64,000 nucleotides of DNA from an uncultured Candidatus Binatia bacterium. GTDB lineage: Bacteria; Desulfobacterota; Binatia; Bin18. The notes under the pieces were generated by a model. That model was not told the DNA's origin and ran no database searches. It saw only the letters and a list, made by a program, of their open reading frames with translations. The stretch is taken from NCBI GenBank assembly GCA_965214605.1, contig OZ243961.1, positions 3,584,001 through 3,648,000 of the forward strand, read 5' to 3'. Numbering within the stretch: position 1 is the stretch's first letter; every line of letters begins with the position of its first letter. Of this stretch, positions 1-64,000 are shown in pieces. The translations under genes and the position numbers were made by a program.

Positions 1-1169
1 TCGGTCTGAACGGCTCGGGTAAAACCACCACGGCTGGCAAGTTGGCCCGCTATCTCAAAGTTGAACAGGCCCGCGCGCCCTACCTCGTCCCAGCCGACAC
101 CTTCCGTCCGGCTGCTATTGATCAACTGCGCATTATTGGCCAAGAAGTCGGGGTACCGGTGTACCCGACCCCTAACGACGGTTCGGCGGCCGATCCGGTC
201 AGGATTGCAGCCGCCGGTGTTGACGCCGCCCGGCGCCGGGGGGCGGATGTGGTCATCATCGACACCGCCGGCCGACAGCAGATCGACACCGACCTGATGG
301 AGCAGCTCGGTCAGCTCAAGGCCGCCGTCAATCCGCATCAGACCTTGCTTGTGGCCGATGCCATGACCGGCCAAGAGGCGGTCAATGTGGCCCAAGGTTT
401 CCATTCGCAGCTAGCGCTTGACGGCGTTATCCTGACCAAGGTTGAGGGCGACGCCCGGGGTGGGGCGGCCCTGTCACTGCGCTCGGTGACCGGCAAGCCA
501 ATCGTCTTCATCGGGATCGGGGAAAAGCTTGATGCTCTGGAAGCCTTTTATCCAGATCGGGCTGCATCGCGTATCCTGGGCATGGGCGATATGTTGTCGC
601 TGATCGAGAAGGCTGAAAAGGTCTACGATCAGCAACAGGCCGAGGTGCTCGAAAAAAAGCTGCGTAAAAACCAGTTTACCCTGGCAGATTTTGCCGAGCA
701 GATGCGGATGCTCAAAAAAATGGGCTCAATCTCCGACCTCATGTCTCTGATCCCAGGTGGCAAAAAGGCCATGCAGAACACCGACATGGACCAGACCGAG
801 AAAGAATTCAGGCGCGTTGAAGCCATTATCTCGTCCATGACCAAACAGGAGCGACGTCGGCCCGAAGTGTTAAACGGCAGTCGTCGACGGCGGATTGCAA
901 ACGGCAGCGGGACACGGGTGGCCGAGGTGAATCGTTTCCTCAAGCAGTACGCGGAAGCCAAGAAGATGATGCATAAACTCTCCCAGTTCAACGGCGCAGG
1001 CCAGCTCGGCGCTCTGAAAAGCGAATCCGGTCTGGGCCAGTTGGGTCAACTGGCCCAGTTGGGAAAAAAGACCGGAAAGTCGGGCAAGACGTCGGGCAGG
1101 CCGGGTAAAATGAGTAAACTGGCCAAAAAGGCCCACAAAGCACGTAAATCGCTGTCATTCTGGGGGTAA
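1..1169 (+). CDS. ffh: Signal recognition particle protein Ffh (5' truncated by window edge)
   Basis: [11 protein letters not shown]-loop from nt 3, DTFRPAA, DTAGR, [14 protein letters not shown], M-domain [11 protein letters not shown]; precedes rpsP. Confidence 0.97.
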
Positions 1170-1176
1170 AAAATCT

Positions 1177-1431
1177 ATGGTTAAAATTCGGCTGGCCCGT
1201 CATGGGGCCAAAAAACGCCCTTTTTATCGTATTGTCGCGGCTGATTCACGTTTTCCGCGTGACGGCCGTTTTATCGAACAACTCGGATTCTACGATCCCA
1301 CCAAGGACCCGGCCGTTGTGCAGCTCAAAACGGACAAACTGAACAAATGGCTACAAAACGGCGCTCAACCGACCGATACTGTTGCTCGGCTGATTAAAAA
1401 GAAAAAGGCCGGGCAGGAACCTGTCGCCTAA
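1177..1431 (+). CDS. rpsP: 30S ribosomal protein S16
   Basis: [34 protein letters not shown]. Confidence 0.98.
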
Positions 1432-1450
1432 AGCGCACGGGGAACATCCT

Positions 1451-1687
1451 ATGAAGGATCTCGTCTTATACCTGGCCAAGGCTCTGGTGAACCATCCTGA
1501 CGAAGTCGAGGTGAACGAAATACCAGGCGAGACTGCCTCGATTCTCGAACTCCGAGTCTCAAAGGACGATCTGGGTCGGATTATTGGCAAACAGGGACGG
1601 ACTGCCAAGTCGATGCGGACTCTGCTCAATGCCGCAGCCTCACGGACAAATCGTAAAGTTGTCCTTGAAATCGTCGAAGAAAAATGA
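1451..1687 (+). CDS. khpA: KH-domain RNA-binding protein KhpA
   Basis: DLGRIIGKQGRTAKSMR GxxG motif; position between rpsP and rimM. Confidence 0.93.
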   Translation: MKDLVLYLAKALVNHPDEVEVNEIPGETASILELRVSKDDLGRIIGKQGRTAKSMRTLLNAAASRTNRKVVLEIVEEK

Positions 1688-2207
1688 CTCTCTGGGCAGA
1701 GACTGCCTTGTTTCGCTCGGCCGTCTGGTCAAGACGCACGGCGTGGGCGGGGAATTGCGTCTCCGGCCCTACGCGTCTCCCTGTCCGACTCTCAAAAAAG
1801 GGCTGATCGTCCAGCTTCAGGACCACGCCGGGCAACTGACCCCGGCTCGTATCACCAAGCTGCGGCCCCACCCTCCTCTTCTGCTGATCGGCTTTGAGGG
1901 GATAGTCTCACGTGAACAGGCCCAGAGTTTGTGTGGCCACATTGTTACGGTTCGTGAGCACCAACTCCCCCCGCTCCGAGACAACGAGTTCTACTATTAT
2001 CAGACGGTCGGGCTCACTGTCCTGACCACCGCCGGACAAGAGATCGGTACAGTGCGGGAGATCTTCTTCTCCGGCGGACATGACGTTTGGGTTGTGCGTC
2101 AGGGGAAGAAAGAGTACCTGATCCCTATTACCCAAGAAATTGTCCGTAGCATAGACATTCCGGGCCGACAATCAGTGATTGAGCCTTTGGAGGGGCTGCT
2201 CGACTGA
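1665..2207 (+). CDS. rimM: Ribosome maturation factor RimM (start uncertain; TTG 1659/1665)
   Basis: [32 protein letters not shown]-terminal EGLLD. Confidence 0.93.
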
Positions 2208-2214
2208 GCGCTGT

Positions 2215-2979
2215 ATGCAGTTCCACGTCATTACCATCTTTCCCGACCTGTTCTCCTCACCGTTGTCGGTGAGCCTGTTAAAAAAGGCCCAAGACCGAGG
2301 GCTAGTGGCGTGTCATGTCCATAATTTGCGCGACTACGCGGGTGGTAAACATCGCTCCACCGATGATACGCCCTATGGTGGTGGCTATGGCATGGTCATG
2401 AAGCCCGAGCCGATCTTTGCCGCGCTCGAAGATGTGTGTCATCGACTGTCGCAGCCAAGACGTATTCTGTTATCCCCCCAGGGTACCCCGCTGACCCAAC
2501 ACAAGGTCGGTCAACTGGCGGCTGAGGGGGCGCTTGTGCTGGTGTGCGGACGCTATGAGGGGGTCGACGAGCGGGTCCGGGCGGCGGTCGATGAGGAGAT
2601 CTCGGTCGGCGATTATGTGTTGAGTGGTGGAGAAACCGCCGCCTTAGTCGTCATTGACGCGGTTGTCCGTCTCGTCCCCGGGGTGGTGGGCCGTCAAGAA
2701 TCGACCCAGGAAGAGTCGTTTAGCACCGGACTGTTGGAATACCCCCAGTATACTCGGCCTGAGGAATTCAGAGGGTTGCGCGTGCCCGAGGTGCTGCTGT
2801 CAGGTAACCATGCCGATATTGCCCGATGGCGGCGCCGTCAAGCGCTGTTGCGAACCCGTGATCGACGTCCCGAACTGTTGGACAGAGCCCCTCTCAGCCT
2901 GGAAGAGAAACAGTGGTTGGCAAGAAAGGGGGGCGATGATGACCATGAGAAGAAATCATCGCCCCCCTGTGGGAAGTAA
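2215..2979 (+). CDS. trmD: tRNA (guanine37-N1)-methyltransferase
   Basis: [46 protein letters not shown]. Confidence 0.98.
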
Positions 2980-2985
2980 CAACGC

Positions 2986-3573
2986 ATGGCTGATCTGTAT
3001 TTGGCCCTCCTCCATCACCCTGTCTATGACAAGGAGCACAAGGTGGTGACCACCTCAATCACTAATATGGACATCCATGATATCTCTCGCTCGGCAAAGA
3101 CGTATGGGGTCAAACGGTTCTTTGTCGTCAATCCGGTTCCAACCCTCCGTGCCCTGGCCGAGAAGATCGTAGACCACTGGCGGGTCGGTTACGGCAGCAC
3201 CTATAACGTAACCCGTAGAGACGCGCTCGAAATCGTTGCCTTAAGCCAGCATCTAGAGGACACGCTTGAGGCGGTGCAGCAAGAGGCTGGGGAACGGCCG
3301 CGGCTGATCGCCACCTCAGCCAGAGACGGTGGCGTACGTCTTTCATTTGTCGAGCTGCGGCACCGGCTTGAGAGCCCAGGACCTCCGTTGCTGATCCTGC
3401 TGGGTACCGGGTGGGGGCTGACCGAAGCGGTTTTGGATCGGGCCGATGATTTTCTTGAGCCAATTCATGGAACGGGCGTCTACAACCACCTGTCCGTTCG
3501 GGCGGCGGCAGCAGTTATCTTGGATCGGCTGCTGGGAGCACGGTCGCTTGACCGACCGACAGGGGCAGGATAA
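2986..3573 (+). CDS. SPOUT-family RNA methyltransferase (TrmD-associated)
   Basis: LYLALLHHPV, TNMDIHDISR, GTGWGL, YNHLSVRAAAAVILDRL; typical trmD neighbour in Deltaproteobacteria. Confidence 0.88.
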   Translation: MADLYLALLHHPVYDKEHKVVTTSITNMDIHDISRSAKTYGVKRFFVVNPVPTLRALAEKIVDHWRVGYGSTYNVTRRDALEIVALSQHLEDTLEAVQQEAGERPRLIATSARDGGVRLSFVELRHRLESPGPPLLILLGTGWGLTEAVLDRADDFLEPIHGTGVYNHLSVRAAAAVILDRLLGARSLDRPTGAG

Positions 3574-3745
3574 GCTGGTCCGTCCTTAGAGAGACAAGAG
3601 AAGACAACCCTAGCGCTTGGCATTCAGCCATCGGCCTTCAGCGAGCACAACGAGCGATTTTGACCAAAAGCGGGCAGGTCGACCCTACCCGCCGGATTCG
3701 CCCCTCCATGCTGATCGACCGCAGCGCTCAGAGAGGAACACGGCC

Positions 3746-4189
3746 ATGAGCAAGAGCATTGATCAGCTTGAAGCCCGCCAACTGAGAACAGATTTGCCCG
3801 ACTTCAAGCCTGGCGATACGGTCCGCGTCCACGCCAGAATCGTTGAAGGCGACAAGGAACGGATTCAGGTCTTTGAGGGTGTAGTGATCCGCCAGGCCAA
3901 TAGCGGCAACCGGACCACGTTTACCGTTCGGAAAATTTCCTACGGCGTCGGTGTTGAGCGTGTCTTTCCGCTCCACTCGCCACGGATTGATAAGATTGAA
4001 GTGACGGTGCGTGGTAAAGTTCGACGGGCCAAGCTGTACTATCTGCGTGGGCTGCGGGGGAAAGCCGCCCGGCTGAAAGGTGAGCGCGTGCGTCCTGTGT
4101 CAGAGAGTAAAAAGGCCAAAGCTGCGGCCCGAGTCCAATCCGCGGAAGCTGTGGCCCTGGGGACTGACACGGCTCAGTCTGCGAAATAG
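3746..4189 (+). CDS. rplS: 50S ribosomal protein L19
   Basis: [40 protein letters not shown]; SD GAGG before ATG 3746. Confidence 0.98.
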
Positions 4190-4215
4190 CCCCCAGTAGT
4201 GCCAGCCGGGCCCCC

Positions 4216-4947
4216 CTAGTCCCGCCCTCGTGAGTACTCCCACCAGGCTAGGCTGACCACCACCCCAGCCAGAATAATCGGGCTGGCATAGCCATAGGCG
4301 GGCGATGCATACGCCAGCAACTCGTCAAAGCGGCCAATCAGGATCGACATGCGAGCCATAACCGTATAGCCGAAAGCCGCGCCAAAGGAGACCATTAAGA
4401 AAGACATGCCGATGCGGGCCACGTAACGCGTGCCGGCCCTATGCTCGACCGAGAAGAAAAAATAAAACAGCACGCTCACCACCCCAACCAGAATAAGCAC
4501 GGTGTTTAGCTCGGCTAGACCAAGCCGCCAGCCCTCAGATCCGACTGACACCAAGGGTTTGAGGGTCCCCTGAACCTGTTGGAGGACAAACGAGGACAGC
4601 AGTCGAGGGATGGCGACGCCAGAACTGATCCCCAGGATAAAGGCAAAAGCAATCCGGCTCAGCCAGGCCCAGGGCGGAACCAAACGTGCCAGCATGAAGA
4701 GGCCTAGTCCGGCGGCGGCGAGCAAAAGCCAGTCGGCCTGCTCGACCAACGGCACATAGAGCTTTTTGACCATTACCTCGTGGTAGGTAATGGTCAGCAC
4801 ATAGCCGACTGAGGCGCCGACAAAAATGTGTTCGGCCAGCTTAAAGAGGGGGTTGTCTTTGTACAAGAAACTGTAGATGAATAGACTCAGCAGGCTGGCC
4901 ACCCAGGCGCCGAACACAAGCTCGCTACTGGCTAGCTGAGGGCTCAT
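4216..4947 (-). CDS. Uncharacterised polytopic membrane protein (GlmL-like operon)
   Basis: About 7 hydrophobic segments; SFLYKDNPLFKLAEHIFVG and FLMVSFGAAFGYTVMAR; ATGA overlap with the upstream gene. Confidence 0.8.
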   Translation of the reverse strand: MSPQLASSELVFGAWVASLLSLFIYSFLYKDNPLFKLAEHIFVGASVGYVLTITYHEVMVKKLYVPLVEQADWLLLAAAGLGLFMLARLVPPWAWLSRIAFAFILGISSGVAIPRLLSSFVLQQVQGTLKPLVSVGSEGWRLGLAELNTVLILVGVVSVLFYFFFSVEHRAGTRYVARIGMSFLMVSFGAAFGYTVMARMSILIGRFDELLAYASPAYGYASPIILAGVVVSLAWWEYSRGRD

Positions 4948-5792
4948 GACGACCGTCTCCCCGAATCTCGCCCGGCTTGGCCGCTCAGAAAATACAGTCC
5001 GTTGCACACCACGATCAGCCCAATGATCAGAAAGTGAGTTGTCGACTGGGCGTCCATACCGGCGCTGGCCTTACCTGGCATATTGAGCAGGGTTTCATAC
5101 TCTGCCGCACCCCGCAGGCCACCCAACAAGCCTTGAATCTGGCCAGTATTCAGCAGCGGATAAAACTTGGGCACGCTGACCGCAACACTGCCGCCGCCCA
5201 GCTCAAAGCCGTATTTTTCCTTGCCGTACACGTACCAGGTATCTAGGCCAGGAAAACCGGCACTCAGACTGAAGACGTAGGTGACATCTCGCAGGCTGCG
5301 AATCTTGCTGACGACCGGAAGCGTCGGTGTTGGCGTGCCGTAATAATCGGTCGGAAAGGCCGTATACAGATCCTGACCCATGCTCAGAATAGCGTTGGCT
5401 TCGCCCGGCGCATAGCCCAGAAAAACGTAATCTTGGCCGTAGACCTTGCCAAACTCCTGCCCAATTTGGGTCAGGACCGACTCGGCCATACTCGTTCCAG
5501 TCGACCATAAGGTGAGGCCGATGAGGGTGAGGTTGCGGCGAAAGGTATGGCGTAGGAGGGCGACCGTCATCGGCTGCAGCTCCGGTTTGGAGGCCGGATC
5601 ATAGTCAAACGAAATCACCACATGGGCGCCCTCGGGCAGCTGCTCAATATAGTTGTAGACGCGTTGAACCTCGGCCGAAATACGGATCGGCAGGCCAAGT
5701 GGATAGAGCAGTGGGATGAGGACGAACAGACTGATAAGGATGAAAATAAAACGGCGGTCAAGGCTGAGGATACGCTGAGCAAAGTCTCGCAT
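4944..5792 (-). CDS. Uncharacterised membrane-anchored alpha/beta protein (GlmL-like operon); alternative start 5810
   Basis: N- and C-terminal TM helices flank a soluble domain (YGQDYVFLGY, GLLGGLRGAAEYE). Confidence 0.8.
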   Translation of the reverse strand: MRDFAQRILSLDRRFIFILISLFVLIPLLYPLGLPIRISAEVQRVYNYIEQLPEGAHVVISFDYDPASKPELQPMTVALLRHTFRRNLTLIGLTLWSTGTSMAESVLTQIGQEFGKVYGQDYVFLGYAPGEANAILSMGQDLYTAFPTDYYGTPTPTLPVVSKIRSLRDVTYVFSLSAGFPGLDTWYVYGKEKYGFELGGGSVAVSVPKFYPLLNTGQIQGLLGGLRGAAEYETLLNMPGKASAGMDAQSTTHFLIIGLIVVCNGLYFLSGQAGRDSGRRSS

Positions 5793-5802
5793 ACTACCGT
5801 TC

Positions 5803-6441
5803 CTACTCATCCTCTCCGCCCAAATAGGACCGTTCAACACCAAAAATAATCTTGATTGAGGTCGCGATGCCGCCCAGACTGACGCCGATTAAGATGGCCC
5901 GTTGAGCCGCGGTATTGGGCACCTGCATAATCCAGTCCGCAGTTTGTCCCAGACCAGCTAGCATGTATTCGCCAAGCGGGACCCGGCCGGCCATGACGAT
6001 AAGGGCGGCGATGAGCAAGACGCTTGCCTCTAGGGTGCGCGCCCGAAAGGCGCGATAGGCCGCCGAGGCGACAAAAAAGGCCAGCAGCGAGAACATCGTG
6101 CTCTGCAGGACGACGATGACATAGCTGTACAGCCAGCCAAACGCGCTACCCTCGGCTTTGCCCCCGGACCACAGGCCTGCCCCAAGAACGATCAGCAGTG
6201 ACACAAACAGGACACCGCTGTAGCCCCAACCGGCCTCTTGGCGTGCGATCTTGACATAATGGACGTGCAGCAAGCTGCCGACACCGAGGAGAATCGCAAA
6301 CCCGGCGATAATCTGATTCCAGACCGAGACTTCAGTCAGCAGCGCCTCTGAGGCCGGATGGGGAATGTAGTACTGAGCGGTGAACGTCAGGCCTAGCACA
6401 AAAGCGATGAGCAATGGGAGAGTCCGTTTCCAGAAAGTCAT
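5803..6441 (-). CDS. Uncharacterised polytopic membrane protein (GlmL-like operon)
   Basis: About 6 TM segments; FSLLAFFVASAAYRAFRAR, PNTAAQRAI..G. Confidence 0.8.
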   Translation of the reverse strand: MTFWKRTLPLLIAFVLGLTFTAQYYIPHPASEALLTEVSVWNQIIAGFAILLGVGSLLHVHYVKIARQEAGWGYSGVLFVSLLIVLGAGLWSGGKAEGSAFGWLYSYVIVVLQSTMFSLLAFFVASAAYRAFRARTLEASVLLIAALIVMAGRVPLGEYMLAGLGQTADWIMQVPNTAAQRAILIGVSLGGIATSIKIIFGVERSYLGGEDE

Positions 6442-6447
6442 ACGCTC

Positions 6448-7701
6448 CTATCGAAAATCTGAAAAAATTTGCACAAAGCTCTGGGTGCCGGCAATGTTGC
6501 TGAATTCGCTCAGGCTCAGGGCCAGCGTTCCGACTAGCAAGACTCCTAGCAGCACGGCTTTGCCGAGGTCTTGGCCGCGCAGGGTCCCGACTAGGGCAGG
6601 CTCGCGGGACAGATAGGCGCTGGCCGCGTACAGTTCCTCGCCGATCAGGGTATAATCGCAGGTTGTGATAAAAAATGGCAGCTGATGATCGGCATCGGTT
6701 CCGGCGATTTGGATGGCTCCGGTCGACGCTCCGGTTTCAGCCAACAGCAGAGATTCAGCGTAGTAGTAGCCCATAAAAATGTTGGCCGCAGGTTTGTCGC
6801 GCAGTATGATGCCGTCCACCGCAGCGGTATACGCAAACTGGTCTTGAGTAATGAAGAAATTGGTCTCTTCAGTGTAGGTATCCGGGCGCCCGGCCGTCAA
6901 ATAGGCTTCTTTGACCATTTCTTGGCAGATAGCCATGACAATCGCTGAGCGGTGGGGAACCCGCAGTTCAGCACCATAGCGAGCGACCCGCTTTGACACT
7001 TCGCTCAGAATAACCGTAGCGGCGATAGTTGACAGATTTGACGAATCGCCACTGCCGCTGAGATCGCCACTACCGGTCAGATACAGGACCGGCTGACCCA
7101 TTTCGGTCGCTCGTCCGACCGCCTCCTCGACTGCGTCAAGACCGGGGATGCGCCGCAGAAAGACGTGCGGGTTGTTCCGGGCGCGGCGAATAGACAGCAG
7201 CACGGCCGCGCCAAAGGCCAAGACCAGGATCAGATTATTCAGTTTCGACCAGCGAAATAGATTGGCCTGTGGGGTAGCTGAAACCGTTCGACTCTCAAAA
7301 CGGTGTTGGCCTGTCAACAGGACAAGTCTGAAAAAAGCGCTGCTGTCCGTATCTAGCTCGACTTTCACCAGATGCCAGTCGGGCCGGGGCGAACCCCATA
7401 CCCACCAGGCGCCGGCCAGGTCAGTTTCATATTGGGTGTCGGCGGCAAACTCGGCGATCGGGCTAAACGAACCGTCCGGCTGCTCGCTGTGCAGCACCTG
7501 ATAGGTGGCCTCAGGCGTCTCATATGGCAGCGCCTGCCAGCGGAGGACAACACTGCCCCCGGCATCCCCGGGCGTATCACTCGCCTCAAGCGACACAAAA
7601 GCGTCCTGGCCAAAAGCCGGAAAACCGCCGAGCGCCAAAAGCGTCCAGCACACTACTATCAGCAGGGGAAGCCGAAACACCGGCTGGACGCTTTTGTTCA
7701 T
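6448..7701 (-). CDS. Signal peptide + FN3-like domain + TM + DUF6754-like domain protein
   Basis: Hydrophobic leader (AFG-Q), beta-rich DTPGDAGGSVVLRW domain, TM, then RRIPGLDAVEEAVGRATEMG...GEELYAASAYLS (recalled as DUF6754). Confidence 0.72.
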   Translation of the reverse strand: MNKSVQPVFRLPLLIVVCWTLLALGGFPAFGQDAFVSLEASDTPGDAGGSVVLRWQALPYETPEATYQVLHSEQPDGSFSPIAEFAADTQYETDLAGAWWVWGSPRPDWHLVKVELDTDSSAFFRLVLLTGQHRFESRTVSATPQANLFRWSKLNNLILVLAFGAAVLLSIRRARNNPHVFLRRIPGLDAVEEAVGRATEMGQPVLYLTGSGDLSGSGDSSNLSTIAATVILSEVSKRVARYGAELRVPHRSAIVMAICQEMVKEAYLTAGRPDTYTEETNFFITQDQFAYTAAVDGIILRDKPAANIFMGYYYAESLLLAETGASTGAIQIAGTDADHQLPFFITTCDYTLIGEELYAASAYLSREPALVGTLRGQDLGKAVLLGVLLVGTLALSLSEFSNIAGTQSFVQIFSDFR

Positions 7702-7711
7702 GCGCCAGTCC

Positions 7712-8854
7712 CTAGCCCTCAATGATTTCTACATTTGCCCGAGGAATCGTCACCTCCCGCCCGTCTGGCAGGCGGACGACTAAAACCCGCACCCGGCTCT
7801 CGGTGGCGGTGAGGTGTAATTCGGCCGGTAGCGCCCGGACCCGAGCCAGCAAACCAAAGTGGGGCTCACGAATAATCCGCACGGTATCACCGATGTGTAT
7901 TCCGGGTGTATCAATCGCTTGAACTGCTTGACAGTCCTGTGGATTTGCGCCCGTTTCTTTCTGCCTGAGCGGAATAATCACCTCCGGTCGCATCACCCCG
8001 GCTCGAATCTGGGTGGCCCCGCTGCACGACGCGAGCTGGCCCTCGTTGGCGCTCAGCAGCTCAAAGCTGCGCTGGGCCATCGGAATGCAGCCAAAACCCT
8101 CTGTGACCAGCAGGCTAAAGCCGAGCTGCTCAGTCCCGGTAATGGCCACACCCAAGTCATAGCCCAGCAGTTCTTTCAGGTCTTGGTCGTGGACACCGCC
8201 CACCACCAGGGCGTGGACGCCGAGGGCTCTGGCCTTGGCGAAAGTCTCTTTTGGGGCCAACGCCCCACCGATCACGATCTGACCGGCGTGGTCCGACCGC
8301 AGGTGCTGCGGGGTGAGGACTTCATCCGGCCTGAGGACTGCCCGTTTAATCCGTCCCGTTGTTTCTCCGCCCAGTCCAAAAATCGCCTGGACCAGGGCGC
8401 ACCGCGACTCAAGCACGACCCCTTGTTGGGGAATAACCTCGACGACCGTGCCGTCGATATAGGCCGACAGGCGAATCACCTCGGGTGGCTCGCGCAGAAA
8501 GACCTGACCGGTGACCGTTGAGATGCTATCAACCGTACCGCTCACCGGGGCCCGTACCTGGGTTTGAAACCACCTGAGCCAGGGCTTGTTTTCGGCCAGG
8601 ATTTCCCCTTTTTCAATACTGTCGCCCTCGTGTTTGAGAAGATAGGAGTGAATGTCGGCCGGCGTGATGCTGAGCTTATTGACCACGTTGATCGGATAGA
8701 CCGCGCCAGGCAGTGCGGTGTGGGCGAGCTGTGTTGCCGCCGTGACCCGCTCACCCTGGGCAACCTCCACCTGGCCGGGGATAGGAAGCAGGCGTTGTTT
8801 GCGAACGATCGTGTCGGGTGAGACACGTAAGCCGGGGGTGTATGCGTGCGCCAT
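7712..8854 (-). CDS. Uncharacterised protein with barrel-sandwich-hybrid-like repeats and a C-terminal KOW-like motif
   Basis: GQVEVAQGERV, GDSIEKGEILAE..APVSGTV; IGDTVRIIREPHFG; abuts the GlmL-like gene. Confidence 0.75.
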   Translation of the reverse strand: MAHAYTPGLRVSPDTIVRKQRLLPIPGQVEVAQGERVTAATQLAHTALPGAVYPINVVNKLSITPADIHSYLLKHEGDSIEKGEILAENKPWLRWFQTQVRAPVSGTVDSISTVTGQVFLREPPEVIRLSAYIDGTVVEVIPQQGVVLESRCALVQAIFGLGGETTGRIKRAVLRPDEVLTPQHLRSDHAGQIVIGGALAPKETFAKARALGVHALVVGGVHDQDLKELLGYDLGVAITGTEQLGFSLLVTEGFGCIPMAQRSFELLSANEGQLASCSGATQIRAGVMRPEVIIPLRQKETGANPQDCQAVQAIDTPGIHIGDTVRIIREPHFGLLARVRALPAELHLTATESRVRVLVVRLPDGREVTIPRANVEIIEG

Positions 8855-8857
8855 ACG

Positions 8858-10660
8858 TCAGTCCGGATCAGGGTACAGCTCCAGCGCGGTCTGCCAGGCT
8901 CGGAGCTGCGCAGTACGCTCGGCCTTGTCTTGGGTCAAATTGAGCGGCCGACCTCGGGCGTCGAGAATCAGGCCGACAGTCCCACCTATGACCGGGGCGC
9001 TGAGAGTTTTGCCCGATCCGGCCCCAAAGTCAAAACCCCGCCTCGGAGTGAGCTCGATCCGTGCTTCTCGGCCCTCTGCTAAGCCGAGGTGCTCCAGGCC
9101 GCCATAGGCTAGGTCGCCGTCAACGGTCTGCCCGTCAGGAGAGACAAGACGGTAGGAGAAACACGGCTGGCCCGCTTTTCCGCGTCCGCTCGGTGCGGCG
9201 CAGGTTCCGAGCGGGATCAAACAGTCTTTGAATAACACCTCGGTCGCCGCCTCTTCATGAACGGTGGAGAGTACCCCGAGGTGGGGCATCATAAAGATAC
9301 TATCGACCGCCAACCGGGTGAGGCCCAGCGGCTCATAGGCATCGATCAGCATCAGCATGGCCTGGACCCGGCGTGGGGCATGGGACACAACGCCGCCGCT
9401 ACCGATGATCAGGTCTAAGGCCAGCATATCGATCAGACTCTGGCCCGAGGTGGTCTGGGCAAAGACGTCGGAGACCGAGCGTTGTTGCTGGACGCCTTTC
9501 AGTTCTACCGCCAGCTGTTTATGGTGCTCAAGGGCTAAGCGCAACGCCTCACGGGCGAGCGCCTGCTCAACCTGGAGGTCCATTACGGTTTGCGGGATTG
9601 TGGTCGGTCGGATCATTTTATTTTTGATCTGGTTGCGCAGGCTTTGCTCGTCACAGTCAAACGGCAACCACCGCTGGATATTGTCCAACTCGGTTTCGGC
9701 AACCACGTTCGACACGCTATAACTCATGCCCAGATTAGCGCTGACAGTCCGGTTGAAGATCGTTTGGAAGACTGAGAAGATGTCGGTGGTTGCTCCGCCG
9801 ATATCGACCCCGATAACATTCAGCTGAGTCCGTCGAGCCAGGGTCTCGATCATCAGGCCGACCGCCGCCGGCGTTGGAATAATCGGCGCGTCGGCCCAGT
9901 CAATCAGCCGCTTATAACCCGGAGCCTGAGCCATGACATGTTCGAGAAACAGGTCGTGGATCTTATGCCGCGCCGGCATGAGATTTTCGCGCTCCATAAC
10001 AGGCCGGATGTTGTCGGTGACGGACAGGGCTGCCTTGTCGCCAAGGAGGTCTCGAATCTGCTTCTGCGCCTCGATATTGCCGGCATAGACAATCGGCAGG
10101 TGGTAGCCCTGGCCTAAACGCGGTCGCGGCTCTGCGGCGGCAATATACTCGGCCATCTCGACTACGTGCGAGACCGTGCCTCCGTCCGTACCGCCGGCCA
10201 GTAAAATCATATCAGGCCGCAGACGACGGATGCGTTCGATCTTTTTATAGCCGGGCCAATCGTCGTTCGAGGCCAGACTATCCATCACAATAGCCCCAGC
10301 GCCTAAGGCGCAGCGCTGGGCGCTCTCAGTACTCATGGCTTTGACCACGCCGGCGACCATCAGCTGCAGACCGCCGCCGGCACTGCTGGTCGAAATATAG
10401 AGATCCACTCCGGTCTCAGCCTGGGCTGGGGTGAGAATATGCTCGCCGTCGAGGATCGTCCGACCGGATAACTCCTCGATCTCCTGAATAGCGTTTAACA
10501 CCCCGCGGGTGACATCCTCAAAGGGCGCTTCGACCGTTGTCGGGGCTTCACCGCGGTGGGTTTGACGGTATTCCTGGCCGACCTTCTGGATTAGAATGGC
10601 TTTGGTTGTGGTGCTGCCACAGTCTGTGACCAGGATGATCTTGAGATTCTGAGGATTCAT
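8858..10660 (-). CDS. GlmL/MutL (glutamate mutase L)-family ASKHA ATPase, extended form
   Basis: TDCGSTTTKA, SSAGGGL, LLAGGTDGG, PTP, VDIGGATTD, RTVSANLGMSYS, IGSGG. Confidence 0.88.
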   Translation of the reverse strand: MNPQNLKIILVTDCGSTTTKAILIQKVGQEYRQTHRGEAPTTVEAPFEDVTRGVLNAIQEIEELSGRTILDGEHILTPAQAETGVDLYISTSSAGGGLQLMVAGVVKAMSTESAQRCALGAGAIVMDSLASNDDWPGYKKIERIRRLRPDMILLAGGTDGGTVSHVVEMAEYIAAAEPRPRLGQGYHLPIVYAGNIEAQKQIRDLLGDKAALSVTDNIRPVMERENLMPARHKIHDLFLEHVMAQAPGYKRLIDWADAPIIPTPAAVGLMIETLARRTQLNVIGVDIGGATTDIFSVFQTIFNRTVSANLGMSYSVSNVVAETELDNIQRWLPFDCDEQSLRNQIKNKMIRPTTIPQTVMDLQVEQALAREALRLALEHHKQLAVELKGVQQQRSVSDVFAQTTSGQSLIDMLALDLIIGSGGVVSHAPRRVQAMLMLIDAYEPLGLTRLAVDSIFMMPHLGVLSTVHEEAATEVLFKDCLIPLGTCAAPSGRGKAGQPCFSYRLVSPDGQTVDGDLAYGGLEHLGLAEGREARIELTPRRGFDFGAGSGKTLSAPVIGGTVGLILDARGRPLNLTQDKAERTAQLRAWQTALELYPDPD

Positions 10661-11013
10661 ACCCGTTGGTAGAGAAGAGCGGTGAGCCGCTCAACACTGT
10701 CACGGCGTTCGAGCAAGACGGCTAGGCGTTCCAGCTCCGTTGCGTCGCACACCAGCTCCAAGAACGGGCGCAAACCGTGCAAAACCTGGCTCCCGATAAA
10801 ATTGAGCGGTCCGACAGACTCCAAAAGCAGTATGGCCGGCGCTTCTAAGCGTCGCCGGGTAAGACGCCGCGCAATGTTTTCTAGCAGCGCATGCTCCTCC
10901 GCCGTCAGCGGCGAGGGATGAGAGGAGAGAGCAAAGGCATGGCTGAGGGCGTGGCGCAGTTTTTTCCAGGCAGACACGCGGTTGTATATCTCAGATTTGT
11001 TTTGCCGGGGCAA
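10657..11013 (-). CDS. Small helical hypothetical protein heading the GlmL-like operon
   Basis: 118-aa ORF, stop overlaps the next ATG (ATGA); PAILLLESVGPLNFIGSQ. Confidence 0.7.
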   Translation of the reverse strand: MPRQNKSEIYNRVSAWKKLRHALSHAFALSSHPSPLTAEEHALLENIARRLTRRRLEAPAILLLESVGPLNFIGSQVLHGLRPFLELVCDATELERLAVLLERRDSVERLTALLYQRV

Positions 11014-11115
11014 TGGGAGGGGGAGCGATCCGCTCTCTGATCACAGTGACGCAGTGAGGATGTCTGTCCTGCCCCCTTCTCTCGTCCCCCCTCTCTGCTC
11101 GCCGCTCAGCGCGGG

Positions 11116-12105
11116 TCATTCACTGTACAAATGACACCGGACCTGGTGTGCGGGAAACTGTACAAGCGGTGGCGGAACGGTTTTGCAGTGGTCCATGACT
11201 TGCGGACACCGCGTATGAAACGGGCAGCCTGACGGAGGGTTGAGTGGGGACGGGACATCGCCAGTGAGGACAGCTCGTTCCGTCCGCGCAGTTGGATCGG
11301 GCACGGGATTGGCAGACATGAGCGCCAAGGTGTACGGATGCCGGGGGTTGCGAAAGAGATCGTCAACCGGGGCGACTTCAACGAGCTTGCCGAGATACAT
11401 GACCGCCGCCCGGTCGGCGATATGTTCAACGACGCTCAGGTCGTGCGAAATAAACAAATATGACAGTCCAAAATCACGCTGTAGATCCTGGAGGAGATTG
11501 AGAATCTGGGCTTGGATGGACACGTCTAGCGCGGAGACCGGCTCATCACAGACGATAAACTGTGGTTGGAGCGCTAAGGAGCGGGCGATGCCAATGCGCT
11601 GACGTTGTCCACCCGAAAATTCGTGCGGGTAGCGTGACCGATACGTTGGCGAGAGGCCAACCCGCTCTAAGAGGGCGCTAACCTGACGGTCTAACTCATC
11701 TCCTCGGGCGAGCGCGTGGACTTTAAGCGCCTCACCAACAATCGCCCCGACGGTCATACGTGGGTTGAGTGAGCTATAGGGGTCTTGGAAGATGATCTGC
11801 ATTTGCCGTCGAGCCTGGCGAACCTGGGCTGGGGTCAACTGAGAAAAGTTCTGCCCCTGAAAAAACACCTCTCCGGCAGTGGGTTCGATGAGACGTAAAA
11901 GGGTTCTCCCAACCGTGGTTTTGCCACAACCCGACTCGCCGACTAGTCCGAACGTTTCTTGGGGGTGAATGGCAAAGGACACACCGTCAACCGCCTTAAC
12001 CCACGCAGAGATGCGCGAGAAGATACCGCTGCGCACCGGGTAGTATTTCTTGAGGTCTCGCACTTCGACTAAGGCCGAGGTAGAGGGGGTCGGATCGTCT
12101 GCCAT
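11116..12105 (-). CDS. Oligopeptide/dipeptide ABC transporter ATPase (OppF/DppF type)
   Basis: [37 protein letters not shown]-terminal [10 protein letters not shown]. Confidence 0.95.
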
Positions 12106-12113
12106 CGTCTGAA

Positions 12114-13103
12114 TTATTCCTCGCAGTGCACTCCGTGCTGGTCGTACAGCCAACAGGCGGTCTCGTGGCCGAACTCGACGCTTGTCACCCGCGGCTGTTG
12201 AGTTGGGCAGCAATCGAGAGCCGCCGGACAACGAGGAGCAAAAGCACAGCCTGGGAGGTAGAACAACGGTGAGGGAACAGTGCCCGTGATAGCGGGGAGA
12301 CGCTCGGCACGGCGCCCCCGACGGGGGACAGCTTGGAGTAAGGCCTGGGTGTAGGGGTGGGCAGGCTTTTGAAATAGAGCGCGAACCGGGGCGCGTTCAA
12401 TAATTTTGCCCGCGTACATAACTGCGACGGTCTGGGCAAATTGCGCCACGACGCCGAGGTTATGGGTGATGAGAAGAATCGCCATCCCGATCTCATCTTG
12501 GAGTCGTTTGAGCAGGTCGAGAATCTGGGCCTGAACAGTGACATCTAAGGCGGTTGTTGGTTCGTCGGCAAGTAATAAATCGGGGCGGCAGGCAAGGGCT
12601 ATGGCAATCATGACCCGTTGTTTCATCCCGCCCGACAGCTCGTGTGGATATTGGTCAAAACGCTGTACGGGCGAGGGAATACCGACCAATTCAAGCAACC
12701 TCAGCACTTCCTGTTTTGCCTCCTGCTCAGATAGTCCTTGATGGAACTGGAGGACTTCTCTGATCTGATTGCCAATCGGAAAAACTGGATTCAGCGAAGT
12801 CATGGGTTCTTGAAAAATCATCCCAATCGATTTGCCACGAATGGCCCGAAGGGCAGGTTCAGGCAAGCGGACGAGGTCCTGCCCCTGATACAAAAGAGAA
12901 CCGTGTACAATGCGGCCTGGAGACTCAATCAGACGCATAATCGAAAGGGCAGTCGCGGACTTCCCGCATCCAGACTCGCCAACGAGGGCCAGCGTCTGTC
13001 CCGGCTCGATTGTGAGATCAATGCCACGAATGGCCTGCACTTCCCCTTTGTCGGTGAAAAATGAGACGTGGAGGTCGCGAATGGTGAGTAGAGGAGCGGT
13101 CAT
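12114..13103 (-). CDS. Oligopeptide/dipeptide ABC transporter ATPase (OppD/DppD type)
   Basis: [39 protein letters not shown]. Confidence 0.95.
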
Positions 13104-14075
13104 CTAACGATTCCGTAACCGGGGGTTGAGCGCCTCACGCAGACCTTCGCCGACAAGGTTAAATGCGAGGACAACAACAAAAATGGCAAGACCTGGAATA
13201 AAAAAGAGCCAAGGAGCATCAAAGATGAACCCTCTGCCGCTGGCCAGAATATTCCCCCAGGTTGCATACGGTGGCTGCACGCCAAATCCGAGAAAGCTCA
13301 ACCCAGACTCGGTGAGGATAGCACCGGCTACCCCAATAGTGGCCGAGACGAGCACCGGAGCAATGGCGTTGGGAACCATATGCCGAAAGATAATACGGGT
13401 GGCGGACATTCCTAGGGCGTGCGCGGCGACCACAAAGTCCTGTTCACGCAGGGCTAAAAACTCGGCGCGCACAAAACGTGCTGTGGCCATCCAGCTCGTC
13501 AGGCCAATCACAATCATAATGTTGTAGATACTTGGCGGGAGGAGCACTATGACAGTCAGAATGAGAAAGAAAGTTGGAAAGCACAGCATAAGGTCGGTAA
13601 ATCGCATAATCAGCGTATCGACCGTGATGAGGCCGAGCTTGACGGTGCCGTAAAAGCCGGCCAAGCCACCCAAGATAATCCCAATCGTGACCGAAATGCC
13701 GACAGCGATAAATCCGATCGATAGCGAGACAAACGATCCCTGCAGCATACGCGCAAACACATCCCGGCCCAGTTCGTCCGTGCCGAGCAGATAGAGGCTC
13801 CACAGCGGGTGGTGTCCGGCTGGGATGAGATCAGTCGACGCCGCGGACAGGGGCGGTAAAAATTTGTCCGGCAGGCGCGTGGTGACTGGATCGAAAAGAA
13901 CAATCCATTCGGTCAAGATTTTCCCCGCAGCGGCCATGAGCACTAGCAGCGCGAGGATTCCCAAACTGCCGAGGGCTAGCCGATCTTTCTTAAAGATCCG
14001 CCAGGCTTCCTGGAGCGGCGTCTCCGCTTGCGCAAGATCGGTCTCTGCTGTGGTGGGGGGGGAGGCAGCCATCAT
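13104..14075 (-). CDS. Peptide ABC transporter permease (OppC type)
   Basis: LGTDELGRDV, EAA-like loop, ESGLSFLGFG, FNLVGEGLREALNP. Confidence 0.94.
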   Translation of the reverse strand: MMAASPPTTAETDLAQAETPLQEAWRIFKKDRLALGSLGILALLVLMAAAGKILTEWIVLFDPVTTRLPDKFLPPLSAASTDLIPAGHHPLWSLYLLGTDELGRDVFARMLQGSFVSLSIGFIAVGISVTIGIILGGLAGFYGTVKLGLITVDTLIMRFTDLMLCFPTFFLILTVIVLLPPSIYNIMIVIGLTSWMATARFVRAEFLALREQDFVVAAHALGMSATRIIFRHMVPNAIAPVLVSATIGVAGAILTESGLSFLGFGVQPPYATWGNILASGRGFIFDAPWLFFIPGLAIFVVVLAFNLVGEGLREALNPRLRNR

Positions 14076-15037
14076 TACTGTAACCGGATGCGGGGATCAA
14101 CAACGGCGTAGAGTACGTCTGAAACGAAAGTGCCGGTCAAGGTCAACGTTGCGGCAATGAAGTTGAGAGTCAAGATAACGGGAAAATCCCGGGCCAGGAT
14201 AGCTTCGTAGCCGAGCCGTCCTAAGCCGGGCCAGGCGAAAATCTGTTCAAAGATGACGGAGCCGCCAATTAATCCTGGTAACAAAAACCCGAACATCGTG
14301 ACAAAGGGCAGCAGTGCGTTGCGTAAGGCGTGGCGATAGATCACGGTGTCTTCGGTCAAGCCCTTTGCCCGTGCCGTGCGCACATAGTCCTGGCGGATAA
14401 CTTCGAGCATTTGGGACCGAACATAGCGAGAAAGAATGGCAATGCCGGCCACCGCCGACATGAAGGACGGTACAACGAGGTGCCAGAGTCTGTCCATCCA
14501 GCGAAAGGCGGGCTGGGCGTTTTCCATACCAAATGTCCGCATCCCAATAACAGGAACGTTGAAAAGGTCTACGACCCATTGAATAGCGAGATAGGACAGA
14601 AAAAAGCCTGGAATAGAGATAAAGGCGTATGCTACGAAGGTGGTTGAGCGATCAAATGAAGAGCCACGCCGGATAGCTGCTTGGATGCCGGTGGGAAAAG
14701 ACAAGCTCCACACAATGATTGTGGCGCAAATGAAGAGGGGGAGGGAGTTGAGAAATCGACGCCAGATTTTTGGGAGAACGGGCTGGCTGTCTTTAAACGA
14801 CTTCAGCTCGCCGGTTGCCAGATCATGCAACCAGTAGATGTACTGTAAATAGAGCGGTTCGTCTAAATGGAACGCCTCACGAATGCGAGCGATATCCTCA
14901 GGCTTCATGCGAGGATTGGCTGGGTCTACCTCACTCGGCTCACCTGGCGCAAGATGGACGACTGAGAAGGCCAGGATGGAAATAATGACTAAGAGAACGA
15001 GACGCTGGAAAATCGCCCGAAAAAGAAAAGCCGGCAT
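14075..15037 (-). CDS. Peptide ABC transporter permease (OppB type)
   Basis: HLAPGEP, DYVRTARAKGL, HALRNALLP, EQIFAWPGLG, YAVVDPRI. Confidence 0.94.
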   Translation of the reverse strand: MPAFLFRAIFQRLVLLVIISILAFSVVHLAPGEPSEVDPANPRMKPEDIARIREAFHLDEPLYLQYIYWLHDLATGELKSFKDSQPVLPKIWRRFLNSLPLFICATIIVWSLSFPTGIQAAIRRGSSFDRSTTFVAYAFISIPGFFLSYLAIQWVVDLFNVPVIGMRTFGMENAQPAFRWMDRLWHLVVPSFMSAVAGIAILSRYVRSQMLEVIRQDYVRTARAKGLTEDTVIYRHALRNALLPFVTMFGFLLPGLIGGSVIFEQIFAWPGLGRLGYEAILARDFPVILTLNFIAATLTLTGTFVSDVLYAVVDPRIRLQ

Positions 15038-15058
15038 CGCTTGCCTGAGCCCGCCCAC

Positions 15059-17179
15059 CTAGAAGGCGGGGGTGAATTCCAGTTTCCGCCATTTATTAAA
15101 ATAGAAGCGGATGCTGCCGCTCTTGGTCGGGTAAATTTTTTCGTAGCGTTCATCGCCGTCGGCCTCTCTTTCGACCAAGACAATTTTTTTGTCTAAGACC
15201 ATTGTTGACCGTGCAACGTACAGAAAGGTGTAGGGCTGGTCTTCGGCGATCAACTGGTGCAGGCGGTGGGCTAAGGCGCGTTGTCGGGCGGGGTCATACT
15301 CTTGGCGAATACGGACGATTAGCTCATCGGCGTGGGGATTGTTATACCCGACAAAGTTGAGCTGATGAGGGCCCGTCTGGCTCGAGTGAAAAAGGTCGTA
15401 CAGGTCGGGATCTATGCTCATGCTCCAGCCCAAAACAACAGCATCAAACGAGCCCGTATTGACAAAATCTTTCAGGAAGACCGTCCACTCAAAGACCTGG
15501 GTATGACATTGCACCCCAATCCTTTTCCAGGCGTCCTGGGCAATTGTCATGATATTCGAACGGACGAGATTTCCATTGTTCGTGATCAGCGTGAACTCAA
15601 AGAGTTGCCCGTCTTTCTCAAGCCAGCCTTCGTCGTTGCGTCGCCAGCCGACTTCTTCGAGCAAACGTTGGGCACCGTCCGGGTCATACTGGAGGGGGGG
15701 GATGGTCGGGTCATACCACTGGGTTTGGCGTGGGTAGGGACCGGTGATCTGTTCACCTTCTCCGTATAAGAGGTAGGTGATGATCTCATCAACATTAATA
15801 GCCATGCCAAGCGCCTGCCGGACACGTTTATCCGCAAACAGAGGGCGGCGATTGTTATACGCGATGTATGAATACCCGAGTCCCAGGCTGGAAAAAGACT
15901 GATACGCATCCTCCTGTTTATAGCGAGCAACTTGATGCGGCCGCACTCCGTAGGAGTCAATCGCCCCACTTTTAAACTCAATCTCTTGAGTCAAGAGTTC
16001 GGGAAGGATGCGAAAATAATAGTTTTCATATTCAGGGATCCGATCCCAGTAGTCGGTGTTATGCTTGAGGTGAATAAATTCGTCACCCTGCCACTCAACA
16101 AAGCGAAATGGACCAGTCCCGATTGGAGAACGGTTGAACTGACTGTCACGCATGCCAAATTTTTCCCGCGCCGTGTCCGACAACTGCCGGGTCTCCATTT
16201 CTGTTTCAAGCGCCTGGGCGTTGAGTAAATGTTCGGGCAAAATACCCGTGGTCCAGGCGTTAATAGCCGGCGAATAGAGGCGTTTGTAGGTGATCTGGAC
16301 GGTGTGGGGATTAAGAATCTCAACGTGTTTAATCGGCTCGTAGGACGAGGTCCGGGGCGAGATATTGCGCGGATTCATAAGGGCTTCATAGGTGAATTTG
16401 ACGTCACCGGCGTCGAACGGATGGCCGTCGTGAAAGCGAACGTCCTGGCGCAAATGAAGCTCAATAACCGGGTTATGCTCTGCCACAGGTAATAAGTCTG
16501 GAAAGTGTGCCTGTACGCTCTCAGTCAAAGCGGACTGTGGCACAGTGATGTGGTCGTGGTAGGGAAAGTTTTGGAAATACGCTTCACCCAAGAGTGGGGT
16601 GAGCGGCTGAAAGAAATCTTGTTCGACCTGCTGTAAGGCGAACTCAATGCGCTCAGGAACGCGAATGCTGAGGTCAATGGGTTCTTTCGCTTGTCCCTGC
16701 TCGTCCGGTGTAGCAATTATGAGTGTTTCGGTTTTTTCCTCGGTAGGCAGCAGCCGCATTGAAAGGAGGAGGCCGTCGAATTCGGGGAGGTGGCCATCCG
16801 CCTGAGCACGAGACAGGACCTCAAGCAGCCGCGCTCCGGTCGCGCGGCTCCCATCAGGCAAGATGAACTGTGGGCGGGCGAGCAGATAGGCTTTCTCCGT
16901 AATGGACCACTCTGTGGCCAGCCGACCCCGCAGGTTGAGGTTCTCGTCCATATCGAGCAGTCCGTCGAATAGGAGGTCGGTAATGTGACCGCTTGCCCCA
17001 TCTGAGTGGAGGATAGGATTAAGCAGTCTGGCGTCGGCAATAGAGGCCGTAATATGGGTGCGGAGGCGGGCAGGATTGCCAACAGACTGCTTTTCATAGC
17101 TCGGAACCCAGAAGTATGACTGCAACAAAAGCGCAATCAAGGCAAGGGGAGTGAGAATGAGAAGCTGTTTTGCACGCAT
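15059..17179 (-). CDS. Family-5 (peptide/nickel) ABC substrate-binding protein with an internal insertion
   Basis: LRQDVRFHDGHPFDAGDVKFTY, PIGTGPFRF, RVRQALGMAIN; N-terminal hydrophobic anchor. Confidence 0.92.
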   Translation of the reverse strand: MRAKQLLILTPLALIALLLQSYFWVPSYEKQSVGNPARLRTHITASIADARLLNPILHSDGASGHITDLLFDGLLDMDENLNLRGRLATEWSITEKAYLLARPQFILPDGSRATGARLLEVLSRAQADGHLPEFDGLLLSMRLLPTEEKTETLIIATPDEQGQAKEPIDLSIRVPERIEFALQQVEQDFFQPLTPLLGEAYFQNFPYHDHITVPQSALTESVQAHFPDLLPVAEHNPVIELHLRQDVRFHDGHPFDAGDVKFTYEALMNPRNISPRTSSYEPIKHVEILNPHTVQITYKRLYSPAINAWTTGILPEHLLNAQALETEMETRQLSDTAREKFGMRDSQFNRSPIGTGPFRFVEWQGDEFIHLKHNTDYWDRIPEYENYYFRILPELLTQEIEFKSGAIDSYGVRPHQVARYKQEDAYQSFSSLGLGYSYIAYNNRRPLFADKRVRQALGMAINVDEIITYLLYGEGEQITGPYPRQTQWYDPTIPPLQYDPDGAQRLLEEVGWRRNDEGWLEKDGQLFEFTLITNNGNLVRSNIMTIAQDAWKRIGVQCHTQVFEWTVFLKDFVNTGSFDAVVLGWSMSIDPDLYDLFHSSQTGPHQLNFVGYNNPHADELIVRIRQEYDPARQRALAHRLHQLIAEDQPYTFLYVARSTMVLDKKIVLVEREADGDERYEKIYPTKSGSIRFYFNKWRKLEFTPAF

Positions 17180-17212
17180 ATTCCACCTGAAGCCTTACTC
17201 AAACTTCTGAGA

Positions 17213-17292
17213 TTTGTCAATTAGACATAGCCGAACCCGGTGATTGCCCCGGATCGCCCGCCCTGGTTTGTCAATTAGACGTAGCCGAACCC
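17213..17292. repeat. 26-bp direct repeat (17213-17238 and 17267-17292) in a divergent promoter region
   Basis: TTTGTCAATTAGAC(A/G)TAGCCGAACCC twice, one mismatch, 54-bp period. Confidence 0.85.
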
Positions 17293-17392
17293 CTCTCCCG
17301 TCTTTTGAGAAGGGTGGGTCGAAAGACGCATGGCTGACGACCCAAAATCTGTGTATAGTGGAAAACCCTTTCTCTATAAATGGAGCATCGCT

Positions 17393-18325
17393 ATGGCTGA
17401 GACCTATGACATTATTATTATTGGTGGCGGGGCGGCCGGCTTTAGCGCCGGCATGTACGCGGCTCGAGACGGCTGCCGAACCGTCCTCCTAGAGCGCTTC
17501 TCGGCTGGCGGCCAGGTCCTCAACTGCGAGCGGATTGAAAACTACCCTGGCTTTCCTGACGGGGTGGCCGGCTATGCTCTGGGGCCGCTGTTGCAGCAGC
17601 AGGCGATGAGTTTTGGCCTGGAAATGAAACTGACCGAGGTGGCGTCTATTCGTCTGGAGGGCGATGACAGAATAGTGGCCACAGACGCTGGCGAGCTGCG
17701 GGCTCGGGCGCTGATTGTGGCTAGCGGTTCGCACTTCGCCCCTCTGGGCATTCCGGGTGAGGAAGACTTTGCCGGCAGGGGTGTGTCGCACTGCGCGGCG
17801 TGCGACGGCGCCTTTTTTATCGATAAGCCGGTCGTAGTTGTCGGTGGTGGCGATGCCGCGGTGGACGAGGGGGTGCACCTCACCGAGTACGCCTCCGAGA
17901 TAACGCTAGTCCACCGCCGGGATACGCTACGGGCCTGTCGCGCCCTCCAAGACCGTGCCCGGCAGGCCGACAAACTCACGTTTCGGTGGAACACCGCGCT
18001 CAGGGCGATTGAGGGCCGGGAGGGCGTTGAGCGGGTATGGCTCGAAGATCTCCAAACCGGCCAGACCTCTCAGCTCGAGGTCGCCGGCGTCTTCATCTAC
18101 GTCGGCCTGACGCCCAATACCAGCTTTCTCAATGGACTCGTAGCCTTGAACGCCCAGGGCCAGATTGTGACCGACCTCCAGATGCGAAGCGCAGTGCCCG
18201 GTATTTTGGCCGCCGGCGATGTGCGTGGCGAGTCATCTCGTCAGCTGGTCTCAGCGGCTGGCGATGGAGCAACCGCGGCACTGGCCGCGGCGCGCTATAT
18301 ACGGACCGGAGAGTGGGTCGAATAA
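17393..18325 (+). CDS. trxB: Thioredoxin-disulfide reductase
   Basis: GGGAAG, IENYPG, GVSHCAACDG (CxxC), GGGDAA, HRRD, AAGDVR. Confidence 0.9.
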   Translation: MAETYDIIIIGGGAAGFSAGMYAARDGCRTVLLERFSAGGQVLNCERIENYPGFPDGVAGYALGPLLQQQAMSFGLEMKLTEVASIRLEGDDRIVATDAGELRARALIVASGSHFAPLGIPGEEDFAGRGVSHCAACDGAFFIDKPVVVVGGGDAAVDEGVHLTEYASEITLVHRRDTLRACRALQDRARQADKLTFRWNTALRAIEGREGVERVWLEDLQTGQTSQLEVAGVFIYVGLTPNTSFLNGLVALNAQGQIVTDLQMRSAVPGILAAGDVRGESSRQLVSAAGDGATAALAAARYIRTGEWVE

Positions 18326-18329
18326 GTCG

Positions 18330-18566
18330 GCGTCCACAAGCTACGAACATATCCTGGACGCCCGCGCCGGCGCGGGTGTTGATTATCTGCCCGAGCGTCT
18401 ACCGGCCACAGAGGTTTCCCGTGCGGTTTCGGTGTATTTCAGCATCTACGAGGCCCTGTCAAACGAATTGGACGGCGTCAAAGATGCGCGTTTTCTGTGC
18501 GGTGACCCGGCCTCGGTCAGCGAACTGGACCTCCTAGCGCAACAGTCCCCAAGGGGTACTCCCTGA
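18330..18566 (+). pseudogene. Fragment resembling the N-terminus of SNF2/helicase-related defence proteins
   Basis: No start codon; VSVYFSIYEALSNELDGVKDARFLCGDP resembles the recalled SIVSAYFTIYAY.AL...L....RFLFGEP motif. Confidence 0.45.
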
Positions 18567-18657
18567 CTAGAGGTCGGCTGTTGCCATACCTGGCAGCAGA
18601 AACACCTCATCCCTTGACATTCACTGGCCTGACCGGCTCCCGATAGCCGTGTGCCTC

Positions 18658-18808
18658 GGCCCTGCACCGCTGCGTATATGGCTCTGGGGGGCTCCCAGGT
18701 GGCGATCTCTACAAGTGATCCCATCTGATCCGACCTGGGTTTGCGGTCAGCTCAAAGGTCTGACAGTCCGGTCGGACTGAGGGGCAGCGGGGATGCAAGA
18801 GCAGGGCC
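18658..18808. ncRNA. Candidate structured small RNA (6S-like topology possible)
   Basis: Nested complementary segments GGCCCTGC/GCAGGGCC, CCGCTGC/GCAGCGG, CCCAGGT/ACCTGGG, GTCAG/CTGAC, CAGTCC/GGACTG between convergent genes. Confidence 0.35.
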
Positions 18809-18820
18809 CCGACAGGGGAG

Positions 18821-19276
18821 TTACTCTTCATCCTGTTCCTTCTGCCAGTAGGGCTCATTATCCAGCGGAGGGCAGGTCTCGGCCAGCTGGAACAGTACGC
18901 CACAGGCGCTTTTGGGCGAAATAAAAGCCTCGATAAAATCGGGCTCCTCCAGGTGTTTATCCACCATCCGCAGCCCTTTTTCTTCTAAGCTGGCCACCTT
19001 CTTTTTCAGACCCGGGGTTTGCATGGTGAGGTGATGCACGCCTTCGCCCCTTTTTTCTAAATATTTGGTCAAAAAACTGTCGTCAGTGGCTGGCTCAATC
19101 AGCTCAATGGTGAACTCGTGTAAGTCAAATACCGCAAAACGGAAACTGCCGTCGCGGGACGTCTTTAGAAAGCGAAACCGTGCGCCTAGCGCCTCTTCAA
19201 AGAAGATTCGTGCCTGATTAATACTATGGACGGCGATACCAATATGATCCAAACGGCCAATTTGTTCGGCTGCCAT
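18821..19276 (-). CDS. VOC/glyoxalase family protein (methylmalonyl-CoA epimerase-like)
   Basis: LDHIGIAV, IELIEP, FLTKYLEKRGEGVHH, AFISPKSACGVLFQL. Confidence 0.88.
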   Translation of the reverse strand: MAAEQIGRLDHIGIAVHSINQARIFFEEALGARFRFLKTSRDGSFRFAVFDLHEFTIELIEPATDDSFLTKYLEKRGEGVHHLTMQTPGLKKKVASLEEKGLRMVDKHLEEPDFIEAFISPKSACGVLFQLAETCPPLDNEPYWQKEQDEE

Positions 19277-19418
19277 ACCCAGTACTCCTTTCAGTCGAGG
19301 ATTTAGCCTGTCAGGCTTGGGCGGGCAAGCCGCGTGGTTATCCGTTCCGTATTTTACTGCCTCCCCCTTTGACTCCCCCTTGGCAACACGCCCATAATGT
19401 GCTTGGGAGGAGACCGTT

Positions 19419-20345
19419 ATGCACCAGGAGCAAACCGTTTCCGTCGGTCCCGAGCCGGGTTCTGTGCAGAGCTGGATTGAAGCCAGCCGTCCCTTCTCAT
19501 TTACCGCCTCAATGACCCCGGTTCTCATTGGCTCGGTACTCGGCGCGCTTGACGGCGCGTTTTGGTGGGGGCGCTTTTTCTTGGCCCTGTTTGGCTCGCT
19601 GTTTATTCATATTGGAACCAATATGGTTAACGACTATTACGACCACAAAAGCGGAGTTGATACGCTGGAGTCCAAGAGCGGCAGCCAGGTGATTCAGCGC
19701 CGCCTCCTTCCGGCTGAGCGGCTGTATTGGGGCGGGATTGTGAGCTTTGCTGTGGGGAGCCTGTTTGGCCTCGTTTTAGTCGCTCTGTGCGGCTGGCCGA
19801 TCTTAGCGCTAGGATTGCTGAGTGTGCTGGCCGGGTATTTTTATACCGCCAAGCCGTTCTCCCTGGCCTATATCACGCTGGGCGAGGCGACCGTCTTTAT
19901 TTTCATGGGGCCGGTTATCATTATTGGCGCCTACTATGTGCAGCGTGAGACCCTTGCTCCAGCGCCGCTGCTCATGTCGCTGCCGGTTGGCTGTTTGGTG
20001 GCGGCGATTCTCCAGGCCAATAATATCCGTGATATTGAAGCTGACCGGGAGCACGGCAAAAACACCCTGGCTACTGTCATCGGACGTCGGGCGGCCAACT
20101 GGGAGATGGCCGCCCTCGTGTACGGCGCTTTCGTGCTGACCGTGGGGTTAGTCGCGTTCGGCTATGCGCCGTGGCCGGTATTGCTGACCCTGCTTGCGGT
20201 AGGCTTAGCCGTTCCGGTCGTGCGGACGATCTTTCAGACCGAGGAACTCAAGGATCAGGAGATTGACGCCCAGTCTGCCCAGCTCCACCTGGCCTACGGA
20301 GTCTTGCTGATCCTCGGTCTGCTGGCGAGTCGCTTTCTGCTCTAA
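19419..20345 (+). CDS. menA: 1,4-dihydroxy-2-naphthoate prenyltransferase (UbiA/MenA family)
   Basis: RPFSFTAS, NDYYD..GVD, GE..VF..MGP, ANNIRDIEAD...GKNTLA. Confidence 0.85.
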   Translation: MHQEQTVSVGPEPGSVQSWIEASRPFSFTASMTPVLIGSVLGALDGAFWWGRFFLALFGSLFIHIGTNMVNDYYDHKSGVDTLESKSGSQVIQRRLLPAERLYWGGIVSFAVGSLFGLVLVALCGWPILALGLLSVLAGYFYTAKPFSLAYITLGEATVFIFMGPVIIIGAYYVQRETLAPAPLLMSLPVGCLVAAILQANNIRDIEADREHGKNTLATVIGRRAANWEMAALVYGAFVLTVGLVAFGYAPWPVLLTLLAVGLAVPVVRTIFQTEELKDQEIDAQSAQLHLAYGVLLILGLLASRFLL

Positions 20346-20389
20346 GCCCTGCTCAAATTCAGCCTCAACCTTAGCCGGAACACCCCGAG

Positions 20390-20418
20390 TTGACAGCTCT
20401 AGGGCTTGGTCTTACGGT
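20390..20418 (+). promoter_or_regulatory. Putative sigma70 promoter of htpX
   Basis: TTGACA-N17-TACGGT, 33 nt upstream of the ATG. Confidence 0.5.
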
Positions 20419-20451
20419 ATTGGTAAGATTTTGCTACGGAGGTGCTGATCG

Positions 20452-21291
20452 ATGCTACGCACGACATTATTGCTGGGCACTATGACCGGACTGATCCTGC
20501 TGTTTGGTCAGTACATGGGAGGCCAGGGGGGTCTTGTGATTGCCTTCATCTTTGCGGTGGTCATGAACTTCGGCAGTTATTGGTTTTCAGACAAGATTGT
20601 ACTGCGCATGTACGGGGCACAGGAGGTCAATGAGGCCCAGAATCCACAGCTGTACCGGATCGTTCACAATTTGACTATACAGGCCGGGCTGCCAATGCCT
20701 AAGCTGTACGTGATTCCGTCTGAGGGGGCGAACGCCTTCGCGACCGGCCGCAACCCAAGCCACGCCGCGGTGGCCGTGACCCAAGGGATCCTACGGCTGA
20801 TGGATGAGCGCGAGCTGACCGGGGTGTTGGCCCACGAGCTAGCTCACGTTAAAAACCGCGATATTCTGATCAGTTCGGTTGCTGCGACCCTGGCTGGGGT
20901 CATCATGATGCTGGCCAATATGGCCCAGTGGGCGGCTATTTTCGGTCTGGGTCGGAGTGATGACGACGAGGACGGCGGGGGCATAATTGGGATGCTGGTC
21001 ATGGCCTTTCTGGCTCCGCTGGCAGCCACGATCATTCAGATGGCGATTTCACGGACGCGTGAGTTTGCGGCTGATAGGACCGGAGCGGCGATGAGCGGTG
21101 ATCCGCTCGGTCTGGCTTCGGCTCTCTCAAAGCTCGGGCTCGCTTCAGAACGCGTTCCAATGGATGCCTCGCCGCAGACGGCGCATTTCTTCATTGTGAA
21201 CCCACTGAGCGGTCAGTCGTTCGTCCGTTTCTTCAGCACCCACCCGCCGCTGGAAGAGCGGATTGGGCGCCTGCGGGCGATGGTCAGGTAG
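20452..21291 (+). CDS. htpX: Zn metalloprotease HtpX
   Basis: [34 protein letters not shown]. Confidence 0.96.
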
Positions 21292-21332
21292 GGGTTTCGC
21301 CATAGAGACACACAATGAGCGGACCAATTGGT

Positions 21333-21368
21333 GAGGAGAGGGCAGCCCGGCCGGGCTGCCCTCTCCTC
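21333..21368. terminator. Perfect 36-bp palindrome between convergent genes (probable bidirectional terminator)
   Basis: GAGGAGAGGGCAGCCCGG|CCGGGCTGCCCTCTCCTC. Confidence 0.7.
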
Positions 21369-21369
21369 C

Positions 21370-22308
21370 TTATTTAATCGCCAGGGGGTTGAGCGGGCTG
21401 CCGACCGCATTGGGAATGTGCAGCGGTGGAGCGACCCACAGGAACTCATACACGCCGTCGGCCGCGCAGTCCTTGGCCAGTTCCTCAAAGGTAAAAATCT
21501 CTCCGAGTGTCAGGCCGAGGTCCCGAATGGCGACCTGATGGAAGGGAATGAACTCGCCGTCTACCTCTGAAGGCAGGCGCTCGACCGCAATATTGTCGAC
21601 CGCAATACACGAAATCTCTTTGTGGTGGATCCACTCCGCCGTGGCCACCGACATCCCCGGCTGGGCGTGAAAATAGGCGTCTTTGTCCTCCGCAGTCTCA
21701 AGGGTATACCAGTACGGAACCCAGCCAGTCCGGACGCACAAGGCGTCACCGCTTTTGACCTCAACCCCTTGGGTCTGACAGCAGCCGTCCAGGTCTTCGA
21801 GGGTAATTGGATAGTCCTTGGGCAGGTGGCCGTCCTGTTCACAGCCTTTGTAGCGAACCATGTCCAGCAGCACGCCGCGGGTGACAAACGACTGGTACAG
21901 CTTACCGATATCATTTCTGGCCGCCCCGCCGTGGGCGGTGACGGTGCTTTTGTCGGCGTCGTTATAGAATTTGCCGTCATAGCCGACGTGGGCCAGACTA
22001 TCCCACTGAGTTGAGCCCTGAAGATACATGGTGATGTAGTCGTCGTTGGCAATCGCCGAGCCGGCCAGCCCGACTTCGTTAAGAGGAACGTTCAGGATCG
22101 ACATAAAGCGCTGTGGCGGGGTGCGGGTCGGAAAGACTGGCCCATTTTGATCGATGGGAATACAGCAGCAAAAGACCGTCCCTTTTTTGACCAGACGGGC
22201 GGCGGCGACAATGACTTCTGGGGTGATGAAATTGGCAGTGCCTCTTTCGTCGTCTTTGCCCCAGCGTCCCCAGTTGCTCACCTTTGGAATGGCTTCACGT
22301 CCTGGCAT
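21370..22308 (-). CDS. Cyclase-family metal-dependent hydrolase (kynurenine formamidase-like)
   Basis: NWGRWGKDDERGTAN, STQWDSLAH, RGVLLD, DNIAVE, GSPLNPLAIK. Confidence 0.9.
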   Translation of the reverse strand: MPGREAIPKVSNWGRWGKDDERGTANFITPEVIVAAARLVKKGTVFCCCIPIDQNGPVFPTRTPPQRFMSILNVPLNEVGLAGSAIANDDYITMYLQGSTQWDSLAHVGYDGKFYNDADKSTVTAHGGAARNDIGKLYQSFVTRGVLLDMVRYKGCEQDGHLPKDYPITLEDLDGCCQTQGVEVKSGDALCVRTGWVPYWYTLETAEDKDAYFHAQPGMSVATAEWIHHKEISCIAVDNIAVERLPSEVDGEFIPFHQVAIRDLGLTLGEIFTFEELAKDCAADGVYEFLWVAPPLHIPNAVGSPLNPLAIK

Positions 22309-22392
22309 GGCATCCTCCTTAGTGCGAACCGAAAATATGGCCGTTGTTATAGCCAGCTTGGGGCGGAAGCGCAAAGCGCGGGGAGATAATCT

Positions 22393-23097
22393 CTATAAAC
22401 GGTCAAGCAGGGTCGAGAGCTGGGTGAGCTGGGTAACAGACAGGCAGGATTGCGATCCGGACGACTGGCGGTCAATCAGGACTGGCTGGAGGCCCGCCGT
22501 CTCGGCTCCCAGGACATCCATCTCATAGCTGTCCCCGACGTGCATGGCGTGTGCAGGGGGCAGCCTGTGGTGGGCCAGGGCTCGGCTGAAGATTGCGGTG
22601 TCTGGTTTGGCCGCTCCGGCCTGGGTCGAAATGATAATCGGCTCAAAAAACTGGGCAATTCCCAGCCCGTCGAGCAGTCCAAACAGACGAGAGTCAAAAT
22701 TTGAGATCACTCCCAGCCGTAAACCTCGGGCGTGGAGGGCCGTCAGCGCCGGGTGGGTGTCTGGGTAGAGCCGCCAGGCCTGGGGCTGGGCAAAAAAACC
22801 GTACAACTCCTCAAAATAGTCGTCAAAAGCGGGGAACGATCCGAGTGAGGAAAAGACCCGGTGAACCACATCCCGCCACCACTTTTTTTCCAGCACCGGA
22901 ATATCGTTGGCGGTGGCTTCAGGAAAAGCCATGGCCGGGGCAACGGTAAAAGCGCGACGAAAGCCGGCTTCGACAGCGGCCCCGTCTACCGCTTTGCCGT
23001 GCTGTTGGGCCAGGCGCGCGTAGATGCCGCCGACAGAGCCGTTGACGGCAATCAGGGTGCTGGCGGCGTCAAAGAAGACCGCTTTGATCCGAGCCAT
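22393..23097 (-). CDS. HAD-IA family hydrolase (REG-2-like)
   Basis: FFDAASTL, ISNFD, KPD..IF, HVGDS..DV.GA. Confidence 0.9.
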   Translation of the reverse strand: MARIKAVFFDAASTLIAVNGSVGGIYARLAQQHGKAVDGAAVEAGFRRAFTVAPAMAFPEATANDIPVLEKKWWRDVVHRVFSSLGSFPAFDDYFEELYGFFAQPQAWRLYPDTHPALTALHARGLRLGVISNFDSRLFGLLDGLGIAQFFEPIIISTQAGAAKPDTAIFSRALAHHRLPPAHAMHVGDSYEMDVLGAETAGLQPVLIDRQSSGSQSCLSVTQLTQLSTLLDRL

Positions 23098-23099
23098 GG

Positions 23100-24317
23100 C
23101 TACAGCCGCTTCAGGTGTTCGTCTAGGGCGGCTAGCAGAGCCTCAAGATCGGCCCGCTCGGTATAGTAGTGAATCGAGATACGCAGACCGCCGACCCCCG
23201 AACAGTAGCGGACGGTCGGATAGATTCGCTGATCTTGGAGGGCCCGGTCGAGCTGATGGACGCGTTCGGCCTGAGGAAAAGGTTCACAGGTCACAATGCC
23301 GGACCGCAGCCGCGCCTCCCGTGGCGTCCAGACCGGAATACCCCGCTGGGTCAACTCCTCAATCAAAAAATCGCTCAGCCCGAAGATGTGCTCAGTAAGC
23401 TCGTCTCGGTCGAGTCGATTCACATAGGCCAGCGATGCGGCTAGCCCGGCCGTACCTAGCATCTTGGGCATACCGTGAATTTCAAACCGGCGGGCGTCCG
23501 ACGCCAAGGGCAGAGACACAAACGGTGTCAGGCTCGGGTCTCCGAGATATTTGATCCAGCCGCCGGGCGGTTCATCATAGGCAAACAAACCGTGCGCCAG
23601 GCCGGGCTGAAGCTGGTCGTGGATCCGCTCCGAGATGTACAGGAGGCCGGTGCCAAACGGTGCGTTCAGCCACTTCTGACCGCCGGCTGCCAAGAAATCG
23701 ATCCGCAGCCCGGACAGGTCAAGGGGAAGAGCTCCAAGCTGCTGAATGGCATCAACAACCAGGAAACAGCCGCGCTCTTCGGCCAGCTGAGAAAAGGCGG
23801 CCAAATCCATCCGCAGGCCATTAATCCACTGAACCGAGCTGACCAGAATGAGCCGGGTACGCGTGTCGACTAGGGCCGCATAGTCATCGATACTGACAAG
23901 GCCCTTGGTATGGCGGGCAACGCGGACCTCGACCTGGCTGCGCCGCTGCGGGTGGGCCGCGCTAATCGCGACCTGTGGATACTCCAGGTCGCACAGCACG
24001 ATGTTCTCGCCCGGCTTGAAGGGCAGGGCGGCCAGGGCGATATTCAGCCCCATGGTCGTGTCATCGATCAACGCGATTTCTTGAGGACTCGCGCAGAGCA
24101 GCCGGGCGGCCTCGTTTTTCGCGTTGACGGCCGACTCGCCAAGAGCCCGGTAGTACTTACCATAGCCCAGCTGGGCCGGTCCCTGGCCCAGTAGCCCACT
24201 GACGTGTTGGACGGCGTCTAGGGCTGAGTGGGGAGGAAGACCGACGCCCGCAGTATTCAGGTAGACCTGCTGCGAGGTCCCCGGAAAATCCGCCTTAATC
24301 GCGTTAACATCAAGCAT
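23100..24317 (-). CDS. Class V PLP-dependent aminotransferase (cysteine desulfurase/selenocysteine lyase-like)
   Basis: YLNTAG, VDAIQ..G, GGQKWL (PLP Lys), LRISIHYY. Confidence 0.88.
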   Translation of the reverse strand: MLDVNAIKADFPGTSQQVYLNTAGVGLPPHSALDAVQHVSGLLGQGPAQLGYGKYYRALGESAVNAKNEAARLLCASPQEIALIDDTTMGLNIALAALPFKPGENIVLCDLEYPQVAISAAHPQRRSQVEVRVARHTKGLVSIDDYAALVDTRTRLILVSSVQWINGLRMDLAAFSQLAEERGCFLVVDAIQQLGALPLDLSGLRIDFLAAGGQKWLNAPFGTGLLYISERIHDQLQPGLAHGLFAYDEPPGGWIKYLGDPSLTPFVSLPLASDARRFEIHGMPKMLGTAGLAASLAYVNRLDRDELTEHIFGLSDFLIEELTQRGIPVWTPREARLRSGIVTCEPFPQAERVHQLDRALQDQRIYPTVRYCSGVGGLRISIHYYTERADLEALLAALDEHLKRL

Positions 24318-24369
24318 GACGCTCCTTTGGACGGACGCCGCCTGGGCGGCAGAGGCCGTCCTACCGTGG

Positions 24370-24939
24370 CTAATGATACTGCACACGCTCTTCCGAAGAA
24401 GATCGGATTTCCTCCAGCAAGCGGTCGATGGCCAGGCGGATCAGCCGTTGGTTGTGTTTGAGACGCTCTTGGGTGTTCTGCAGTTGCTGGCCGTCTCTAC
24501 GTTTGCGCGCCCGAAAGTAATCAAGCTGAATTTCAAGACGCTCGGCTAGCAAACGGTCGACCGCGGCCAGAGAGGGCAGGTGGGTGACGCCTTTCCCCAT
24601 CTCATCGGCAATGGTGAGCAAACGGCTCAGCAGGCCGGTATGATAATTGGCAATATCGGCCAACAGCTCGGCGTCGCGGCGTATAGGGCGCAAAAAAAAC
24701 GCCTCGCCGAACAGCCGGACGGCCGCGGCAAAGTCACCCTGTTCAATCAAGACGTCGCCCTGGCTGCAGCGAAGACTCGAGCGTCGAAAGGCGGCCCGCT
24801 CAAGAAAGCCCCCAAAGACAGTCTGAAAGGCGGCGAGTAGCACGAGAACGAGCGGCACGAGCACGCCGAGGCTCAGCACGAGTACACCAAGGCTCAGCAG
24901 CAGGGACAGCGGTGATGCCGTGGTTTCAACAGGCGGCAT
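24370..24939 (-). CDS. Hypothetical membrane-anchored helical protein
   Basis: Long N-terminal hydrophobic stretch, then a TPR-like helix (GDFAAAVRLFGEA). Confidence 0.65.
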   Translation of the reverse strand: MPPVETTASPLSLLLSLGVLVLSLGVLVPLVLVLLAAFQTVFGGFLERAAFRRSSLRCSQGDVLIEQGDFAAAVRLFGEAFFLRPIRRDAELLADIANYHTGLLSRLLTIADEMGKGVTHLPSLAAVDRLLAERLEIQLDYFRARKRRDGQQLQNTQERLKHNQRLIRLAIDRLLEEIRSSSEERVQYH

Positions 24940-25045
24940 AAGCACAGACCTCAACCTAGACACAATCACAGCTGGGCCGGCCGGACAAGCCCCTGCCTTG
25001 GACTCCCTCGACTCTTGTGTATGATGGGCAGAGAGGACGATCATT

Positions 25046-25990
25046 ATGCAACACGCCAGGACACTACTGATGGGTATGTTCACCCTTGTCACACTGGCCG
25101 GGCTGGGCGGATCGCCCGCTGCCGCCCAGCCTGCCCCTCCTTTTCCTTCTCTCAACACCGGCGTCCAAGAACATCTGCAGCGTGGCAATTACGCCCTGAG
25201 TCGGGGTCACTGGGAAGCCGCCGTCGAAGCCTATATCAAGGTCCTCCAGATAGACCCCAAGCTGGCCGAAGCGCAGACCAACATGGGTATGGCGTACTAT
25301 TTCCACCGCAACATCCCGGCGGCTGTCCGCGCCCTGCAACGGGCGCTTGACCTGCAGCCGGACCGGATTGATGCCGCCCATGGTCTCGGCTTAGCCCTGT
25401 ACGACAGGGGTGATATCGATGGGGCGATTGAGGCCTTTCGCCGGGCAACTCGGCTAAACACCCAGGCGTATTACAATCTTGGGAACGCCTTGGAGCAACG
25501 TGGTGATATAGAGGGTGCGCGCAAAGCCTATCGCCACTATTTGGAAACAACTCCGGCCAACGCTGAAACTGCCGCTCTTCTCCAGGCTCTCGAATCCGGC
25601 ACAACGCCAACGCCAGCCGCTGGCTCGGCTCAGGACCACTTTCGTCGTGGTGCGAGCCTGCTGGCCAAGAGAGATGCTCCGGCTGCGGTCTCGGCGTTGC
25701 TGATTGCCATGCGTTTAAAGCCCAATTATGTCGAAGCCTGTAATATGCTCGGCCAAGCCTTCCGTATGCAGGGTAAGCTCAGCGAAGCCATGAACGGGTA
25801 CATGATGGCCTTGCGCCTTGACCCTAACTTTGGCGTGATCCACCGCAATCTGGGACAGGCGTTTGAGGAGACCGGCAACCTCCAGGCGGCCGCCCAGGCA
25901 TATGACCGGTATTTGGTTCTAGTCCCGGGAGCCGGCGACGCGGCCGAGATTCGGGATAAAATTGCGCTGCTCCGCCGTGAGGTCCGTTGA
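25046..25990 (+). CDS. Exported tetratricopeptide-repeat protein
   Basis: Signal peptide (AAA-Q), multiple TPRs (AYYNLGNAL, NLGQAF). Confidence 0.9.
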   Translation: MQHARTLLMGMFTLVTLAGLGGSPAAAQPAPPFPSLNTGVQEHLQRGNYALSRGHWEAAVEAYIKVLQIDPKLAEAQTNMGMAYYFHRNIPAAVRALQRALDLQPDRIDAAHGLGLALYDRGDIDGAIEAFRRATRLNTQAYYNLGNALEQRGDIEGARKAYRHYLETTPANAETAALLQALESGTTPTPAAGSAQDHFRRGASLLAKRDAPAAVSALLIAMRLKPNYVEACNMLGQAFRMQGKLSEAMNGYMMALRLDPNFGVIHRNLGQAFEETGNLQAAAQAYDRYLVLVPGAGDAAEIRDKIALLRREVR

Positions 25991-26066
25991 GAGCGGACCG
26001 TGTCTCGCTCGCCTCTTGTTCCCGATCAGGCAAGGGGATAAGTATGACCAGGGGAGAGCTACGGTC

Positions 26067-27194
26067 ATGCGGGCGATTTTACAAAAGGTGGGTGTGTTGA
26101 ACACCGCGTTCCCAGCCGTCGCTCCACACTGGCCGCGCGCTGGCTGTCCCGCCTCGCTTTTGCTCCTCAGCCTACTGACGCTGGTGGTCTCTGGAGTCTT
26201 GGCTCAGGATGACGTCCCCGAAGGCGGGCAAGAAACTGTGCCGCCACTCGCCCCTTTGGACAAGCAAGCGCCCGAAAGTTCTCACCCGCCCCAGGCGGCT
26301 GAGCCTCCCCAGCCCCAAGCACAGCCTGTCGTTGGCTGGCCCCGAGGCTTGGTGACAGTGACGGTGACGGATTTTGAGGGAGAATATATTTCAGACCTCG
26401 AACCCCGAGACTTTAGCCTGTATGTTGATGGCGCGCCGCAGAAAATTGTCTACTTTAATACTGGCCGCCGGGAGCCAGTGAGTCTGGGGCTCGTTGTCGA
26501 TGGCAGTGGCAGTATGCGCACCAAGAGAGGCCCTGCCCGCCACGCCCTCCGGGGTTTTATTGCTCAGATCAAACGTGGCGATGAGGTCTTTCTCGAACAG
26601 TTCAGCCACCAGCTGAGCCTCCTCCAGGACTTCACCGACAGCCGGATGCTGCTCGTCCAGGCGGTCAGCCAGCTGCGGCCGATTGGCGGAACCGCACTAC
26701 ACGACGCCATTGTGGACGGCCTGCACCGGGTCCAACGCGGCCGCCATCAGAAAAAAGCTCTGATTGTGATTACCGATGGCTACGATACCGCCAGCCTCAC
26801 CCCGCTTGACGAAATGCTCGGCGCAGCCCGGCGCTCCGGGGTCCTGATCTATACCATCGGCATTGGCAATCCCCATAGCTATCTCGCCAACAGAAGGCGA
26901 ATTATGATCGGTCGGTATGCCATGCTGCCGAATCAAGGCCTTGAACGGGTCGATGTCAAAACCCTCCAACAGATTAGCACCCAGACCGGCGGGAAGCATT
27001 TTCTACTGAATACGGCCGAGGTGCATGGCATCCGAGCGACGCTAGCCCAGGCCACCCAGACGATTTCCCAGGAGCTACGCGCTCAGTACAGTATTGGCTA
27101 TGCGCTAGAGCAAGATGGAGAGCAGCACCGCGTGCAGGTTGAAACCTTCCGTGACGATGTGGTCGTCCGCACCCAACAGGTGCAGATTGAGTAG
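26067..27194 (+). CDS. VWA-domain protein, exported
   Basis: MIDAS DGSGS, GGTALHDAI, ITDG.D; QYSIGY. Confidence 0.9.
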   Translation: MRAILQKVGVLNTAFPAVAPHWPRAGCPASLLLLSLLTLVVSGVLAQDDVPEGGQETVPPLAPLDKQAPESSHPPQAAEPPQPQAQPVVGWPRGLVTVTVTDFEGEYISDLEPRDFSLYVDGAPQKIVYFNTGRREPVSLGLVVDGSGSMRTKRGPARHALRGFIAQIKRGDEVFLEQFSHQLSLLQDFTDSRMLLVQAVSQLRPIGGTALHDAIVDGLHRVQRGRHQKKALIVITDGYDTASLTPLDEMLGAARRSGVLIYTIGIGNPHSYLANRRRIMIGRYAMLPNQGLERVDVKTLQQISTQTGGKHFLLNTAEVHGIRATLAQATQTISQELRAQYSIGYALEQDGEQHRVQVETFRDDVVVRTQQVQIE

Positions 27195-27202
27195 CGGCTC
27201 GG

Positions 27203-27586
27203 CTACTTTTTCTTAAAAAAGTGCTCTCTGACCTTCTCGCGGTCGAGTGGGCGAGTTTCTAAGGTATCAAAAATGCTGGCCAAGGCTTGGATGCAGCGCA
27301 CAAAGTCGGGCCACACCGTGCGGGGACCGGAAAAGCTCAGATGGGCAGACTCGATCCGTTCATGGGTATGCTTGACGCCGCCGCTCGTAGTGCTCTCTAC
27401 CTCAAAAGGCTGGATCGGGGCGTTGATATTCAGGTGAAAGACGTCGCTGTCCTCCTCTCCGACCGGGCGACGGAGTTCCATGTGGAGCTTGCCCTCACCA
27501 CCGTCGACCTCAACGATATACCACTCTCCAGGGTAGGCACTCGACACCTTGATGTGGGGAATTTTTTCTGAAGAATCGTCTGCCAT
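27203..27586 (-). CDS. Hypothetical protein
   Basis: ORF with SD (AAGGAAG) before ATG; no recognised motif. Confidence 0.6.
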   Translation of the reverse strand: MADDSSEKIPHIKVSSAYPGEWYIVEVDGGEGKLHMELRRPVGEEDSDVFHLNINAPIQPFEVESTTSGGVKHTHERIESAHLSFSGPRTVWPDFVRCIQALASIFDTLETRPLDREKVREHFFKKK

Positions 27587-27794
27587 AACATGCTTCCTTA
27601 CTGTTTTGACTGAGAGACCGGACGGGTGACCGTCATACATATCGACCTCAGGCTGAAAAGAAAAGGCCCTCGCTTGCGGACCGTATGGCATCTGTTTCCG
27701 CTTTTATTTTTGAAGAAGTATGCCTATAGTATGGGTCTCGACTGCTGTTGAGGCCTGTTTGTGTCCGTTCTCGTGCCTTGTGAGGGTCTTGCCT

Positions 27795-29042
27795 ATGACG
27801 ATGCTCTTTGTCCACCCGACTGACCGAACGGCCGATGTGTCTTCCCTCAGCCAAGCCCTACAGCGGACCCAGCCCGGTGACGTTGTCGTGCTCGGTGCGG
27901 GTCGCTATGGACCGAGCACGACTGGAGAGCGGCTGCCGCTGCGGATTCCGGCCGGGGTGGCGGTCGAGGGCGGTCGAGCCGAGGACTGTGTGCTTGACGG
28001 TGAGGGCCGGTTTGAGCCGTCTTTTCATCCGATTCGGGCCGAGCTGTCGGTCGTGCTGATTGAGGATGGGGCTAGCTTGGCCGGGGTGAGTGTGACCAAT
28101 GGCGGGGGGCACGGTATTGGCGTACCACTTGGGGCGAGTGTCCTAATTCGCAATTGTCACCTCAGCCGGCACGGCGATCACGGGATCTTTGTGTGCGGCG
28201 CAGCCCAGGCGATTGTCACTAATTGTCTCTTTGAACACAATGGCCTGAAGCGTTTCGCACCCGAGCTGCCACGCGGAGCGGGTGCTCGGCAGGGCCATCA
28301 TATTTTTGCCGAGGCACGTCACGGCCAGCCGAATCAGCTGCTGGTGAGCGACAATATTATGCGCGCTTGCTTTGCCGACGGAGTCGCCTTTGTGTGTTTC
28401 TTCCGGGAACCAGACGGGGTGAGCTTTGGGGCTCGCATCTTGCGCAATACCATAGAGGCCAGCGAGCGCGGGGGGCTGTTGTTCTCGTGCTCTTTTGGGC
28501 CGTGTCAAAATCGCTACCAGATCCTGGCCGTGGATAACATCCTCAAAGACAACAAACAGTTTGGTCTCAATATCATGACTGCAGTTCCGCTGGCCGACAG
28601 AGTTCCCCAGCACAATCACCTCCGTGCCCTGATCGCTGGCAACACCATCTCCGACAGCCCCCTCGGTATTGCCGTCCACGGTGCGCTCAGTGAAGCTCAC
28701 TACAATAGGTGTGAGGTGACGCTTGATCAGAATCGCATTGCGAACTGTGCCACCAATGCCCTCCGTCTGCTCGGGGCCAGCGGCGCGCCTGGGGTCGCGA
28801 CCCAAGGCAACACGCTCGAAGCGACGGTCTCCCGCAATACGCTGTCCGGCAGTGTCGTGATTCAGGGGGCCGGCGGCCCGTCCGCAGCCACCTTGCAGGA
28901 CAACAGCGTCAGTGTTCGGCTGAGCGGCAATAGCGGGACGGCTGAGGAATCGGCGCGGGTGAGTGATGGACCGACCGGTAACACGGCCACTGTACGGGCC
29001 GCCCCTCAAGCCTATCAGCGCACCCAGGACAATCTTGTCTAG
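27795..29042 (+). CDS. Right-handed parallel beta-helix protein (DUF1565-like)
   Basis: SLSQAL..QPGDVVVLGAGRY..GE.LPL; repeated N-ladder motifs (GNTI, NNI, DNI). Confidence 0.8.
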   Translation: MTMLFVHPTDRTADVSSLSQALQRTQPGDVVVLGAGRYGPSTTGERLPLRIPAGVAVEGGRAEDCVLDGEGRFEPSFHPIRAELSVVLIEDGASLAGVSVTNGGGHGIGVPLGASVLIRNCHLSRHGDHGIFVCGAAQAIVTNCLFEHNGLKRFAPELPRGAGARQGHHIFAEARHGQPNQLLVSDNIMRACFADGVAFVCFFREPDGVSFGARILRNTIEASERGGLLFSCSFGPCQNRYQILAVDNILKDNKQFGLNIMTAVPLADRVPQHNHLRALIAGNTISDSPLGIAVHGALSEAHYNRCEVTLDQNRIANCATNALRLLGASGAPGVATQGNTLEATVSRNTLSGSVVIQGAGGPSAATLQDNSVSVRLSGNSGTAEESARVSDGPTGNTATVRAAPQAYQRTQDNLV

Positions 29043-29893
29043 AGCGAGCCGGTGGGGATTTTGCCGGTGGCTTTGAGAACCTCGTGGACGACCGCCGGGT
29101 CAAAATCAAACGGAATCGCCGGCGGGCGGGGAAACTCAAGAGCGGGGAGTGAAAAGGGCAGGCGTCGAACGCGCGTGTTATACACCTCGGCCAACAGGGC
29201 CGGCAGGTGAATGACATCTTCCAGGTTGTAGCGCAGCAACGTGTCCAGGGCACCGGCCTGACCCTGTCTATGGTAGTGCCACAGCAGCACCGCACACCAG
29301 CCGTCCAACAGAGCCAGCGGCCCCTCGCGTTCTAGCCCTAGCCGTTGCTCGATTTTCTTCAGCCCGCCCGTGTAGCCCAGGGCGGCCAGCGGACGGCGTA
29401 AATCAATATGGGCCTGGCGTAGTGGCAGACCTAGCTCGCGCCGGATAAACGGCAGGTCAAAGGCTTCGCCGTTATAGGTAACGAGCAGCGTAAACTCCTC
29501 AATATCCGCTCCAAAACACGCGAGATCACGCCCCCGCACATAGACCCGCGGTTGGTGTCCGTCGTAGAGGCCGATGACGGTAATCGCACAGTCGTGAGGA
29601 GACGGCCCGGTTGTCTCAATATCGAGATAGGCTACCCGCTGGCAGAACTCTGGATACAGGCGCCAGTGTAGAGAGGGGGCTAGCTTGTGGCTAAAATACT
29701 GCGCGTTGCGGCGTTTCAAGTGGTAGAGTGACTGTTCGAGCTGACGACACACCATCTCACATTGCCACGGGCTCAACGGTGCCCGGTGGGGTGTTTCCAG
29801 AAAGGTCTGCCAGCTGGTCAGACCAGCCCTCCAGATTTTTTTCTCGGTCTTTTCTCCGATGCCGCGAATGTGTTGGAAGGTGGATGTCAGCAT
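29039..29893 (-). CDS. RNase H-like exonuclease (YprB/RNase_H_2 family)
   Basis: HhH-like GIGEKT, YLDIETTG, TYNG.AFDLP, GGLKKIE, YNLEDV. Confidence 0.9.
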   Translation of the reverse strand: MLTSTFQHIRGIGEKTEKKIWRAGLTSWQTFLETPHRAPLSPWQCEMVCRQLEQSLYHLKRRNAQYFSHKLAPSLHWRLYPEFCQRVAYLDIETTGPSPHDCAITVIGLYDGHQPRVYVRGRDLACFGADIEEFTLLVTYNGEAFDLPFIRRELGLPLRQAHIDLRRPLAALGYTGGLKKIEQRLGLEREGPLALLDGWCAVLLWHYHRQGQAGALDTLLRYNLEDVIHLPALLAEVYNTRVRRLPFSLPALEFPRPPAIPFDFDPAVVHEVLKATGKIPTGSL

Positions 29894-30083
29894 CAGTGGG
29901 AAGGGGGAGTGATGATAGCACGTGGCTGTTGTGCGGGGCCTTCGACACGGTACTGAGAGTAGTTTAGCGCCTTTGGGGCCGAGGGACAAGAATTCTCCGG
30001 GGGGCGGCGGCCCATTTCTTCTGGGGCTGGATTAGGGTATAAAAAAAAGATATATTGGCTGTGGTGTGGGGAGGAGGCTGAGG

Positions 30084-31016
30084 ATGAAAATATGCATTGG
30101 GGCGGTGTGTCTCGCATTTGTCTGTATGGCCTGTGGGCCGAAAAAGTCGGCTATCCCTTCCTCCCATTTTTTGGCCTGGAGCAACCAAGACCTGAGTCCC
30201 AGGCGGGTGTGCGTCTTGCCCTTTACCAACGAGACCGAAGAGGTCGGTGTCGGTGGCCAAGTGCGCAGGAGTTTTGCCGGACACCTGAGCCTCAAACGTT
30301 TTACCGATGTCGAGCTGTATGAGATCGACGCAAAACTCCCGTCAGACTGGAAGCAACTGCCGGCTCAGACGCTGGGCAAAACCCTTGACTGTCACGCCTT
30401 GGTGTACGGGATCGTAACCCAGGCGAAGCGTCTTTATTTGGGATTGTACGCCGACATCGCCCTTGACGGCGGCATTCTGTTGATCGATGCAAAAACCGGC
30501 CAGTCGTTGATTGAGGAGGTCTACGCTACCCGTTTTCGGTACGGGGGCGTACCCCTGTCTGTTTTTGGCATTGTATCGAATGCGGTGATGATGTTGCGCA
30601 ATATTAGCGAAACACGAATGCAGCTCGCCATTGATGACCTGGGGCGAAATCTGGCTGCCCTGGTACCTGATTTGCCCTATCTTCCGCCCACCCCGAGTTT
30701 GGCCCCGCCGCAGACCGCTGGCGTGCCGTCCGCTCCGCCGTCACCGCCCGTTGCGCGCCAAGCCCCGCCCGATACCACCTCATATCATCTCCAGATCGCA
30801 GCTTTTCTCTCGCCCAAGCAGGCGGCCTCCGCCGTCCAAATGTTGCAGGAGAAGGGCTATCAGGCCGAAATTGTGGTCTCGCCCAAGCAGGAGACGCGCT
30901 GGCATCAGGTAGGGCTCGGTCCGTTTCCCTCAGCCACCCGCGCCAGGCAGGTCGGCGCGGCGATCCGCCAGGACTTGCCGTTTTCACCCATTGTGAGAGC
31001 TTCTGTCGTTCCCTAG
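30084..31016 (+). CDS. Lipoprotein with a DUF799-like domain and a C-terminal SPOR domain
   Basis: Lipobox CMAC, VCVLPF.N, Pro-rich linker, YHLQIAAF...W..V.LGPF. Confidence 0.8.
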   Translation: MKICIGAVCLAFVCMACGPKKSAIPSSHFLAWSNQDLSPRRVCVLPFTNETEEVGVGGQVRRSFAGHLSLKRFTDVELYEIDAKLPSDWKQLPAQTLGKTLDCHALVYGIVTQAKRLYLGLYADIALDGGILLIDAKTGQSLIEEVYATRFRYGGVPLSVFGIVSNAVMMLRNISETRMQLAIDDLGRNLAALVPDLPYLPPTPSLAPPQTAGVPSAPPSPPVARQAPPDTTSYHLQIAAFLSPKQAASAVQMLQEKGYQAEIVVSPKQETRWHQVGLGPFPSATRARQVGAAIRQDLPFSPIVRASVVP

Positions 31017-31095
31017 CCCCTGCGTCCCCTTGTTTTGGCCGGTTCAGGGTGCTTTAACCCGGGCAAGAAGCCTATGCGGAACAGGAGGGACAGCA

Positions 31096-31893
31096 ATGGC
31101 CAGACGATTTGAGAGTAAGGTGGCCGTTATCACGGCCGGCGGATCTGGTATTGGCGCGGCGACCGCTCGCCGTTTTGTCCAAGAGGGTGCTGCTGTGGTT
31201 ATTGCCGACCTGAGTGGCAAACGGGCCCGAGCCGTGGCCGAGGAACTAAGGGGCGACGGCGGGAGAGCCGTGTGGCTAAAAATGGACGCGGCCGAGTCAG
31301 AAGGGGTGAGGGCGACTGTCGAGCTGGCGCTCGACACTTATGGCCAGCTCGACGTGATGTTTAATAACGCCGGCTTAGCCGAACTGGGACGCCTGGAAGA
31401 GTATAGCTTGGAGGGCTGGAATCGGGTCCTGGCCGTCACCCTCACCAGCGTCTTTTTGGGCATGAAGTACTGCCTGCCGATTATGCACCAACAGGGAGGG
31501 GGCACGATTATTAACACCGCGTCCATCTCGGGTACAGGGGCGGATTATGGGATGTCGTCCTATAACGCCGCCAAGGCCGGGGTGATCAATCTGACGCGCA
31601 GCGCGGCGATTGAGAACGCCAAGCACAACATTCGGGTCAACTGTGTATGTCCGGGCGCGATCAACACACGGGTGGCGCAGCTGCTTGGCGGCGATCAGGC
31701 CGATGAGTTCCGCCGTGTCCAGGCTCAGGCCCACCCGATCGGTCGGATGGGCGAGCCCGAGGAGATCGCCCATACCGTTCTGTTTCTGGCCTCTAATGAG
31801 GCGTCGTTTATTACCGGCGAAGCGATTCGGGTCGATGGCGGCGTGACCGCCCAGACCGGCTTACCCGATCTGTCGCACTTCCGACGCGGTTAG
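31096..31893 (+). CDS. Short-chain dehydrogenase/reductase
   Basis: TAGGSGIG, NNAG, YNAAK, NCVCPG, GRMGEPEE. Confidence 0.95.
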   Translation: MARRFESKVAVITAGGSGIGAATARRFVQEGAAVVIADLSGKRARAVAEELRGDGGRAVWLKMDAAESEGVRATVELALDTYGQLDVMFNNAGLAELGRLEEYSLEGWNRVLAVTLTSVFLGMKYCLPIMHQQGGGTIINTASISGTGADYGMSSYNAAKAGVINLTRSAAIENAKHNIRVNCVCPGAINTRVAQLLGGDQADEFRRVQAQAHPIGRMGEPEEIAHTVLFLASNEASFITGEAIRVDGGVTAQTGLPDLSHFRRG

Positions 31894-31897
31894 ACGT

Positions 31898-32644
31898 GTG
31901 GACTGGCAAGCCTTACGCGTTGCAAAAGACGCTGAACTTGAACGCCTGGCTCATTTGCCGCTGAGCGAGGTGAGCCCCAGCATCCGAGCCTTTGCCCAGT
32001 ATGTCTCTACCCACAAGCAGGAGCTGGCCTTTATCGCGGCCCTCAAGCGGACTGATCCCCATACCGGGCGAAGCTGGCCACAGATCGATCTGGCCGCGCT
32101 GGCTCGGGCCTGTGATGAGGCTGAGGTCGGTGCGGTCGGGGTATACACCGAGCCGAGCGTGTTTGGCGCCTCGCTCGAAGACCTGCGGGCAGTCTCGGAG
32201 GCGGTGAGTGCGCCCCTCTTGCGGCTCGACCTCGTCATCGATCCGCGTCAGATTCATCACGCCCGGCTATGCGGAGCGGACGCGGTTGCCCTGTGGGCCG
32301 GAGGAGTTGAGCTTGACACCTTGACCCGTTTAGTGAGCGTCGCCGGCTCCAGCCATGTGACGCCGGTGGTCGTAGTCCAAACCCCAGCCGAGGTCGACCG
32401 GGCGCTGAGTGCGGGAGCGTTTGTGCTGGGGATCAGCTCACCATCGGGCAAAATCGAGCCGAAACAGATTGAGCGGCTCGGCGCCCTGATACCGCGGCAC
32501 AAGACGGTCTTGGCCCTAGACGAGGCCGCGACCGCCGACGAATGCGCGGCCCTGTTAGGCAAGGTGGACGCCGTGCTGGTGGGGAATCTGCTGCTTGACG
32601 CGCCCGATGTCGGGGCGCTGTTGGCTGGCCTTGTGGAGCAATAA
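31898..32644 (+). CDS. Divergent indole-3-glycerol-phosphate synthase (TrpC)-like TIM barrel, catalytic residues lost
   Basis: VYTEP..FG.S.EDL, GADAV, DAVLVG retained; LRKD to LRLD, VEV to VVV, INN to ISS. Confidence 0.8.
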   Translation: MDWQALRVAKDAELERLAHLPLSEVSPSIRAFAQYVSTHKQELAFIAALKRTDPHTGRSWPQIDLAALARACDEAEVGAVGVYTEPSVFGASLEDLRAVSEAVSAPLLRLDLVIDPRQIHHARLCGADAVALWAGGVELDTLTRLVSVAGSSHVTPVVVVQTPAEVDRALSAGAFVLGISSPSGKIEPKQIERLGALIPRHKTVLALDEAATADECAALLGKVDAVLVGNLLLDAPDVGALLAGLVEQ

Positions 32645-32710
32645 AGGGACACTCAGGAAAAAAGAGGCCGCCACGGAAAAGAGACACGCATGAACAAAGG
32701 AGGAACAGGG

Positions 32711-33790
32711 ATGAAGTTTGGGCTGATGTATGAAATCCAAATTCCAGAACCGCACTATCCAGGCATTGAGCAGGATACCTATAAGCAAGTCATGGCCCAG
32801 GTGATGCTGGCAGAGGAAATGGGCTTTGAGTATTTCTGGACAGTTGAACATCACTTTCTGACCGAGTTTTCCTACTGTCCGGCTCCGGAGGTGTTGTACG
32901 GGGCAATTTCTCAACGGACGAGTACGATGCGGATCGGCCATGCGGTGGCGCTTTTGCCGCCACAGTACAACCATCCGATTCGGGTTGCCGAGCGCGCCGC
33001 GGTGCTTGATATTTTGAGCGACGGGCGGATGGACTTAGGCACTGGACGGTCCACTACCTTGATTGAGATGGGTGGCTTTGAAATCAATCCGGAAGAGACC
33101 AAGGCCATGTGGGAAGAGGCCATTGGTATGATCCCCCGGATGTGGACCGAGGAGACATTTTCGCACGAGGGGCACTATTTTAAGGTTCCGCCGCGTTCGG
33201 TCATCCCCAAACCGGTCCAGAAACCGCACCCGCCGCTATGGGTCGCCTGCGCCCAACCTGACAGTTTTGCCAACGCCGGACGCAAGGGGATTGGCGCGCT
33301 GTGTTTTCATATTGGCAATCCCGAGGAACTGCACCGCCGGGTGGAAATCTATCGGCAGGGCATCCGAGAGGCCGAACCGGTCGGGGCGTTTACCAACAAC
33401 AACGTCGCCGCGCTAGGTATTGTGCACTGCGCCGAGACCGATAAACAGGCCCGCAAGATCGGTGGCCCGGCCGGCGAGTGGTTTTTGAACAAGTCGGTTC
33501 AGCTGTATCGACCGTGGCAGGAGCAGGGGGTGAAGGTCCCGGACTCGTATAAATTTGCGGTCGGCGCAGTGCAGGAAGAGCGGACGGGCAAGACGCTCGA
33601 CGACTTCATCGAGGGTGGAACCTTTTGTATGGGCGACCCGGACACGTGTATTCGCATTCTAAAAAAATACGAACAGACGGGTATTGATCAGGTCCTGTGC
33701 TTTATGCAGTTCGGCGGCATTCCGCACCAGAACATCATGGACTCGATCCGCCTGTTCGGCAAATATGTAATCCCGTATTTCCGCCCCTAG
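32711..33790 (+). CDS. LLM-class flavin (possibly F420)-dependent oxidoreductase
   Basis: MKFGL, VEHHF, HPIRVAE..A.LDILSDGR, PKPVQKPHPP. Confidence 0.93.
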   Translation: MKFGLMYEIQIPEPHYPGIEQDTYKQVMAQVMLAEEMGFEYFWTVEHHFLTEFSYCPAPEVLYGAISQRTSTMRIGHAVALLPPQYNHPIRVAERAAVLDILSDGRMDLGTGRSTTLIEMGGFEINPEETKAMWEEAIGMIPRMWTEETFSHEGHYFKVPPRSVIPKPVQKPHPPLWVACAQPDSFANAGRKGIGALCFHIGNPEELHRRVEIYRQGIREAEPVGAFTNNNVAALGIVHCAETDKQARKIGGPAGEWFLNKSVQLYRPWQEQGVKVPDSYKFAVGAVQEERTGKTLDDFIEGGTFCMGDPDTCIRILKKYEQTGIDQVLCFMQFGGIPHQNIMDSIRLFGKYVIPYFRP

Positions 33791-33846
33791 CCGGCCCGGT
33801 TCCCTCTCTGCCGCTCCTGTGTCGCAAAGGACAGGGGAGAGAGCGG

Positions 33847-35058
33847 CTAGGCGTCGTACTTACGTAACTCTAAACGCGCAATCTGGTTGCGGTGGACCTC
33901 ATCCGGGCCGTCGGCAAAGCGCAGCGTTCGTGCCTGGGCATAGGCTTTGGCCAGGCCGAACTCCTCATCCACGGCCCCCCCACCATGGGCCTGCATAGCC
34001 CAGTCAATCACCTTCAGGGCCATATTAGGCGCGGCGACCTTAATCATCGCAATTTCGGCCCGAGCCGCCTTATTGCCAACCGTGTCCATCATATGGGCGG
34101 CTTTGAGCGTCAGCAGCCGGGCCTGTTCAATTGAGATGCGGGCTTCGGCGATCCGCTCCTGGGTTACCGTCCGTTCCGAAACCGGCTTGCCAAACGCGAC
34201 GCGCGACTTGGCCCGTTGACACATTTTCTCCAAGGCCCGCTCGGCCTGACCGATGAGCCGCATACAATGGTGGATACGGCCCGGTCCGAGCCGCCCCTGG
34301 GCAATTTCAAACCCGCGGCCTTCACCCAGAATCATGTTCGAAGCCGGGACCCGTACGTCTTTGAACTCGACCTCGGCATGACCGTGCGGAGCGTCATCAT
34401 AGCCAAACACCGACAGCATGCGTACGATGTCGATTCCCGGCGTGTCGCGTGACACCAGGATCTGCGACTGCTGCAAATATCGACTCGGGTTGTTGGGATC
34501 AGTTTTACCCATGAAGATAATGATCTTACAGCGTGGGTCGCCCATGCCCGACGACCACCATTTACGACCGTTGATGATATACTCATCACCATCCCGCACG
34601 ATGCTCGACTCGATATTGGTCGCGTCAGACGAGGCGACCGCGGGTTCGGTCATGGCAAAACACGATCGGATTTCGCCGTTCAGCAGGGGCCCTAACCAGC
34701 GGTCCTGCTGCTCTTCAGTGCCGTAGCGTGACAGGACTTCCATATTGCCGGTATCCGGAGCCGAACAGTTGAACACCTCGGACGCCCAGTGGACGCGGCC
34801 CATGATCTCGGCCAGGGGCGCATACTCTAGATTGGTGAGACCGTAGCCGTAGTCGCTTTCGGGCAGGAACAGGTTCCACAAGTTTTGGGCCTTAGCCTTT
34901 TGTTTGAGTTCTTCCAAAATGGGCGGAATTTGCCACCGATCACCTTGACTGTTGAGCTGCTCATCATACGTCTTTTCGTTGGGGTAGATAGAGCTATCCA
35001 TGAAGTCTTGGACTTGGCGCTGCAGCTCTTTGACCTTAGGCGAATATTCAAAATCCAT
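33847..35058 (-). CDS. Acyl-CoA dehydrogenase (ACAD10/11, FadE2-like)
   Basis: [46 protein letters not shown]. Confidence 0.95.
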
Positions 35059-35129
35059 GTTCGGGCTCCTTCCGTAGCGTGCCGTGGGACGGTCAGCGCT
35101 CGATACCTTAAGAAATAGATGCCTTGAAG

Positions 35130-36401
35130 TCAAACTCGCGACGCCGTTGCGGCGAAGCCGGTAAACGCAATCGGCCGAATCGGCACAACCAACAGGATAG
35201 CCGTGCACAGGATACCGACCCCGGTGGCGACAAGGAACGGCAGGGTCCAGTCTCCACCCCCGGCCAGCATGAAGCCGGCGGTCATTGGACCGAAGATGCC
35301 AGCGAAACTGCCCAAGCAGTTAATCATGCCAAAGATTGCTCCGGCAAAGTGGGGATTGAACTCGATCGACAGGGTCGTATAGCCAGCAACCGCGCTGGCA
35401 AAAAAGAAGTAAAAGCTGATCAAAAACAGCACGCACAGCGTGGTCGAGGGCACCAGCGCGGCGCCCAACAAGAAGGGCAGAGAGAGCCCAACCCCAAATC
35501 CAGCCAGCCGAGCTCGGGCAAACTGCGCGCTCCAGCCCTTGCGCAGCAGCCAGTCCGACACTGCACCGCCGCCCAAGATTCCCAGGAATCCCGCCCCGTG
35601 CAGGAAGACGCCCATGATACCCATCGTTTCCAGGGACATCGCGCGTCCTTCGACCAGATAGGTCGGAAACCAGAACAAAAACATCCAGCCGATGTAGGCA
35701 TACCCCATATAGCTGAGGCATACGGTGAAGAGCGGGATGCTGCGAAAGAGGGTGCTGATGGGAAGCGGGTCGGTCGGCTTGGGCGATAGGTTGGATTCAA
35801 TATAGGTCCGCTCCGCCTGGCTGATGTGCGGGTGTTCTTGGGGCGTGTCGGTTGCGTACGACAGCCACACCGCAGCCCACAGAAAGCCGAGCAGGGCGTT
35901 AAAATAGAAAACGCTCGGCCAGGTAAACTCGAGAACAATCCAGGTGGTTAGCGGATAGGCGATCATCTGACCGACGGTGATGCCCGAGATGCTGATCGTT
36001 TGAGCCCGCCCAAACTCTGCGCGGGGAATCCAACGCGAGTTGAGCGAGGTCAGGGCTGGAAAGGTCATCGACTCAAATGCACCGACCAGAAAACGCATGG
36101 CAATGAACAGCACAAACCCCAACTGGCCCAGCGGGGTCAGGGCGGTGAACAGCGAAAAGCCGCAGAATGCTGCGGCCAGGACTTTGCGTGCGCTCCAGCG
36201 GTCAGCCACGAGGCCGCCTGGAATTTGTAGCAGCGCGTAGCCCACCAGAAAGGCCGAAAAGACCAACCCAAATCGGTCTTTATCCCAACCTGTGGCAGCC
36301 ATAATGACTGGTGCGGCGACTGAGATATTGACCCGATCAATGTAATTAATGACCGAGCTGCAAAACAACAGCCCAATCATATTGTAGCGAACCGGTCGCA
36401 T
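35130..36401 (-). CDS. MFS transporter (anion:cation symporter family)
   Basis: [26 protein letters not shown], about 12 TM. Confidence 0.93.
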
Positions 36402-36541
36402 AGTCTGCCCCCTCTTTGTGTCCGACCGTGCACTGAAGAGCTTGTATACTATGGGTTAGAAAGAGGAGGCAAGACTTTACGCGACACAAGCTCCACGGGT
36501 CTTGCTTTATTCATGAGAAGAAATAGGTCATATTTTTGGTT

Positions 36542-36970
36542 ATGAAAAAGATGACTGCCGACGAAGTCTGGGCCTTTCTGACCGAACAAGCTCACACCGC
36601 CCAGTGCGCCACGGTCAAAGAAAATGGTCATCCCCACGTGGTGCCGGTCTGGTTTGAGGTGGATGACGGCACACTTATTTTTTCCACCTGGCAGGCCAGC
36701 GTGAAAGCGGCCAACCTGCGGCGCGACCCCCGAGTCAGCCTGTGCGTTGATGACGAAACCCCGCCGTTTGCGTTTGTCCAGATCGACGGGACGGCCAGTC
36801 TGAGCGATGACCCTGCGCAGCTTCTCTACTGGGCGACGCGGATCGGGGGGCGCTATATGGGCGCCGACCAAGCCCAAGCGTATGGGAAGCGCAACAGCGT
36901 GCCAGGAGAACTGCTGGTGCGGGTCACGCCCACCAAGATCATTGCCAAAAAAGAGGTGGCTGGCTGGTAG
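36542..36970 (+). CDS. PPOX-class F420-dependent oxidoreductase-like protein
   Basis: ATV..NGHPHVVPVWF, K..NLRRDPRVSLCVD. Confidence 0.88.
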   Translation: MKKMTADEVWAFLTEQAHTAQCATVKENGHPHVVPVWFEVDDGTLIFSTWQASVKAANLRRDPRVSLCVDDETPPFAFVQIDGTASLSDDPAQLLYWATRIGGRYMGADQAQAYGKRNSVPGELLVRVTPTKIIAKKEVAGW

Positions 36971-36979
36971 GGGGGAGGC

Positions 36980-38200
36980 GTGCGGTACTTTGGTCCGGGT
37001 TTCCTGGTTGTTGCCGCTTTTATCGGACCGGGGACAGTGACAACGGCCAGCCTGGTCGGGGCACGCTTTGGACACAGCCTGGTCTGGGCGCTCGTCTTTT
37101 CCGTCCTGGCGACCGTCGTCCTGCAGGACATGGCCGCCCGGCTTGGCATCGTCAGCCGCCAAGGGCTTGGAGAAGCGCTGCGAGCCGTCTTTCGCACTTC
37201 ACGCCTGCGGCGGCCGATGTGCGTGCTCGTTGTGGTTGGTATCGGTGGTGGGAACGCGGCTTTTGAAACCGGCAACCTCACCGGGGCTGCGCTGGGTTTG
37301 GCGGCCCTGACCGGCCTCCCCGCCCGGGGGTGGGCGGTAATAATTGGGCTCAGTGTGACGGCGTTGTTGGCCTTGGGAACCTACCGAGGACTTGAGCGGT
37401 GTCTGCTCGTCCTAGTGCTGAGCATGAGTCTGGTCTTTGTTCTGACCGCCGTTGTGGCTCAGCCCTCGGTCGGAGAGATACTCGGGGGGGCAGTGTGGCC
37501 GAGTTTTCCCCCGGATTCCGCTGTCCTGATTATGGCCCTGATCGGAACGACGGTCGTGCCCTACAACCTGTTCTTGCACGCCAACGCGGTACGGGAACGC
37601 TGGGCGGAAGGACTGCCTAAACAACAGGCCTTGAGGGTCGCTCGGCGTGACACCTGGGTGTCGGTGTCTCTTGGGGGCGTAATCACGCTGGCTATTCTCT
37701 CGACTGCGACGGGTGCATTTTTGGGGCGGGGCAATTTGCCTCAGCACACCGGGATGCTGGCCAGCCAACTTGAACCGCTGCTCGGTTCTGCCGCGCACTC
37801 TTTTTTCGCCGTCGGCTTACTGTGTGCCGGCATCACCAGCGCAATTACCGCCCCTCTGGCTGCGGCCTACGCTACTGCCGGCGTCCTTGGCTGGAGGCAA
37901 GATCTACGCAGCTGGCGGTGTCGTGCGGTATGGGCAGCAATTACCCTGATTGGGACAGCACTGGCCGCCCTTGGTCAGCGCCCTGTGACCGCTATTGTTC
38001 TAGCTCAGGCGGTGAACGGGGTGTTGCTGCCGGTCATGGCGGTCTTCTTGCTTGTGGTCATGAACCGTTCACAGCTTTTGGGTGAAGACACAAACGGATG
38101 GGTTGCGAATAGCTTGGGCACGCTGGTTGTCCTGGTCGTGTCGGCTCTCGGGCTCTTTCAGCTATGGACGGCCTCCTGGCACCTCTCCATGAGCGGCTGA
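36980..38200 (+). CDS. NRAMP-family divalent metal transporter (MntH-like)
   Basis: GPGFLVVAAFIGPG, IGTTVVPYNLFLH, AQAVNG. Confidence 0.9.
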   Translation: MRYFGPGFLVVAAFIGPGTVTTASLVGARFGHSLVWALVFSVLATVVLQDMAARLGIVSRQGLGEALRAVFRTSRLRRPMCVLVVVGIGGGNAAFETGNLTGAALGLAALTGLPARGWAVIIGLSVTALLALGTYRGLERCLLVLVLSMSLVFVLTAVVAQPSVGEILGGAVWPSFPPDSAVLIMALIGTTVVPYNLFLHANAVRERWAEGLPKQQALRVARRDTWVSVSLGGVITLAILSTATGAFLGRGNLPQHTGMLASQLEPLLGSAAHSFFAVGLLCAGITSAITAPLAAAYATAGVLGWRQDLRSWRCRAVWAAITLIGTALAALGQRPVTAIVLAQAVNGVLLPVMAVFLLVVMNRSQLLGEDTNGWVANSLGTLVVLVVSALGLFQLWTASWHLSMSG

Positions 38201-38213
38201 ACGGCCTCTGAGC

Positions 38214-38951
38214 CTATACCTCGATGACCAGGCCATCGGTTGCCCACTCAAGGGTGAGCTGTGGCAGGCGCTCCAAGACCTCCCGGCCGAGATGGCTGAG
38301 CAGCAGGCGTTTACAACCGAGGCGGGGGGCGTGTTCGGCAAGTTGAGGGTAACTGATGTGATACGAGGTCCGAGTATGAAAATAGCAACACTCGCAGATA
38401 AACAGATCGGTCCCGTGCGCATAGCGGACGAGGTCTTCATTCCAGCCACAGTCGCCGGAGTACAGGAGCGATTTTCCGTCAACCGTCACGCGGTAGCCCA
38501 GAGAAATTTCTTCCTCTTGGTGCGGCACGCGAAAAGGAAAGAGCTCGACTGCACAAACACAGGCCGATCGGCCTGGCGGGAGCTGGTGAAAGACCAGCTC
38601 AAAGGACAGGGCGCGAGTGGACAGCTCGCGGTACATGACCCGGTGGAGGGCTAGGACGCGCTCCTGTATGCCCGGTGGCCCGGCGACGTGCAGCGGACGG
38701 GTACGCGGCGGGTGTTCGTAGAGGTATTCGAGAAAGAGGAAGGGGAGGCCGCCAAAGTGATCACCGTGCATGTGGCTAATGGCCACAAAGTCGATCCGTT
38801 CGGCCGGAATTCGCAGTGTTTTCAGCGCCAACAGGGTTGTCGTGCCGCAGTCCAGCAGAAAAGTGGCACTGTCGGTCTCAACCAAATAGCCACTCTGGCG
38901 TTGACCGCCGCTGCTAAAGGCGTCGCCTGCACCAAGAATTGTTACGCGCAT
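38214..38951 (-). CDS. MBL-fold metallo-hydrolase (RNase Z/BN-like)
   Basis: LG.GDAF, SHMHGDHFGG, YSGD, LSH. Confidence 0.9.
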   Translation of the reverse strand: MRVTILGAGDAFSSGGQRQSGYLVETDSATFLLDCGTTTLLALKTLRIPAERIDFVAISHMHGDHFGGLPFLFLEYLYEHPPRTRPLHVAGPPGIQERVLALHRVMYRELSTRALSFELVFHQLPPGRSACVCAVELFPFRVPHQEEEISLGYRVTVDGKSLLYSGDCGWNEDLVRYAHGTDLFICECCYFHTRTSYHISYPQLAEHAPRLGCKRLLLSHLGREVLERLPQLTLEWATDGLVIEV

Positions 38952-40339
38952 TGTTGACCCTTCCCCGCAGAGCTCACCGAATCCTCGTTACTTGTCCCCC
39001 TAAGGGTCTCAATCAGGCGCGTCTCATCACAGCTGTCCTGCCGTCCGGTGGTCAGATTTTTTAGGCTATAGGTCTGCCGCACCACTTCATCCGGACCGAT
39101 GATCAAGGCGTATGGGATGTGTAAACTGTCGGCTGTGGACAGCTGGCGGCCGAGTTTTGCCCGTTCCGGATACAGCTCGACGGTAATACCGGCCCGGCGC
39201 AGTCGTGCGGCCAGACCGGCCACGGCGACGAGCGGAGTGTCGGGCAGCGGACACACCATGACCTGGGCCCGCAGCTGGAGGTCGGGGAACATGTGGCGTT
39301 CCTCCATCAGCAACAGAATCCGCTCCAAGCCCAGCGAGAAGCCAACGGCCGGAACCTGCTTGCCGCTAAATATGCCGACCAGGTTATCGTAGCGGCCACC
39401 ACCGCCTAGCGAGCCGCTCAAATCCTGCGAAATGACCTCGAAAATAGGTCCGGTGTAATAGCTGAGACCCCGGGCCAGGGCGGGGGTGAGGCGCAGGAGT
39501 GGACCGGCCGGAGTGTCGGTGCTGAGCGCCAAAAGGGCTTCGAGGTCGTCGAGTGCCCGCCGGGCGTCGGGCAGGCTGAGCGCGGCGCGGAGGTCGTGGA
39601 GGATGCGGGTGTTCTCTGTGTCCTTGGTTGCAGTGGTCAGAGCCAGTAAACGCTCGGCCGCCTGTCCACTTATACCACGTTGGAGCAGTTCGTCCCGAAC
39701 CCCGGGCGACCCGATTTTATCCAGCTTATCAAGAGCAATCAGGGCCGAGCCCTCCAGGGCCGGATCAATGTCAGCCGCCGCTATCAGGCCGCGTAACACC
39801 GCGCGGTGGTTGAGGGCCACCCTAAAGCCTGAGAAGCCGAGGGCGAGTAGTGCGCCGCAGATAGCACTGATGACCTCGACCTCGGCCAGCAGTGAGGTGG
39901 TGCCGGTCATATCGACATCACACTGGTAAAACTCCCGAAAGCGTCCCTTGGCCGGACGATCGGCGCGCCACACCGGCTGGATCTGGTAGCGTTTAAAAAA
40001 ACGCGGGAGCTGCTGGCCATAGTGCGCCACCACACGGGCCAGCGGGACGGTCAGGTCATAGCGTAAACCGAGCTCGGCCAGGTCACCCATCTCGACCGAG
40101 GGTTCGGCCAGGGCTCGGCTCAGCTTCTCACCCCGGTGCAGCAGACGGTAGAGGAGCCGATCGCCCTCTTCGCCGTATTTGCCAAGCAGAGTGGACAGAT
40201 TTTCAATCGCTGGCGTTTCAATCGGCACGAAACCGTGGCGCTGGAAAACGTGCTCTATCCTCGCCACCACATAGCGGCGTTTGGAGACGGCTTCAGGCAG
40301 ATAATCACGCATCCCACTCGGGGGCTTAGTACTTGGCAT
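38942..40339 (-). CDS. hisS: Histidine--tRNA ligase
   Basis: LRYDLTVP, GRFREFYQCD, LARGLSYYTG, GGGRYD. Confidence 0.97.
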   Translation of the reverse strand: MPSTKPPSGMRDYLPEAVSKRRYVVARIEHVFQRHGFVPIETPAIENLSTLLGKYGEEGDRLLYRLLHRGEKLSRALAEPSVEMGDLAELGLRYDLTVPLARVVAHYGQQLPRFFKRYQIQPVWRADRPAKGRFREFYQCDVDMTGTTSLLAEVEVISAICGALLALGFSGFRVALNHRAVLRGLIAAADIDPALEGSALIALDKLDKIGSPGVRDELLQRGISGQAAERLLALTTATKDTENTRILHDLRAALSLPDARRALDDLEALLALSTDTPAGPLLRLTPALARGLSYYTGPIFEVISQDLSGSLGGGGRYDNLVGIFSGKQVPAVGFSLGLERILLLMEERHMFPDLQLRAQVMVCPLPDTPLVAVAGLAARLRRAGITVELYPERAKLGRQLSTADSLHIPYALIIGPDEVVRQTYSLKNLTTGRQDSCDETRLIETLRGTSNEDSVSSAGKGQQCA

Positions 40340-40479
40340 GGCGTCCAACTCCTTATGAGCGCTCAGAGCCTTCCCGGTTGGAAATCAAGATATCGCTGGC
40401 TGGTCAAGGTCCCACCGCCTTCTTGTCGACCCGTATGGCTTTTTATTGAGGAAACAACCCCCTATAATTGTTCCCTAAC

Positions 40480-40574
40480 GGAGAAGGATGTGGCCCGGTG
40501 GCCGCACCGGTCTTCAAAACCGAGTTGCGTGGCGTAAGTTGCGCGGATGGTTCGACTCCATCCCTTCTCCGCCA
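40480..40574 (+). tRNA. selC: tRNA-Sec (anticodon UCA)
   Basis: 8-bp acceptor GGAGAAGG/CCTTCTCC + GCCA, long D stem with 4-nt loop, CT-TCA-AA loop, long variable arm, 5-bp T stem; next to selA; TATAAT at 40463. Confidence 0.96.
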
Positions 40575-40581
40575 GTCTCGT

Positions 40582-41973
40582 CTAATCGGTCCACTCAGCG
40601 GTGACAGGAATCAACTCCTGGGGCTGAAATATCCCCCGTAAATCCAACACAAACATCCCGTCTCGAATCCGGCCTAGGATTGGCGTGTCCGCGGCTCGAA
40701 AGTGCGCCGCAATATGCTCGGCCGAAAGTCGGGGATGACGAATGACAATCACCCGGCTGGGCAGGCGTTTCTCGGGGAGGGCTCCGCTGCCGATCTGGGC
40801 AGCGGCGTCTTCAAGCGTGATGCGGAAGCCCTGGCCGAGTCGCTGTCGTAAGAGCGGAATAGCCTGGGCGGCCAGCGCGTCTAGTTCTTCCACAGTCCGG
40901 GTAAGCCAGCGAAGGGTTGGAATCTCGGCATTCAGACATGGAGACTGACGGTACAGCCGGAGGGTTGCTCCCAAGGCGGCCAAGGTCAGCTTATCGGGCC
41001 GTAGGGCGCGTCTCAGGGGGTTTTTCTTAATGCGCCCAATCCACTCTTGGCGGCCGACAATCAGCCCGGCCTGTGGTCCGCCTAACAGTTTGTCGCCGCT
41101 GAAGGTCACAATATCCGCGCCCGTCGCCACCCGCTCAGACACGACCGGTTCTTTTGGCAAAGCGTATTGTGAGAGGTCGATGAGCGCCCCAGCGCCCAAA
41201 TCTTCCATGACCGGAATCTGGTGGGCGTGTCCGAGCGCGACGATTTCGTCTAGGGTAACCTCACTGCTGAACCCGATGATTCGATAATTACTCGGATGGA
41301 CTTTCAACAAGACGCCGGTCTCTGGGCCAATCGCTTCGGCATAGTCATAGGCATGGGTGCGGTTGGTGGTGCCGACCTCACGGAGCACGACTCCGCTCTT
41401 GCGCATGACGTCAGGAATCCGAAACGCGCCGCCAATCTCGATTAGCTCCCCCCGCGAGACAATGCCCTCTCTCCCTTCGGCCACAGCATTCAGGGCGAGC
41501 AGGACAGCCGCTGCGTTATTGTTGACAACGGTGGCCGCTTCAGCACCGGTCAGGGCCAATAGGTCGGCCTCAACGAGAGCGTCACGGTCGCCGCGTCCGG
41601 CGGCCGTCAGATCGTACTCAAGGGTCACCGGAGTGGTTGCCGCGCGGCTGACTTCGTCCACCGCAGCTTTTGCCAGGAGGGCCCGGCCAAGATTGGTGTG
41701 GAGGATGGTGCCGGTGGCGTTAATAACGGACCGTAAGGGCGAGCGCTTGGCGTCGGCTAGCTGTTGCTCAATCCGGTGGGCGATAGCCGATGGAGACAGT
41801 TCCTCGGTCAGCGAGCCGGCCAGAATGTCTCGGCGCAGGTCGGCCAGTACGCTACGGACGGCCTCTGTGATATAGCCGCGTTGGTAGTCGTGGAACAGCG
41901 GGCTGAGGACGGGAGATGACAGCAACTTTTCAACCGCGGGCAGATGGCGCAGGAGCTCACGGGCGGTCTTCAT
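40582..41973 (-). CDS. selA: L-seryl-tRNA(Sec) selenium transferase
   Basis: INATGTILHTNLGRA, VNNNAAA, SRGELIEIGG, FSGDKLLGGPQAG. Confidence 0.97.
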   Translation of the reverse strand: MKTARELLRHLPAVEKLLSSPVLSPLFHDYQRGYITEAVRSVLADLRRDILAGSLTEELSPSAIAHRIEQQLADAKRSPLRSVINATGTILHTNLGRALLAKAAVDEVSRAATTPVTLEYDLTAAGRGDRDALVEADLLALTGAEAATVVNNNAAAVLLALNAVAEGREGIVSRGELIEIGGAFRIPDVMRKSGVVLREVGTTNRTHAYDYAEAIGPETGVLLKVHPSNYRIIGFSSEVTLDEIVALGHAHQIPVMEDLGAGALIDLSQYALPKEPVVSERVATGADIVTFSGDKLLGGPQAGLIVGRQEWIGRIKKNPLRRALRPDKLTLAALGATLRLYRQSPCLNAEIPTLRWLTRTVEELDALAAQAIPLLRQRLGQGFRITLEDAAAQIGSGALPEKRLPSRVIVIRHPRLSAEHIAAHFRAADTPILGRIRDGMFVLDLRGIFQPQELIPVTAEWTD

Positions 41974-42056
41974 GGCGCGGCTACCTTGGCATATGGGCGT
42001 GCCTCTTGCAACTCGCCGGAGGGGAGGCTAGCTTTGCCTCACACAAGGAGGGCCGT

Positions 42057-43178
42057 ATGGCAGTCTCAGAAGAACACTATCGAGCCGTAATCAGCGGTCA
42101 GGAGGAAAAGATCCTGGTCTTCCTCAGAGCCTTTGAGTGGCTGCAGGAGAATATGCACCTGAGCCGGATCAAGCAAGCCAAGCAAGACGTCTTTGACCGT
42201 GCTGGCGGCGATATCTTCCCTCCTTTAAAGAGCGCGCTCGAAGACGTTGCAGCGCCACGCCAGCGTGAAGAGTTTCACAAGAAGTGGCTGGAAGCCTTAG
42301 CCCACTTGGAGGATGCCTACACCTCTTTTTTGACTGGCTCTGAGGTCAACTTCATCGTCGCTTATATGCAGAGCCGCCGGGCCTTCTCGCTCGGCAAATA
42401 CGCTCTGTATGAGCTGCGCGCCGAGCTGCCAACGCTGCGAGAATACTGGGTGTTGCCCGAAGCGCTGTCCCGCTGGGCTGAGCTGGAGGCACCGGTCACG
42501 GGTGTTGAGGCGCAGACCGGGGTCATCCATCGGCCGAGTACCGAAAAGCGCGCCGAATATTCACTCTACGTGCCCGAATATTACGACCCGAGCCGGTCCT
42601 GGCCCTTAGTGATTACGCTGCACGGCGGGCATGGGCGTGGGGATGACTACCTGCTGACCTGGCTGCGGGCGGCCAAGAGCGCGGGCTATATTCTCCTGTC
42701 ACCAAAATCGCTGGGCGGGACGTGGTCACTGCAGCGGCCAGGCGTTGATATTCGCTCTATTTTGTCGATGGTCGAAACTCTGCTCGACGAATACAGTATT
42801 GATATCGGCAGGCTGTTTGCCACCGGTCTGTCTGACGGTGGGTCGTTTAGCTATGCGATCGGACTGAGCTGTCCCAAGCTGTTTGCCGGCGTTGCGCCAA
42901 TCGCCGCGGCCGGGATGATCGTCGGCATGTTTAATCTGGATAAGGCCAAAGACTTGCCGATTTATATTATCCACGGCGGCAAGGATTTTATGTTTCCGGT
43001 GGCTACCGCGCAGATGGCCTATGAACTGCTGCAGAAGAGCGAGTTTACCAAGGTGAAGTATGAGGAGCTGCCCGACTGGGGCCACGCTTACACCTACTCT
43101 ATCAATGACACCTTGGTGTTGCCCTGGTTCAACGGCTTGCCGTCAAGACAGCCGCAGACGGAAGCAAAGGGGGCGTAA
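42057..43178 (+). CDS. Alpha/beta hydrolase (phospholipase/carboxylesterase type) with a helical N-terminal extension
   Basis: LYVPE.YD, LHGG.G, GLSDGG nucleophile, HG.KD, GH. Confidence 0.85.
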   Translation: MAVSEEHYRAVISGQEEKILVFLRAFEWLQENMHLSRIKQAKQDVFDRAGGDIFPPLKSALEDVAAPRQREEFHKKWLEALAHLEDAYTSFLTGSEVNFIVAYMQSRRAFSLGKYALYELRAELPTLREYWVLPEALSRWAELEAPVTGVEAQTGVIHRPSTEKRAEYSLYVPEYYDPSRSWPLVITLHGGHGRGDDYLLTWLRAAKSAGYILLSPKSLGGTWSLQRPGVDIRSILSMVETLLDEYSIDIGRLFATGLSDGGSFSYAIGLSCPKLFAGVAPIAAAGMIVGMFNLDKAKDLPIYIIHGGKDFMFPVATAQMAYELLQKSEFTKVKYEELPDWGHAYTYSINDTLVLPWFNGLPSRQPQTEAKGA

Positions 43179-43236
43179 GGCTGTTGGGCGTGTAGGCAGA
43201 GGGGAGGGAGCACCTCCCCGAGGGGCTCTATCACGG

Positions 43237-44661
43237 GTGGAGGGGAATATCGCTCAGCATAGCCAGCTCGGCATTGTCGTTCTCGCTGCCGGTCTTGGAG
43301 AGCGTATGCGCTCTGATCGGGCCAAGGTCTTACACTGCGTGGCGGGCAAACCCCTGGTGTCTCATATTCTTCAAGCCGTCCAGCGCTTGCGGCCCGAGCG
43401 CCTAGTCGTCGTTGTTGGCCACCAAGCCGAGGCGGTCCGACAGGCGTGCAACGGGGCGGGTATCGAGTTTGCCGTCCAGCGCCAGCAGCGCGGCACCGGT
43501 GATGCGGTGCTGGCCGCCCGGCCCGCGTTTGCCGATTGGCGGGGGCAGGTCTTGGTCGTGTGTGGCGATACTCCACTGCTGACAACGGAGACCTTGGCCC
43601 ACTTTGTCCAAGGCCACCGGGCGGCGCAGGCGACCGTGTCGGTCCTGACTACGCGCCTGCCCGACCCGGCTGACTATGGTCGGGTGATTCGCACTAGAGA
43701 GGGCCGGCTGAAGAAAATCGTGGAAGCGCGAGACGCGTCTGTCCAGGAACAGACCGTGGATGAGATCAACTCGGGTATCTATTGTGTACAGGCCGAATTT
43801 TTATTTTCCGTCCTGCGCGCCCTGCGGCCAAACAATGCTCAGGCTGAGTACTATCTGACGGATATTGTGGAGCAGGCTGTCCGTGCCAGACTGCCAACCC
43901 AGGCGGTGCTAACGGAAGATGCCGGGGAGCTTGGCGGGATTAATTGCCGGGAGGAGTTAGCCGCTATGGAAAAGGCAAAACAAGACCAACTGCGTAAGAA
44001 GTGGATGGCCCACGGAGTGACCCTAGAAGACCCTCAGACGGTCTATTTCGACGCGGACGTGACAGTGGGCCGGGACACGGTCATTGGACCCAACACCCAT
44101 CTCAAGGGTCACACCCAGATCGGAGCCCGGTGCCGGATCGACGGCAGTGCCTATATTGAAAACTGTCGGATTGGCAACGATGTCCATATCCTGTTCTCGG
44201 TCGTTCTGTCCAACAGCCAGCTGGCTGACCACAGCTCAGCCGGGCCTTTTTGTCACCTCCGTGGGCAGGCCGTACTTGCCCCTGGGGCTGAGGTGGGGAA
44301 TTTTGTCGAGGTCAAAAAGTCGCTCATCGGTCCACACACCAAGGCCAAACACCTCGCCTATCTTGGTGACGCTGAGATTGGACAAGACACTACTATTGGG
44401 GCAGGGACGATTACGTGTAACTACGACGGCTTTCGCAAGCATCGGACCAGGATCGGTGACCGAGTCCAGGTCGGTGCTGATACCACTCTGGTAGCCCCGA
44501 TTACCATTCACGATGATGTCTATATTGCGACGGCGACCACCGTGCGCCATGACGTGCCAGCCGGGGTGCTGGTGTATAATCCCCGCCAACAGCGGACGCG
44601 TGAGGGATGGACCGCGACAAAACGGGCCAAAGAGACGCACAAAAAAGAGATTGAAGAGTAG
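43237..44661 (+). CDS. glmU: Bifunctional UDP-GlcNAc pyrophosphorylase/acetyltransferase (start uncertain)
   Basis: LAAG.GERM.S..KVLH, EINSGIY, EYYLTD, GNFVEVK, ITCNYDG. Confidence 0.96.
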   Translation: MEGNIAQHSQLGIVVLAAGLGERMRSDRAKVLHCVAGKPLVSHILQAVQRLRPERLVVVVGHQAEAVRQACNGAGIEFAVQRQQRGTGDAVLAARPAFADWRGQVLVVCGDTPLLTTETLAHFVQGHRAAQATVSVLTTRLPDPADYGRVIRTREGRLKKIVEARDASVQEQTVDEINSGIYCVQAEFLFSVLRALRPNNAQAEYYLTDIVEQAVRARLPTQAVLTEDAGELGGINCREELAAMEKAKQDQLRKKWMAHGVTLEDPQTVYFDADVTVGRDTVIGPNTHLKGHTQIGARCRIDGSAYIENCRIGNDVHILFSVVLSNSQLADHSSAGPFCHLRGQAVLAPGAEVGNFVEVKKSLIGPHTKAKHLAYLGDAEIGQDTTIGAGTITCNYDGFRKHRTRIGDRVQVGADTTLVAPITIHDDVYIATATTVRHDVPAGVLVYNPRQQRTREGWTATKRAKETHKKEIEE

Positions 44662-44672
44662 GGACTGGGGAC

Positions 44673-46499
44673 ATGTGCGGTATTATCGGCTACATCGGTT
44701 ATCGTCAGGCAGCCCCGCTGTTGTACCGGGGGCTGCAGCGCCTGGCCTACCGGGGCTATGATTCGGCCGGGTTGGCGGTGGCCGGCGAGGGGCTTGCGCT
44801 GCGGCGCTCGGTTGGCAAACTAGAGAACCTCGACCACGTCCTCCATACCGAGCCGGTCCAGGGCACGGTCGGCATAGGACATACCCGTTGGGCTACGCAC
44901 GGGCGACCGTCCGAGGAAAACGCCCATCCCCACCGTGCCGGACAGGTTGTTGTCATCCACAACGGCATTATTGAAAACTATCTGGAGCTCCGCCACGAAC
45001 TGCTCGCCCAGGGACGGAGCTTTAGCTCAGAGACCGATAGCGAGGTGATTTCGCATCTCATCGATCAGCATATCCAAGACGGTCTCGCTTTTGCCGAGGC
45101 GACCCGGGCCGCTCTCAAACGGCTGACTGGGTCGTTTGCCATTGTGGCCCTGTGCGAGAGCCAGCCCGATACCATTGTGACGGCCAAGAACTCGACACCC
45201 ATCGTTGTTGGGCTCGGGGAGCGCGAAAACTTTATTGCGTCCGATATCCCTGCTCTGTTGGACTACACCCGCCAAGTCGTCTTCCTCGAAGACGGCGAGA
45301 TCGCTGAGGTCACCCGGGAGGGGATACGTTTCTCTAATTTTGACGGCCAGCCGGTCGACCGCGCGCCCCGTCCCGTCACCTGGGACGCGTTGACCGCCCA
45401 GAAAGAGGGCTATAAACACTTCCTGCTCAAGGAAATCCACGAGCAGCCGCAGGCCATTATCGACACGATGCGGGGCCGTATCCAGACTGAGGAGGGCCAT
45501 GTGTGGTTGGGCGAGCTTGAGCCCCACGGTCAGGTTTTAGACTCGATCAAACGAATCTCGCTGCTGGCCTGCGGCACGGCTTGGCACGCCTGTTTGCTGG
45601 GCAAGTTTTTCCTGGAGGAACTGGCCCGTATTCCGGCCGAGGTCGATTATGGCAGCGAGTTCCGTTACCGCAACCCACCGGTTGACGCCGACACCTTGGT
45701 CTTAACCGTGTCACAGTCGGGCGAAACAGCTGACACCTTAGCAGCGCTAGAGGGCGGCAGAGCCGCCGGAGCCAAGACCCTCACCATCTGTAATGTGGTC
45801 GATGCGTCGATCCCGCGCAAGGCTGACATGGTCGTCTATACCCACGCCGGACCGGAGATCAGCGTTGCCTCCACAAAAACCTTTACCAGCCAGCTGGTCG
45901 CGCTCTATCTGTTAGCGCTCTATCTGGGCCGTCGCCGTGGCGTCCTCAACGCAGAGCGTGGTCGTCAGCTCATTGAGAGCGTAGTGAACCTGCCCGCACT
46001 GCTCCAACACGGCTTGGCTCAAGGTCGGGCGATTGAAAAAATTGCCAAAAAATATGGTCATGCCGACGATTTCTTATACCTCGGCCGTGGGGTGAATTAT
46101 CCCATCGCGCTTGAAGGAGCGCTCAAGCTCAAAGAAATCTCGTATATTCACGCCGAAGGCTATCCGGCCGGGGAAATGAAACACGGACCGATCGCGCTGA
46201 TTGACGATCAGCTGCCTGTGGTTGTGTTGCTGCCCAAAGATCCCGTCTACGCCAAGACGCTTAGCAACATGAAAGAAGTTGAGGCACGTGGGGGGCGGAT
46301 TATCGCCGTGACCGACACGCCGTCCCAAGAGCTGGAAGATATCGCCTGGGAGATCATTCAGGTTCCCAGCATCCACCATCTGTTAATGCCGATTGTGTTG
46401 ATGGTTCCCCTTCAGCTCTTGGCCTATCATATTGCCCTGTACCGTGGTACCGACGTTGATCAACCCCGGAACTTGGCCAAGAGCGTGACGGTGGAGTAA
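44673..46499 (+). CDS. glmS: Glutamine--fructose-6-phosphate transaminase
   Basis: MCGIIG, GHTRWATHG, SQSGETADT, PRNLAKSVTVE. Confidence 0.98.
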   Translation: MCGIIGYIGYRQAAPLLYRGLQRLAYRGYDSAGLAVAGEGLALRRSVGKLENLDHVLHTEPVQGTVGIGHTRWATHGRPSEENAHPHRAGQVVVIHNGIIENYLELRHELLAQGRSFSSETDSEVISHLIDQHIQDGLAFAEATRAALKRLTGSFAIVALCESQPDTIVTAKNSTPIVVGLGERENFIASDIPALLDYTRQVVFLEDGEIAEVTREGIRFSNFDGQPVDRAPRPVTWDALTAQKEGYKHFLLKEIHEQPQAIIDTMRGRIQTEEGHVWLGELEPHGQVLDSIKRISLLACGTAWHACLLGKFFLEELARIPAEVDYGSEFRYRNPPVDADTLVLTVSQSGETADTLAALEGGRAAGAKTLTICNVVDASIPRKADMVVYTHAGPEISVASTKTFTSQLVALYLLALYLGRRRGVLNAERGRQLIESVVNLPALLQHGLAQGRAIEKIAKKYGHADDFLYLGRGVNYPIALEGALKLKEISYIHAEGYPAGEMKHGPIALIDDQLPVVVLLPKDPVYAKTLSNMKEVEARGGRIIAVTDTPSQELEDIAWEIIQVPSIHHLLMPIVLMVPLQLLAYHIALYRGTDVDQPRNLAKSVTVE

Positions 46500-46542
46500 A
46501 GGGGCCCAGCCGCCGGGAGCTCGACGCGCCGCCGTCCCATCC

Positions 46543-47997
46543 TCAGTCGGCCCCGGCCTTCGTAATCCCGGCCAACTGCCGAGCATAGTCGGCCGCGGTC
46601 GTAAAGTCATATTCCCGGTAGGTCTGGAGTTTCTCGGCTTCCAGCGAGCCCTCGGCGTGTACGGCGAGTACCTCCTGATAGCCGCCAAAGTCACCTGCGG
46701 TTAGATCGGAGATCAGGTTGAGCAGCCGGATGCGTTCTTCGGCCGAGGTGCCCTTTTTTCCGCCATAGTATTTTTCGAGATACGGCCCGGTCGCCTCACT
46801 GCGCCAATCCTCGACCGCCGGGCCGGTGACCAGCAGACCGCCGCTCACATCTTGGACCAGTTGCACTGCGGCGTGATAGTTTGAGGCGAACTGATACTTG
46901 GCGACGTTGGTCAGCAGGGTGTTAGGAACGGCAATGCCTGGCGCAACGACCTCGTGGTTATGGGCCGCCGCAAAAATCAGGCCCTGTACCGTGGCGTGAT
47001 AGGTCGCCAGCTTGGTCAACTTCTCCCGAATATGCCCGGCTCGTTCAATCCCGTTGTATTCGGCGATTGCCTGAGCGGCGCCGGCTAGCAGTTCCAGCAG
47101 GGGCAGTTTATAGGACACTGCGGTGAAACGATGAAACTTAACAAAGGTCAACGCGAGGAAGCCGGCGGCTTCGGTTTCGCCGTTGAGGAAAACGCGCTCC
47201 CAGGGCACGAACACATCGTCAAAAACCGTCAGCGTTTCCATCATCTTGTGACTGGCGCTGATCGGGAACTCAAACGGATCTTTCTCCACTCCTCCGTAGG
47301 AGCTGGCCAGCAACTTGAGCCCCTTGGTCGCAGCCGGCAGAGCAAAGGCCACAGAGTAGGCGCTATCGTCCGGCTTCATTGCCCGCGTTGGGAGGACGAT
47401 GACCTCATCGGTGTTGGTTAACACCGAGGTGTGCGTCTTGGCGCCGCGCACCACGATACCGTCCGAACGTTCTTCCACCACCCGCAGGTAGTAGTCGTCG
47501 TGGGCCTGGCCCCGGGGACCGAGTCCCCTGTCGCCCTTAACATCGCTCTGAGCCACAGCAACGCCGTAGTCTCGATCACGGCACAGTTCATAATAGTTGC
47601 GAACCCGCTCTTCGTATTCGGGCTTGCCGCGTTTGGCCATCTCTTCAGCGACAATATGTAGGGCAAATAAGGCGTCGGTGCCAATCTCTTTAATCAGCAC
47701 GACCAGGGTCGCCCCCTCGCGGGTACTGGCCGCAATCAGACGGCTGCGCTGGAGCAAGTCCTCGGTATTGCGGGGCATATGATAGTAGCGCGAATAGTCG
47801 CCCAGACTGCGATCTTTGACCACGGCCAGATCTCGGTAGCGGGGGTCTTCAGCCATTTGATAGTCAATACAGGCGTGGTTGACCGCCTTGCCAATGATGG
47901 GATGGGTGGTGACATCGGGCACCAATTCTCCCCGATAGTAGACCTCGCGGCCATCTTTCAGGGCTTCTCTGTACTGTTGTGGTGTGCGCAGGCCCAT
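46543..47997 (-). CDS. 4-hydroxyphenylacetate 3-hydroxylase / 4-hydroxybutyryl-CoA dehydratase family flavoprotein
   Basis: DVTTHP, AQSDVKGDR, DGIVVRGAK, FDDVFVPWERVF, HAEGS. Confidence 0.88.
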   Translation of the reverse strand: MGLRTPQQYREALKDGREVYYRGELVPDVTTHPIIGKAVNHACIDYQMAEDPRYRDLAVVKDRSLGDYSRYYHMPRNTEDLLQRSRLIAASTREGATLVVLIKEIGTDALFALHIVAEEMAKRGKPEYEERVRNYYELCRDRDYGVAVAQSDVKGDRGLGPRGQAHDDYYLRVVEERSDGIVVRGAKTHTSVLTNTDEVIVLPTRAMKPDDSAYSVAFALPAATKGLKLLASSYGGVEKDPFEFPISASHKMMETLTVFDDVFVPWERVFLNGETEAAGFLALTFVKFHRFTAVSYKLPLLELLAGAAQAIAEYNGIERAGHIREKLTKLATYHATVQGLIFAAAHNHEVVAPGIAVPNTLLTNVAKYQFASNYHAAVQLVQDVSGGLLVTGPAVEDWRSEATGPYLEKYYGGKKGTSAEERIRLLNLISDLTAGDFGGYQEVLAVHAEGSLEAEKLQTYREYDFTTAADYARQLAGITKAGAD

Positions 47998-48013
47998 CGT
48001 CTTGTCCTCCTGT

Positions 48014-49807
48014 CTAGATGACGACCTCGAGCTGGAAAATCAGGTTATCACGATCACGTAAAAAGCCGATTCCGTTGTACTGTCCGTCAATGTAGTTGTA
48101 CTGAATGATGAAACGGAACGGATCACGGGTAAAAGTAACGCCTGGCTGCACTAGCCAGGCGCCCTGCCAGTCATACAGAAAGATCAGCGAGGGCGAGATC
48201 GCGCCCGAACGATAGGCGGTCGAAATGGAGAGGGTGTTGACCAACTGGTGCTGGTCCCTATTAACAAAGGACGTATTTTGTCTATGCGGATCGAAGGCCG
48301 GGATGGCGAAGTGACCAAAGCCAAAGTTGTCGCTGACCGAGCTGAGCTTGGTATCGTTAAAATCCAGAATATGGGTGCCAAAAATCTGGCTGCTAATGAC
48401 AACCGACTGCTGAGGATTGAGCAGCCGAATATAGCGCTCCATGTCTATACCGAGCGACCAGCGGATCACATCCGAGCGGTCGATGTCCGTTTTGTAGCGT
48501 AGGCAGACGTCGTTGGTGACGGAGGGTGGGCAGGGGACTCTGCTGTAGCCGGGTGTCAGGACAAAATTGGTTAGGTCAGCAACCGGCCCCTCGATCTGAT
48601 CTGAGGCCGAGTTCTTAAAGAACGGTTCGGCATAAAAATAGGCAAATTCGCTGCGGACGATAGCCGACAGGCTAGGTAGGCCAAAGGTCAGGGTTGCCCC
48701 GCTGATCTGAGTCTTAGGAAACAAAACATTGGCCTGGAAATTATCGAACAGATAGCGCCCGAATTCACCCTGCCGGGTCGCGTCCCGAAATTCGCTGAGT
48801 CTGAGCGGGGGAGCCGTGGCCGGAGTGACAATGCGAAGCGTCGCGTCGTCAAGATAGGTATAGTAGTGGGCCACGCTGAACATGAAATCACCCCACACCC
48901 CGACAATCCGCCCGCCACCCCGCATATCGGTGAAGTTGCGGGCCGGTTTTTTGAGAGCGCTGCGAATGCCGGCCGGATTGGGGGTTGACCACGGCGAGCC
49001 GACCGGGACTGGGGTTGAAACTTCGTCGTCCACGACCATAAAACCTTCGAAATTCAGCTCTGACAGCGGCCCAATACCCCCTAAACCGTACACCATACGG
49101 AGCATATCAAGCGGGATGCGTCGCTCGTCTAGTGTGACGAGAAAGCCGCCAAAGCTGGCGTCTAGAGGGTTGATCTGGTCCAAGAGGCGAAACACGTCCG
49201 TCTCTCCCCACGACAGATTTTGACGTCCAATACGGATAAACAGCGGACCCTTGGTATAGTTGATATACGCCTCAAACAGTCGGTGACGACTCCGCCGGCG
49301 CTGACGGGTATCGACCTGAGTGCAGTCAAAAGCCCGGGGTTTCTTTTGTGTCTGTTTACTCGGCGTGCCGCAGTCGCTCAGCAGGGGAAAACGCTCACTA
49401 AACACGTCCGGACCAAAATCCCACACCCCGTCGTACTCGCCACGATAAGTCACGAAATACTCAAAATCGTCGGGTGCCAGAAAGCTGAGGGGACTGAGCA
49501 AAGAGTGGACAGCGGCTAAGGGGCCGTCAGACCGGCCCATAATCAGGTCGGTCAGGTTGTGGCGGAGTTCCATCTGAATAAAGGTACGATTTTGCAGCAT
49601 GTTCCAGCTGTTATAGGGGGTCTGAAGGCGGGTGTTATCGGCCGCACTCTCAACCGCCATCGCCGTCCGGTTATACACCCGGCCGTTGAAGCGGACGGTT
49701 TCGGCCTCGTCGACAAAGACCGCCCAGGCCGAAGTGGAGAACAGGCTGCACAGAATCGCCAAACCGAGGCCAAGCCACCGCCACCAAATCGTACTCGTCT
49801 CTCTCAT
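48014..49807 (-). CDS. Putative outer-membrane beta-barrel (DUF1302-like)
   Basis: Signal peptide (AWA-V), EAYI, RIGRQNLSWGETD, C-terminal RDRDNLIFQLEV. Confidence 0.75.
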   Translation of the reverse strand: MRETSTIWWRWLGLGLAILCSLFSTSAWAVFVDEAETVRFNGRVYNRTAMAVESAADNTRLQTPYNSWNMLQNRTFIQMELRHNLTDLIMGRSDGPLAAVHSLLSPLSFLAPDDFEYFVTYRGEYDGVWDFGPDVFSERFPLLSDCGTPSKQTQKKPRAFDCTQVDTRQRRRSRHRLFEAYINYTKGPLFIRIGRQNLSWGETDVFRLLDQINPLDASFGGFLVTLDERRIPLDMLRMVYGLGGIGPLSELNFEGFMVVDDEVSTPVPVGSPWSTPNPAGIRSALKKPARNFTDMRGGGRIVGVWGDFMFSVAHYYTYLDDATLRIVTPATAPPLRLSEFRDATRQGEFGRYLFDNFQANVLFPKTQISGATLTFGLPSLSAIVRSEFAYFYAEPFFKNSASDQIEGPVADLTNFVLTPGYSRVPCPPSVTNDVCLRYKTDIDRSDVIRWSLGIDMERYIRLLNPQQSVVISSQIFGTHILDFNDTKLSSVSDNFGFGHFAIPAFDPHRQNTSFVNRDQHQLVNTLSISTAYRSGAISPSLIFLYDWQGAWLVQPGVTFTRDPFRFIIQYNYIDGQYNGIGFLRDRDNLIFQLEVVI

Positions 49808-50169
49808 CGTCGCTCCTACGAACCAAGGCAGCATAGCGAAAAGCCGGGGCTACTGAAAGTAGGGTTTTGGAGGAGGGAGTGGACTAGCGCATCGCTGCCG
49901 TCCGCACCTGGCTCTCATCCGTCCAGCCCTGGATACCCCTCTGGGCGGTTGGGAGGGTTTTGGGTGACTTTCAGACAAAGAGACCCAGGAGGCCCAAGCA
50001 GGGTGGCGACAAAGCGGGACGGAACTATGCCCATTTCAAAAGACAGGTGACGGTCTTGGGCCGGTCAGCGACGCCAGAATGCCGGCCTAGACGGTTTTCC
50101 GCTCCCGCACGTCGCCAGCCGTGACGACGTCCCGGTTTTTTTGTCAGGCGTATTGAGACTGAGCAACTG

Positions 50170-50300
50170 CCTCTCATAAAAATATCGCTCTGAATCTTGA
50201 CCTTGTACTGCAGACCGCCACTCAGGTCTGCGTCCTGTTGGCCAGCGGGGAACGATGCGCGCGACCGGCTTGCCATATGTGGTGATGAGTATCTTCGTTA
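50170..50300 (-). pseudogene. Frameshifted Phd/YefM-type antitoxin remnant
   Basis: ILITTYGKPVARIVP in one frame continues as PAGQQDADLSGGLQYKVKIQSDIF in another; N-terminus missing. Confidence 0.6.
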
Positions 50301-50502
50301 GTCCAATAGCACGAGGCACTGCTCCCTACATTTTGCAGTTCCAGTGCTGTTCCATTTCCAACAGCCATTCGTCATCATATTGGTCCATTTGAAACGCGTT
50401 CCAACGTATGCTGCTCCCATTGCGATATAGACGAGGCCAGCGACTCAAGCGGACTCCGGCATGCCTTTTCCTGACTGGGGTGGTGTGGTAAACAGTCGGA
50501 TC

Positions 50503-52035
50503 ATGAATCTGGCGCAGATTTTCTGGCAGCGTTTACGCAACGATGAGAGCCGCCCAATATTTGAAAAGCTGGAACCAAGCGGACAGGTGAGCTGGCGGCA
50601 AACACGGGGCGAGCTGTTAGAGGATACCTCGCGCTGGATGACCGCTCTGCGGACGGCCGGCATTGAGGTCGGCGACCGGGTAGCACTCTCTCTGGGCAAG
50701 TCGGATGGATTGGCCACCGTCCATCTCGCCGTCTTAGGTCTTGGAGCCGCGGTGGTGCCGCTGAATCCCGCCCTGGCACCGCGCGAAGCCGAGGCCGTCT
50801 TAGAGCGCGCCAAGGTCAAGCTTGCTATCACCACGCCGCAAACAGTGAACCGAGCGCCGGGCATTAGGGCCGCAGTAGCTGGACCGTGGTGGGTGAGTGG
50901 CAGCGCAGCCGAGCAGGCCGAGGGGACGAACTTGGTGGTGGATATCCTAGCTACGGCCCAAGCCGGTCCAGAACCCATTGAGCGGGCAGGCAATGATATG
51001 GCGCTCCTGCTGTTCACGAGCGGCACGACTGGTACCCCAAAAGGCGTTGGTCTGACCCACCGGAATCTCCACGCAAATCTCCAAGCCTTACTGGTTGACA
51101 TGTGGGAGATGGGGGAAGACGATCGTCTCCTGCACGCCCTCCCGCCGCATCATCTGCACGGATTAGGACTCGGCCTGTACGGCACCCTGTATAGCGGCTG
51201 TAGCGCCGTGTTGCTGGAACGTTTTGATCCAGCCATAGTCTTACACGCGCTAGACAGCCAGCGCATTAGCGTGTTCATGGGCGTGCCAACCATGTATCAC
51301 CGTATGCTGGACGTTGAGGGCGAGGTATCGCTGACCTCAATGCGGCTCTTCACCTGTGGTTCGGCCCCCTTATCGGTCGACACCTTCCGCCGCTTTCAGG
51401 CCCGCTTTGGATTTACGCTAGTTGAGCGCTACGGGCTGACCGAGACGGCTATTAACACCTCCAACCCGCTCCGCGGGGTCCAAAAAGCGGGCAGCGTCGG
51501 ACTGCCGCTCCCAGGGGTGGAGGTCGGGGTATTTGATCCGGAAACCCGCCGCGGGCTGACCAACGGTCACACTGGCGAGATCTGGGTTCGGGGTCCGAAT
51601 GTCTTTGGCGGCTATTGGAATGACTCCAAGGCGACCGCTGCTGCCTTTGAGGACGACTGGTTTCGGACCGGTGACCTCGGGGTCGTGTCCGAGGACGGCT
51701 ATGTGTCAATTCTCGGCCGGATGAAAGAGCTGATTCTCGTTGGGGGGACCAATGTTACCCCCGGGGAGGTCGAGGCGGTGTTGGAGCTGGAATCCGGAGT
51801 GCACGAATGTGCCGTCGCTGGTCTGCCCGACCCGGACTTGGGAGAGCGCATCGCTGCCTTTATCGTGCCGTGCCGAGGACAAGACCCGGCGGTTGTGGAG
51901 GCCCGGCTCAGGGCGCGGGTCGAGCAAGACTTGGCCCCCTATAAACGGCCGCGTCGCTACCGTTTTATCGACGAGATTCCCCGCAACGCAATGGGCAAAG
52001 TGGAGCGGGGCAAGTTACAAGAGATGGGCGGTTAA
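50503..52035 (+). CDS. AMP-binding acyl-CoA synthetase (MatB-like)
   Basis: FTSGTTGTPKG, ERYGLTE, FRTGD, PRNAMGKV. Confidence 0.92.
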   Translation: MNLAQIFWQRLRNDESRPIFEKLEPSGQVSWRQTRGELLEDTSRWMTALRTAGIEVGDRVALSLGKSDGLATVHLAVLGLGAAVVPLNPALAPREAEAVLERAKVKLAITTPQTVNRAPGIRAAVAGPWWVSGSAAEQAEGTNLVVDILATAQAGPEPIERAGNDMALLLFTSGTTGTPKGVGLTHRNLHANLQALLVDMWEMGEDDRLLHALPPHHLHGLGLGLYGTLYSGCSAVLLERFDPAIVLHALDSQRISVFMGVPTMYHRMLDVEGEVSLTSMRLFTCGSAPLSVDTFRRFQARFGFTLVERYGLTETAINTSNPLRGVQKAGSVGLPLPGVEVGVFDPETRRGLTNGHTGEIWVRGPNVFGGYWNDSKATAAAFEDDWFRTGDLGVVSEDGYVSILGRMKELILVGGTNVTPGEVEAVLELESGVHECAVAGLPDPDLGERIAAFIVPCRGQDPAVVEARLRARVEQDLAPYKRPRRYRFIDEIPRNAMGKVERGKLQEMGG

Positions 52036-52083
52036 GACTGAACAATGTTGCCACAGGCTCGCCGCTCATCTGTAGAGGAAACT

Positions 52084-52743
52084 ATGGGTAAGACACACAA
52101 AGCGTCCGGCAAGAATCCCGCGTCACGCTCGGCTGTCAGCCGCCGCTCATTTCTGAAAGGGGCTGGCGTGGGAGCGGCGAGTTTAGCAGCGACCCAACTC
52201 GGACTGCCGACCCCGGACGCCGAACAGGCCCGACCCGACGAGGCGGTCGCCCTTGGCCCTGGTCCGGTTCCAATACGCTTCCACGTTAACGGCCAGACCT
52301 ATAGTGCTCGGCTCGAACCACGGGTGACCTTAGCCGACGCGCTCCGGGAGCATCTTGGGCTGAGCGGAACAAAAATGGTCTGCGACCGGGGCGCCTGCGG
52401 TGGCTGTACGGTGCTGCTCGATAACCAAGCGGTGGTGTCGTGCATGATGTTGGCTGTTGCCGCCCAGGGGAAACAGATTCAAACCGTCGAGGGTCTCGCC
52501 CAGGGTGACCAGCTTGACCCGCTTCAAGACGCCTTTATCGCCCATGACGCGCTCCAGTGCGGCTATTGTACGCCGGGGATGCTGATGAGCTGTAAGGCTC
52601 TTCTAGAGCACAATCCCACGCCTAGCCAGGCCGAAATCAAAACCGCGATCAGCGGGAATATCTGTCGCTGCGGGACGTATCCGCACGTCTTTGCCGCGGT
52701 CCTAGCGGCCTCGGGACAGCAAGGGGGAGACCATGGCCCGTAG
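52084..52743 (+). CDS. 2x[2Fe-2S] subunit with Tat signal (PaoA/YagT-like)
   Basis: SRRSFLK, CDRGACGGC..C, QCGYC..CRC. Confidence 0.93.
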   Translation: MGKTHKASGKNPASRSAVSRRSFLKGAGVGAASLAATQLGLPTPDAEQARPDEAVALGPGPVPIRFHVNGQTYSARLEPRVTLADALREHLGLSGTKMVCDRGACGGCTVLLDNQAVVSCMMLAVAAQGKQIQTVEGLAQGDQLDPLQDAFIAHDALQCGYCTPGMLMSCKALLEHNPTPSQAEIKTAISGNICRCGTYPHVFAAVLAASGQQGGDHGP

Positions 52744-55093
52744 CGTTCGGTTAAAAATCGGCTACCAAGATCACTTCACCACGGTCACCCGATCGATCCC
52801 CGATGACGAGCCCCAGCCGTGGGATGCCGACACCCAGCTGCGGGTCGTGGGCCAAGCGGTTCCCCGTGTTGATGCCCGGGGTAAGGTTACCGGCAGAGCC
52901 ACCTATACCCGCGATATTCGTCTACCGGGCATGCTGTACGGTGTGATCATCCGCTCGCCGTATGCGGCGGCTGAGGTCGGTGGGGTGGATACGTCCGCGG
53001 CCGAAAAAATGCCTGGCGTGCGGGCAGTATACGTCCTGGATCGCAATCGGGTGCGCTACCAGGGGCATGAGATCGCGGCGGTTGCGGCAGACAGCCAAGA
53101 ACAGGCTGCTGACGCGGCTCGGGCGGTTCGGATTACGTTTAAGCCCCGACCGTTTGTGGTGACATTTGACCAAGCCATGCGCCCCGACGCACCGGTGGTG
53201 ATGCCGGGCAGGGCTGCTGGAGGCGGGCAGGTCAAAGTGCAGACCGGCGTGCGTCCGGTTAGCCTAGCCTGGGCGGCCCAAGGACCAGCCCAGCAGGGGA
53301 ATATCGTTGGTCCGGCCCAGGGCTCGCTGTTTGGCAGAAACCGTGGCGATGTCCCACACGCCGTCCAGATCTCTGATGCCGTTGTTGAGCAGGAGTTCCG
53401 CACCCCGGTTCAGACCCACAGCTGTCTGGAGACCCACGCCGCGGTGGCCTATTGGGAAGCCGCCGACCGTTTAGTTGTCCACTGTGGGGCCAAGTCGGTT
53501 ACCCGCGCTCGGGCAGAGCTAGCTGACTACTTTGGGCTGTCCCACGTGCAGGTGCAGGTCCGCAATGACGTCATCGGCGGTCACTTTGGCACCAAAGCCT
53601 CAGCCCTGCCATACTCGGTTATCGCTGCTCAGCTGGCAAAACAAGCCAAACGTCCAGTCAAGATCGTCCTGTCTCGCCAGGAGGAACACCTCGTTGGTGG
53701 CAACCGTCCCCAGAATCGGATGCAGGTCCGGGTGGCCGGTATGCGGGATGGAACCCTGGCCGCGGTCGAGTTGGTGAACCACGGCTCGGCTGGAGCGGGT
53801 TTTGGCGCGGGTGCGGCCGGGCCGTTTTTCAGTATATACGATTGCGCCAATGTGGCGGCGGACGATTACGATGTGTTGATGAACACCGGCCCGGCCTGTG
53901 CCTTTCGAGCTCCGGGTCATCCGCAGGGCGCGTTTGCCCTTGAAGTGGCAATCGACATGTTGTGCGAGCGCTTGGGCCGAGATCCGGTCGAATTTCGACT
54001 CCACAACAGCTGTAAGCGTACCCCCTGGCGGACCGAGGAACTGCGCATCGGGGCACAGCGTATCGGCTGGACCAGCCGCCGCAATCCGCTACCGGGGGCG
54101 ACCCAGGGACCTATCAAACGCGGTATCGGGGTGGCCAACAGTGTCTGGTACAGCGTCTACAACCCCGGCGCTCAGGTTGAAGTCCAACTCAACAAAGACG
54201 GTAGCGTAGTGGCTTTCACCAGTACCTCGGCACCGGGCGCTGGCTCTCGAACAATTATTGTCCAGGCCATTGCCGAAGAGCTGGGACTAGAAGCCGATCA
54301 GATTGAGGTCCGTCTGGCCGACGCCGACTATCCCTACTCCCCGGCGCCCGGCGGCAGTAAGCTTACCTCTACCGTCACCCCGCCCGCCCGCCAAGCCGCC
54401 TATCGGGTCAAACAGACGCTGCTGCGCGGGGCGGCGCGACGTCTCGGAGTTGGCGTCGAGACCCTTCGCCTACAGCCGGGGGGGACAATTGTGGCCGAGT
54501 CGGGCGAGCGACTGGACTGGAAACAGGCCTGCGCTCTACTGCCTGGCGGCAAGACCGCCGCTCTGGGCGAGCGGCTGGACGATTATGGTGGACCGGCCGT
54601 GGCTTTTTCGCGCTTATCTATGGGCCATGATCTGATGGCCGGCGTACAGTTTGCCGAGGTGACGGTCGACGAACGCCTGGGACAGTTGACGGTCGACAAG
54701 ATTGTTGCCGTTCAGGACTGTGGTCGGGTGTTTAACCCGTTATTGGCCGAGAGTCAGCTCCAGGGCGGTGTTATCAACGCTTTGAGCTTCGGCCTGTTTG
54801 AAGAGCGGGTTATGGATGAACTGGAAGGTCGGATGCTCAACCCCGATTTTTTGTTCTACAAACTCGCTGGTTCACGCGAAATGCCACAGCTCGACACGGT
54901 TTTGCTAAATGTCTACCAGGGTCAGACGAGCACCGACGCCCGTAATCTCGGCGAGCCGGCAAAGGTAGCGACCATTGCCGCTATCGTCAACGCCATCTAC
55001 AACGCCACTGGCGCGTGGATTACCGAACTGCCGATTACCCCGGCCCGATTGCTCACCGCCCTGGCCGCGCGCGACCGGCGTTTGCAGACCTAG
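52733..55093 (+). CDS. Xanthine-dehydrogenase-family Mo-binding subunit (PaoC/YagR-like)
   Basis: KVTG.A.Y, GGHFG, AFRAPG, QDCGRVFNP, LGEP. Confidence 0.93.
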   Translation: MARSVRLKIGYQDHFTTVTRSIPDDEPQPWDADTQLRVVGQAVPRVDARGKVTGRATYTRDIRLPGMLYGVIIRSPYAAAEVGGVDTSAAEKMPGVRAVYVLDRNRVRYQGHEIAAVAADSQEQAADAARAVRITFKPRPFVVTFDQAMRPDAPVVMPGRAAGGGQVKVQTGVRPVSLAWAAQGPAQQGNIVGPAQGSLFGRNRGDVPHAVQISDAVVEQEFRTPVQTHSCLETHAAVAYWEAADRLVVHCGAKSVTRARAELADYFGLSHVQVQVRNDVIGGHFGTKASALPYSVIAAQLAKQAKRPVKIVLSRQEEHLVGGNRPQNRMQVRVAGMRDGTLAAVELVNHGSAGAGFGAGAAGPFFSIYDCANVAADDYDVLMNTGPACAFRAPGHPQGAFALEVAIDMLCERLGRDPVEFRLHNSCKRTPWRTEELRIGAQRIGWTSRRNPLPGATQGPIKRGIGVANSVWYSVYNPGAQVEVQLNKDGSVVAFTSTSAPGAGSRTIIVQAIAEELGLEADQIEVRLADADYPYSPAPGGSKLTSTVTPPARQAAYRVKQTLLRGAARRLGVGVETLRLQPGGTIVAESGERLDWKQACALLPGGKTAALGERLDDYGGPAVAFSRLSMGHDLMAGVQFAEVTVDERLGQLTVDKIVAVQDCGRVFNPLLAESQLQGGVINALSFGLFEERVMDELEGRMLNPDFLFYKLAGSREMPQLDTVLLNVYQGQTSTDARNLGEPAKVATIAAIVNAIYNATGAWITELPITPARLLTALAARDRRLQT

Positions 55094-55125
55094 ACGGAGC
55101 GGAGTACGTCTGGATAGGAACAGGT

Positions 55126-56193
55126 ATGGACGGTTTTACCTATATACAGGCCGAGACCCCGGCCGCGGTAGTGGATGCTCTGGCCCGCTATCCGCAGGCT
55201 GTGCTTAAGGCTGGAGGGGTCGATTTGCTCGATTTGATGAAGGAGCGCATTGTGACCCCGGCCGCGGTTATTGATATCAGCCGGGTGGCGGAGTGGAGCG
55301 GGATCACAGTCGACCCACAGACTGGGACGCTCCGGCTTGGAGCGCTGACCACCCTGGCCCAGCTCGCGGGCGACTCCCAGACACAAAGCCATTGGCCAGC
55401 CCTCAGCCAGGCCATGGCCAGCGCGGCAACTCCTCAAATCAGAAATATGGCCACCCTGGGCGGCAATCTGTGTCAGCGACCCCGCTGCTGGTATTTTCGT
55501 CAGGAGACCTATCCGTGCCGTAAAAAAGGTGGGGCAACATGTTTTGCCCAGGTCGGCGAGAATCGTGATCACGCGATTTTTGCCAACTACACGTGTACCA
55601 GTACCCACCCCTCGGCTGCAGCCATCCCCCTCCTAGCGTATGATGCCGAGGTGGAGATTTTGGACCAGACCGGAATCCAACGGAGTCTCCCGCTAGCCCA
55701 ATTTTTTGTCTCTCCCGAACGCGACGTACAGCGGGAGCACATTTTGCAATCGACCGAGTTCCTGACCGCTGTCACTGTCCCCAGACCGCTTGAGGCGGAC
55801 GGGAGCGCTTACCTGAACTTTAAACACAAATGGTCGTTTGACTGGCCGATGGTTGAGGTTGCGGTAGTCTTGCATCGGGAGGGCGTGGAGGCGAACGACG
55901 ATGCTCACTCGAGCAAGAAGAGCTCGTCGTCTCCCTTCGCAGTCAGAGATGCCCGGATCGTGCTTGGTTCGGTCGCGCCCGTCCCGTTTCGGGCTCAGGC
56001 TGCCGAGCTTGTCTTGGAAGGCCGGGCGGTTGATGCCGATTTGGCTCGCCAGGCCGGTCAGGCCGCCATCCGTGGGGCAACGCCGCTGGCGCAAAACGAG
56101 CACAAAGTGACCCTTTTGGCTGAGCTAGTCCGTCGGACCGTCCTGAAAGCGGTGGACCAGCTGGCGGCCCAAGACGAGGTGATGCCCGTATGA
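55126..56193 (+). CDS. FAD subunit with a [4Fe-4S] insert (PaoB/YagS-like)
   Basis: AGGVDL, QIRNMATLGGNLCQRPRCWYFR..C.KKGG..C, HPS. Confidence 0.93.
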   Translation: MDGFTYIQAETPAAVVDALARYPQAVLKAGGVDLLDLMKERIVTPAAVIDISRVAEWSGITVDPQTGTLRLGALTTLAQLAGDSQTQSHWPALSQAMASAATPQIRNMATLGGNLCQRPRCWYFRQETYPCRKKGGATCFAQVGENRDHAIFANYTCTSTHPSAAAIPLLAYDAEVEILDQTGIQRSLPLAQFFVSPERDVQREHILQSTEFLTAVTVPRPLEADGSAYLNFKHKWSFDWPMVEVAVVLHREGVEANDDAHSSKKSSSSPFAVRDARIVLGSVAPVPFRAQAAELVLEGRAVDADLARQAGQAAIRGATPLAQNEHKVTLLAELVRRTVLKAVDQLAAQDEVMPV

Positions 56194-56420
56194 CCGAAAA
56201 AGAGCCCTTTCAATTCAATCCAACTCGCACCCTAGGCTCACCGTGCCGATTTTTACGCATGCAGAGCGCCTTCCGCCTGGGGCCGACCGAATATGACGAG
56301 ACGACTCGTTTCTGGTGTGTCCGGGCCTTGGATAACTGCGGACCCGACGGAACGGCCGTCCACGCTGCTTGGTGCCAGGCTGGTAGAGACTGTTATGAAC
56401 CGCCGCCGACTCCGATCTGA
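56190..56420 (+). CDS. Small Cys-rich protein coupled to the molybdoenzyme operon
   Basis: ATGA overlap; PCRFLR, FWC, CGPDG, WC..GRDC. Confidence 0.65.
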   Translation: MTEKEPFQFNPTRTLGSPCRFLRMQSAFRLGPTEYDETTRFWCVRALDNCGPDGTAVHAAWCQAGRDCYEPPPTPI

Positions 56421-56477
56421 GGTCGGTCCTTAGAGGTCCCGCTGACGTTTCAGCGCTTCCCTGCTATACTGCCCAGT

Positions 56478-58058
56478 GTGTCGCCCTCCCGGCCCCCTGC
56501 CCGGCCGCTCTCACATTCCGGTCTGGTCCGCAAGGGCCGTCCGATCGTCGCTGCTACCCTGCTGAGCCGGCCGTTGGGTTTCGTCCGCGAAGCCGTCCAA
56601 GCCGCTCTGTTTGGCGCCTCACGGCTCACCGACGCGTTTCTGGTTGCCTATAACGTGCCAGAAATGATCCAAACCCTATTTTTTAGCGGCGTGCTGAGCA
56701 ATTTCTTTGTGCCTGTCATTACCCGCTATAGAAACCGGGCGGCCGATCTGAATAAAATTTTTAGTCTGGCCTTGAACGGCGCCTTTGGAATCGCCCTGGT
56801 GTTGGCCGGCGTGTGTTATCTGGCCGCTCCGGCCATCCTCACCGTCGCTGCGCCAGGTCTGGCTGGAGACGATCACCGCCTGGCAGTATTCTTGTTTCGG
56901 TTGATGCTGCCGATGCTGATCCTGCACTGTCTGCTGGCCGTGGTCAAAGGAACGCTGAACAGCTTAGATCATTATGCCATGCCCGAATACGCCGGGGTGT
57001 TTTTCAATCTCGTAATGATCGTGTGTGCCCTGAGTCTAACCGGTTCGTACGGTATTAGCAGCCTGGCTATCGGGGTTGTGGCCGGCAGCCTTGTCCAGTT
57101 GGTGGTTCAAATTCCGGCCCTGGCCCGAGTCGGAATTCGCTATCAACCAAGCTTCACCTTTCGCCATCCAGCTCTGCGTGAGATGGGTGGGTTGGTACTG
57201 GGAGCGTTTATTGCGACCGCGGTCGTGCCGATCAACGCCTTTATTGCCCGTGCCCTGGCCTCAACCCTGGCCGAGGGCAGTATCTCGGCCCTGGCCTATG
57301 CGTTCCGTATCTTCTTGCTGCCGGTGAGTCTGTTTGCCGTGCCGGTGTATACTGTGCTGTTGACCGACCTGTCTGCTGCTCATAATGCAGAGGGGGCCGA
57401 GCAGGAATTTAAGGACAAAGCCACCGCTGGCTTATCCTTGCTGTTTGCGGTGGCCTTACCGGCCACCGCAGTTATCATCGGCCTAGCTACGCCGATCACC
57501 CGCCTGCTGTACCAGCGGGGCCAGTTTATGCACGAAGACGTCGTGTTGACCAGCCAGGCGCTCATGGCTTATGGCATTGGCATTGTTACTTATGGCACTA
57601 GTCAGGTCATGGTCCGGCTGTTCAACGCCACCAAGGACACCCGTACCCCGGCGCTCGTCGGCCTGGCCTCGGTCGGCCTGAACGCTCTTGGCGGCTGGCT
57701 GCTAATGCAGGTCTGGGGCCACTGGGGCATTGCGTTGATGATCTCGCTGGCCTCGGGACTAAACACGCTGATTTTGTACGCCATTTTCCGCCGCTGGCGC
57801 GGCCCACTGAACGAAGCTTTGCTAGTCCGCCGGTTGGTTACCCACTTCCTGCTAGCCGCGGCCTTAGGGACGTGTCTGTTCGTTCTGAGCCAAGGGCTGG
57901 CCACCGCCCCGGGGTCGCTGATGACACCGCTGCACGTGGGACAGCTAGCCGCAATCCTTACGGTCGGGAGCAGCCTGTACCTGGTCTTGGGATTTGTGTT
58001 CAAAGTGGAAGAAGTGCAACTGCTGGGGCGGATAATCAGACGAAAGGTTGTGAGGTAG
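56478..58058 (+). CDS. murJ: Lipid II flippase MurJ
   Basis: LLSR.LGFVRE, DAF.VAY..P, YA.RI..LP, DTRTP; extended -10 TGCTATACT just upstream. Confidence 0.9.
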   Translation: MSPSRPPARPLSHSGLVRKGRPIVAATLLSRPLGFVREAVQAALFGASRLTDAFLVAYNVPEMIQTLFFSGVLSNFFVPVITRYRNRAADLNKIFSLALNGAFGIALVLAGVCYLAAPAILTVAAPGLAGDDHRLAVFLFRLMLPMLILHCLLAVVKGTLNSLDHYAMPEYAGVFFNLVMIVCALSLTGSYGISSLAIGVVAGSLVQLVVQIPALARVGIRYQPSFTFRHPALREMGGLVLGAFIATAVVPINAFIARALASTLAEGSISALAYAFRIFLLPVSLFAVPVYTVLLTDLSAAHNAEGAEQEFKDKATAGLSLLFAVALPATAVIIGLATPITRLLYQRGQFMHEDVVLTSQALMAYGIGIVTYGTSQVMVRLFNATKDTRTPALVGLASVGLNALGGWLLMQVWGHWGIALMISLASGLNTLILYAIFRRWRGPLNEALLVRRLVTHFLLAAALGTCLFVLSQGLATAPGSLMTPLHVGQLAAILTVGSSLYLVLGFVFKVEEVQLLGRIIRRKVVR

Positions 58059-58060
58059 AG

Positions 58061-59624
58061 ATGGCGACATCAACAGCGAAAAGCTCCGAGTCTTCCAACC
58101 CAACCCGCTATTTGGCTCATGTCAACCGCGCTGACAATGGCTTTGCTCTCCACGATTTGGACGAACACCTGCGCGGTGTCGGGAAACGTGCGGAAGAGTA
58201 CGCTTCCGTTTTTGGTAGTGAGGATTGGGCGCGGATAGCGGGGATATGGCATGATCTGGGAAAATATAGCGAGGAATTTCAACGACGGATCAAGTCTGTA
58301 TCTGGTTACGATACTGAGGCGCATCTTGAAGGTCAGGGGAGACGCGTTGATCACTCGACTGCCGGCGCACAGCCATGCAATATCCCAATTCGGGCTGCGT
58401 GGACGGATTTTGGCCTACCTCATTGCCGGCCATCACACTGGCCTACCAGATTGGCACACAAGTGAGACTGCCGGTGCAGCCTTAAAAGCACGGCTGGATG
58501 ATGGCAGCCGCCTCAAACGGACGCTGTGTCAACCAATCCCCCTGGATATTCTTTCACAGCCTAAACCTGAGAGTGATTTACTGGGAAAAGCCGAAGGCTT
58601 CGCCTTGTGGATACGCATGTTATTTTCCTGTCTGGTAGACGCGGATTTTTTGGATACCGAAGCATTCATGGACACGGGAAAAGCTGCGCAGCGTAAAGAC
58701 AATCTAACGATTCCAGACTTGTTGTCGCGTTTTGATACCTTTATGGAGGAAAAATTTTCAGAGGTCCCCCATACACGGCTGAACCGTATTCGTGCCGCTG
58801 TGCTTCGGCAGTGTCGTGACAAGGCACACGAAGCACCTGGACTGTTTTCTTTGACCGTTCCCACAGGCGGGGGCAAGACGCTGTCGAGCCTCGCTTTTGC
58901 TCTGGAGCACGCGAGGTATCACGATAAACAGCGGGTGGTCTATGCAATTCCCTACACTAGTATTATTGAGCAGACCGCTGACGTTTTCCGCGACATATTT
59001 CCTGATGCGATAGTTGAACATCATAGTAATCTCGACCCCGAAAAAGAAACGGTGAAAAGTCGCCTGGCGGCAGAGAATTGGGATGCCCCTTTGATCGTGA
59101 CTACTAACGTTCAGCTTTTTGAGTCGCTGTTTGCCTCCAGAACTAGCCGTTGCCGCAAGTTGCACAACATCGCGAATAGTGTGGTGGTACTCGACGAGGC
59201 GCAGCTTCTGCCGCCCGAGTTCTTACAACCAATTCTCGACGTTATGAATCTGCTCGTGCGCTACTACGATGTCACCTTTGTAATATCGACCGCGACCCAA
59301 CCGGAGTTGGGTAAGCTGGAAAGTTTTCAACAGAAGAAGATCCGTGGTCTTGATGGGACGCGTGAAATCATCAACGACCCGGATAGACTCTATCGTGATT
59401 TGGATCGCGTCACTTTTTCAATGCCAAAAGACTTCCAGCAAAGGCAGAAATGGGACACTATCGCTCTCCAGATTCAGCAACATCCTTCCGTGCTAGCGGT
59501 GGTCAACTCGCGTACAGACGCACGCGAACTCTACCGGCGTATGTCTGAAGGGGCGATTCATTTATCAGCCCTCATGTGTGGAGAGCATCGCTCGCGTGTC
59601 ATCGCCCATATCAAACGGCGGTTG
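58061..59624 (+). pseudogene. cas3: Type I-C Cas3 (HD nuclease-helicase), frameshifted and 3'-truncated
   Basis: YLAH, HL, WHDLGK, DHSTAGA | +1 shift near 58373 | GHH.GLPD, LVDAD.LD, VPTGGGKT, DEAQ, STATQP; ends at EHRSRVIAHIKRR. Confidence 0.93.
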
Positions 59625-59890
59625 CCGAGCGTCTAGCATTGACCCTGATTAACCGTCGGCAGATCACTGCCACACATTTTGTCAGGCGTCCAGGCGGGGC
59701 TGTGTCCCTGACCGACGACGGACGAAAAGAGGTCATTGTCGCGTATCAGAAACGCAAACAGGAAGAAGTCCAGCATGCTGTCCTGGAACAGAAAGTGCAG
59801 GTTGGGATGATTCCCCATGTCCAGGCCCGTTTACTGGCACGGCTATTGCGCGGAGATATAGAAGATTACCTGTCTTTCATGTACCATTAA
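59618..59890 (+). pseudogene. cas1: C-terminal fragment of type I-C Cas1
   Basis: AERLALTLINRRQ..GAV.L..DGRK..YQKRKQEE..H..QARLLAR.LRGD...Y. Confidence 0.9.
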
Positions 59891-59919
59891 GTGGTGGGCC
59901 TGACCTGAAAGTTGAAAAT

Positions 59920-60211
59920 ATTCAGGTCTTAGTCGCCTATGATGTGGCAACGGAAAAGGACGCTGGCAAGCGACGGCTGCGGAAGGTCGCACAGGTGGTA
60001 TGCAAGAACTTCGGCCAGCGGGTACAGTATTCTGTCTTTGAATGCACGGTCAATTAGGTGCAGTACGAGCGCTGGTTCAGGAGCTTGTCAGGTGTATCAA
60101 CGAAAAGGAGGACAATTTGCGGATTTATCGGCTGCGAGAACCAAAAGAGCAATATGCCGGCACTTTGGAGTGAACTCTTTGGTCAACTTTGATGACCCGC
60201 TCCTAGTATAG
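59920..60211 (+). pseudogene. cas2: Cas2, inactivated (ATT in place of start, TAG at 60055, frameshifts)
   Basis: VLVAYDVAT..AGKRRLRKVA..C..FGQRVQYSVFEC, then DNLRIYRL and FGV..FDDPLLV in shifted frames. Confidence 0.9.
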
Positions 60212-60453
60212 CAACTATCCAATAAAACGGTCGGGGATTAAAACAAGCAAATACCTAAACAAACGCCTGAGCGCGAACCTGGAGCAATGGCGTAGAAGCG
60301 GAGAGGATCGCGTTGGTTGTAAGCGCTGAAATAATAACGATTTTCTCGTTTTCCTTAATTCCTTCTGGGTAGATGTCAGACCTGTCAGAGAGAGGATCGC
60401 GGAAACGAGGAAAAACCCCTAAGCAGATCAAAGGCTTGGGGGAGGAGCCACAT
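60212..60453 (+). promoter_or_regulatory. CRISPR leader
   Basis: Non-coding, partly AT-rich, GCGCGAACC...GAGGATCGCG elements typical of I-C leaders; between cas2 and repeat 1. Confidence 0.7.
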
Positions 60454-60630
60454 GCATCTGGTCTTCGGGCCGGATGAGGATTGAAACGACGTGAAAGATG
60501 GTAACCCCAACGGTGACCCGCTACAGGCATCTGGTCTTCGGGCCGGATGAGGATTGAAACTTGGTGTTGCCGATCGCGATGGTCCGCCGCCCGCCCGCAT
60601 CCGGCCTCTGGGCCGGATGAGGATTGAAAC
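60454..60630 (+). CRISPR. Type I-C CRISPR array: 3 repeats, 2 spacers
   Basis: 34-nt cores at 60454, 60527 (GCATCTGGTCTTCGGGCCGGATGAGGATTGAAAC) and 60597 (GCATCCGGCCTCTGGGCCGGATGAGGATTGAAAC); hairpin plus ATTGAAAC handle; intervals 39 and 36 nt. Confidence 0.93.
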
Positions 60631-60640
60631 GCCGCGTTGC

Positions 60641-61429
60641 TCAGGCGTGTAAAAACTCACGGACCAGCCGGCTAAAGGCGTTGGGCTTTTCCAGTGGTGG
60701 GCAGTGTCCACACTCGGGCAGGATCTCTAAGCGCGCTCCAGGAATCGCCTGCTGGTAGCGGTGGCCACACTCGAGTGGCACAATTTGATCGTCACGTCCC
60801 CAGATAACCAGGGCTGGCATGCGCAGCCGGGGTAGGAGGCTCGGTAAACTGCGATCATACATATAGGGTTTCCAGCAGTAGCGCACCGCGGTCTCTTGGT
60901 TTTGGACCAGAATATTACGCTCTTCCTTAGACGGTTTATGGCCGAATAGCTCTTCGTATTCGGGCACCTGTTTGGGCTCAAAATACGTCAACTGGCGCGT
61001 GCCCTCTAACCCATGTAGAAAAATATCGGTAATCTCGCCCTGCTGGGGTTGGATGCCGGCCGCATCAACGAGAATCAGTTTGTTAATCAGCCTGGGGCTC
61101 ATGACCGCCATTTCGGCCGCCAGCCAGCCGCCGATAAAGTGGCCGCCGACCGCCGTTTTCTCTAGCCCCAGTTCCTGGAGCAGCCATAGCGAGAAGCGCG
61201 CCAAGTCGATGAAGCTCTCGACCCAATCCGGTCGTTCAGACGCGCCAAAACCCGGCAGGGTCGGCGCGTAGACGGTAAAATGCTCAGCCAGCTGGCCGTG
61301 ATAACGGCGCCAGCCCAGGCTACCCTCACTACTGTGGAACATCACCAGAGGGTCTCCCCGCCCGCCCTTTAAGAGCTGAATTTTCGCTCCGGAAACCTCA
61401 ACGAACTCTTCTTGGTATGGTGTTGACAT
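60641..61429 (-). CDS. Alpha/beta fold hydrolase-like protein (LLM-associated)
   Basis: PGFGASE, GHFIGG at the nucleophile elbow, WG.DD, CGH. Confidence 0.88.
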   Translation of the reverse strand: MSTPYQEEFVEVSGAKIQLLKGGRGDPLVMFHSSEGSLGWRRYHGQLAEHFTVYAPTLPGFGASERPDWVESFIDLARFSLWLLQELGLEKTAVGGHFIGGWLAAEMAVMSPRLINKLILVDAAGIQPQQGEITDIFLHGLEGTRQLTYFEPKQVPEYEELFGHKPSKEERNILVQNQETAVRYCWKPYMYDRSLPSLLPRLRMPALVIWGRDDQIVPLECGHRYQQAIPGARLEILPECGHCPPLEKPNAFSRLVREFLHA

Positions 61430-61442
61430 GGGTCTCTTCTCC

Positions 61443-62654
61443 CTATGGCGCTTGCTCAAACGGTCCGGGTAGATCGAGTTCCTGACCCATTTCCCTGATC
61501 GCTGGCAGCACTGCTTTTTCCATCAGCTGCAGGCAACGCATGGTGTCCGGGTGGCTAATTGTGCCGTCATTAGTCCATACGCCTAGGATACCGGGTCGGA
61601 CCTCGGATAGCATACGGCGGATTTTTTTGATAACCGTGTCCGGACTGCCGACGATGACCCGGTTACTCTCGACCACCTTGTCCCAGCCCGCCGCGTCAAC
61701 CCCGCCGTACAAGGGGTCTGGACGCAGCGAGTGTTTGTACTGCTCGATCAGTCGCCGAGTACCCTCACGCGAGTTGTAGCCCGGCGGTGCCATAAAATCT
61801 CCGGGGAGCGGTACACGACCGACGCCCGCGTTGCCGACCAAAAATCCCTCGCCAACCTCATAGGCTTTTTCGTCCGTGTCCTGAACATGAATCCGCACCA
61901 GATAGCCAAAGTTTTGCGGCCCCGGAGTATAGCCGACCTCGGCCGCGGCCTGGGTATAAATTGCCATCATATCCAGGGTGACCTGGGGATCGGTCTCGAG
62001 ATAGACGTACGGATAGTGATGCTGGGCACACCACACCAGGGTCTCGGGACTGCCGACGCCCGGAATCCAGATCGGCGGGTGAGGATCCTGGAGGGGGCGC
62101 TCAAAGGGGTTGACGACTCGGAACTGATAGTGCTTGCCCTCCCAGCGAAAGGGACCCGGCGTGGTCCAGGTCTTAATAACCAGATCGTGGGCCTCTTGGA
62201 AGCGTTCGCGATTGTAGGCCGGGTTGGTGTTGGTCGCCCAGCTCTCAATGCCGGTGCCGCGCACAAAGCCGGAGATCAAACGCCCGCGCGAGATCATGTC
62301 GATCTCGGCCAACTCCTCGGCCAGCCGAATCGGGTTATCAAAAATCGGCAGAGGATTGCCCAACAGCACGATCTTGGCGTGTTTGGTCGTACGGGCCAGA
62401 ATCGCGGCCTCCAAGTTCATGGCAGCACCCATACACGTCGGCGTATTGTGGTGCTCGTTGAGCATCAAGCCGTCAAAGCCAATCTCGTCCGCATATTCGT
62501 ACTCGTCGAGATACTCGTTATACATGTCCGAGCCAAGGCTGGGATTGAAGTGAGAGTTAGGAAAGGTCAGACGTACGGAACTGCGAAAGCTATTCCGTAC
62601 GTCCTCCGCGCTGTATGCCACATAGGCGCGTTCGGTAAACCGCATTAGAAACAT
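61443..62654 (-). CDS. LLM-class flavin-dependent oxidoreductase
   Basis: GFDG..LNEHH, NPIRLAEELA.IDMIS.GR, PLQ.PHPPIWIPG. Confidence 0.92.
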   Translation of the reverse strand: MFLMRFTERAYVAYSAEDVRNSFRSSVRLTFPNSHFNPSLGSDMYNEYLDEYEYADEIGFDGLMLNEHHNTPTCMGAAMNLEAAILARTTKHAKIVLLGNPLPIFDNPIRLAEELAEIDMISRGRLISGFVRGTGIESWATNTNPAYNRERFQEAHDLVIKTWTTPGPFRWEGKHYQFRVVNPFERPLQDPHPPIWIPGVGSPETLVWCAQHHYPYVYLETDPQVTLDMMAIYTQAAAEVGYTPGPQNFGYLVRIHVQDTDEKAYEVGEGFLVGNAGVGRVPLPGDFMAPPGYNSREGTRRLIEQYKHSLRPDPLYGGVDAAGWDKVVESNRVIVGSPDTVIKKIRRMLSEVRPGILGVWTNDGTISHPDTMRCLQLMEKAVLPAIREMGQELDLPGPFEQAP

Positions 62655-62847
62655 GGCTGGCCTCCTCCTTGTGCTCAAGACAGACGCTGCTCTCTTCCAT
62701 GATGAGGTGGAACAGCGGCCCACCCTGCCCGGACACTACCCCGGGGGTGGCCACATGGCAAGAACACATCTGAGCACTCTACTTTTGGTCGGCGGGAAAT
62801 GCTACACTCAATGGCCCTAAAACGGGTTACACAGAAAGGAAGAGAGC

Positions 62848-64000
62848 ATGAAAGACGGTTTCCGGGTAATCGATAGCGATCTGCATGTGATTGAAACGGG
62901 TGACGTCTACGAGCACTATTTTGACGAAAAATACCGCGACCAGCGGCCCAAGTATCTGGGCTGGAGTCCGACCAATTTTCCCCATTGGCAGGTCCAGGGT
63001 CAGCTGATTCCGCCCTGGGCGCGATCCGAAGACGTGATTGGACCGCAGAAATTTCTCGACGCACCGACCGAGGAGCTGTACCGCCCTGTGCGCGAACGCA
63101 AATACGAAGCGAGCGCAACGCTTGAGGCGATGGACGCTGAGGGTATTGATATCGGTGTGGTGTACCGGACGTTTGCCCATATGGTGGTGTCGATTGACGA
63201 TCTTGAGCCGGAGTACGCCGCGGCCTGCTGCGCAGCCTTTAACGACTGGTTGGCCGATTACTGTCAGACTAATCCCCGTCGCCTCAAGCCAGCCGCCATC
63301 GTATCTTTGCACGATCCCGAACTGGCCGCAGCCGAGGCCCAGCGTGCGGTTGAGCAAAAAGGCCATGTCGGTGTGATCCTGCTGCCTATGCCGGTCAACG
63401 GCCGGTATTTCAACGCGCTGGAGTGCGATGTGCTGTGGCAAGAGATCTGCCGTTTAAACGTTCCCCTGGCATTTCACGGTACCAGCGGCGGGGCGTCAAG
63501 AGATTACGCCAGCAATCGCTTTCGGGGTCATCCCAACTTTCGGACCCTCAACCACTCATCGGCCTTTCCGATGGAGCTGATGCTCGCGCTCGGGGCGATG
63601 ACCGTGGGCGGGGTGTTAGAGCGGTTTCCCAGTCTGCGGGTCGGCTTCTTGGAGGGAAATTGCGGTTGGCTGCCGTGGTGGTTGAATCGACTCGACGATC
63701 AGTGGAAAAAATATGGGGGCGGCGAATCGGTCAAGCTGCCGGCTCTGCCCAGCGAATATTTTAAGCGCCAGTGTTTTGTCGGCACCGATGTAGACGAAGA
63801 CTTGCTCGGAGTTGTGGTGGACGAAATTGGTGACGACAACGTCGTCATGTCAGTCGATTACCCTCACGCTGACGGACCCTTTCCCAACGGGATTCACACC
63901 TTTCTTCAAGAACACCCCCGAGTCAGCAAGGAGTCCAAGCGCAAAATTATGTGGGATAACTGTATCAAGCTGTACGGGTTCTCAGAGCAGGAGTTGGCTG
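62848..64000 (+). CDS. Amidohydrolase-2 family protein (runs off the window; absent from the ORF track)
   Basis: ATG 62848 after AAGGAAG; MKDGFRVIDSDLHV, AFNDWL, AFHG, FLEGNCGW, SVDYPHAD, IMWDN..KLY; no stop before 64000. Confidence 0.9.
   Translation, partial: MKDGFRVIDSDLHVIETGDVYEHYFDEKYRDQRPKYLGWSPTNFPHWQVQGQLIPPWARSEDVIGPQKFLDAPTEELYRPVRERKYEASATLEAMDAEGIDIGVVYRTFAHMVVSIDDLEPEYAAACCAAFNDWLADYCQTNPRRLKPAAIVSLHDPELAAAEAQRAVEQKGHVGVILLPMPVNGRYFNALECDVLWQEICRLNVPLAFHGTSGGASRDYASNRFRGHPNFRTLNHSSAFPMELMLALGAMTVGGVLERFPSLRVGFLEGNCGWLPWWLNRLDDQWKKYGGGESVKLPALPSEYFKRQCFVGTDVDEDLLGVVVDEIGDDNVVMSVDYPHADGPFPNGIHTFLQEHPRVSKESKRKIMWDNCIKLYGFSEQELA

Follow-up and report, generated by a model that had tools for sequence, protein, structure and literature searches.

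Organization and conservation of a seven-gene operon

Seven co-oriented open reading frames, g1 to g7, lie on the minus strand within positions 4216-11013 of the window (the whole 64,000-nucleotide stretch of a Binatia genome analyzed here), with intergenic distances, in order from g1 to g7, of -4, 3, 10, 6, 10, and -4 nt, as the first-pass annotation had described for a tightly coupled operon (Table 1). The operon is composed of two modules, a g2-g3 unit and a g4-g7 membrane core. No P-loop ABC ATPase is found among the seven genes, the operon ATPase, g2, being of the ASKHA type. An ABC importer of the family-5 class (binding protein, B, C, D, and F), also co-oriented, ends 102 nt upstream of g1. 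Promoter and terminator scans returned scores near shuffle level, Rfam gave no match in positions 1-20000, no match was found to viral contigs, and PADLOC defense-protein models matched 0/7 of the operon proteins.

Table 1. Genes of the operon and the adjoining importer, with the start positions taken
Feature	Coordinates	Strand	Start taken	Description
g1	10657..11013	(-)	TTG 11013 (alternative GTG 10977 possible)	about 118 aa; small soluble protein, no known family
g2	8858..10660	(-)	10660	600 aa; long-form GlmL-like ASKHA (actin/Hsp70-fold) ATPase
g3	7712..8854	(-)	8854	380 aa; barrel-sandwich hybrids, swiveling domain, and KOW; partner of g2
g4	6448..7701	(-)	7701	417 aa; signal peptide, FN3, TM, DUF6754, TM
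g5	5803..6441	(-)	6441	212 aa; six TM helices, N terminus inside (predicted)
g6	4944..5792	(-)	5792	282 aa; an outward-facing alpha/beta domain between two TM segments (predicted)
g7	4216..4947	(-)	4947	243 aa; six core TM helices and a variable seventh, N terminus outside (predicted)
Family-5 (peptide/nickel type) ABC importer	11116..17179	(-)		ORFs, with binding-protein family; context, outside the core set

The same gene order is kept across many phyla. The system occurs in at least 612 genomic stretches and, when proteins are clustered at 50% identity, in 2,094 clusters, Nitrospira and the anammox Brocadiae included. The loci compared for peptide ABC neighbors are the best 80 of at least 612 together with a second set of 58; the frameshifted L031 and L055 were excluded from alignments, and phyletic sampling was without Chloroflexota, Bacillota, and archaea. 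All seven genes fall within 10 kb in 39 of the 53 loci that have enough flank on both sides, so their grouping is not due to chance. The membrane genes g5, g6, and g7 are present in every locus with 3 kb downstream of g4 (67/67), and g2 and g3 in 45 of the 60 with 4.5 kb upstream of it. Among 158 loci, g3 is present in 98 and neighbors g4 in 93 cases, while g1 stands immediately before g2 in 75 cases and before g4 in 18. Where the operon is broken, g3 remains adjacent to g4, and g5 and g6 were found elsewhere in the genome in 6/6 cases tested, plus one intact control. A sample of 201 genomes shows the same cohesion, with DUF6754 in 56, PF13941 above its cut-off in 57, and both in 54 of the 59 genomes that have either. 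The genes are thus conserved together, and the ATPase tracks with DUF6754. No study of DUF6754, PF20539, PF13941, or this system was found in the open literature searched, although subscription papers and supplements may mention it.

The ATPase g2 and its partner g3

The first-pass annotation described g2 as a 600-residue ASKHA ATPase with intact nucleotide-binding motifs, and this assignment is secure. The protein matches Pfam PF13941 with an E-value of 2e-126 (422.9 bits against a gathering cut-off of 27), and its DCGSTTT (residues 13-19), DIGGATT (286-292), and GSGG motifs are kept across 46 homologues and align with those of short GlmL. Like GlmL/MutL and the Or-4 protein of ornithine degradation, g2 therefore belongs to the ASKHA family and carries the phosphate-1, phosphate-2, and adenosine motifs. 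Unlike them, it falls below three NCBIfam cut-offs (NF040745, 224.8/475; NF040744, 210.1/600; TIGR01319, 147.7/204.05; score/cut-off), has about 110 extra residues at its C terminus, and is encoded with g3 and a DUF6754 protein. The long forms make up a separate clade (support 100/100), within which g2 is 57-82% identical to other members across phyla, as against 27-30% to short forms. In the host genome, g2 is the sole PF13941 match over the cut-off.

GlmL is reported to reactivate glutamate mutase (as cited in PMC4682846). That no such link to the B12 mutase would hold for g2 had been surmised from the window, and wider sampling agrees. GlmE is absent from the host genome (99.99% complete) and from all 54 genomes of the 201-genome sample with both DUF6754 and the ATPase. 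It was found in 1 of 36 genomes of the family and in two from the 201-genome sample, both of them lacking DUF6754, and in the two GlmE-bearing genomes that served as positive controls (G039 and G250) its neighbor is a short-form GlmL. Across the 158 loci, no GlmE/GlmS homologue was found save in the control L116, and the lysine/ornithine aminomutase family PF09043 gave no match in the host genome, nor in any control genome. The GlmL-type database name would thus be misleading for g2, as no link to glutamate mutase is seen.

The partner protein g3 was modeled with AlphaFold2 (pLDDT 88.2) as nested barrel-sandwich hybrids (residues 16-150), a swiveling beta/beta/alpha domain (152-296), and a KOW domain (313-380). 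The hybrid barrel and KOW domain named at first pass are both present in the predicted fold; the swiveling domain between them had been missed. Fold comparison matches the swiveling domain to that of Enzyme I (Z 10.2, rmsd 2.5, 104 aligned) and the KOW domain to NusG (Z 8.5). A phosphorelay of the PTS type was considered for g3 and rejected, the sole candidate residue, H222, being found in 70 of 95 homologues and thus not invariant.

Two genomes encode the ATPase and g3-like domains as one fused protein (loci L121 and L122), and g2 and g3 are proposed to act as one reactivase-like functional unit. The analogy is to the glycerol/diol dehydratase reactivase (GdrA/DdrA); that of glycerol dehydratase combines, in its alpha subunit, an Hsp70-like ATPase domain with a swiveling domain, the two together releasing a bound subunit that is freed from the swiveling domain on ATP hydrolysis (PMC7674605). 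The likeness to g2-g3, an ATPase with a swiveling-type domain that is split or fused here, is at the level of fold class only, and GdrA/DdrA is not among the fold and Foldseek matches listed for g3, nor among those listed in PDB sequence comparisons. The systems also differ in that the client here appears to be a membrane complex and in that g3 adds barrel hybrids and a KOW domain.

Predicted topology of the membrane core and loss of the ATPase

Pfam (PF20539, E 4e-111) and the structural model (pLDDT 91.8) support the predicted architecture of g4, in which a signal peptide precedes an outward FN3 domain (35-147), a TM helix (151-176), and DUF6754 (186-366), and they add a second TM helix (368-400). 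The DUF6754 family is without a described function. Its domain in g4 is predicted to be cytoplasmic and Rossmann-like, with generic fold matches (Z < 10), and contains the invariant polar residues E316, E322, Q331, Q340, D349, and E356. Homologues of g4 range from 180 to 1341 aa, their ectodomains including FN3, PQQ-type propellers, and HEAT repeats, and a minimal form of 258 aa has no ectodomain.

The assignment of g5 and g7 as polytopic proteins and of g6 as doubly anchored, by two TM segments, likewise holds. As had been suspected, they also fit no known family: g5, g6, and g7 gave no Pfam or NCBIfam match, comparison with PDB sequences yielded nothing or weak matches only, and g5 and g7 have no solved structure. 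The g5 clusters of the ESM Atlas are all unnamed (commonest in Bacillota, Chloroflexota, and WOR-3), and g6 has no named match there. For g1 there is no Pfam or NCBIfam match; it is probably an adaptor, retained together with the membrane genes.

The g7 protein is predicted to be oriented opposite to g5, and g6 opposite to g4, because of the bias in Lys and Arg content, with which all large insertion sites agree. In g5, Lys plus Arg per residue alternates over successive segments from N to C terminus (0.27/0.06/0.27/0.06/0.28/0.07/0.16), and insertions of up to 392 aa are confined to outward loops. In g7, the bias agrees with an outside N terminus, more weakly than that of g5 with its own orientation, and insertions are confined to outward loops 2 and 4. 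In g6, the value is 0.28-0.29 at both termini versus 0.12 flanking the domain, whose invariant polar residues are E71, Q218, and E233; in one locus (L071), a copy of this domain lies within the outward TM3-TM4 loop of g5 (E 8e-41). Paralogy between the paired proteins did not rise above controls in profile comparisons: the best g4/g6 match had an E-value of 0.005, but its score was 108.6 against 105.5 +/- 10.2 for block shuffles, and that of g5/g7 was no better than the reversed control. Interprotein covariation (effective depth 36-66) showed heavier tails for the pairs g2-g4, g2-g3, and g3-g4; it was set aside as it is confounded by column conservation and had no shuffle control.

The membrane module can persist alone. 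Of 10 genomes from a sister genus of the same family (genus g8), 7 have DUF6754 and none has PF13941; g1 and g4-g7 are kept after loss of g2 and g3, and they remain under purifying selection (dN/dS of 0.08-0.13 for g4-g7 and 0.22 for g1). The loss, seen in five single-contig genomes among others, is a single event nested within Binatia (SH-aLRT 99 in a quick tree of g6). As the core is selected without g2-g3, the ATPase looks like a switch rather than an obligatory motor. Of the earlier alternatives, that g2 might energize or regulate the membrane complex, the former is thereby weakened, whereas regulation or remodeling fits better. On a first count, the cytoplasmic domain of g4 looked strongly relaxed where the ATPase had been lost (7/96 versus 0/132); in the lineage-weighted control the effect disappeared (5/70 versus 3/105 for g5-g7, p 0.27), and the signal was therefore dropped. 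It is also undercut by Nitrospira, where the ATPase is kept yet the count is 6/76. Because g4 shows no significant excess of relaxation over g5-g7 without the ATPase, its proposed role as the docking hub rests on gene order.

Candidate functions and known systems

Physical association of g4-g7 is very probable, and they would assemble into a single cytoplasmic-membrane complex of two-sided layout, with the alpha/beta domain of g4 in the cytoplasm and that of g6 outside. The six-helix proteins g5 and g7, of opposite orientation, would form its core, exchangeable outward domains would confer specificity or anchoring, and g1 would serve as a membrane-side adaptor. The ATPase probably acts on g4: through its ATP/ADP cycle, the g2-g3 unit would grip and then release the cytoplasmic DUF6754 domain and so gate or reset the core.

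A transport role for this assembly is evenly balanced. Among transport genes near the operon, only peptide-type ABC importers recur, in 18 of 138 loci (13 of 80, the best of at least 612, and 5 of 58, weak and unrelated ABC ATPase matches in L087, L090, and L096 being excluded), and no peptide ABC gene is nearby in the remaining 67/80 and 53/58. Other phyla, too, have related importers within the operon or next to it, with insertions inside it in L069, L085, L091, and L097; outside Binatia, their binding proteins are only 22-30% identical to that of the window, which suggests repeated recruitment. Other settings include 25 Nitrospirota loci with a MEMO1-family neighbor and no peptide ABC gene. 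OppD/F might employ g4-g7 as their permease; four genomes that have only OppD/F beside the module carry other OppC genes. No finding points to the secretion role also raised at first pass. Peptide as the cargo is a tentative suggestion; the job would most likely be uptake of peptide-like cargo, or its control, alongside family-5 ABC importers. The best explanation overall, held at a little short of even confidence, is that the system imports peptide-like cargo through a gate or acts as a sensor linked to such import. Its boldest form is rather unlikely: a new transporter class built as a pseudo-symmetric inverted heterotetramer (g4+g5/g6+g7) from an ancient flipped duplication, with matching alpha/beta gates on both faces, opened by an ASKHA ATPase swapping on and off the cytoplasmic gate, and with a passive mode where the ATPase is lost.

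Next in plausibility, at a distinctly low level, is a transmembrane sensor or relay in which outward domains detect an envelope cue, g5 and g7 pass the change inward, and the g2-g3 switch is the output. Hypervariable ectodomains on a highly conserved cytoplasmic domain would suit such a role, as would genomes with two or three DUF6754 copies bearing different ectodomains and one ATPase, and the KOW domain of g3, whose top Foldseek match is Thermotoga NusG (E 3e-6), although with a TM-score of just 0.15. However, the membrane part in genus g8 is selected without the g2-g3 output, and no recurrent regulator gene occurs among the neighbors of the loci compared (the best 80 of at least 612 and the second set of 58).

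Hydantoinase/oxoprolinase ATPases activate substrates with ATP, and it is improbable, though conceivable, that the operon builds or modifies the envelope in a comparable way, with g2 activating a substrate, catalytic or substrate-holding alpha/beta domains on the two sides of the membrane, and g5/g7 flipping or presenting a lipid, glycan, or peptide. Polar residues that do not vary in DUF6754 and g6, a weak hydantoinase match in g2 (E 2e-5), GT-B glycosyltransferase domains among the tied fold matches of DUF6754, and a LIC_10190-like membrane protein in two Elusimicrobia-type insertions (one scanned) are consistent with this; against it, no fold match exceeds the generic Rossmann level, and a kinase step is unlikely to disappear throughout a genus with the remainder still selected. 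An equally improbable reading, the strongest form of the first-pass proposal, is a primary active pump with g2 as obligatory motor. The ATPase is found in 54 of the 56 DUF6754-positive genomes of the 201-genome sample, and four of five genomes with an ATPase-less locus hold one elsewhere, but the single loss within Binatia, with the core under purifying selection, speaks against a motor. That g2 is a B12-mutase reactivase whose operon position is incidental, as its PF13941 membership and three acyl-CoA mutase genes in the host might suggest, is largely refuted by the distribution of GlmE, its pairing with the short form, and a MeaB-like gene (identified by eye) beside one of those mutases, and is most improbable.

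The system could be a gated importer of a new kind. It is widespread and very conserved, yet its ATPase matches models named for glutamate mutase; if correct, the importer reading would add a new membrane-machine architecture and a novel role for ASKHA ATPases while correcting a misleading annotation. The ATPase-less variant, the 258-aa g4, and the g2-g3 fusions offer natural constructs for testing it. An actin-fold subunit-swapping chaperone is not known to run a membrane transport machine.

Two known systems share part of this design. In Rnf and Na+-NQR, RnfA/E and NqrD/E are pairs of six-helix subunits of about 200 aa in opposite orientation, as predicted for g5/g7, and the N terminus of g3 resembles the barrel hybrid of RnfC (Z 8.0) and NqrA (Z 7.7). 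In contrast, alignments of g5 and g7 have no conserved cysteines, and the operon has no Fe-S or flavin subunit and no Rnf-Nqr Pfam match. EbrAB-type SMR proteins are likewise paired transporters of inverted topology, encoded, like the core described here, by neighboring membrane genes of opposite (here predicted) orientation. The operon differs from them in that kinship of its halves is undetectable, and neither its large soluble domains on the two sides of the membrane nor its ASKHA ATPase has a counterpart in those small pairs.

A conserved operon and its distribution

As the first-pass annotation described, the seven genes are co-oriented and tightly packed (gaps from g1 to g7 of -4, 3, 10, 6, 10 and -4 nt). 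A family-5 (peptide/nickel-type) ABC importer lies on the same strand at one flank, and rplS on the opposite strand at the other. Close homologues are Binatia-named, and in the host genome, 99.99% complete, each gene is single-copy. Searches of Pfam and NCBIfam gave nothing above cut-off for g1, g5, g6 or g7.

Features of the operon, its surroundings and compared loci (L numbers)
Feature	Coordinates	Strand	Length (aa)	Family match
g1		minus	118	
g2		minus	600	PF13941
g3		minus	380	
g4		minus	417	DUF6754
g5		minus	212	
g6		minus	282	
g7		minus	243	
Family-5 importer	window 17179-11116	minus		
Its binding protein	window 15059-17179	minus	706	family 5
Low-GC ORF	window 58251-59636	plus	461	
Operon remnant	L108:8557-9371			
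Eighth gene	L074:5795-6223		~145	
MEMO1/AmmeMemoRadiSam B gene	L051:6473-7723			
ATPase-g3 fusion	L121:5275-7749		824	
ATPase-g3 fusion	L122:4778-7513		911	
Short ATPase	L117:7155-8636			PF13941
Short ATPase	L118:7003-8439			PF13941
g5 with insertion	L148:10230-12074			

A DUF6754 scan of species-representative genomes matched at least 612 stretches, the best 80 of which represent Nitrospirota, Methylomirabilota, Binatia, Elusimicrobiota, Planctomycetota, Latescibacterota, WOR-3, Poribacteria and Sumerlaeota. Wherever 3 kb downstream is available (67 loci), g5-g7 are present; g2 and g3 occur at 45 of the 60 loci with 4.5 kb upstream, and the full set of seven genes at 39 of the 53 that have both flanks, which bears out their proposed conservation as a group. 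Across 158 loci, with tandem modules counted more than once, adjacency was seen for g4-g5 in 154, g5-g6 in 148, g6-g7 in 143, g3-g4 in 93, g2-g3 in 85, g1-g2 in 75 and g1-g4 in 18. Even where g3-g4 are split from g5-g7, in six Planctomycetota genomes, g5 and g6 are located elsewhere in all six (megabases distant in two single-contig genomes), so that the genes are retained as a set when unlinked. The operon is a real, highly conserved and undescribed two-module system. As DUF6754 occurs in none of 150 other genomes of the host's phylum, the host family probably gained the operon by transfer.

Variants of the locus include an eighth gene with two predicted TM helices (L074 and 28 other loci), usually 5' of g1 in Latescibacterota, Sumerlaeota and Planctomycetota and not found in the host genome; a MEMO1/AmmeMemoRadiSam B gene near g7 (L051 and 24 other Nitrospirota loci); and tandem membrane modules with differing ectodomains in one operon (L134, L139-L141, L150, L162, L167, L174, L176, L086). 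In G006 (L108), of the host genus, the operon is deleted; residues 57-116 of g1 and 1-105 of g2 remain as stubs between oppF and rplS, and a short g7-like tail is discernible by eye. The Enterobacteriaceae title of record L021 is probably wrong, judging from a g2 82% identical to that of the window and grouping with it. The window also holds an ORF in a lower-GC stretch (0.52), presumably a truncated Cas3-type helicase.

The ATPase and its partners

The ATPase is very unlikely to be a mutase helper. The window was reported to hold no mutase, and in the whole host genome neither a family search nor a query with the GlmE/GlmS pair of a relative found GlmE; the host's B12-binding proteins we take, by eye, to be acyl-CoA mutases, methionine synthase and radical SAM enzymes. 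The suggested comparison with glmE/glmS was made in genomes that are related rather than independent: among 36 of the host family, 29 have DUF6754, 25 have PF13941 (as a stub in one case) and one has GlmE, and among 201 Planctomycetota (the phylum of compared genome G061), 56 have DUF6754, 57 have PF13941 over cut-off and 54 have both; GlmE is present in two of the 201, neither of which has DUF6754. Where present, GlmE adjoins a short-form PF13941 gene (e.g. in genomes G039 and G250). The g2 clade is separate from three short forms (support 100/100, long branches). Genome G047 has neither GlmE nor DUF6754, and family f4 has a second mutase-free PF13941 type, short forms of 478-493 aa at L117 and L118, which share a similar 346-aa gene of unassigned role.

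The g3 model (pLDDT 88.2) combines nested barrel hybrids resembling the RnfC/NqrA N terminus, a KOW domain and a swivelling beta/beta/alpha domain, whose fold matches include Enzyme I (Z 10.2), rifampin phosphotransferase (9.1) and SteA (7.5). Two genomes fuse an ATPase, 44% identical to g2, to g3-like domains; these fusions stand alone, with membrane modules elsewhere in the same genomes, and G356 contains two similar open frames, each of 839 aa.

A quick g6 tree places genus g8 as sister to the host genus; seven of its genomes have the order g1-g4-g5-g6-g7, with g2-g3 missing in between. PF13941 was absent from all 10 genomes searched, and neither g3 (five genomes) nor g2 (four genomes; control G002 positive) was found, single-contig genomes included. 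Over 21 non-independent pairs of the seven genomes (dS ~0.4), dN/dS is 0.097 for the cytoplasmic part of g4, 0.084 for g5, 0.119 for g6, 0.131 for g7 and 0.22 for g1, so selection maintains some function of the core in the absence of the ATPase, in this lineage at least. The ATPase is detachable in one lineage; elsewhere it and the core are nearly always together. The idea that the presumed docking domain was specifically relaxed once the ATPase had been lost was set aside, its test having failed its control.

The membrane module

The g4 model (pLDDT 91.8) comprises FN3, TM, a six-stranded Rossmann-like domain with generic fold matches (Z up to 9.9), and TM. Identity in this domain is at least ~50% among the cluster representatives listed (150), and the outward part is variable (of 56 mostly long homologues, 11 have PQQ-type propellers, two have HEAT repeats and one has FN3). 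Charge bias in 67 homologues assigns the domain of g4 to the inside and that of g6 to the outside, with g5 N-in and g7 N-out. As an independent check, insertions of at least 12 aa in g5, g6 and g7 all fall at predicted outward sites, and at L071 the outward loop of g5 contains an inserted domain of the g6 type (E 8e-41); together these lines predict a two-sided arrangement. Several Planctomycetota (L148, L161, L175) carry a 390-aa insertion in the outward TM3-TM4 loop of g5; the one tested matched none of the module's other profiles. As to a possible duplicate origin of the two halves, g4 can be aligned with g6 over the full length, with a score that does not exceed shuffled controls.

Proposed function and relation to known systems

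Family-5 importers are the sole transport genes recurring across lineages near the operon, at 13 of the best 80 of at least 612 loci (Binatia, Latescibacterota/Gemmatimonas-labelled, Elusimicrobiota, Sumerlaeota and Brocadiae records) and, in 53 Planctomycetota genomes, at 5 of 58 loci (co-oriented at 4 of the 5); in four loci they interrupt it. With two such importer loci in the 4.37-Mb host genome, ~1% would be expected per 19-kb stretch (estimate). The link is real, yet confined to a minority of loci. Family-5 cargo also includes nickel complexes and glutathione. The window's binding protein is unusually long, its family match beginning only near residue 235, and at L134 the two membrane modules are separated by a fused OppD/F gene.

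We tentatively favor a gated importer in the membrane, or a device linked to import, with a reactivase-type ATPase as its switch; the parts would assemble physically (structure models cover g3 and g4 only). A sensing system is unlikely, and envelope chemistry is improbable. The earlier proposal that the ATPase energises or regulates a membrane complex thus survives, tentatively, as a switch; an obligatory ATP pump is doubtful, as the core is selected without the ATPase in genus g8.

Family membership extends to PF13941 and PF20539 only. g2 scores below curated cut-offs for GlmL, Or-4 and TIGR01319, and falls outside GlmL/Or-4; the operon likewise falls outside Rnf/Nqr, PTS and ABC transporters, in keeping with the suggestion of an undescribed membrane machine. 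A PTS-type phospho-histidine relay through g3 is unlikely, since H222 is present in only 70 of 95 homologues. In the glycerol dehydratase reactivase, a swivelling domain accompanies an Hsp70-like ATPase, and ATP hydrolysis frees a bound subunit (PMC7674605). It gave no direct match among the matches listed, so its likeness to g2-g3 is an analogy of domain content, by which g2-g3 might grip and then release a client.

Follow-up and report, generated by a model that had tools for sequence, protein, structure and literature searches.

Why does the leader-proximal spacer of a two-spacer CRISPR array spell out part of a cas gene that its own locus no longer carries? The question is raised by a 64,000-nucleotide stretch of DNA from an uncultured Candidatus Binatia bacterium (GenBank assembly GCA_965214605.1, contig OZ243961.1, positions 3,584,001 to 3,648,000 of the forward strand), referred to here as the window. 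The genome of the window (G000) comprises 4.37 Mb in 9 contigs and is 99.99% complete. Its positions 60451-60630 hold a type I-C array of three repeats and two spacers behind a conserved leader (Table 1), which was compared with the corresponding loci of relatives in the same genus (G002, G006 and G007) and the same family (G015).

Table 1. Features of the type I-C locus and its flanks, in window coordinates.
Feature	Position	Strand	Description
murJ-like gene	56478-58058	+	ORF; 81.8% nucleotide identity to G006; beside cas3 in G006 and G007
cas3 remnant	58061-59625	+	HD domain and N-terminal helicase part; NCBIfam cas3_HD and cas3_core, profile 4-246 of 358
Deletion junction	59616-59625	.	Inside the microhomology CGGCGGTTGC
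cas1c C-terminal remnant	59626-59890	+	Last ~90 codons with natural stop; TIGR03640 cas1_DVULG 249-340 of 340, E 2e-38
cas2 pseudogene	59920-60211	+	Alignment to G006 cas2
CRISPR leader	60212-60450	+	Conserved blocks shared with the leaders of G006, G007 and G002
Repeat 1	60451-60487	+	Two C>T changes in the 5' stem arm, also present in repeat 2; G-U pairs in RNA
Spacer 1, anti-cas7c	60488-60523	+	36 nt; nt 1-33 encode DVKDGNPNGDP; last 3 nt (CTA) unmatched
Repeat 2	60524-60560	+	1 of 37 nt different from repeat 1
Spacer 2	60561-60593	+	33 nt
Repeat 3, distal	60594-60630	+	Perfect 9-bp stem; loop unlike the others
Alpha/beta-fold hydrolase gene	60641-61459	-	Downstream neighbour

The array is small and well delimited. 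Its repeats start 73 and 70 nt apart, and all three end 3' in ATTGAAAC. Their length of 37 nt is taken from the arrays of G006, G007 and G015, where 37-nt repeats with the same 3' end form units of 70-80 nt, and from Rfam CRISPR-DR9 matches on the + strand (35.2, 25.5 and 24.2 bits, E 2e-6 to 4e-3) that are weak and suggestive only, none of the three repeats reaching the gathering score of 45. Each repeat is predicted to fold into a 9-bp hairpin followed by an 11-nt tail. Relatives carry ∼130 repeat copies each in G006 and G007, at least 79 in G002 and 35 in G015; G000 has no copy of this repeat beyond the three in the window. Upstream of the array, the DNA aligns to the leaders of G006, G007 and G002 and, further 5', to cas2 and the end of cas1. 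Because the leader and the repeat orientation align with those of the relatives, the array reads from left to right, and spacer 1 is leader-proximal and newest; this placement, already given by an earlier interpretation made from the letters of the window (the sequence-only reading), agrees with the alignments to G006 and G007 downstream of cas2. Counting 4 nt 5' of the repeat, the first two repeats are 95% alike over 41 nt; they share two derived C>T changes that are absent from repeat 3 and from the relatives, a pattern that would fit copying of the first repeat during integration of spacer 1. Spacer 2 matches neither its own genome (at up to 3 mismatches) nor the I-C cas loci.

Spacer 1 is a piece of a cas7c gene. 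It reads GAC GTG AAA GAT GGT AAC CCC AAC GGT GAC CCG CTA, in frame DVKDGNPNGDPL, and both the position and the frame of the motif D-V-K-D-G-N-P-N-G-D-P agree with those proposed by the sequence-only reading. Over nt 1-33 it is identical at 28 of 33 positions to the 5' end of cas7c in G002, G006 and G007. The five mismatches to these same-genus genes are all synonymous and lie at third codon positions, so that the 11 encoded residues are identical and 5 of 11 synonymous positions differ. The matched gene in G006 scores 412.7 bits on TIGR02589 (Cas7/Csd2; cut-off 182). A search of 61 relatives with the Cas7 model PF05107 returned 17 distinct genes in 16 genomes, seven of which, including all of those in G002, G006 and G007, contain the exact string F-DVKDGNPNGDP-DAG near the N-terminus. 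Relatives' cas7c genes with the identical motif match spacer 1 at 28-29 of 33 positions, and the range over all such loci compared is 24-29 of 33.

The likeness also stands out from the background of spacers in these genomes. When spacer 1 was compared by blastn-short with three I-C cas loci, it matched one and the same cas7c site in each (E 8e-6, 3e-5 and 5e-4), against a best E of 0.002 for 412 control spacers (185 taken from the I-C arrays of relatives, 227 from the remaining arrays of G000) compared with the same three loci. None of the 412 controls resembles the I-C cas loci, and cas-derived spacers are not a common background here. An explanation by chance resemblance or an assembly artefact has next to no probability: as to chance, it would have to produce an in-frame identity of 11 residues at the same site of three loci, with E-values below the best control. 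The correspondence with cas7c is limited to the first 32-33 nt. Where spacer 1 ends in CTA, all I-C genes compared read GAY, and the CTA end fits no cas7c seen. The true spacer may perhaps be 32 nt long, with a slightly longer duplicated unit, a suggestion that draws on the 41-nt likeness of repeats 1 and 2.

The register of spacer 1 within cas7c is that of a protospacer behind a PAM. The spacer starts directly after a Phe codon. The cas7c genes of G002, G006 and G007 have TTC at this codon; TTC or TTT precedes the site in 7/7 relatives' genes with the identical 11 residues, and in all motif-bearing cas7c genes compared. These codons bear out the proposal, made in the sequence-only reading, that the conserved Phe would supply the PAM. 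By comparison, TTC precedes only 1.7% of the positions of G006 cas7c, and TTN 6.3%. The identity of the PAM at this locus is taken from papers on other organisms, 5'-TTC being reported as the I-C PAM from 3,163 protospacers in Pseudomonas aeruginosa (PMC7913775) and in Xanthomonas oryzae (PMC8406640). Searches for a PAM from the lineage itself gave no match beyond 17 nt between the 185 relatives' spacers and G000, and only array-to-array matches and solitary repeats between the G002 array and 55 family genomes.

The codon phase of spacer 1 would affect how its mismatches are to be counted. In I-E structures, type I Cascades skip every sixth position (6, 12, 18, 24 and 30). Spacer 1 starts in codon phase, and all five of these positions fall on wobble bases, so that, on this I-E-based rule, synonymous divergence counts half. 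The read positions that differ from spacer 1 number four in G006 and three in G007, with none in the seed; the first 8 nt, which form the seed region, are shared unchanged by the cas7c genes of G006, G007 and several others.

The gene that spacer 1 recalls is missing, from the locus by synteny and from the whole genome by domain search, in agreement with the sequence-only reading, which had claimed its absence for the locus: PF05107 has no match in G000, and a control search was positive in 2 of 14 genomes. In G006 the syntenic operon cas3-cas5c-cas8c-cas7c-cas4-cas1c-cas2 is complete, with the subtype models for Cas5c, Cas8c, Cas7c and Cas1c and the domain models for Cas4, Cas2 and Cas3 all over their cut-offs. 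The order murJ-cas3...cas1-cas2-leader-array is shared by the window, G006 and G007. Collinearity with G006 runs through the murJ-like gene and the first 1.5 kb of cas3 and resumes only in the final ∼270 nt of cas1. Relative to G006 the window lacks 5,453 bp, and relative to G007 5,482 bp; in G006 terms the lost segment comprises the 3' part of cas3, cas5c, cas8c, cas7c, cas4 and most of cas1. The break points share a microhomology of 6-10 bp, GGTTGC being exact in both cas3 and cas1 of G006 and 9 of 10 nt agreeing. The protospacer position falls within the lost segment on the G006 map, at distances of 3,204 and 2,250 nt from its two edges. The deletion covers this position, reaches out on both sides of it and is closed at a microhomology.

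The junction is also found in contigs of public sequencing runs. Among the matches listed, contigs of runs X1, X2 and X5, from two studies, carry the same junction, although the assembly may itself derive from one of the three; compared with G006 L034:4440-8100 at 80% likeness, the cas3 likeness of these contigs stops at the same base and the cas1 stub of the window follows. The recurrence bears on the assembly-artefact half of the explanation given next to no probability above. A second I-C locus acting in trans, an alternative raised by the sequence-only reading, falls away in a genome with no PF05107 Cas7 and only these three repeat copies. Nor does G000 contain a second copy of spacer 1 at up to 3 mismatches, the array copy being the sole match. 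Because the target is no longer in the genome, spacer 1 is today not self-targeting in the usual sense of a match in the same genome. With the target gone, identity of spacer 1 to the cas7c of this very locus is not demonstrable.

The decay of what is left of the operon is recent. The murJ-like gene, which takes its name from the sequence-only reading and is present in 7/8 genus genomes, leads into a cas3 remnant that is 83.7-83.9% identical in nucleotides to G006 cas3 and carries one lesion besides its cut-off, a +1 frameshift at 58373. The cas1 stub retains a PF01867 match (G000:C1:3643612-3643752). In cas2, whose G006 homologue matches TIGR01573, four lesions lie within 292 nt: the start codon is changed from ATG to ATT, the frame is interrupted by a TAG at 60055-60057, and the other two are -1 frameshifts. 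In all remnants the differences from G006 cluster at third codon positions, as they do in murJ, and because this bias persists the decay is young compared with the separation of the two lineages. At third positions the cas3 stub differs from G006 by ∼31%. The five mismatches at 11 wobble positions between spacer 1 and G006 cas7c would fit this value, and would fit a foreign donor equally. The four lesions of cas2 compare with a single one in the 1.5-kb cas3 stub; because cas2 is rich in lesions and the larger cas3 stub is not, the order of events may differ from a simple story.

The reading to which we give about an even chance is that spacer 1 turned Cascade-Cas3 on the operon's own cas7c, the deletion being the scar of escape. 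Spacer 1 would have been acquired in the canonical, PAM-selected way from the 5'-terminal part of a type I-C cas7c and integrated at a time when the locus had functional Cas1, Cas2 and Cas4. Since cas4 and most of cas1 lie in the lost segment and the repeat is unique to the locus, integration must predate the deletion; at least four other Cas1 genes in G000 each lie beside arrays of different repeats. To judge from conservation within the genus, the operon would then have held its own cas7c with the same 11 codons after TTC. The new crRNA would have aimed Cascade-Cas3 at this resident gene, whether the spacer was copied from self or cross-reacted: because relatives share the 11 codons after TTC, and G006 and G007 also the first eight bases, the resident cas7c would most likely have been recognised whatever the donor. 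Survivors would have been cells that lost target and effector together, through a ∼5.45-kb deletion from mid-cas3 to late cas1 closed by microhomology-mediated end joining. The murJ-like neighbour, 1.6 kb upstream of the junction, probably limited the spread of the deletion and so would have kept it small. The leftovers (cas3 stub, cas1 stub, cas2, leader and two-spacer array) would since have begun to decay. The sequence-only reading had proposed that self-targeting destroyed the operon; the cas7c fragment, the PAM register and the microhomology deletion over the target support that proposal in part, and the remainder, namely an own-gene target with Cascade-Cas3 targeting as cause or selector of the deletion, is what we infer.

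A different sequence of events would have interference already dead, for example through the +1 frameshift in cas3, so that a self spacer was harmless and both deletion and decay were neutral. The frameshift in the cas3 stub and the several independent lesions of the locus are compatible with it. In E. coli, naive adaptation without interference takes up chromosomal DNA, with a hotspot close to the CRISPR array, and a process of this kind could have supplied such a spacer. The order of the lesions, however, is not readable from one genome, and neutral divergence of the remnants is so small that every lesion is recent and they could have arisen in any sequence. Moreover, cas7c is a small target even given a local hotspot, and dead interference offers no reason for a deletion spanning exactly the interference genes. 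We consider this sequence of events distinctly unlikely.

Escape from Cascade-Cas3 by deletion has a laboratory counterpart. I-C self-targeting is described as producing bidirectional deletions around the target, mostly at flanking microhomology, with editing efficiency falling near an essential gene (Csorgo et al., bioRxiv 10.1101/860999). The locus in the window resembles these deletions in extending to both sides of the target, in its microhomology joint and, probably, in having essential neighbours as a limit. It differs in being a natural event of 5.45 kb in which causation by Cas3 would have to be presumed. Laboratory deletions are reported at 7-424 kb, a range above the size seen here, and the commonest laboratory escape as spacer loss by repeat recombination (10.1101/860999); the spacer was kept in the window.

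The locus also has features of CRISPR autoimmunity as it is usually described: a leader-proximal spacer, a degraded cas locus and deletion as the escape route. Unlike the usual cases, the target is gone from the genome, and it is a cas gene, not a prophage. The idea of CRISPR autoimmunity is said to come from Stern et al. 2010. Self-targeting spacers are reported to be enriched leader-proximally, some of them beside incomplete systems (Nobrega et al. 2020, PMC7708048).

Where spacer 1 was copied from was pursued in several collections. The exact 32-mer has no match in the genome, viral and metagenome contig collections, and no other class genome of 400 matches at up to 3 mismatches. Phage records returned four chance matches, none in cas genes. 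Five of the nine plasmid matches are annotated cas7c genes, and the best match overall is the cas7c of the Allomeiothermus silvanus plasmid NC_014213.1 (90.9% over 33 nt, E 1e-3), the 30/33 of this match counting the base before the spacer. Nothing above 30/33 was found in any collection searched. Cas7c genes of Planctomycetota and Zoogloea MAGs reach 28-29/33 and thereby equal the same-genus genes, so that assigning a donor by nucleotide identity was dropped; because the cas7c motif is so conserved, the nucleotide identity of spacer 1 carries no phylogenetic signal. At the upper end of the scale, distant phyla at 29/33 and the plasmid at 30/33, the maximum, stand level with same-genus genes. 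A search for closer relatives with the cas3 stub as query gave metagenome contigs at only 56-60% amino-acid identity and, among genome contigs, none nearer than G007 at 81%.

These results bear on two expectations of the sequence-only reading. A near-perfect match in an orthologous cas7c, which it took as a sign of self-targeting, came out as 28/33 behind TTC, and neither the genome nor the collections held anything near-perfect. A better match in a plasmid or phage cas7, which it took as a sign of conflict between CRISPR systems, was found in part, as the 30/33 plasmid cas7c, with nothing in phages and no perfect donor. Between a self and a foreign donor of spacer 1 these data do not decide.

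With a foreign donor, spacer 1 might have been ordinary immunity against the cas7c of an invading plasmid, an integrative element or a related strain, the resident gene would not have been effectively targeted, and the microhomology loss would have followed later and independently. We consider this course of events rather unlikely, although several observations speak for it. Type I-C systems are reported to ride on mobile elements, as on pKLC102-type elements of P. aeruginosa (PMC7913775); the best match lies on a plasmid and most of the plasmid hits are annotated cas7c genes, and the chromosomal cas7c genes of the same genus do no better, at 28/33. An unrelated loss would also agree with how frequent I-C loss is in the genus. 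On the other side, a perfect or near-perfect source is absent from the viral, genome and metagenome collections, the phages and the 400 class genomes, and the account needs a coincidence, the sole remembered gene lying inside the sole deleted segment. The shared seed, moreover, would probably have made the resident gene a target as well; because seed identity makes the resident cas7c a probable target, a foreign donor would merge with the favoured reading of autoimmunity and escape.

Loss of the I-C system is common in the genus, and the other cases show no anti-cas trace. Cas7 is absent from 4/7 other species. In G004 a solitary I-C-like repeat lies ∼9 kb downstream of murJ, with nothing else of the I-C locus, and in G005 a hydrolase homologue lies ∼11 kb downstream of murJ, with unrelated DNA and no I-C genes between them. 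Loss of I-C thus occurs often in this genus in any case.

The same genomes were examined for spacers of this kind. In degenerate form, directly 3' of the repeat, such a spacer reads GAYGTN...AAYCCNAAYGGNGAYCC. The combined repeat-plus-motif pattern occurs once in the window, and was found in no viral contig and in none of the 54 other family genomes, leaving G000 as the sole carrier of 55. Among 401 class genomes, G000 is the one carrier of spacer 1. Because spacer 1 is in no other genome examined, there is no sign of conservation across lineages.

This distribution bears on whether the residual array could have been kept by selection against I-C re-invasion, an incoming system being made to cut its own cas7c. 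The leader and three foldable repeats are intact, and of arrays that reach from at least 79 to ∼130 repeats in relatives two spacers are left, one of them anti-cas. The target is the most conserved motif of Cas7c, with a PAM supplied by a conserved Phe codon, and comparable E. coli arrays are reported to block plasmids that carry I-F cas genes (Almendros et al. 2016 Nat Microbiol, as cited in PMC8616872 and PMC7145637). Conservation, however, is the key argument in E. coli, and here spacer 1 is absent from all 54 other family and all 400 other class genomes. A simple consensus scan of the leader found no sigma-70-like promoter, any expression of the array is putative, and the survival of two spacers could be chance. 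Selection for the array is, on balance, quite improbable, and the stronger wording, that motif and codon phase make it a maintained broad-range 'vaccine' against type I-C systems, is very doubtful. If that were true, every I-C operon that entered the cell with a compatible repeat would be made to attack its own cas7c.

Anti-cas spacers themselves are known from E. coli, where all genomes that lack the I-F genes cas1, cas3 and csy2 carry short residual I-F arrays whose spacers match these genes (Touchon & Rocha 2010, PMC2886076). Two interpretations are offered there: that the spacers were selected for cas loss, or that the arrays act as an 'anti-CRISPR' against re-entry (PMC2886076). Like the I-F orphan arrays CRISPR3 and CRISPR4, the window contains a short residual array with a spacer against a cas gene of its own subtype, and that gene is absent. 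The differences are several. The array of the window is of subtype I-C, its host belongs to an uncultured lineage distant from Enterobacteria, and its spacer is directed at cas7c, not at cas1, cas3 or csy2. In place of the clean absence in E. coli there is a dated scar, with cas3 and cas1 stubs bracketing the target. Finally, the E. coli anti-cas spacer is species-wide, whereas spacer 1 is not conserved across lineages. No I-C or cas7 example of an anti-cas spacer was found in the open-access literature. The case is a natural example of known phenomena, anti-cas spacers and CRISPR autoimmunity, and involves no new mechanism; it carries the former beyond the I-F arrays of E. coli to type I-C, in an uncultured lineage unrelated to that species. 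In one locus the spacer as memory, the loss of its target cas7c and the scar of the repair can all still be read, with intact syntenic relatives as the 'before' state, and the locus offers a test case for whether anti-cas spacers drive cas loss and later guard against re-acquisition.

Relatives with an intact system may also be near at hand in the environment. Among the matches listed, contigs of run X1 are ∼81% like G006 over the 5' end of cas7c and the 3' end of cas8c and over cas5 and the 3' part of cas3, at a depth of ∼7, compared with 5.9 for the deleted form, and run X6 has small low-depth contigs over parts of the lost segment. These contigs may or may not belong to the same species as the window; because they cover parts of the deleted segment, intact I-C relatives co-occur with this lineage.

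Decay within the window's type I-C locus is uneven: the 292-nt cas2 carries four inactivating lesions, versus a single one in the 1.5-kb cas3 stub (coordinates in the table), and the substitution patterns of both genes still look selected. At the leader end of the array, the likeness of repeats 1 and 2 spans 41 nt, the four additional like nucleotides being GCCA at the end of the leader, before repeat 1, and GCTA at the end of spacer 1, before repeat 2. This extended likeness may mark an off-register duplication of the repeat during integration, in which case the true spacer 1 would be 32 nt long.

Spacer 1 encodes the conserved N-terminal Cas7c motif DVKDGNPNGDP. The cas7c sequence of genome G020 (locus L015/L021) and that of locus L058 read FDVKDGNPDAGN, so that the NGDP part of this motif is missing from these genes. 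In G020, the gene's Pfam match falls in two separate pieces. The cas7c of G020 and L058 may be a broken or variant gene.

Among the same-genus relatives, G006 and G007 carry intact syntenic I-C loci (L034, L035), which diverge from one another by 6-8% in cas7, the C-terminal part of cas1 and cas2, versus 17% in the N-terminal part of cas3. The modules of the I-C operon may have had histories that differ from one another. The G007 array (L029) contains three identical spacers in a row, and in the G006 array (L027) two spacers, distinguished from each other by a few bases, seem to derive from one protospacer region. Genome G004 retains a solitary I-C-like repeat downstream of its murJ-like gene, with neither a spacer nor cas genes alongside. 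The interval between murJ and this repeat encodes a class-V aminotransferase, a GmrSD_N (DUF262-type) restriction protein and four ORFs of 293-654 residues with no Pfam matches. This stretch has the appearance of a variable island or a defence island occupying the position where G006, G007 and the window's genome, G000, carry the I-C locus.

Beyond the decayed I-C locus, G000 encodes at least four further arrays (17, 25, 97 and 76 repeats), plus 17 repeats on contig C2, with three repeat types other than that of I-C. Eight Cas1 matches were found in the genome in total, including a second isolated C-terminal fragment. Four spacers from other G000 arrays match their own chromosome mismatch-free over the aligned stretch.

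Coordinates of the features discussed
Feature	Location	Detail
cas2 pseudogene	window 59920-60211	
cas3 stub	window 58061-59625	
Like stretches, repeats 1 and 2	window 60447-60487 and 60520-60560	
Arrays of self-matching spacers	G000:C1 about 1687757-1689722 and 2301763-2307649	neither lies in the window
Self-match target	C1:51258-51299	42/42 nt
Self-match target	C1:337619-337648	30 nt aligned of 47-nt spacer
Self-match target	C1:3218149-3218181	33/33
Self-match target	C1:3170433-3170465	33/33
Second isolated Cas1 C-terminal fragment	G000 C1:3262730-3262915	
cas7c, L015/L021	G020:C1:3804134-3804945	
Solitary I-C-like repeat (...GAGGATTGAAAC)	L083 (G004:C4:183000-195100)	lies about 9.1 kb downstream of murJ, on the reverse strand
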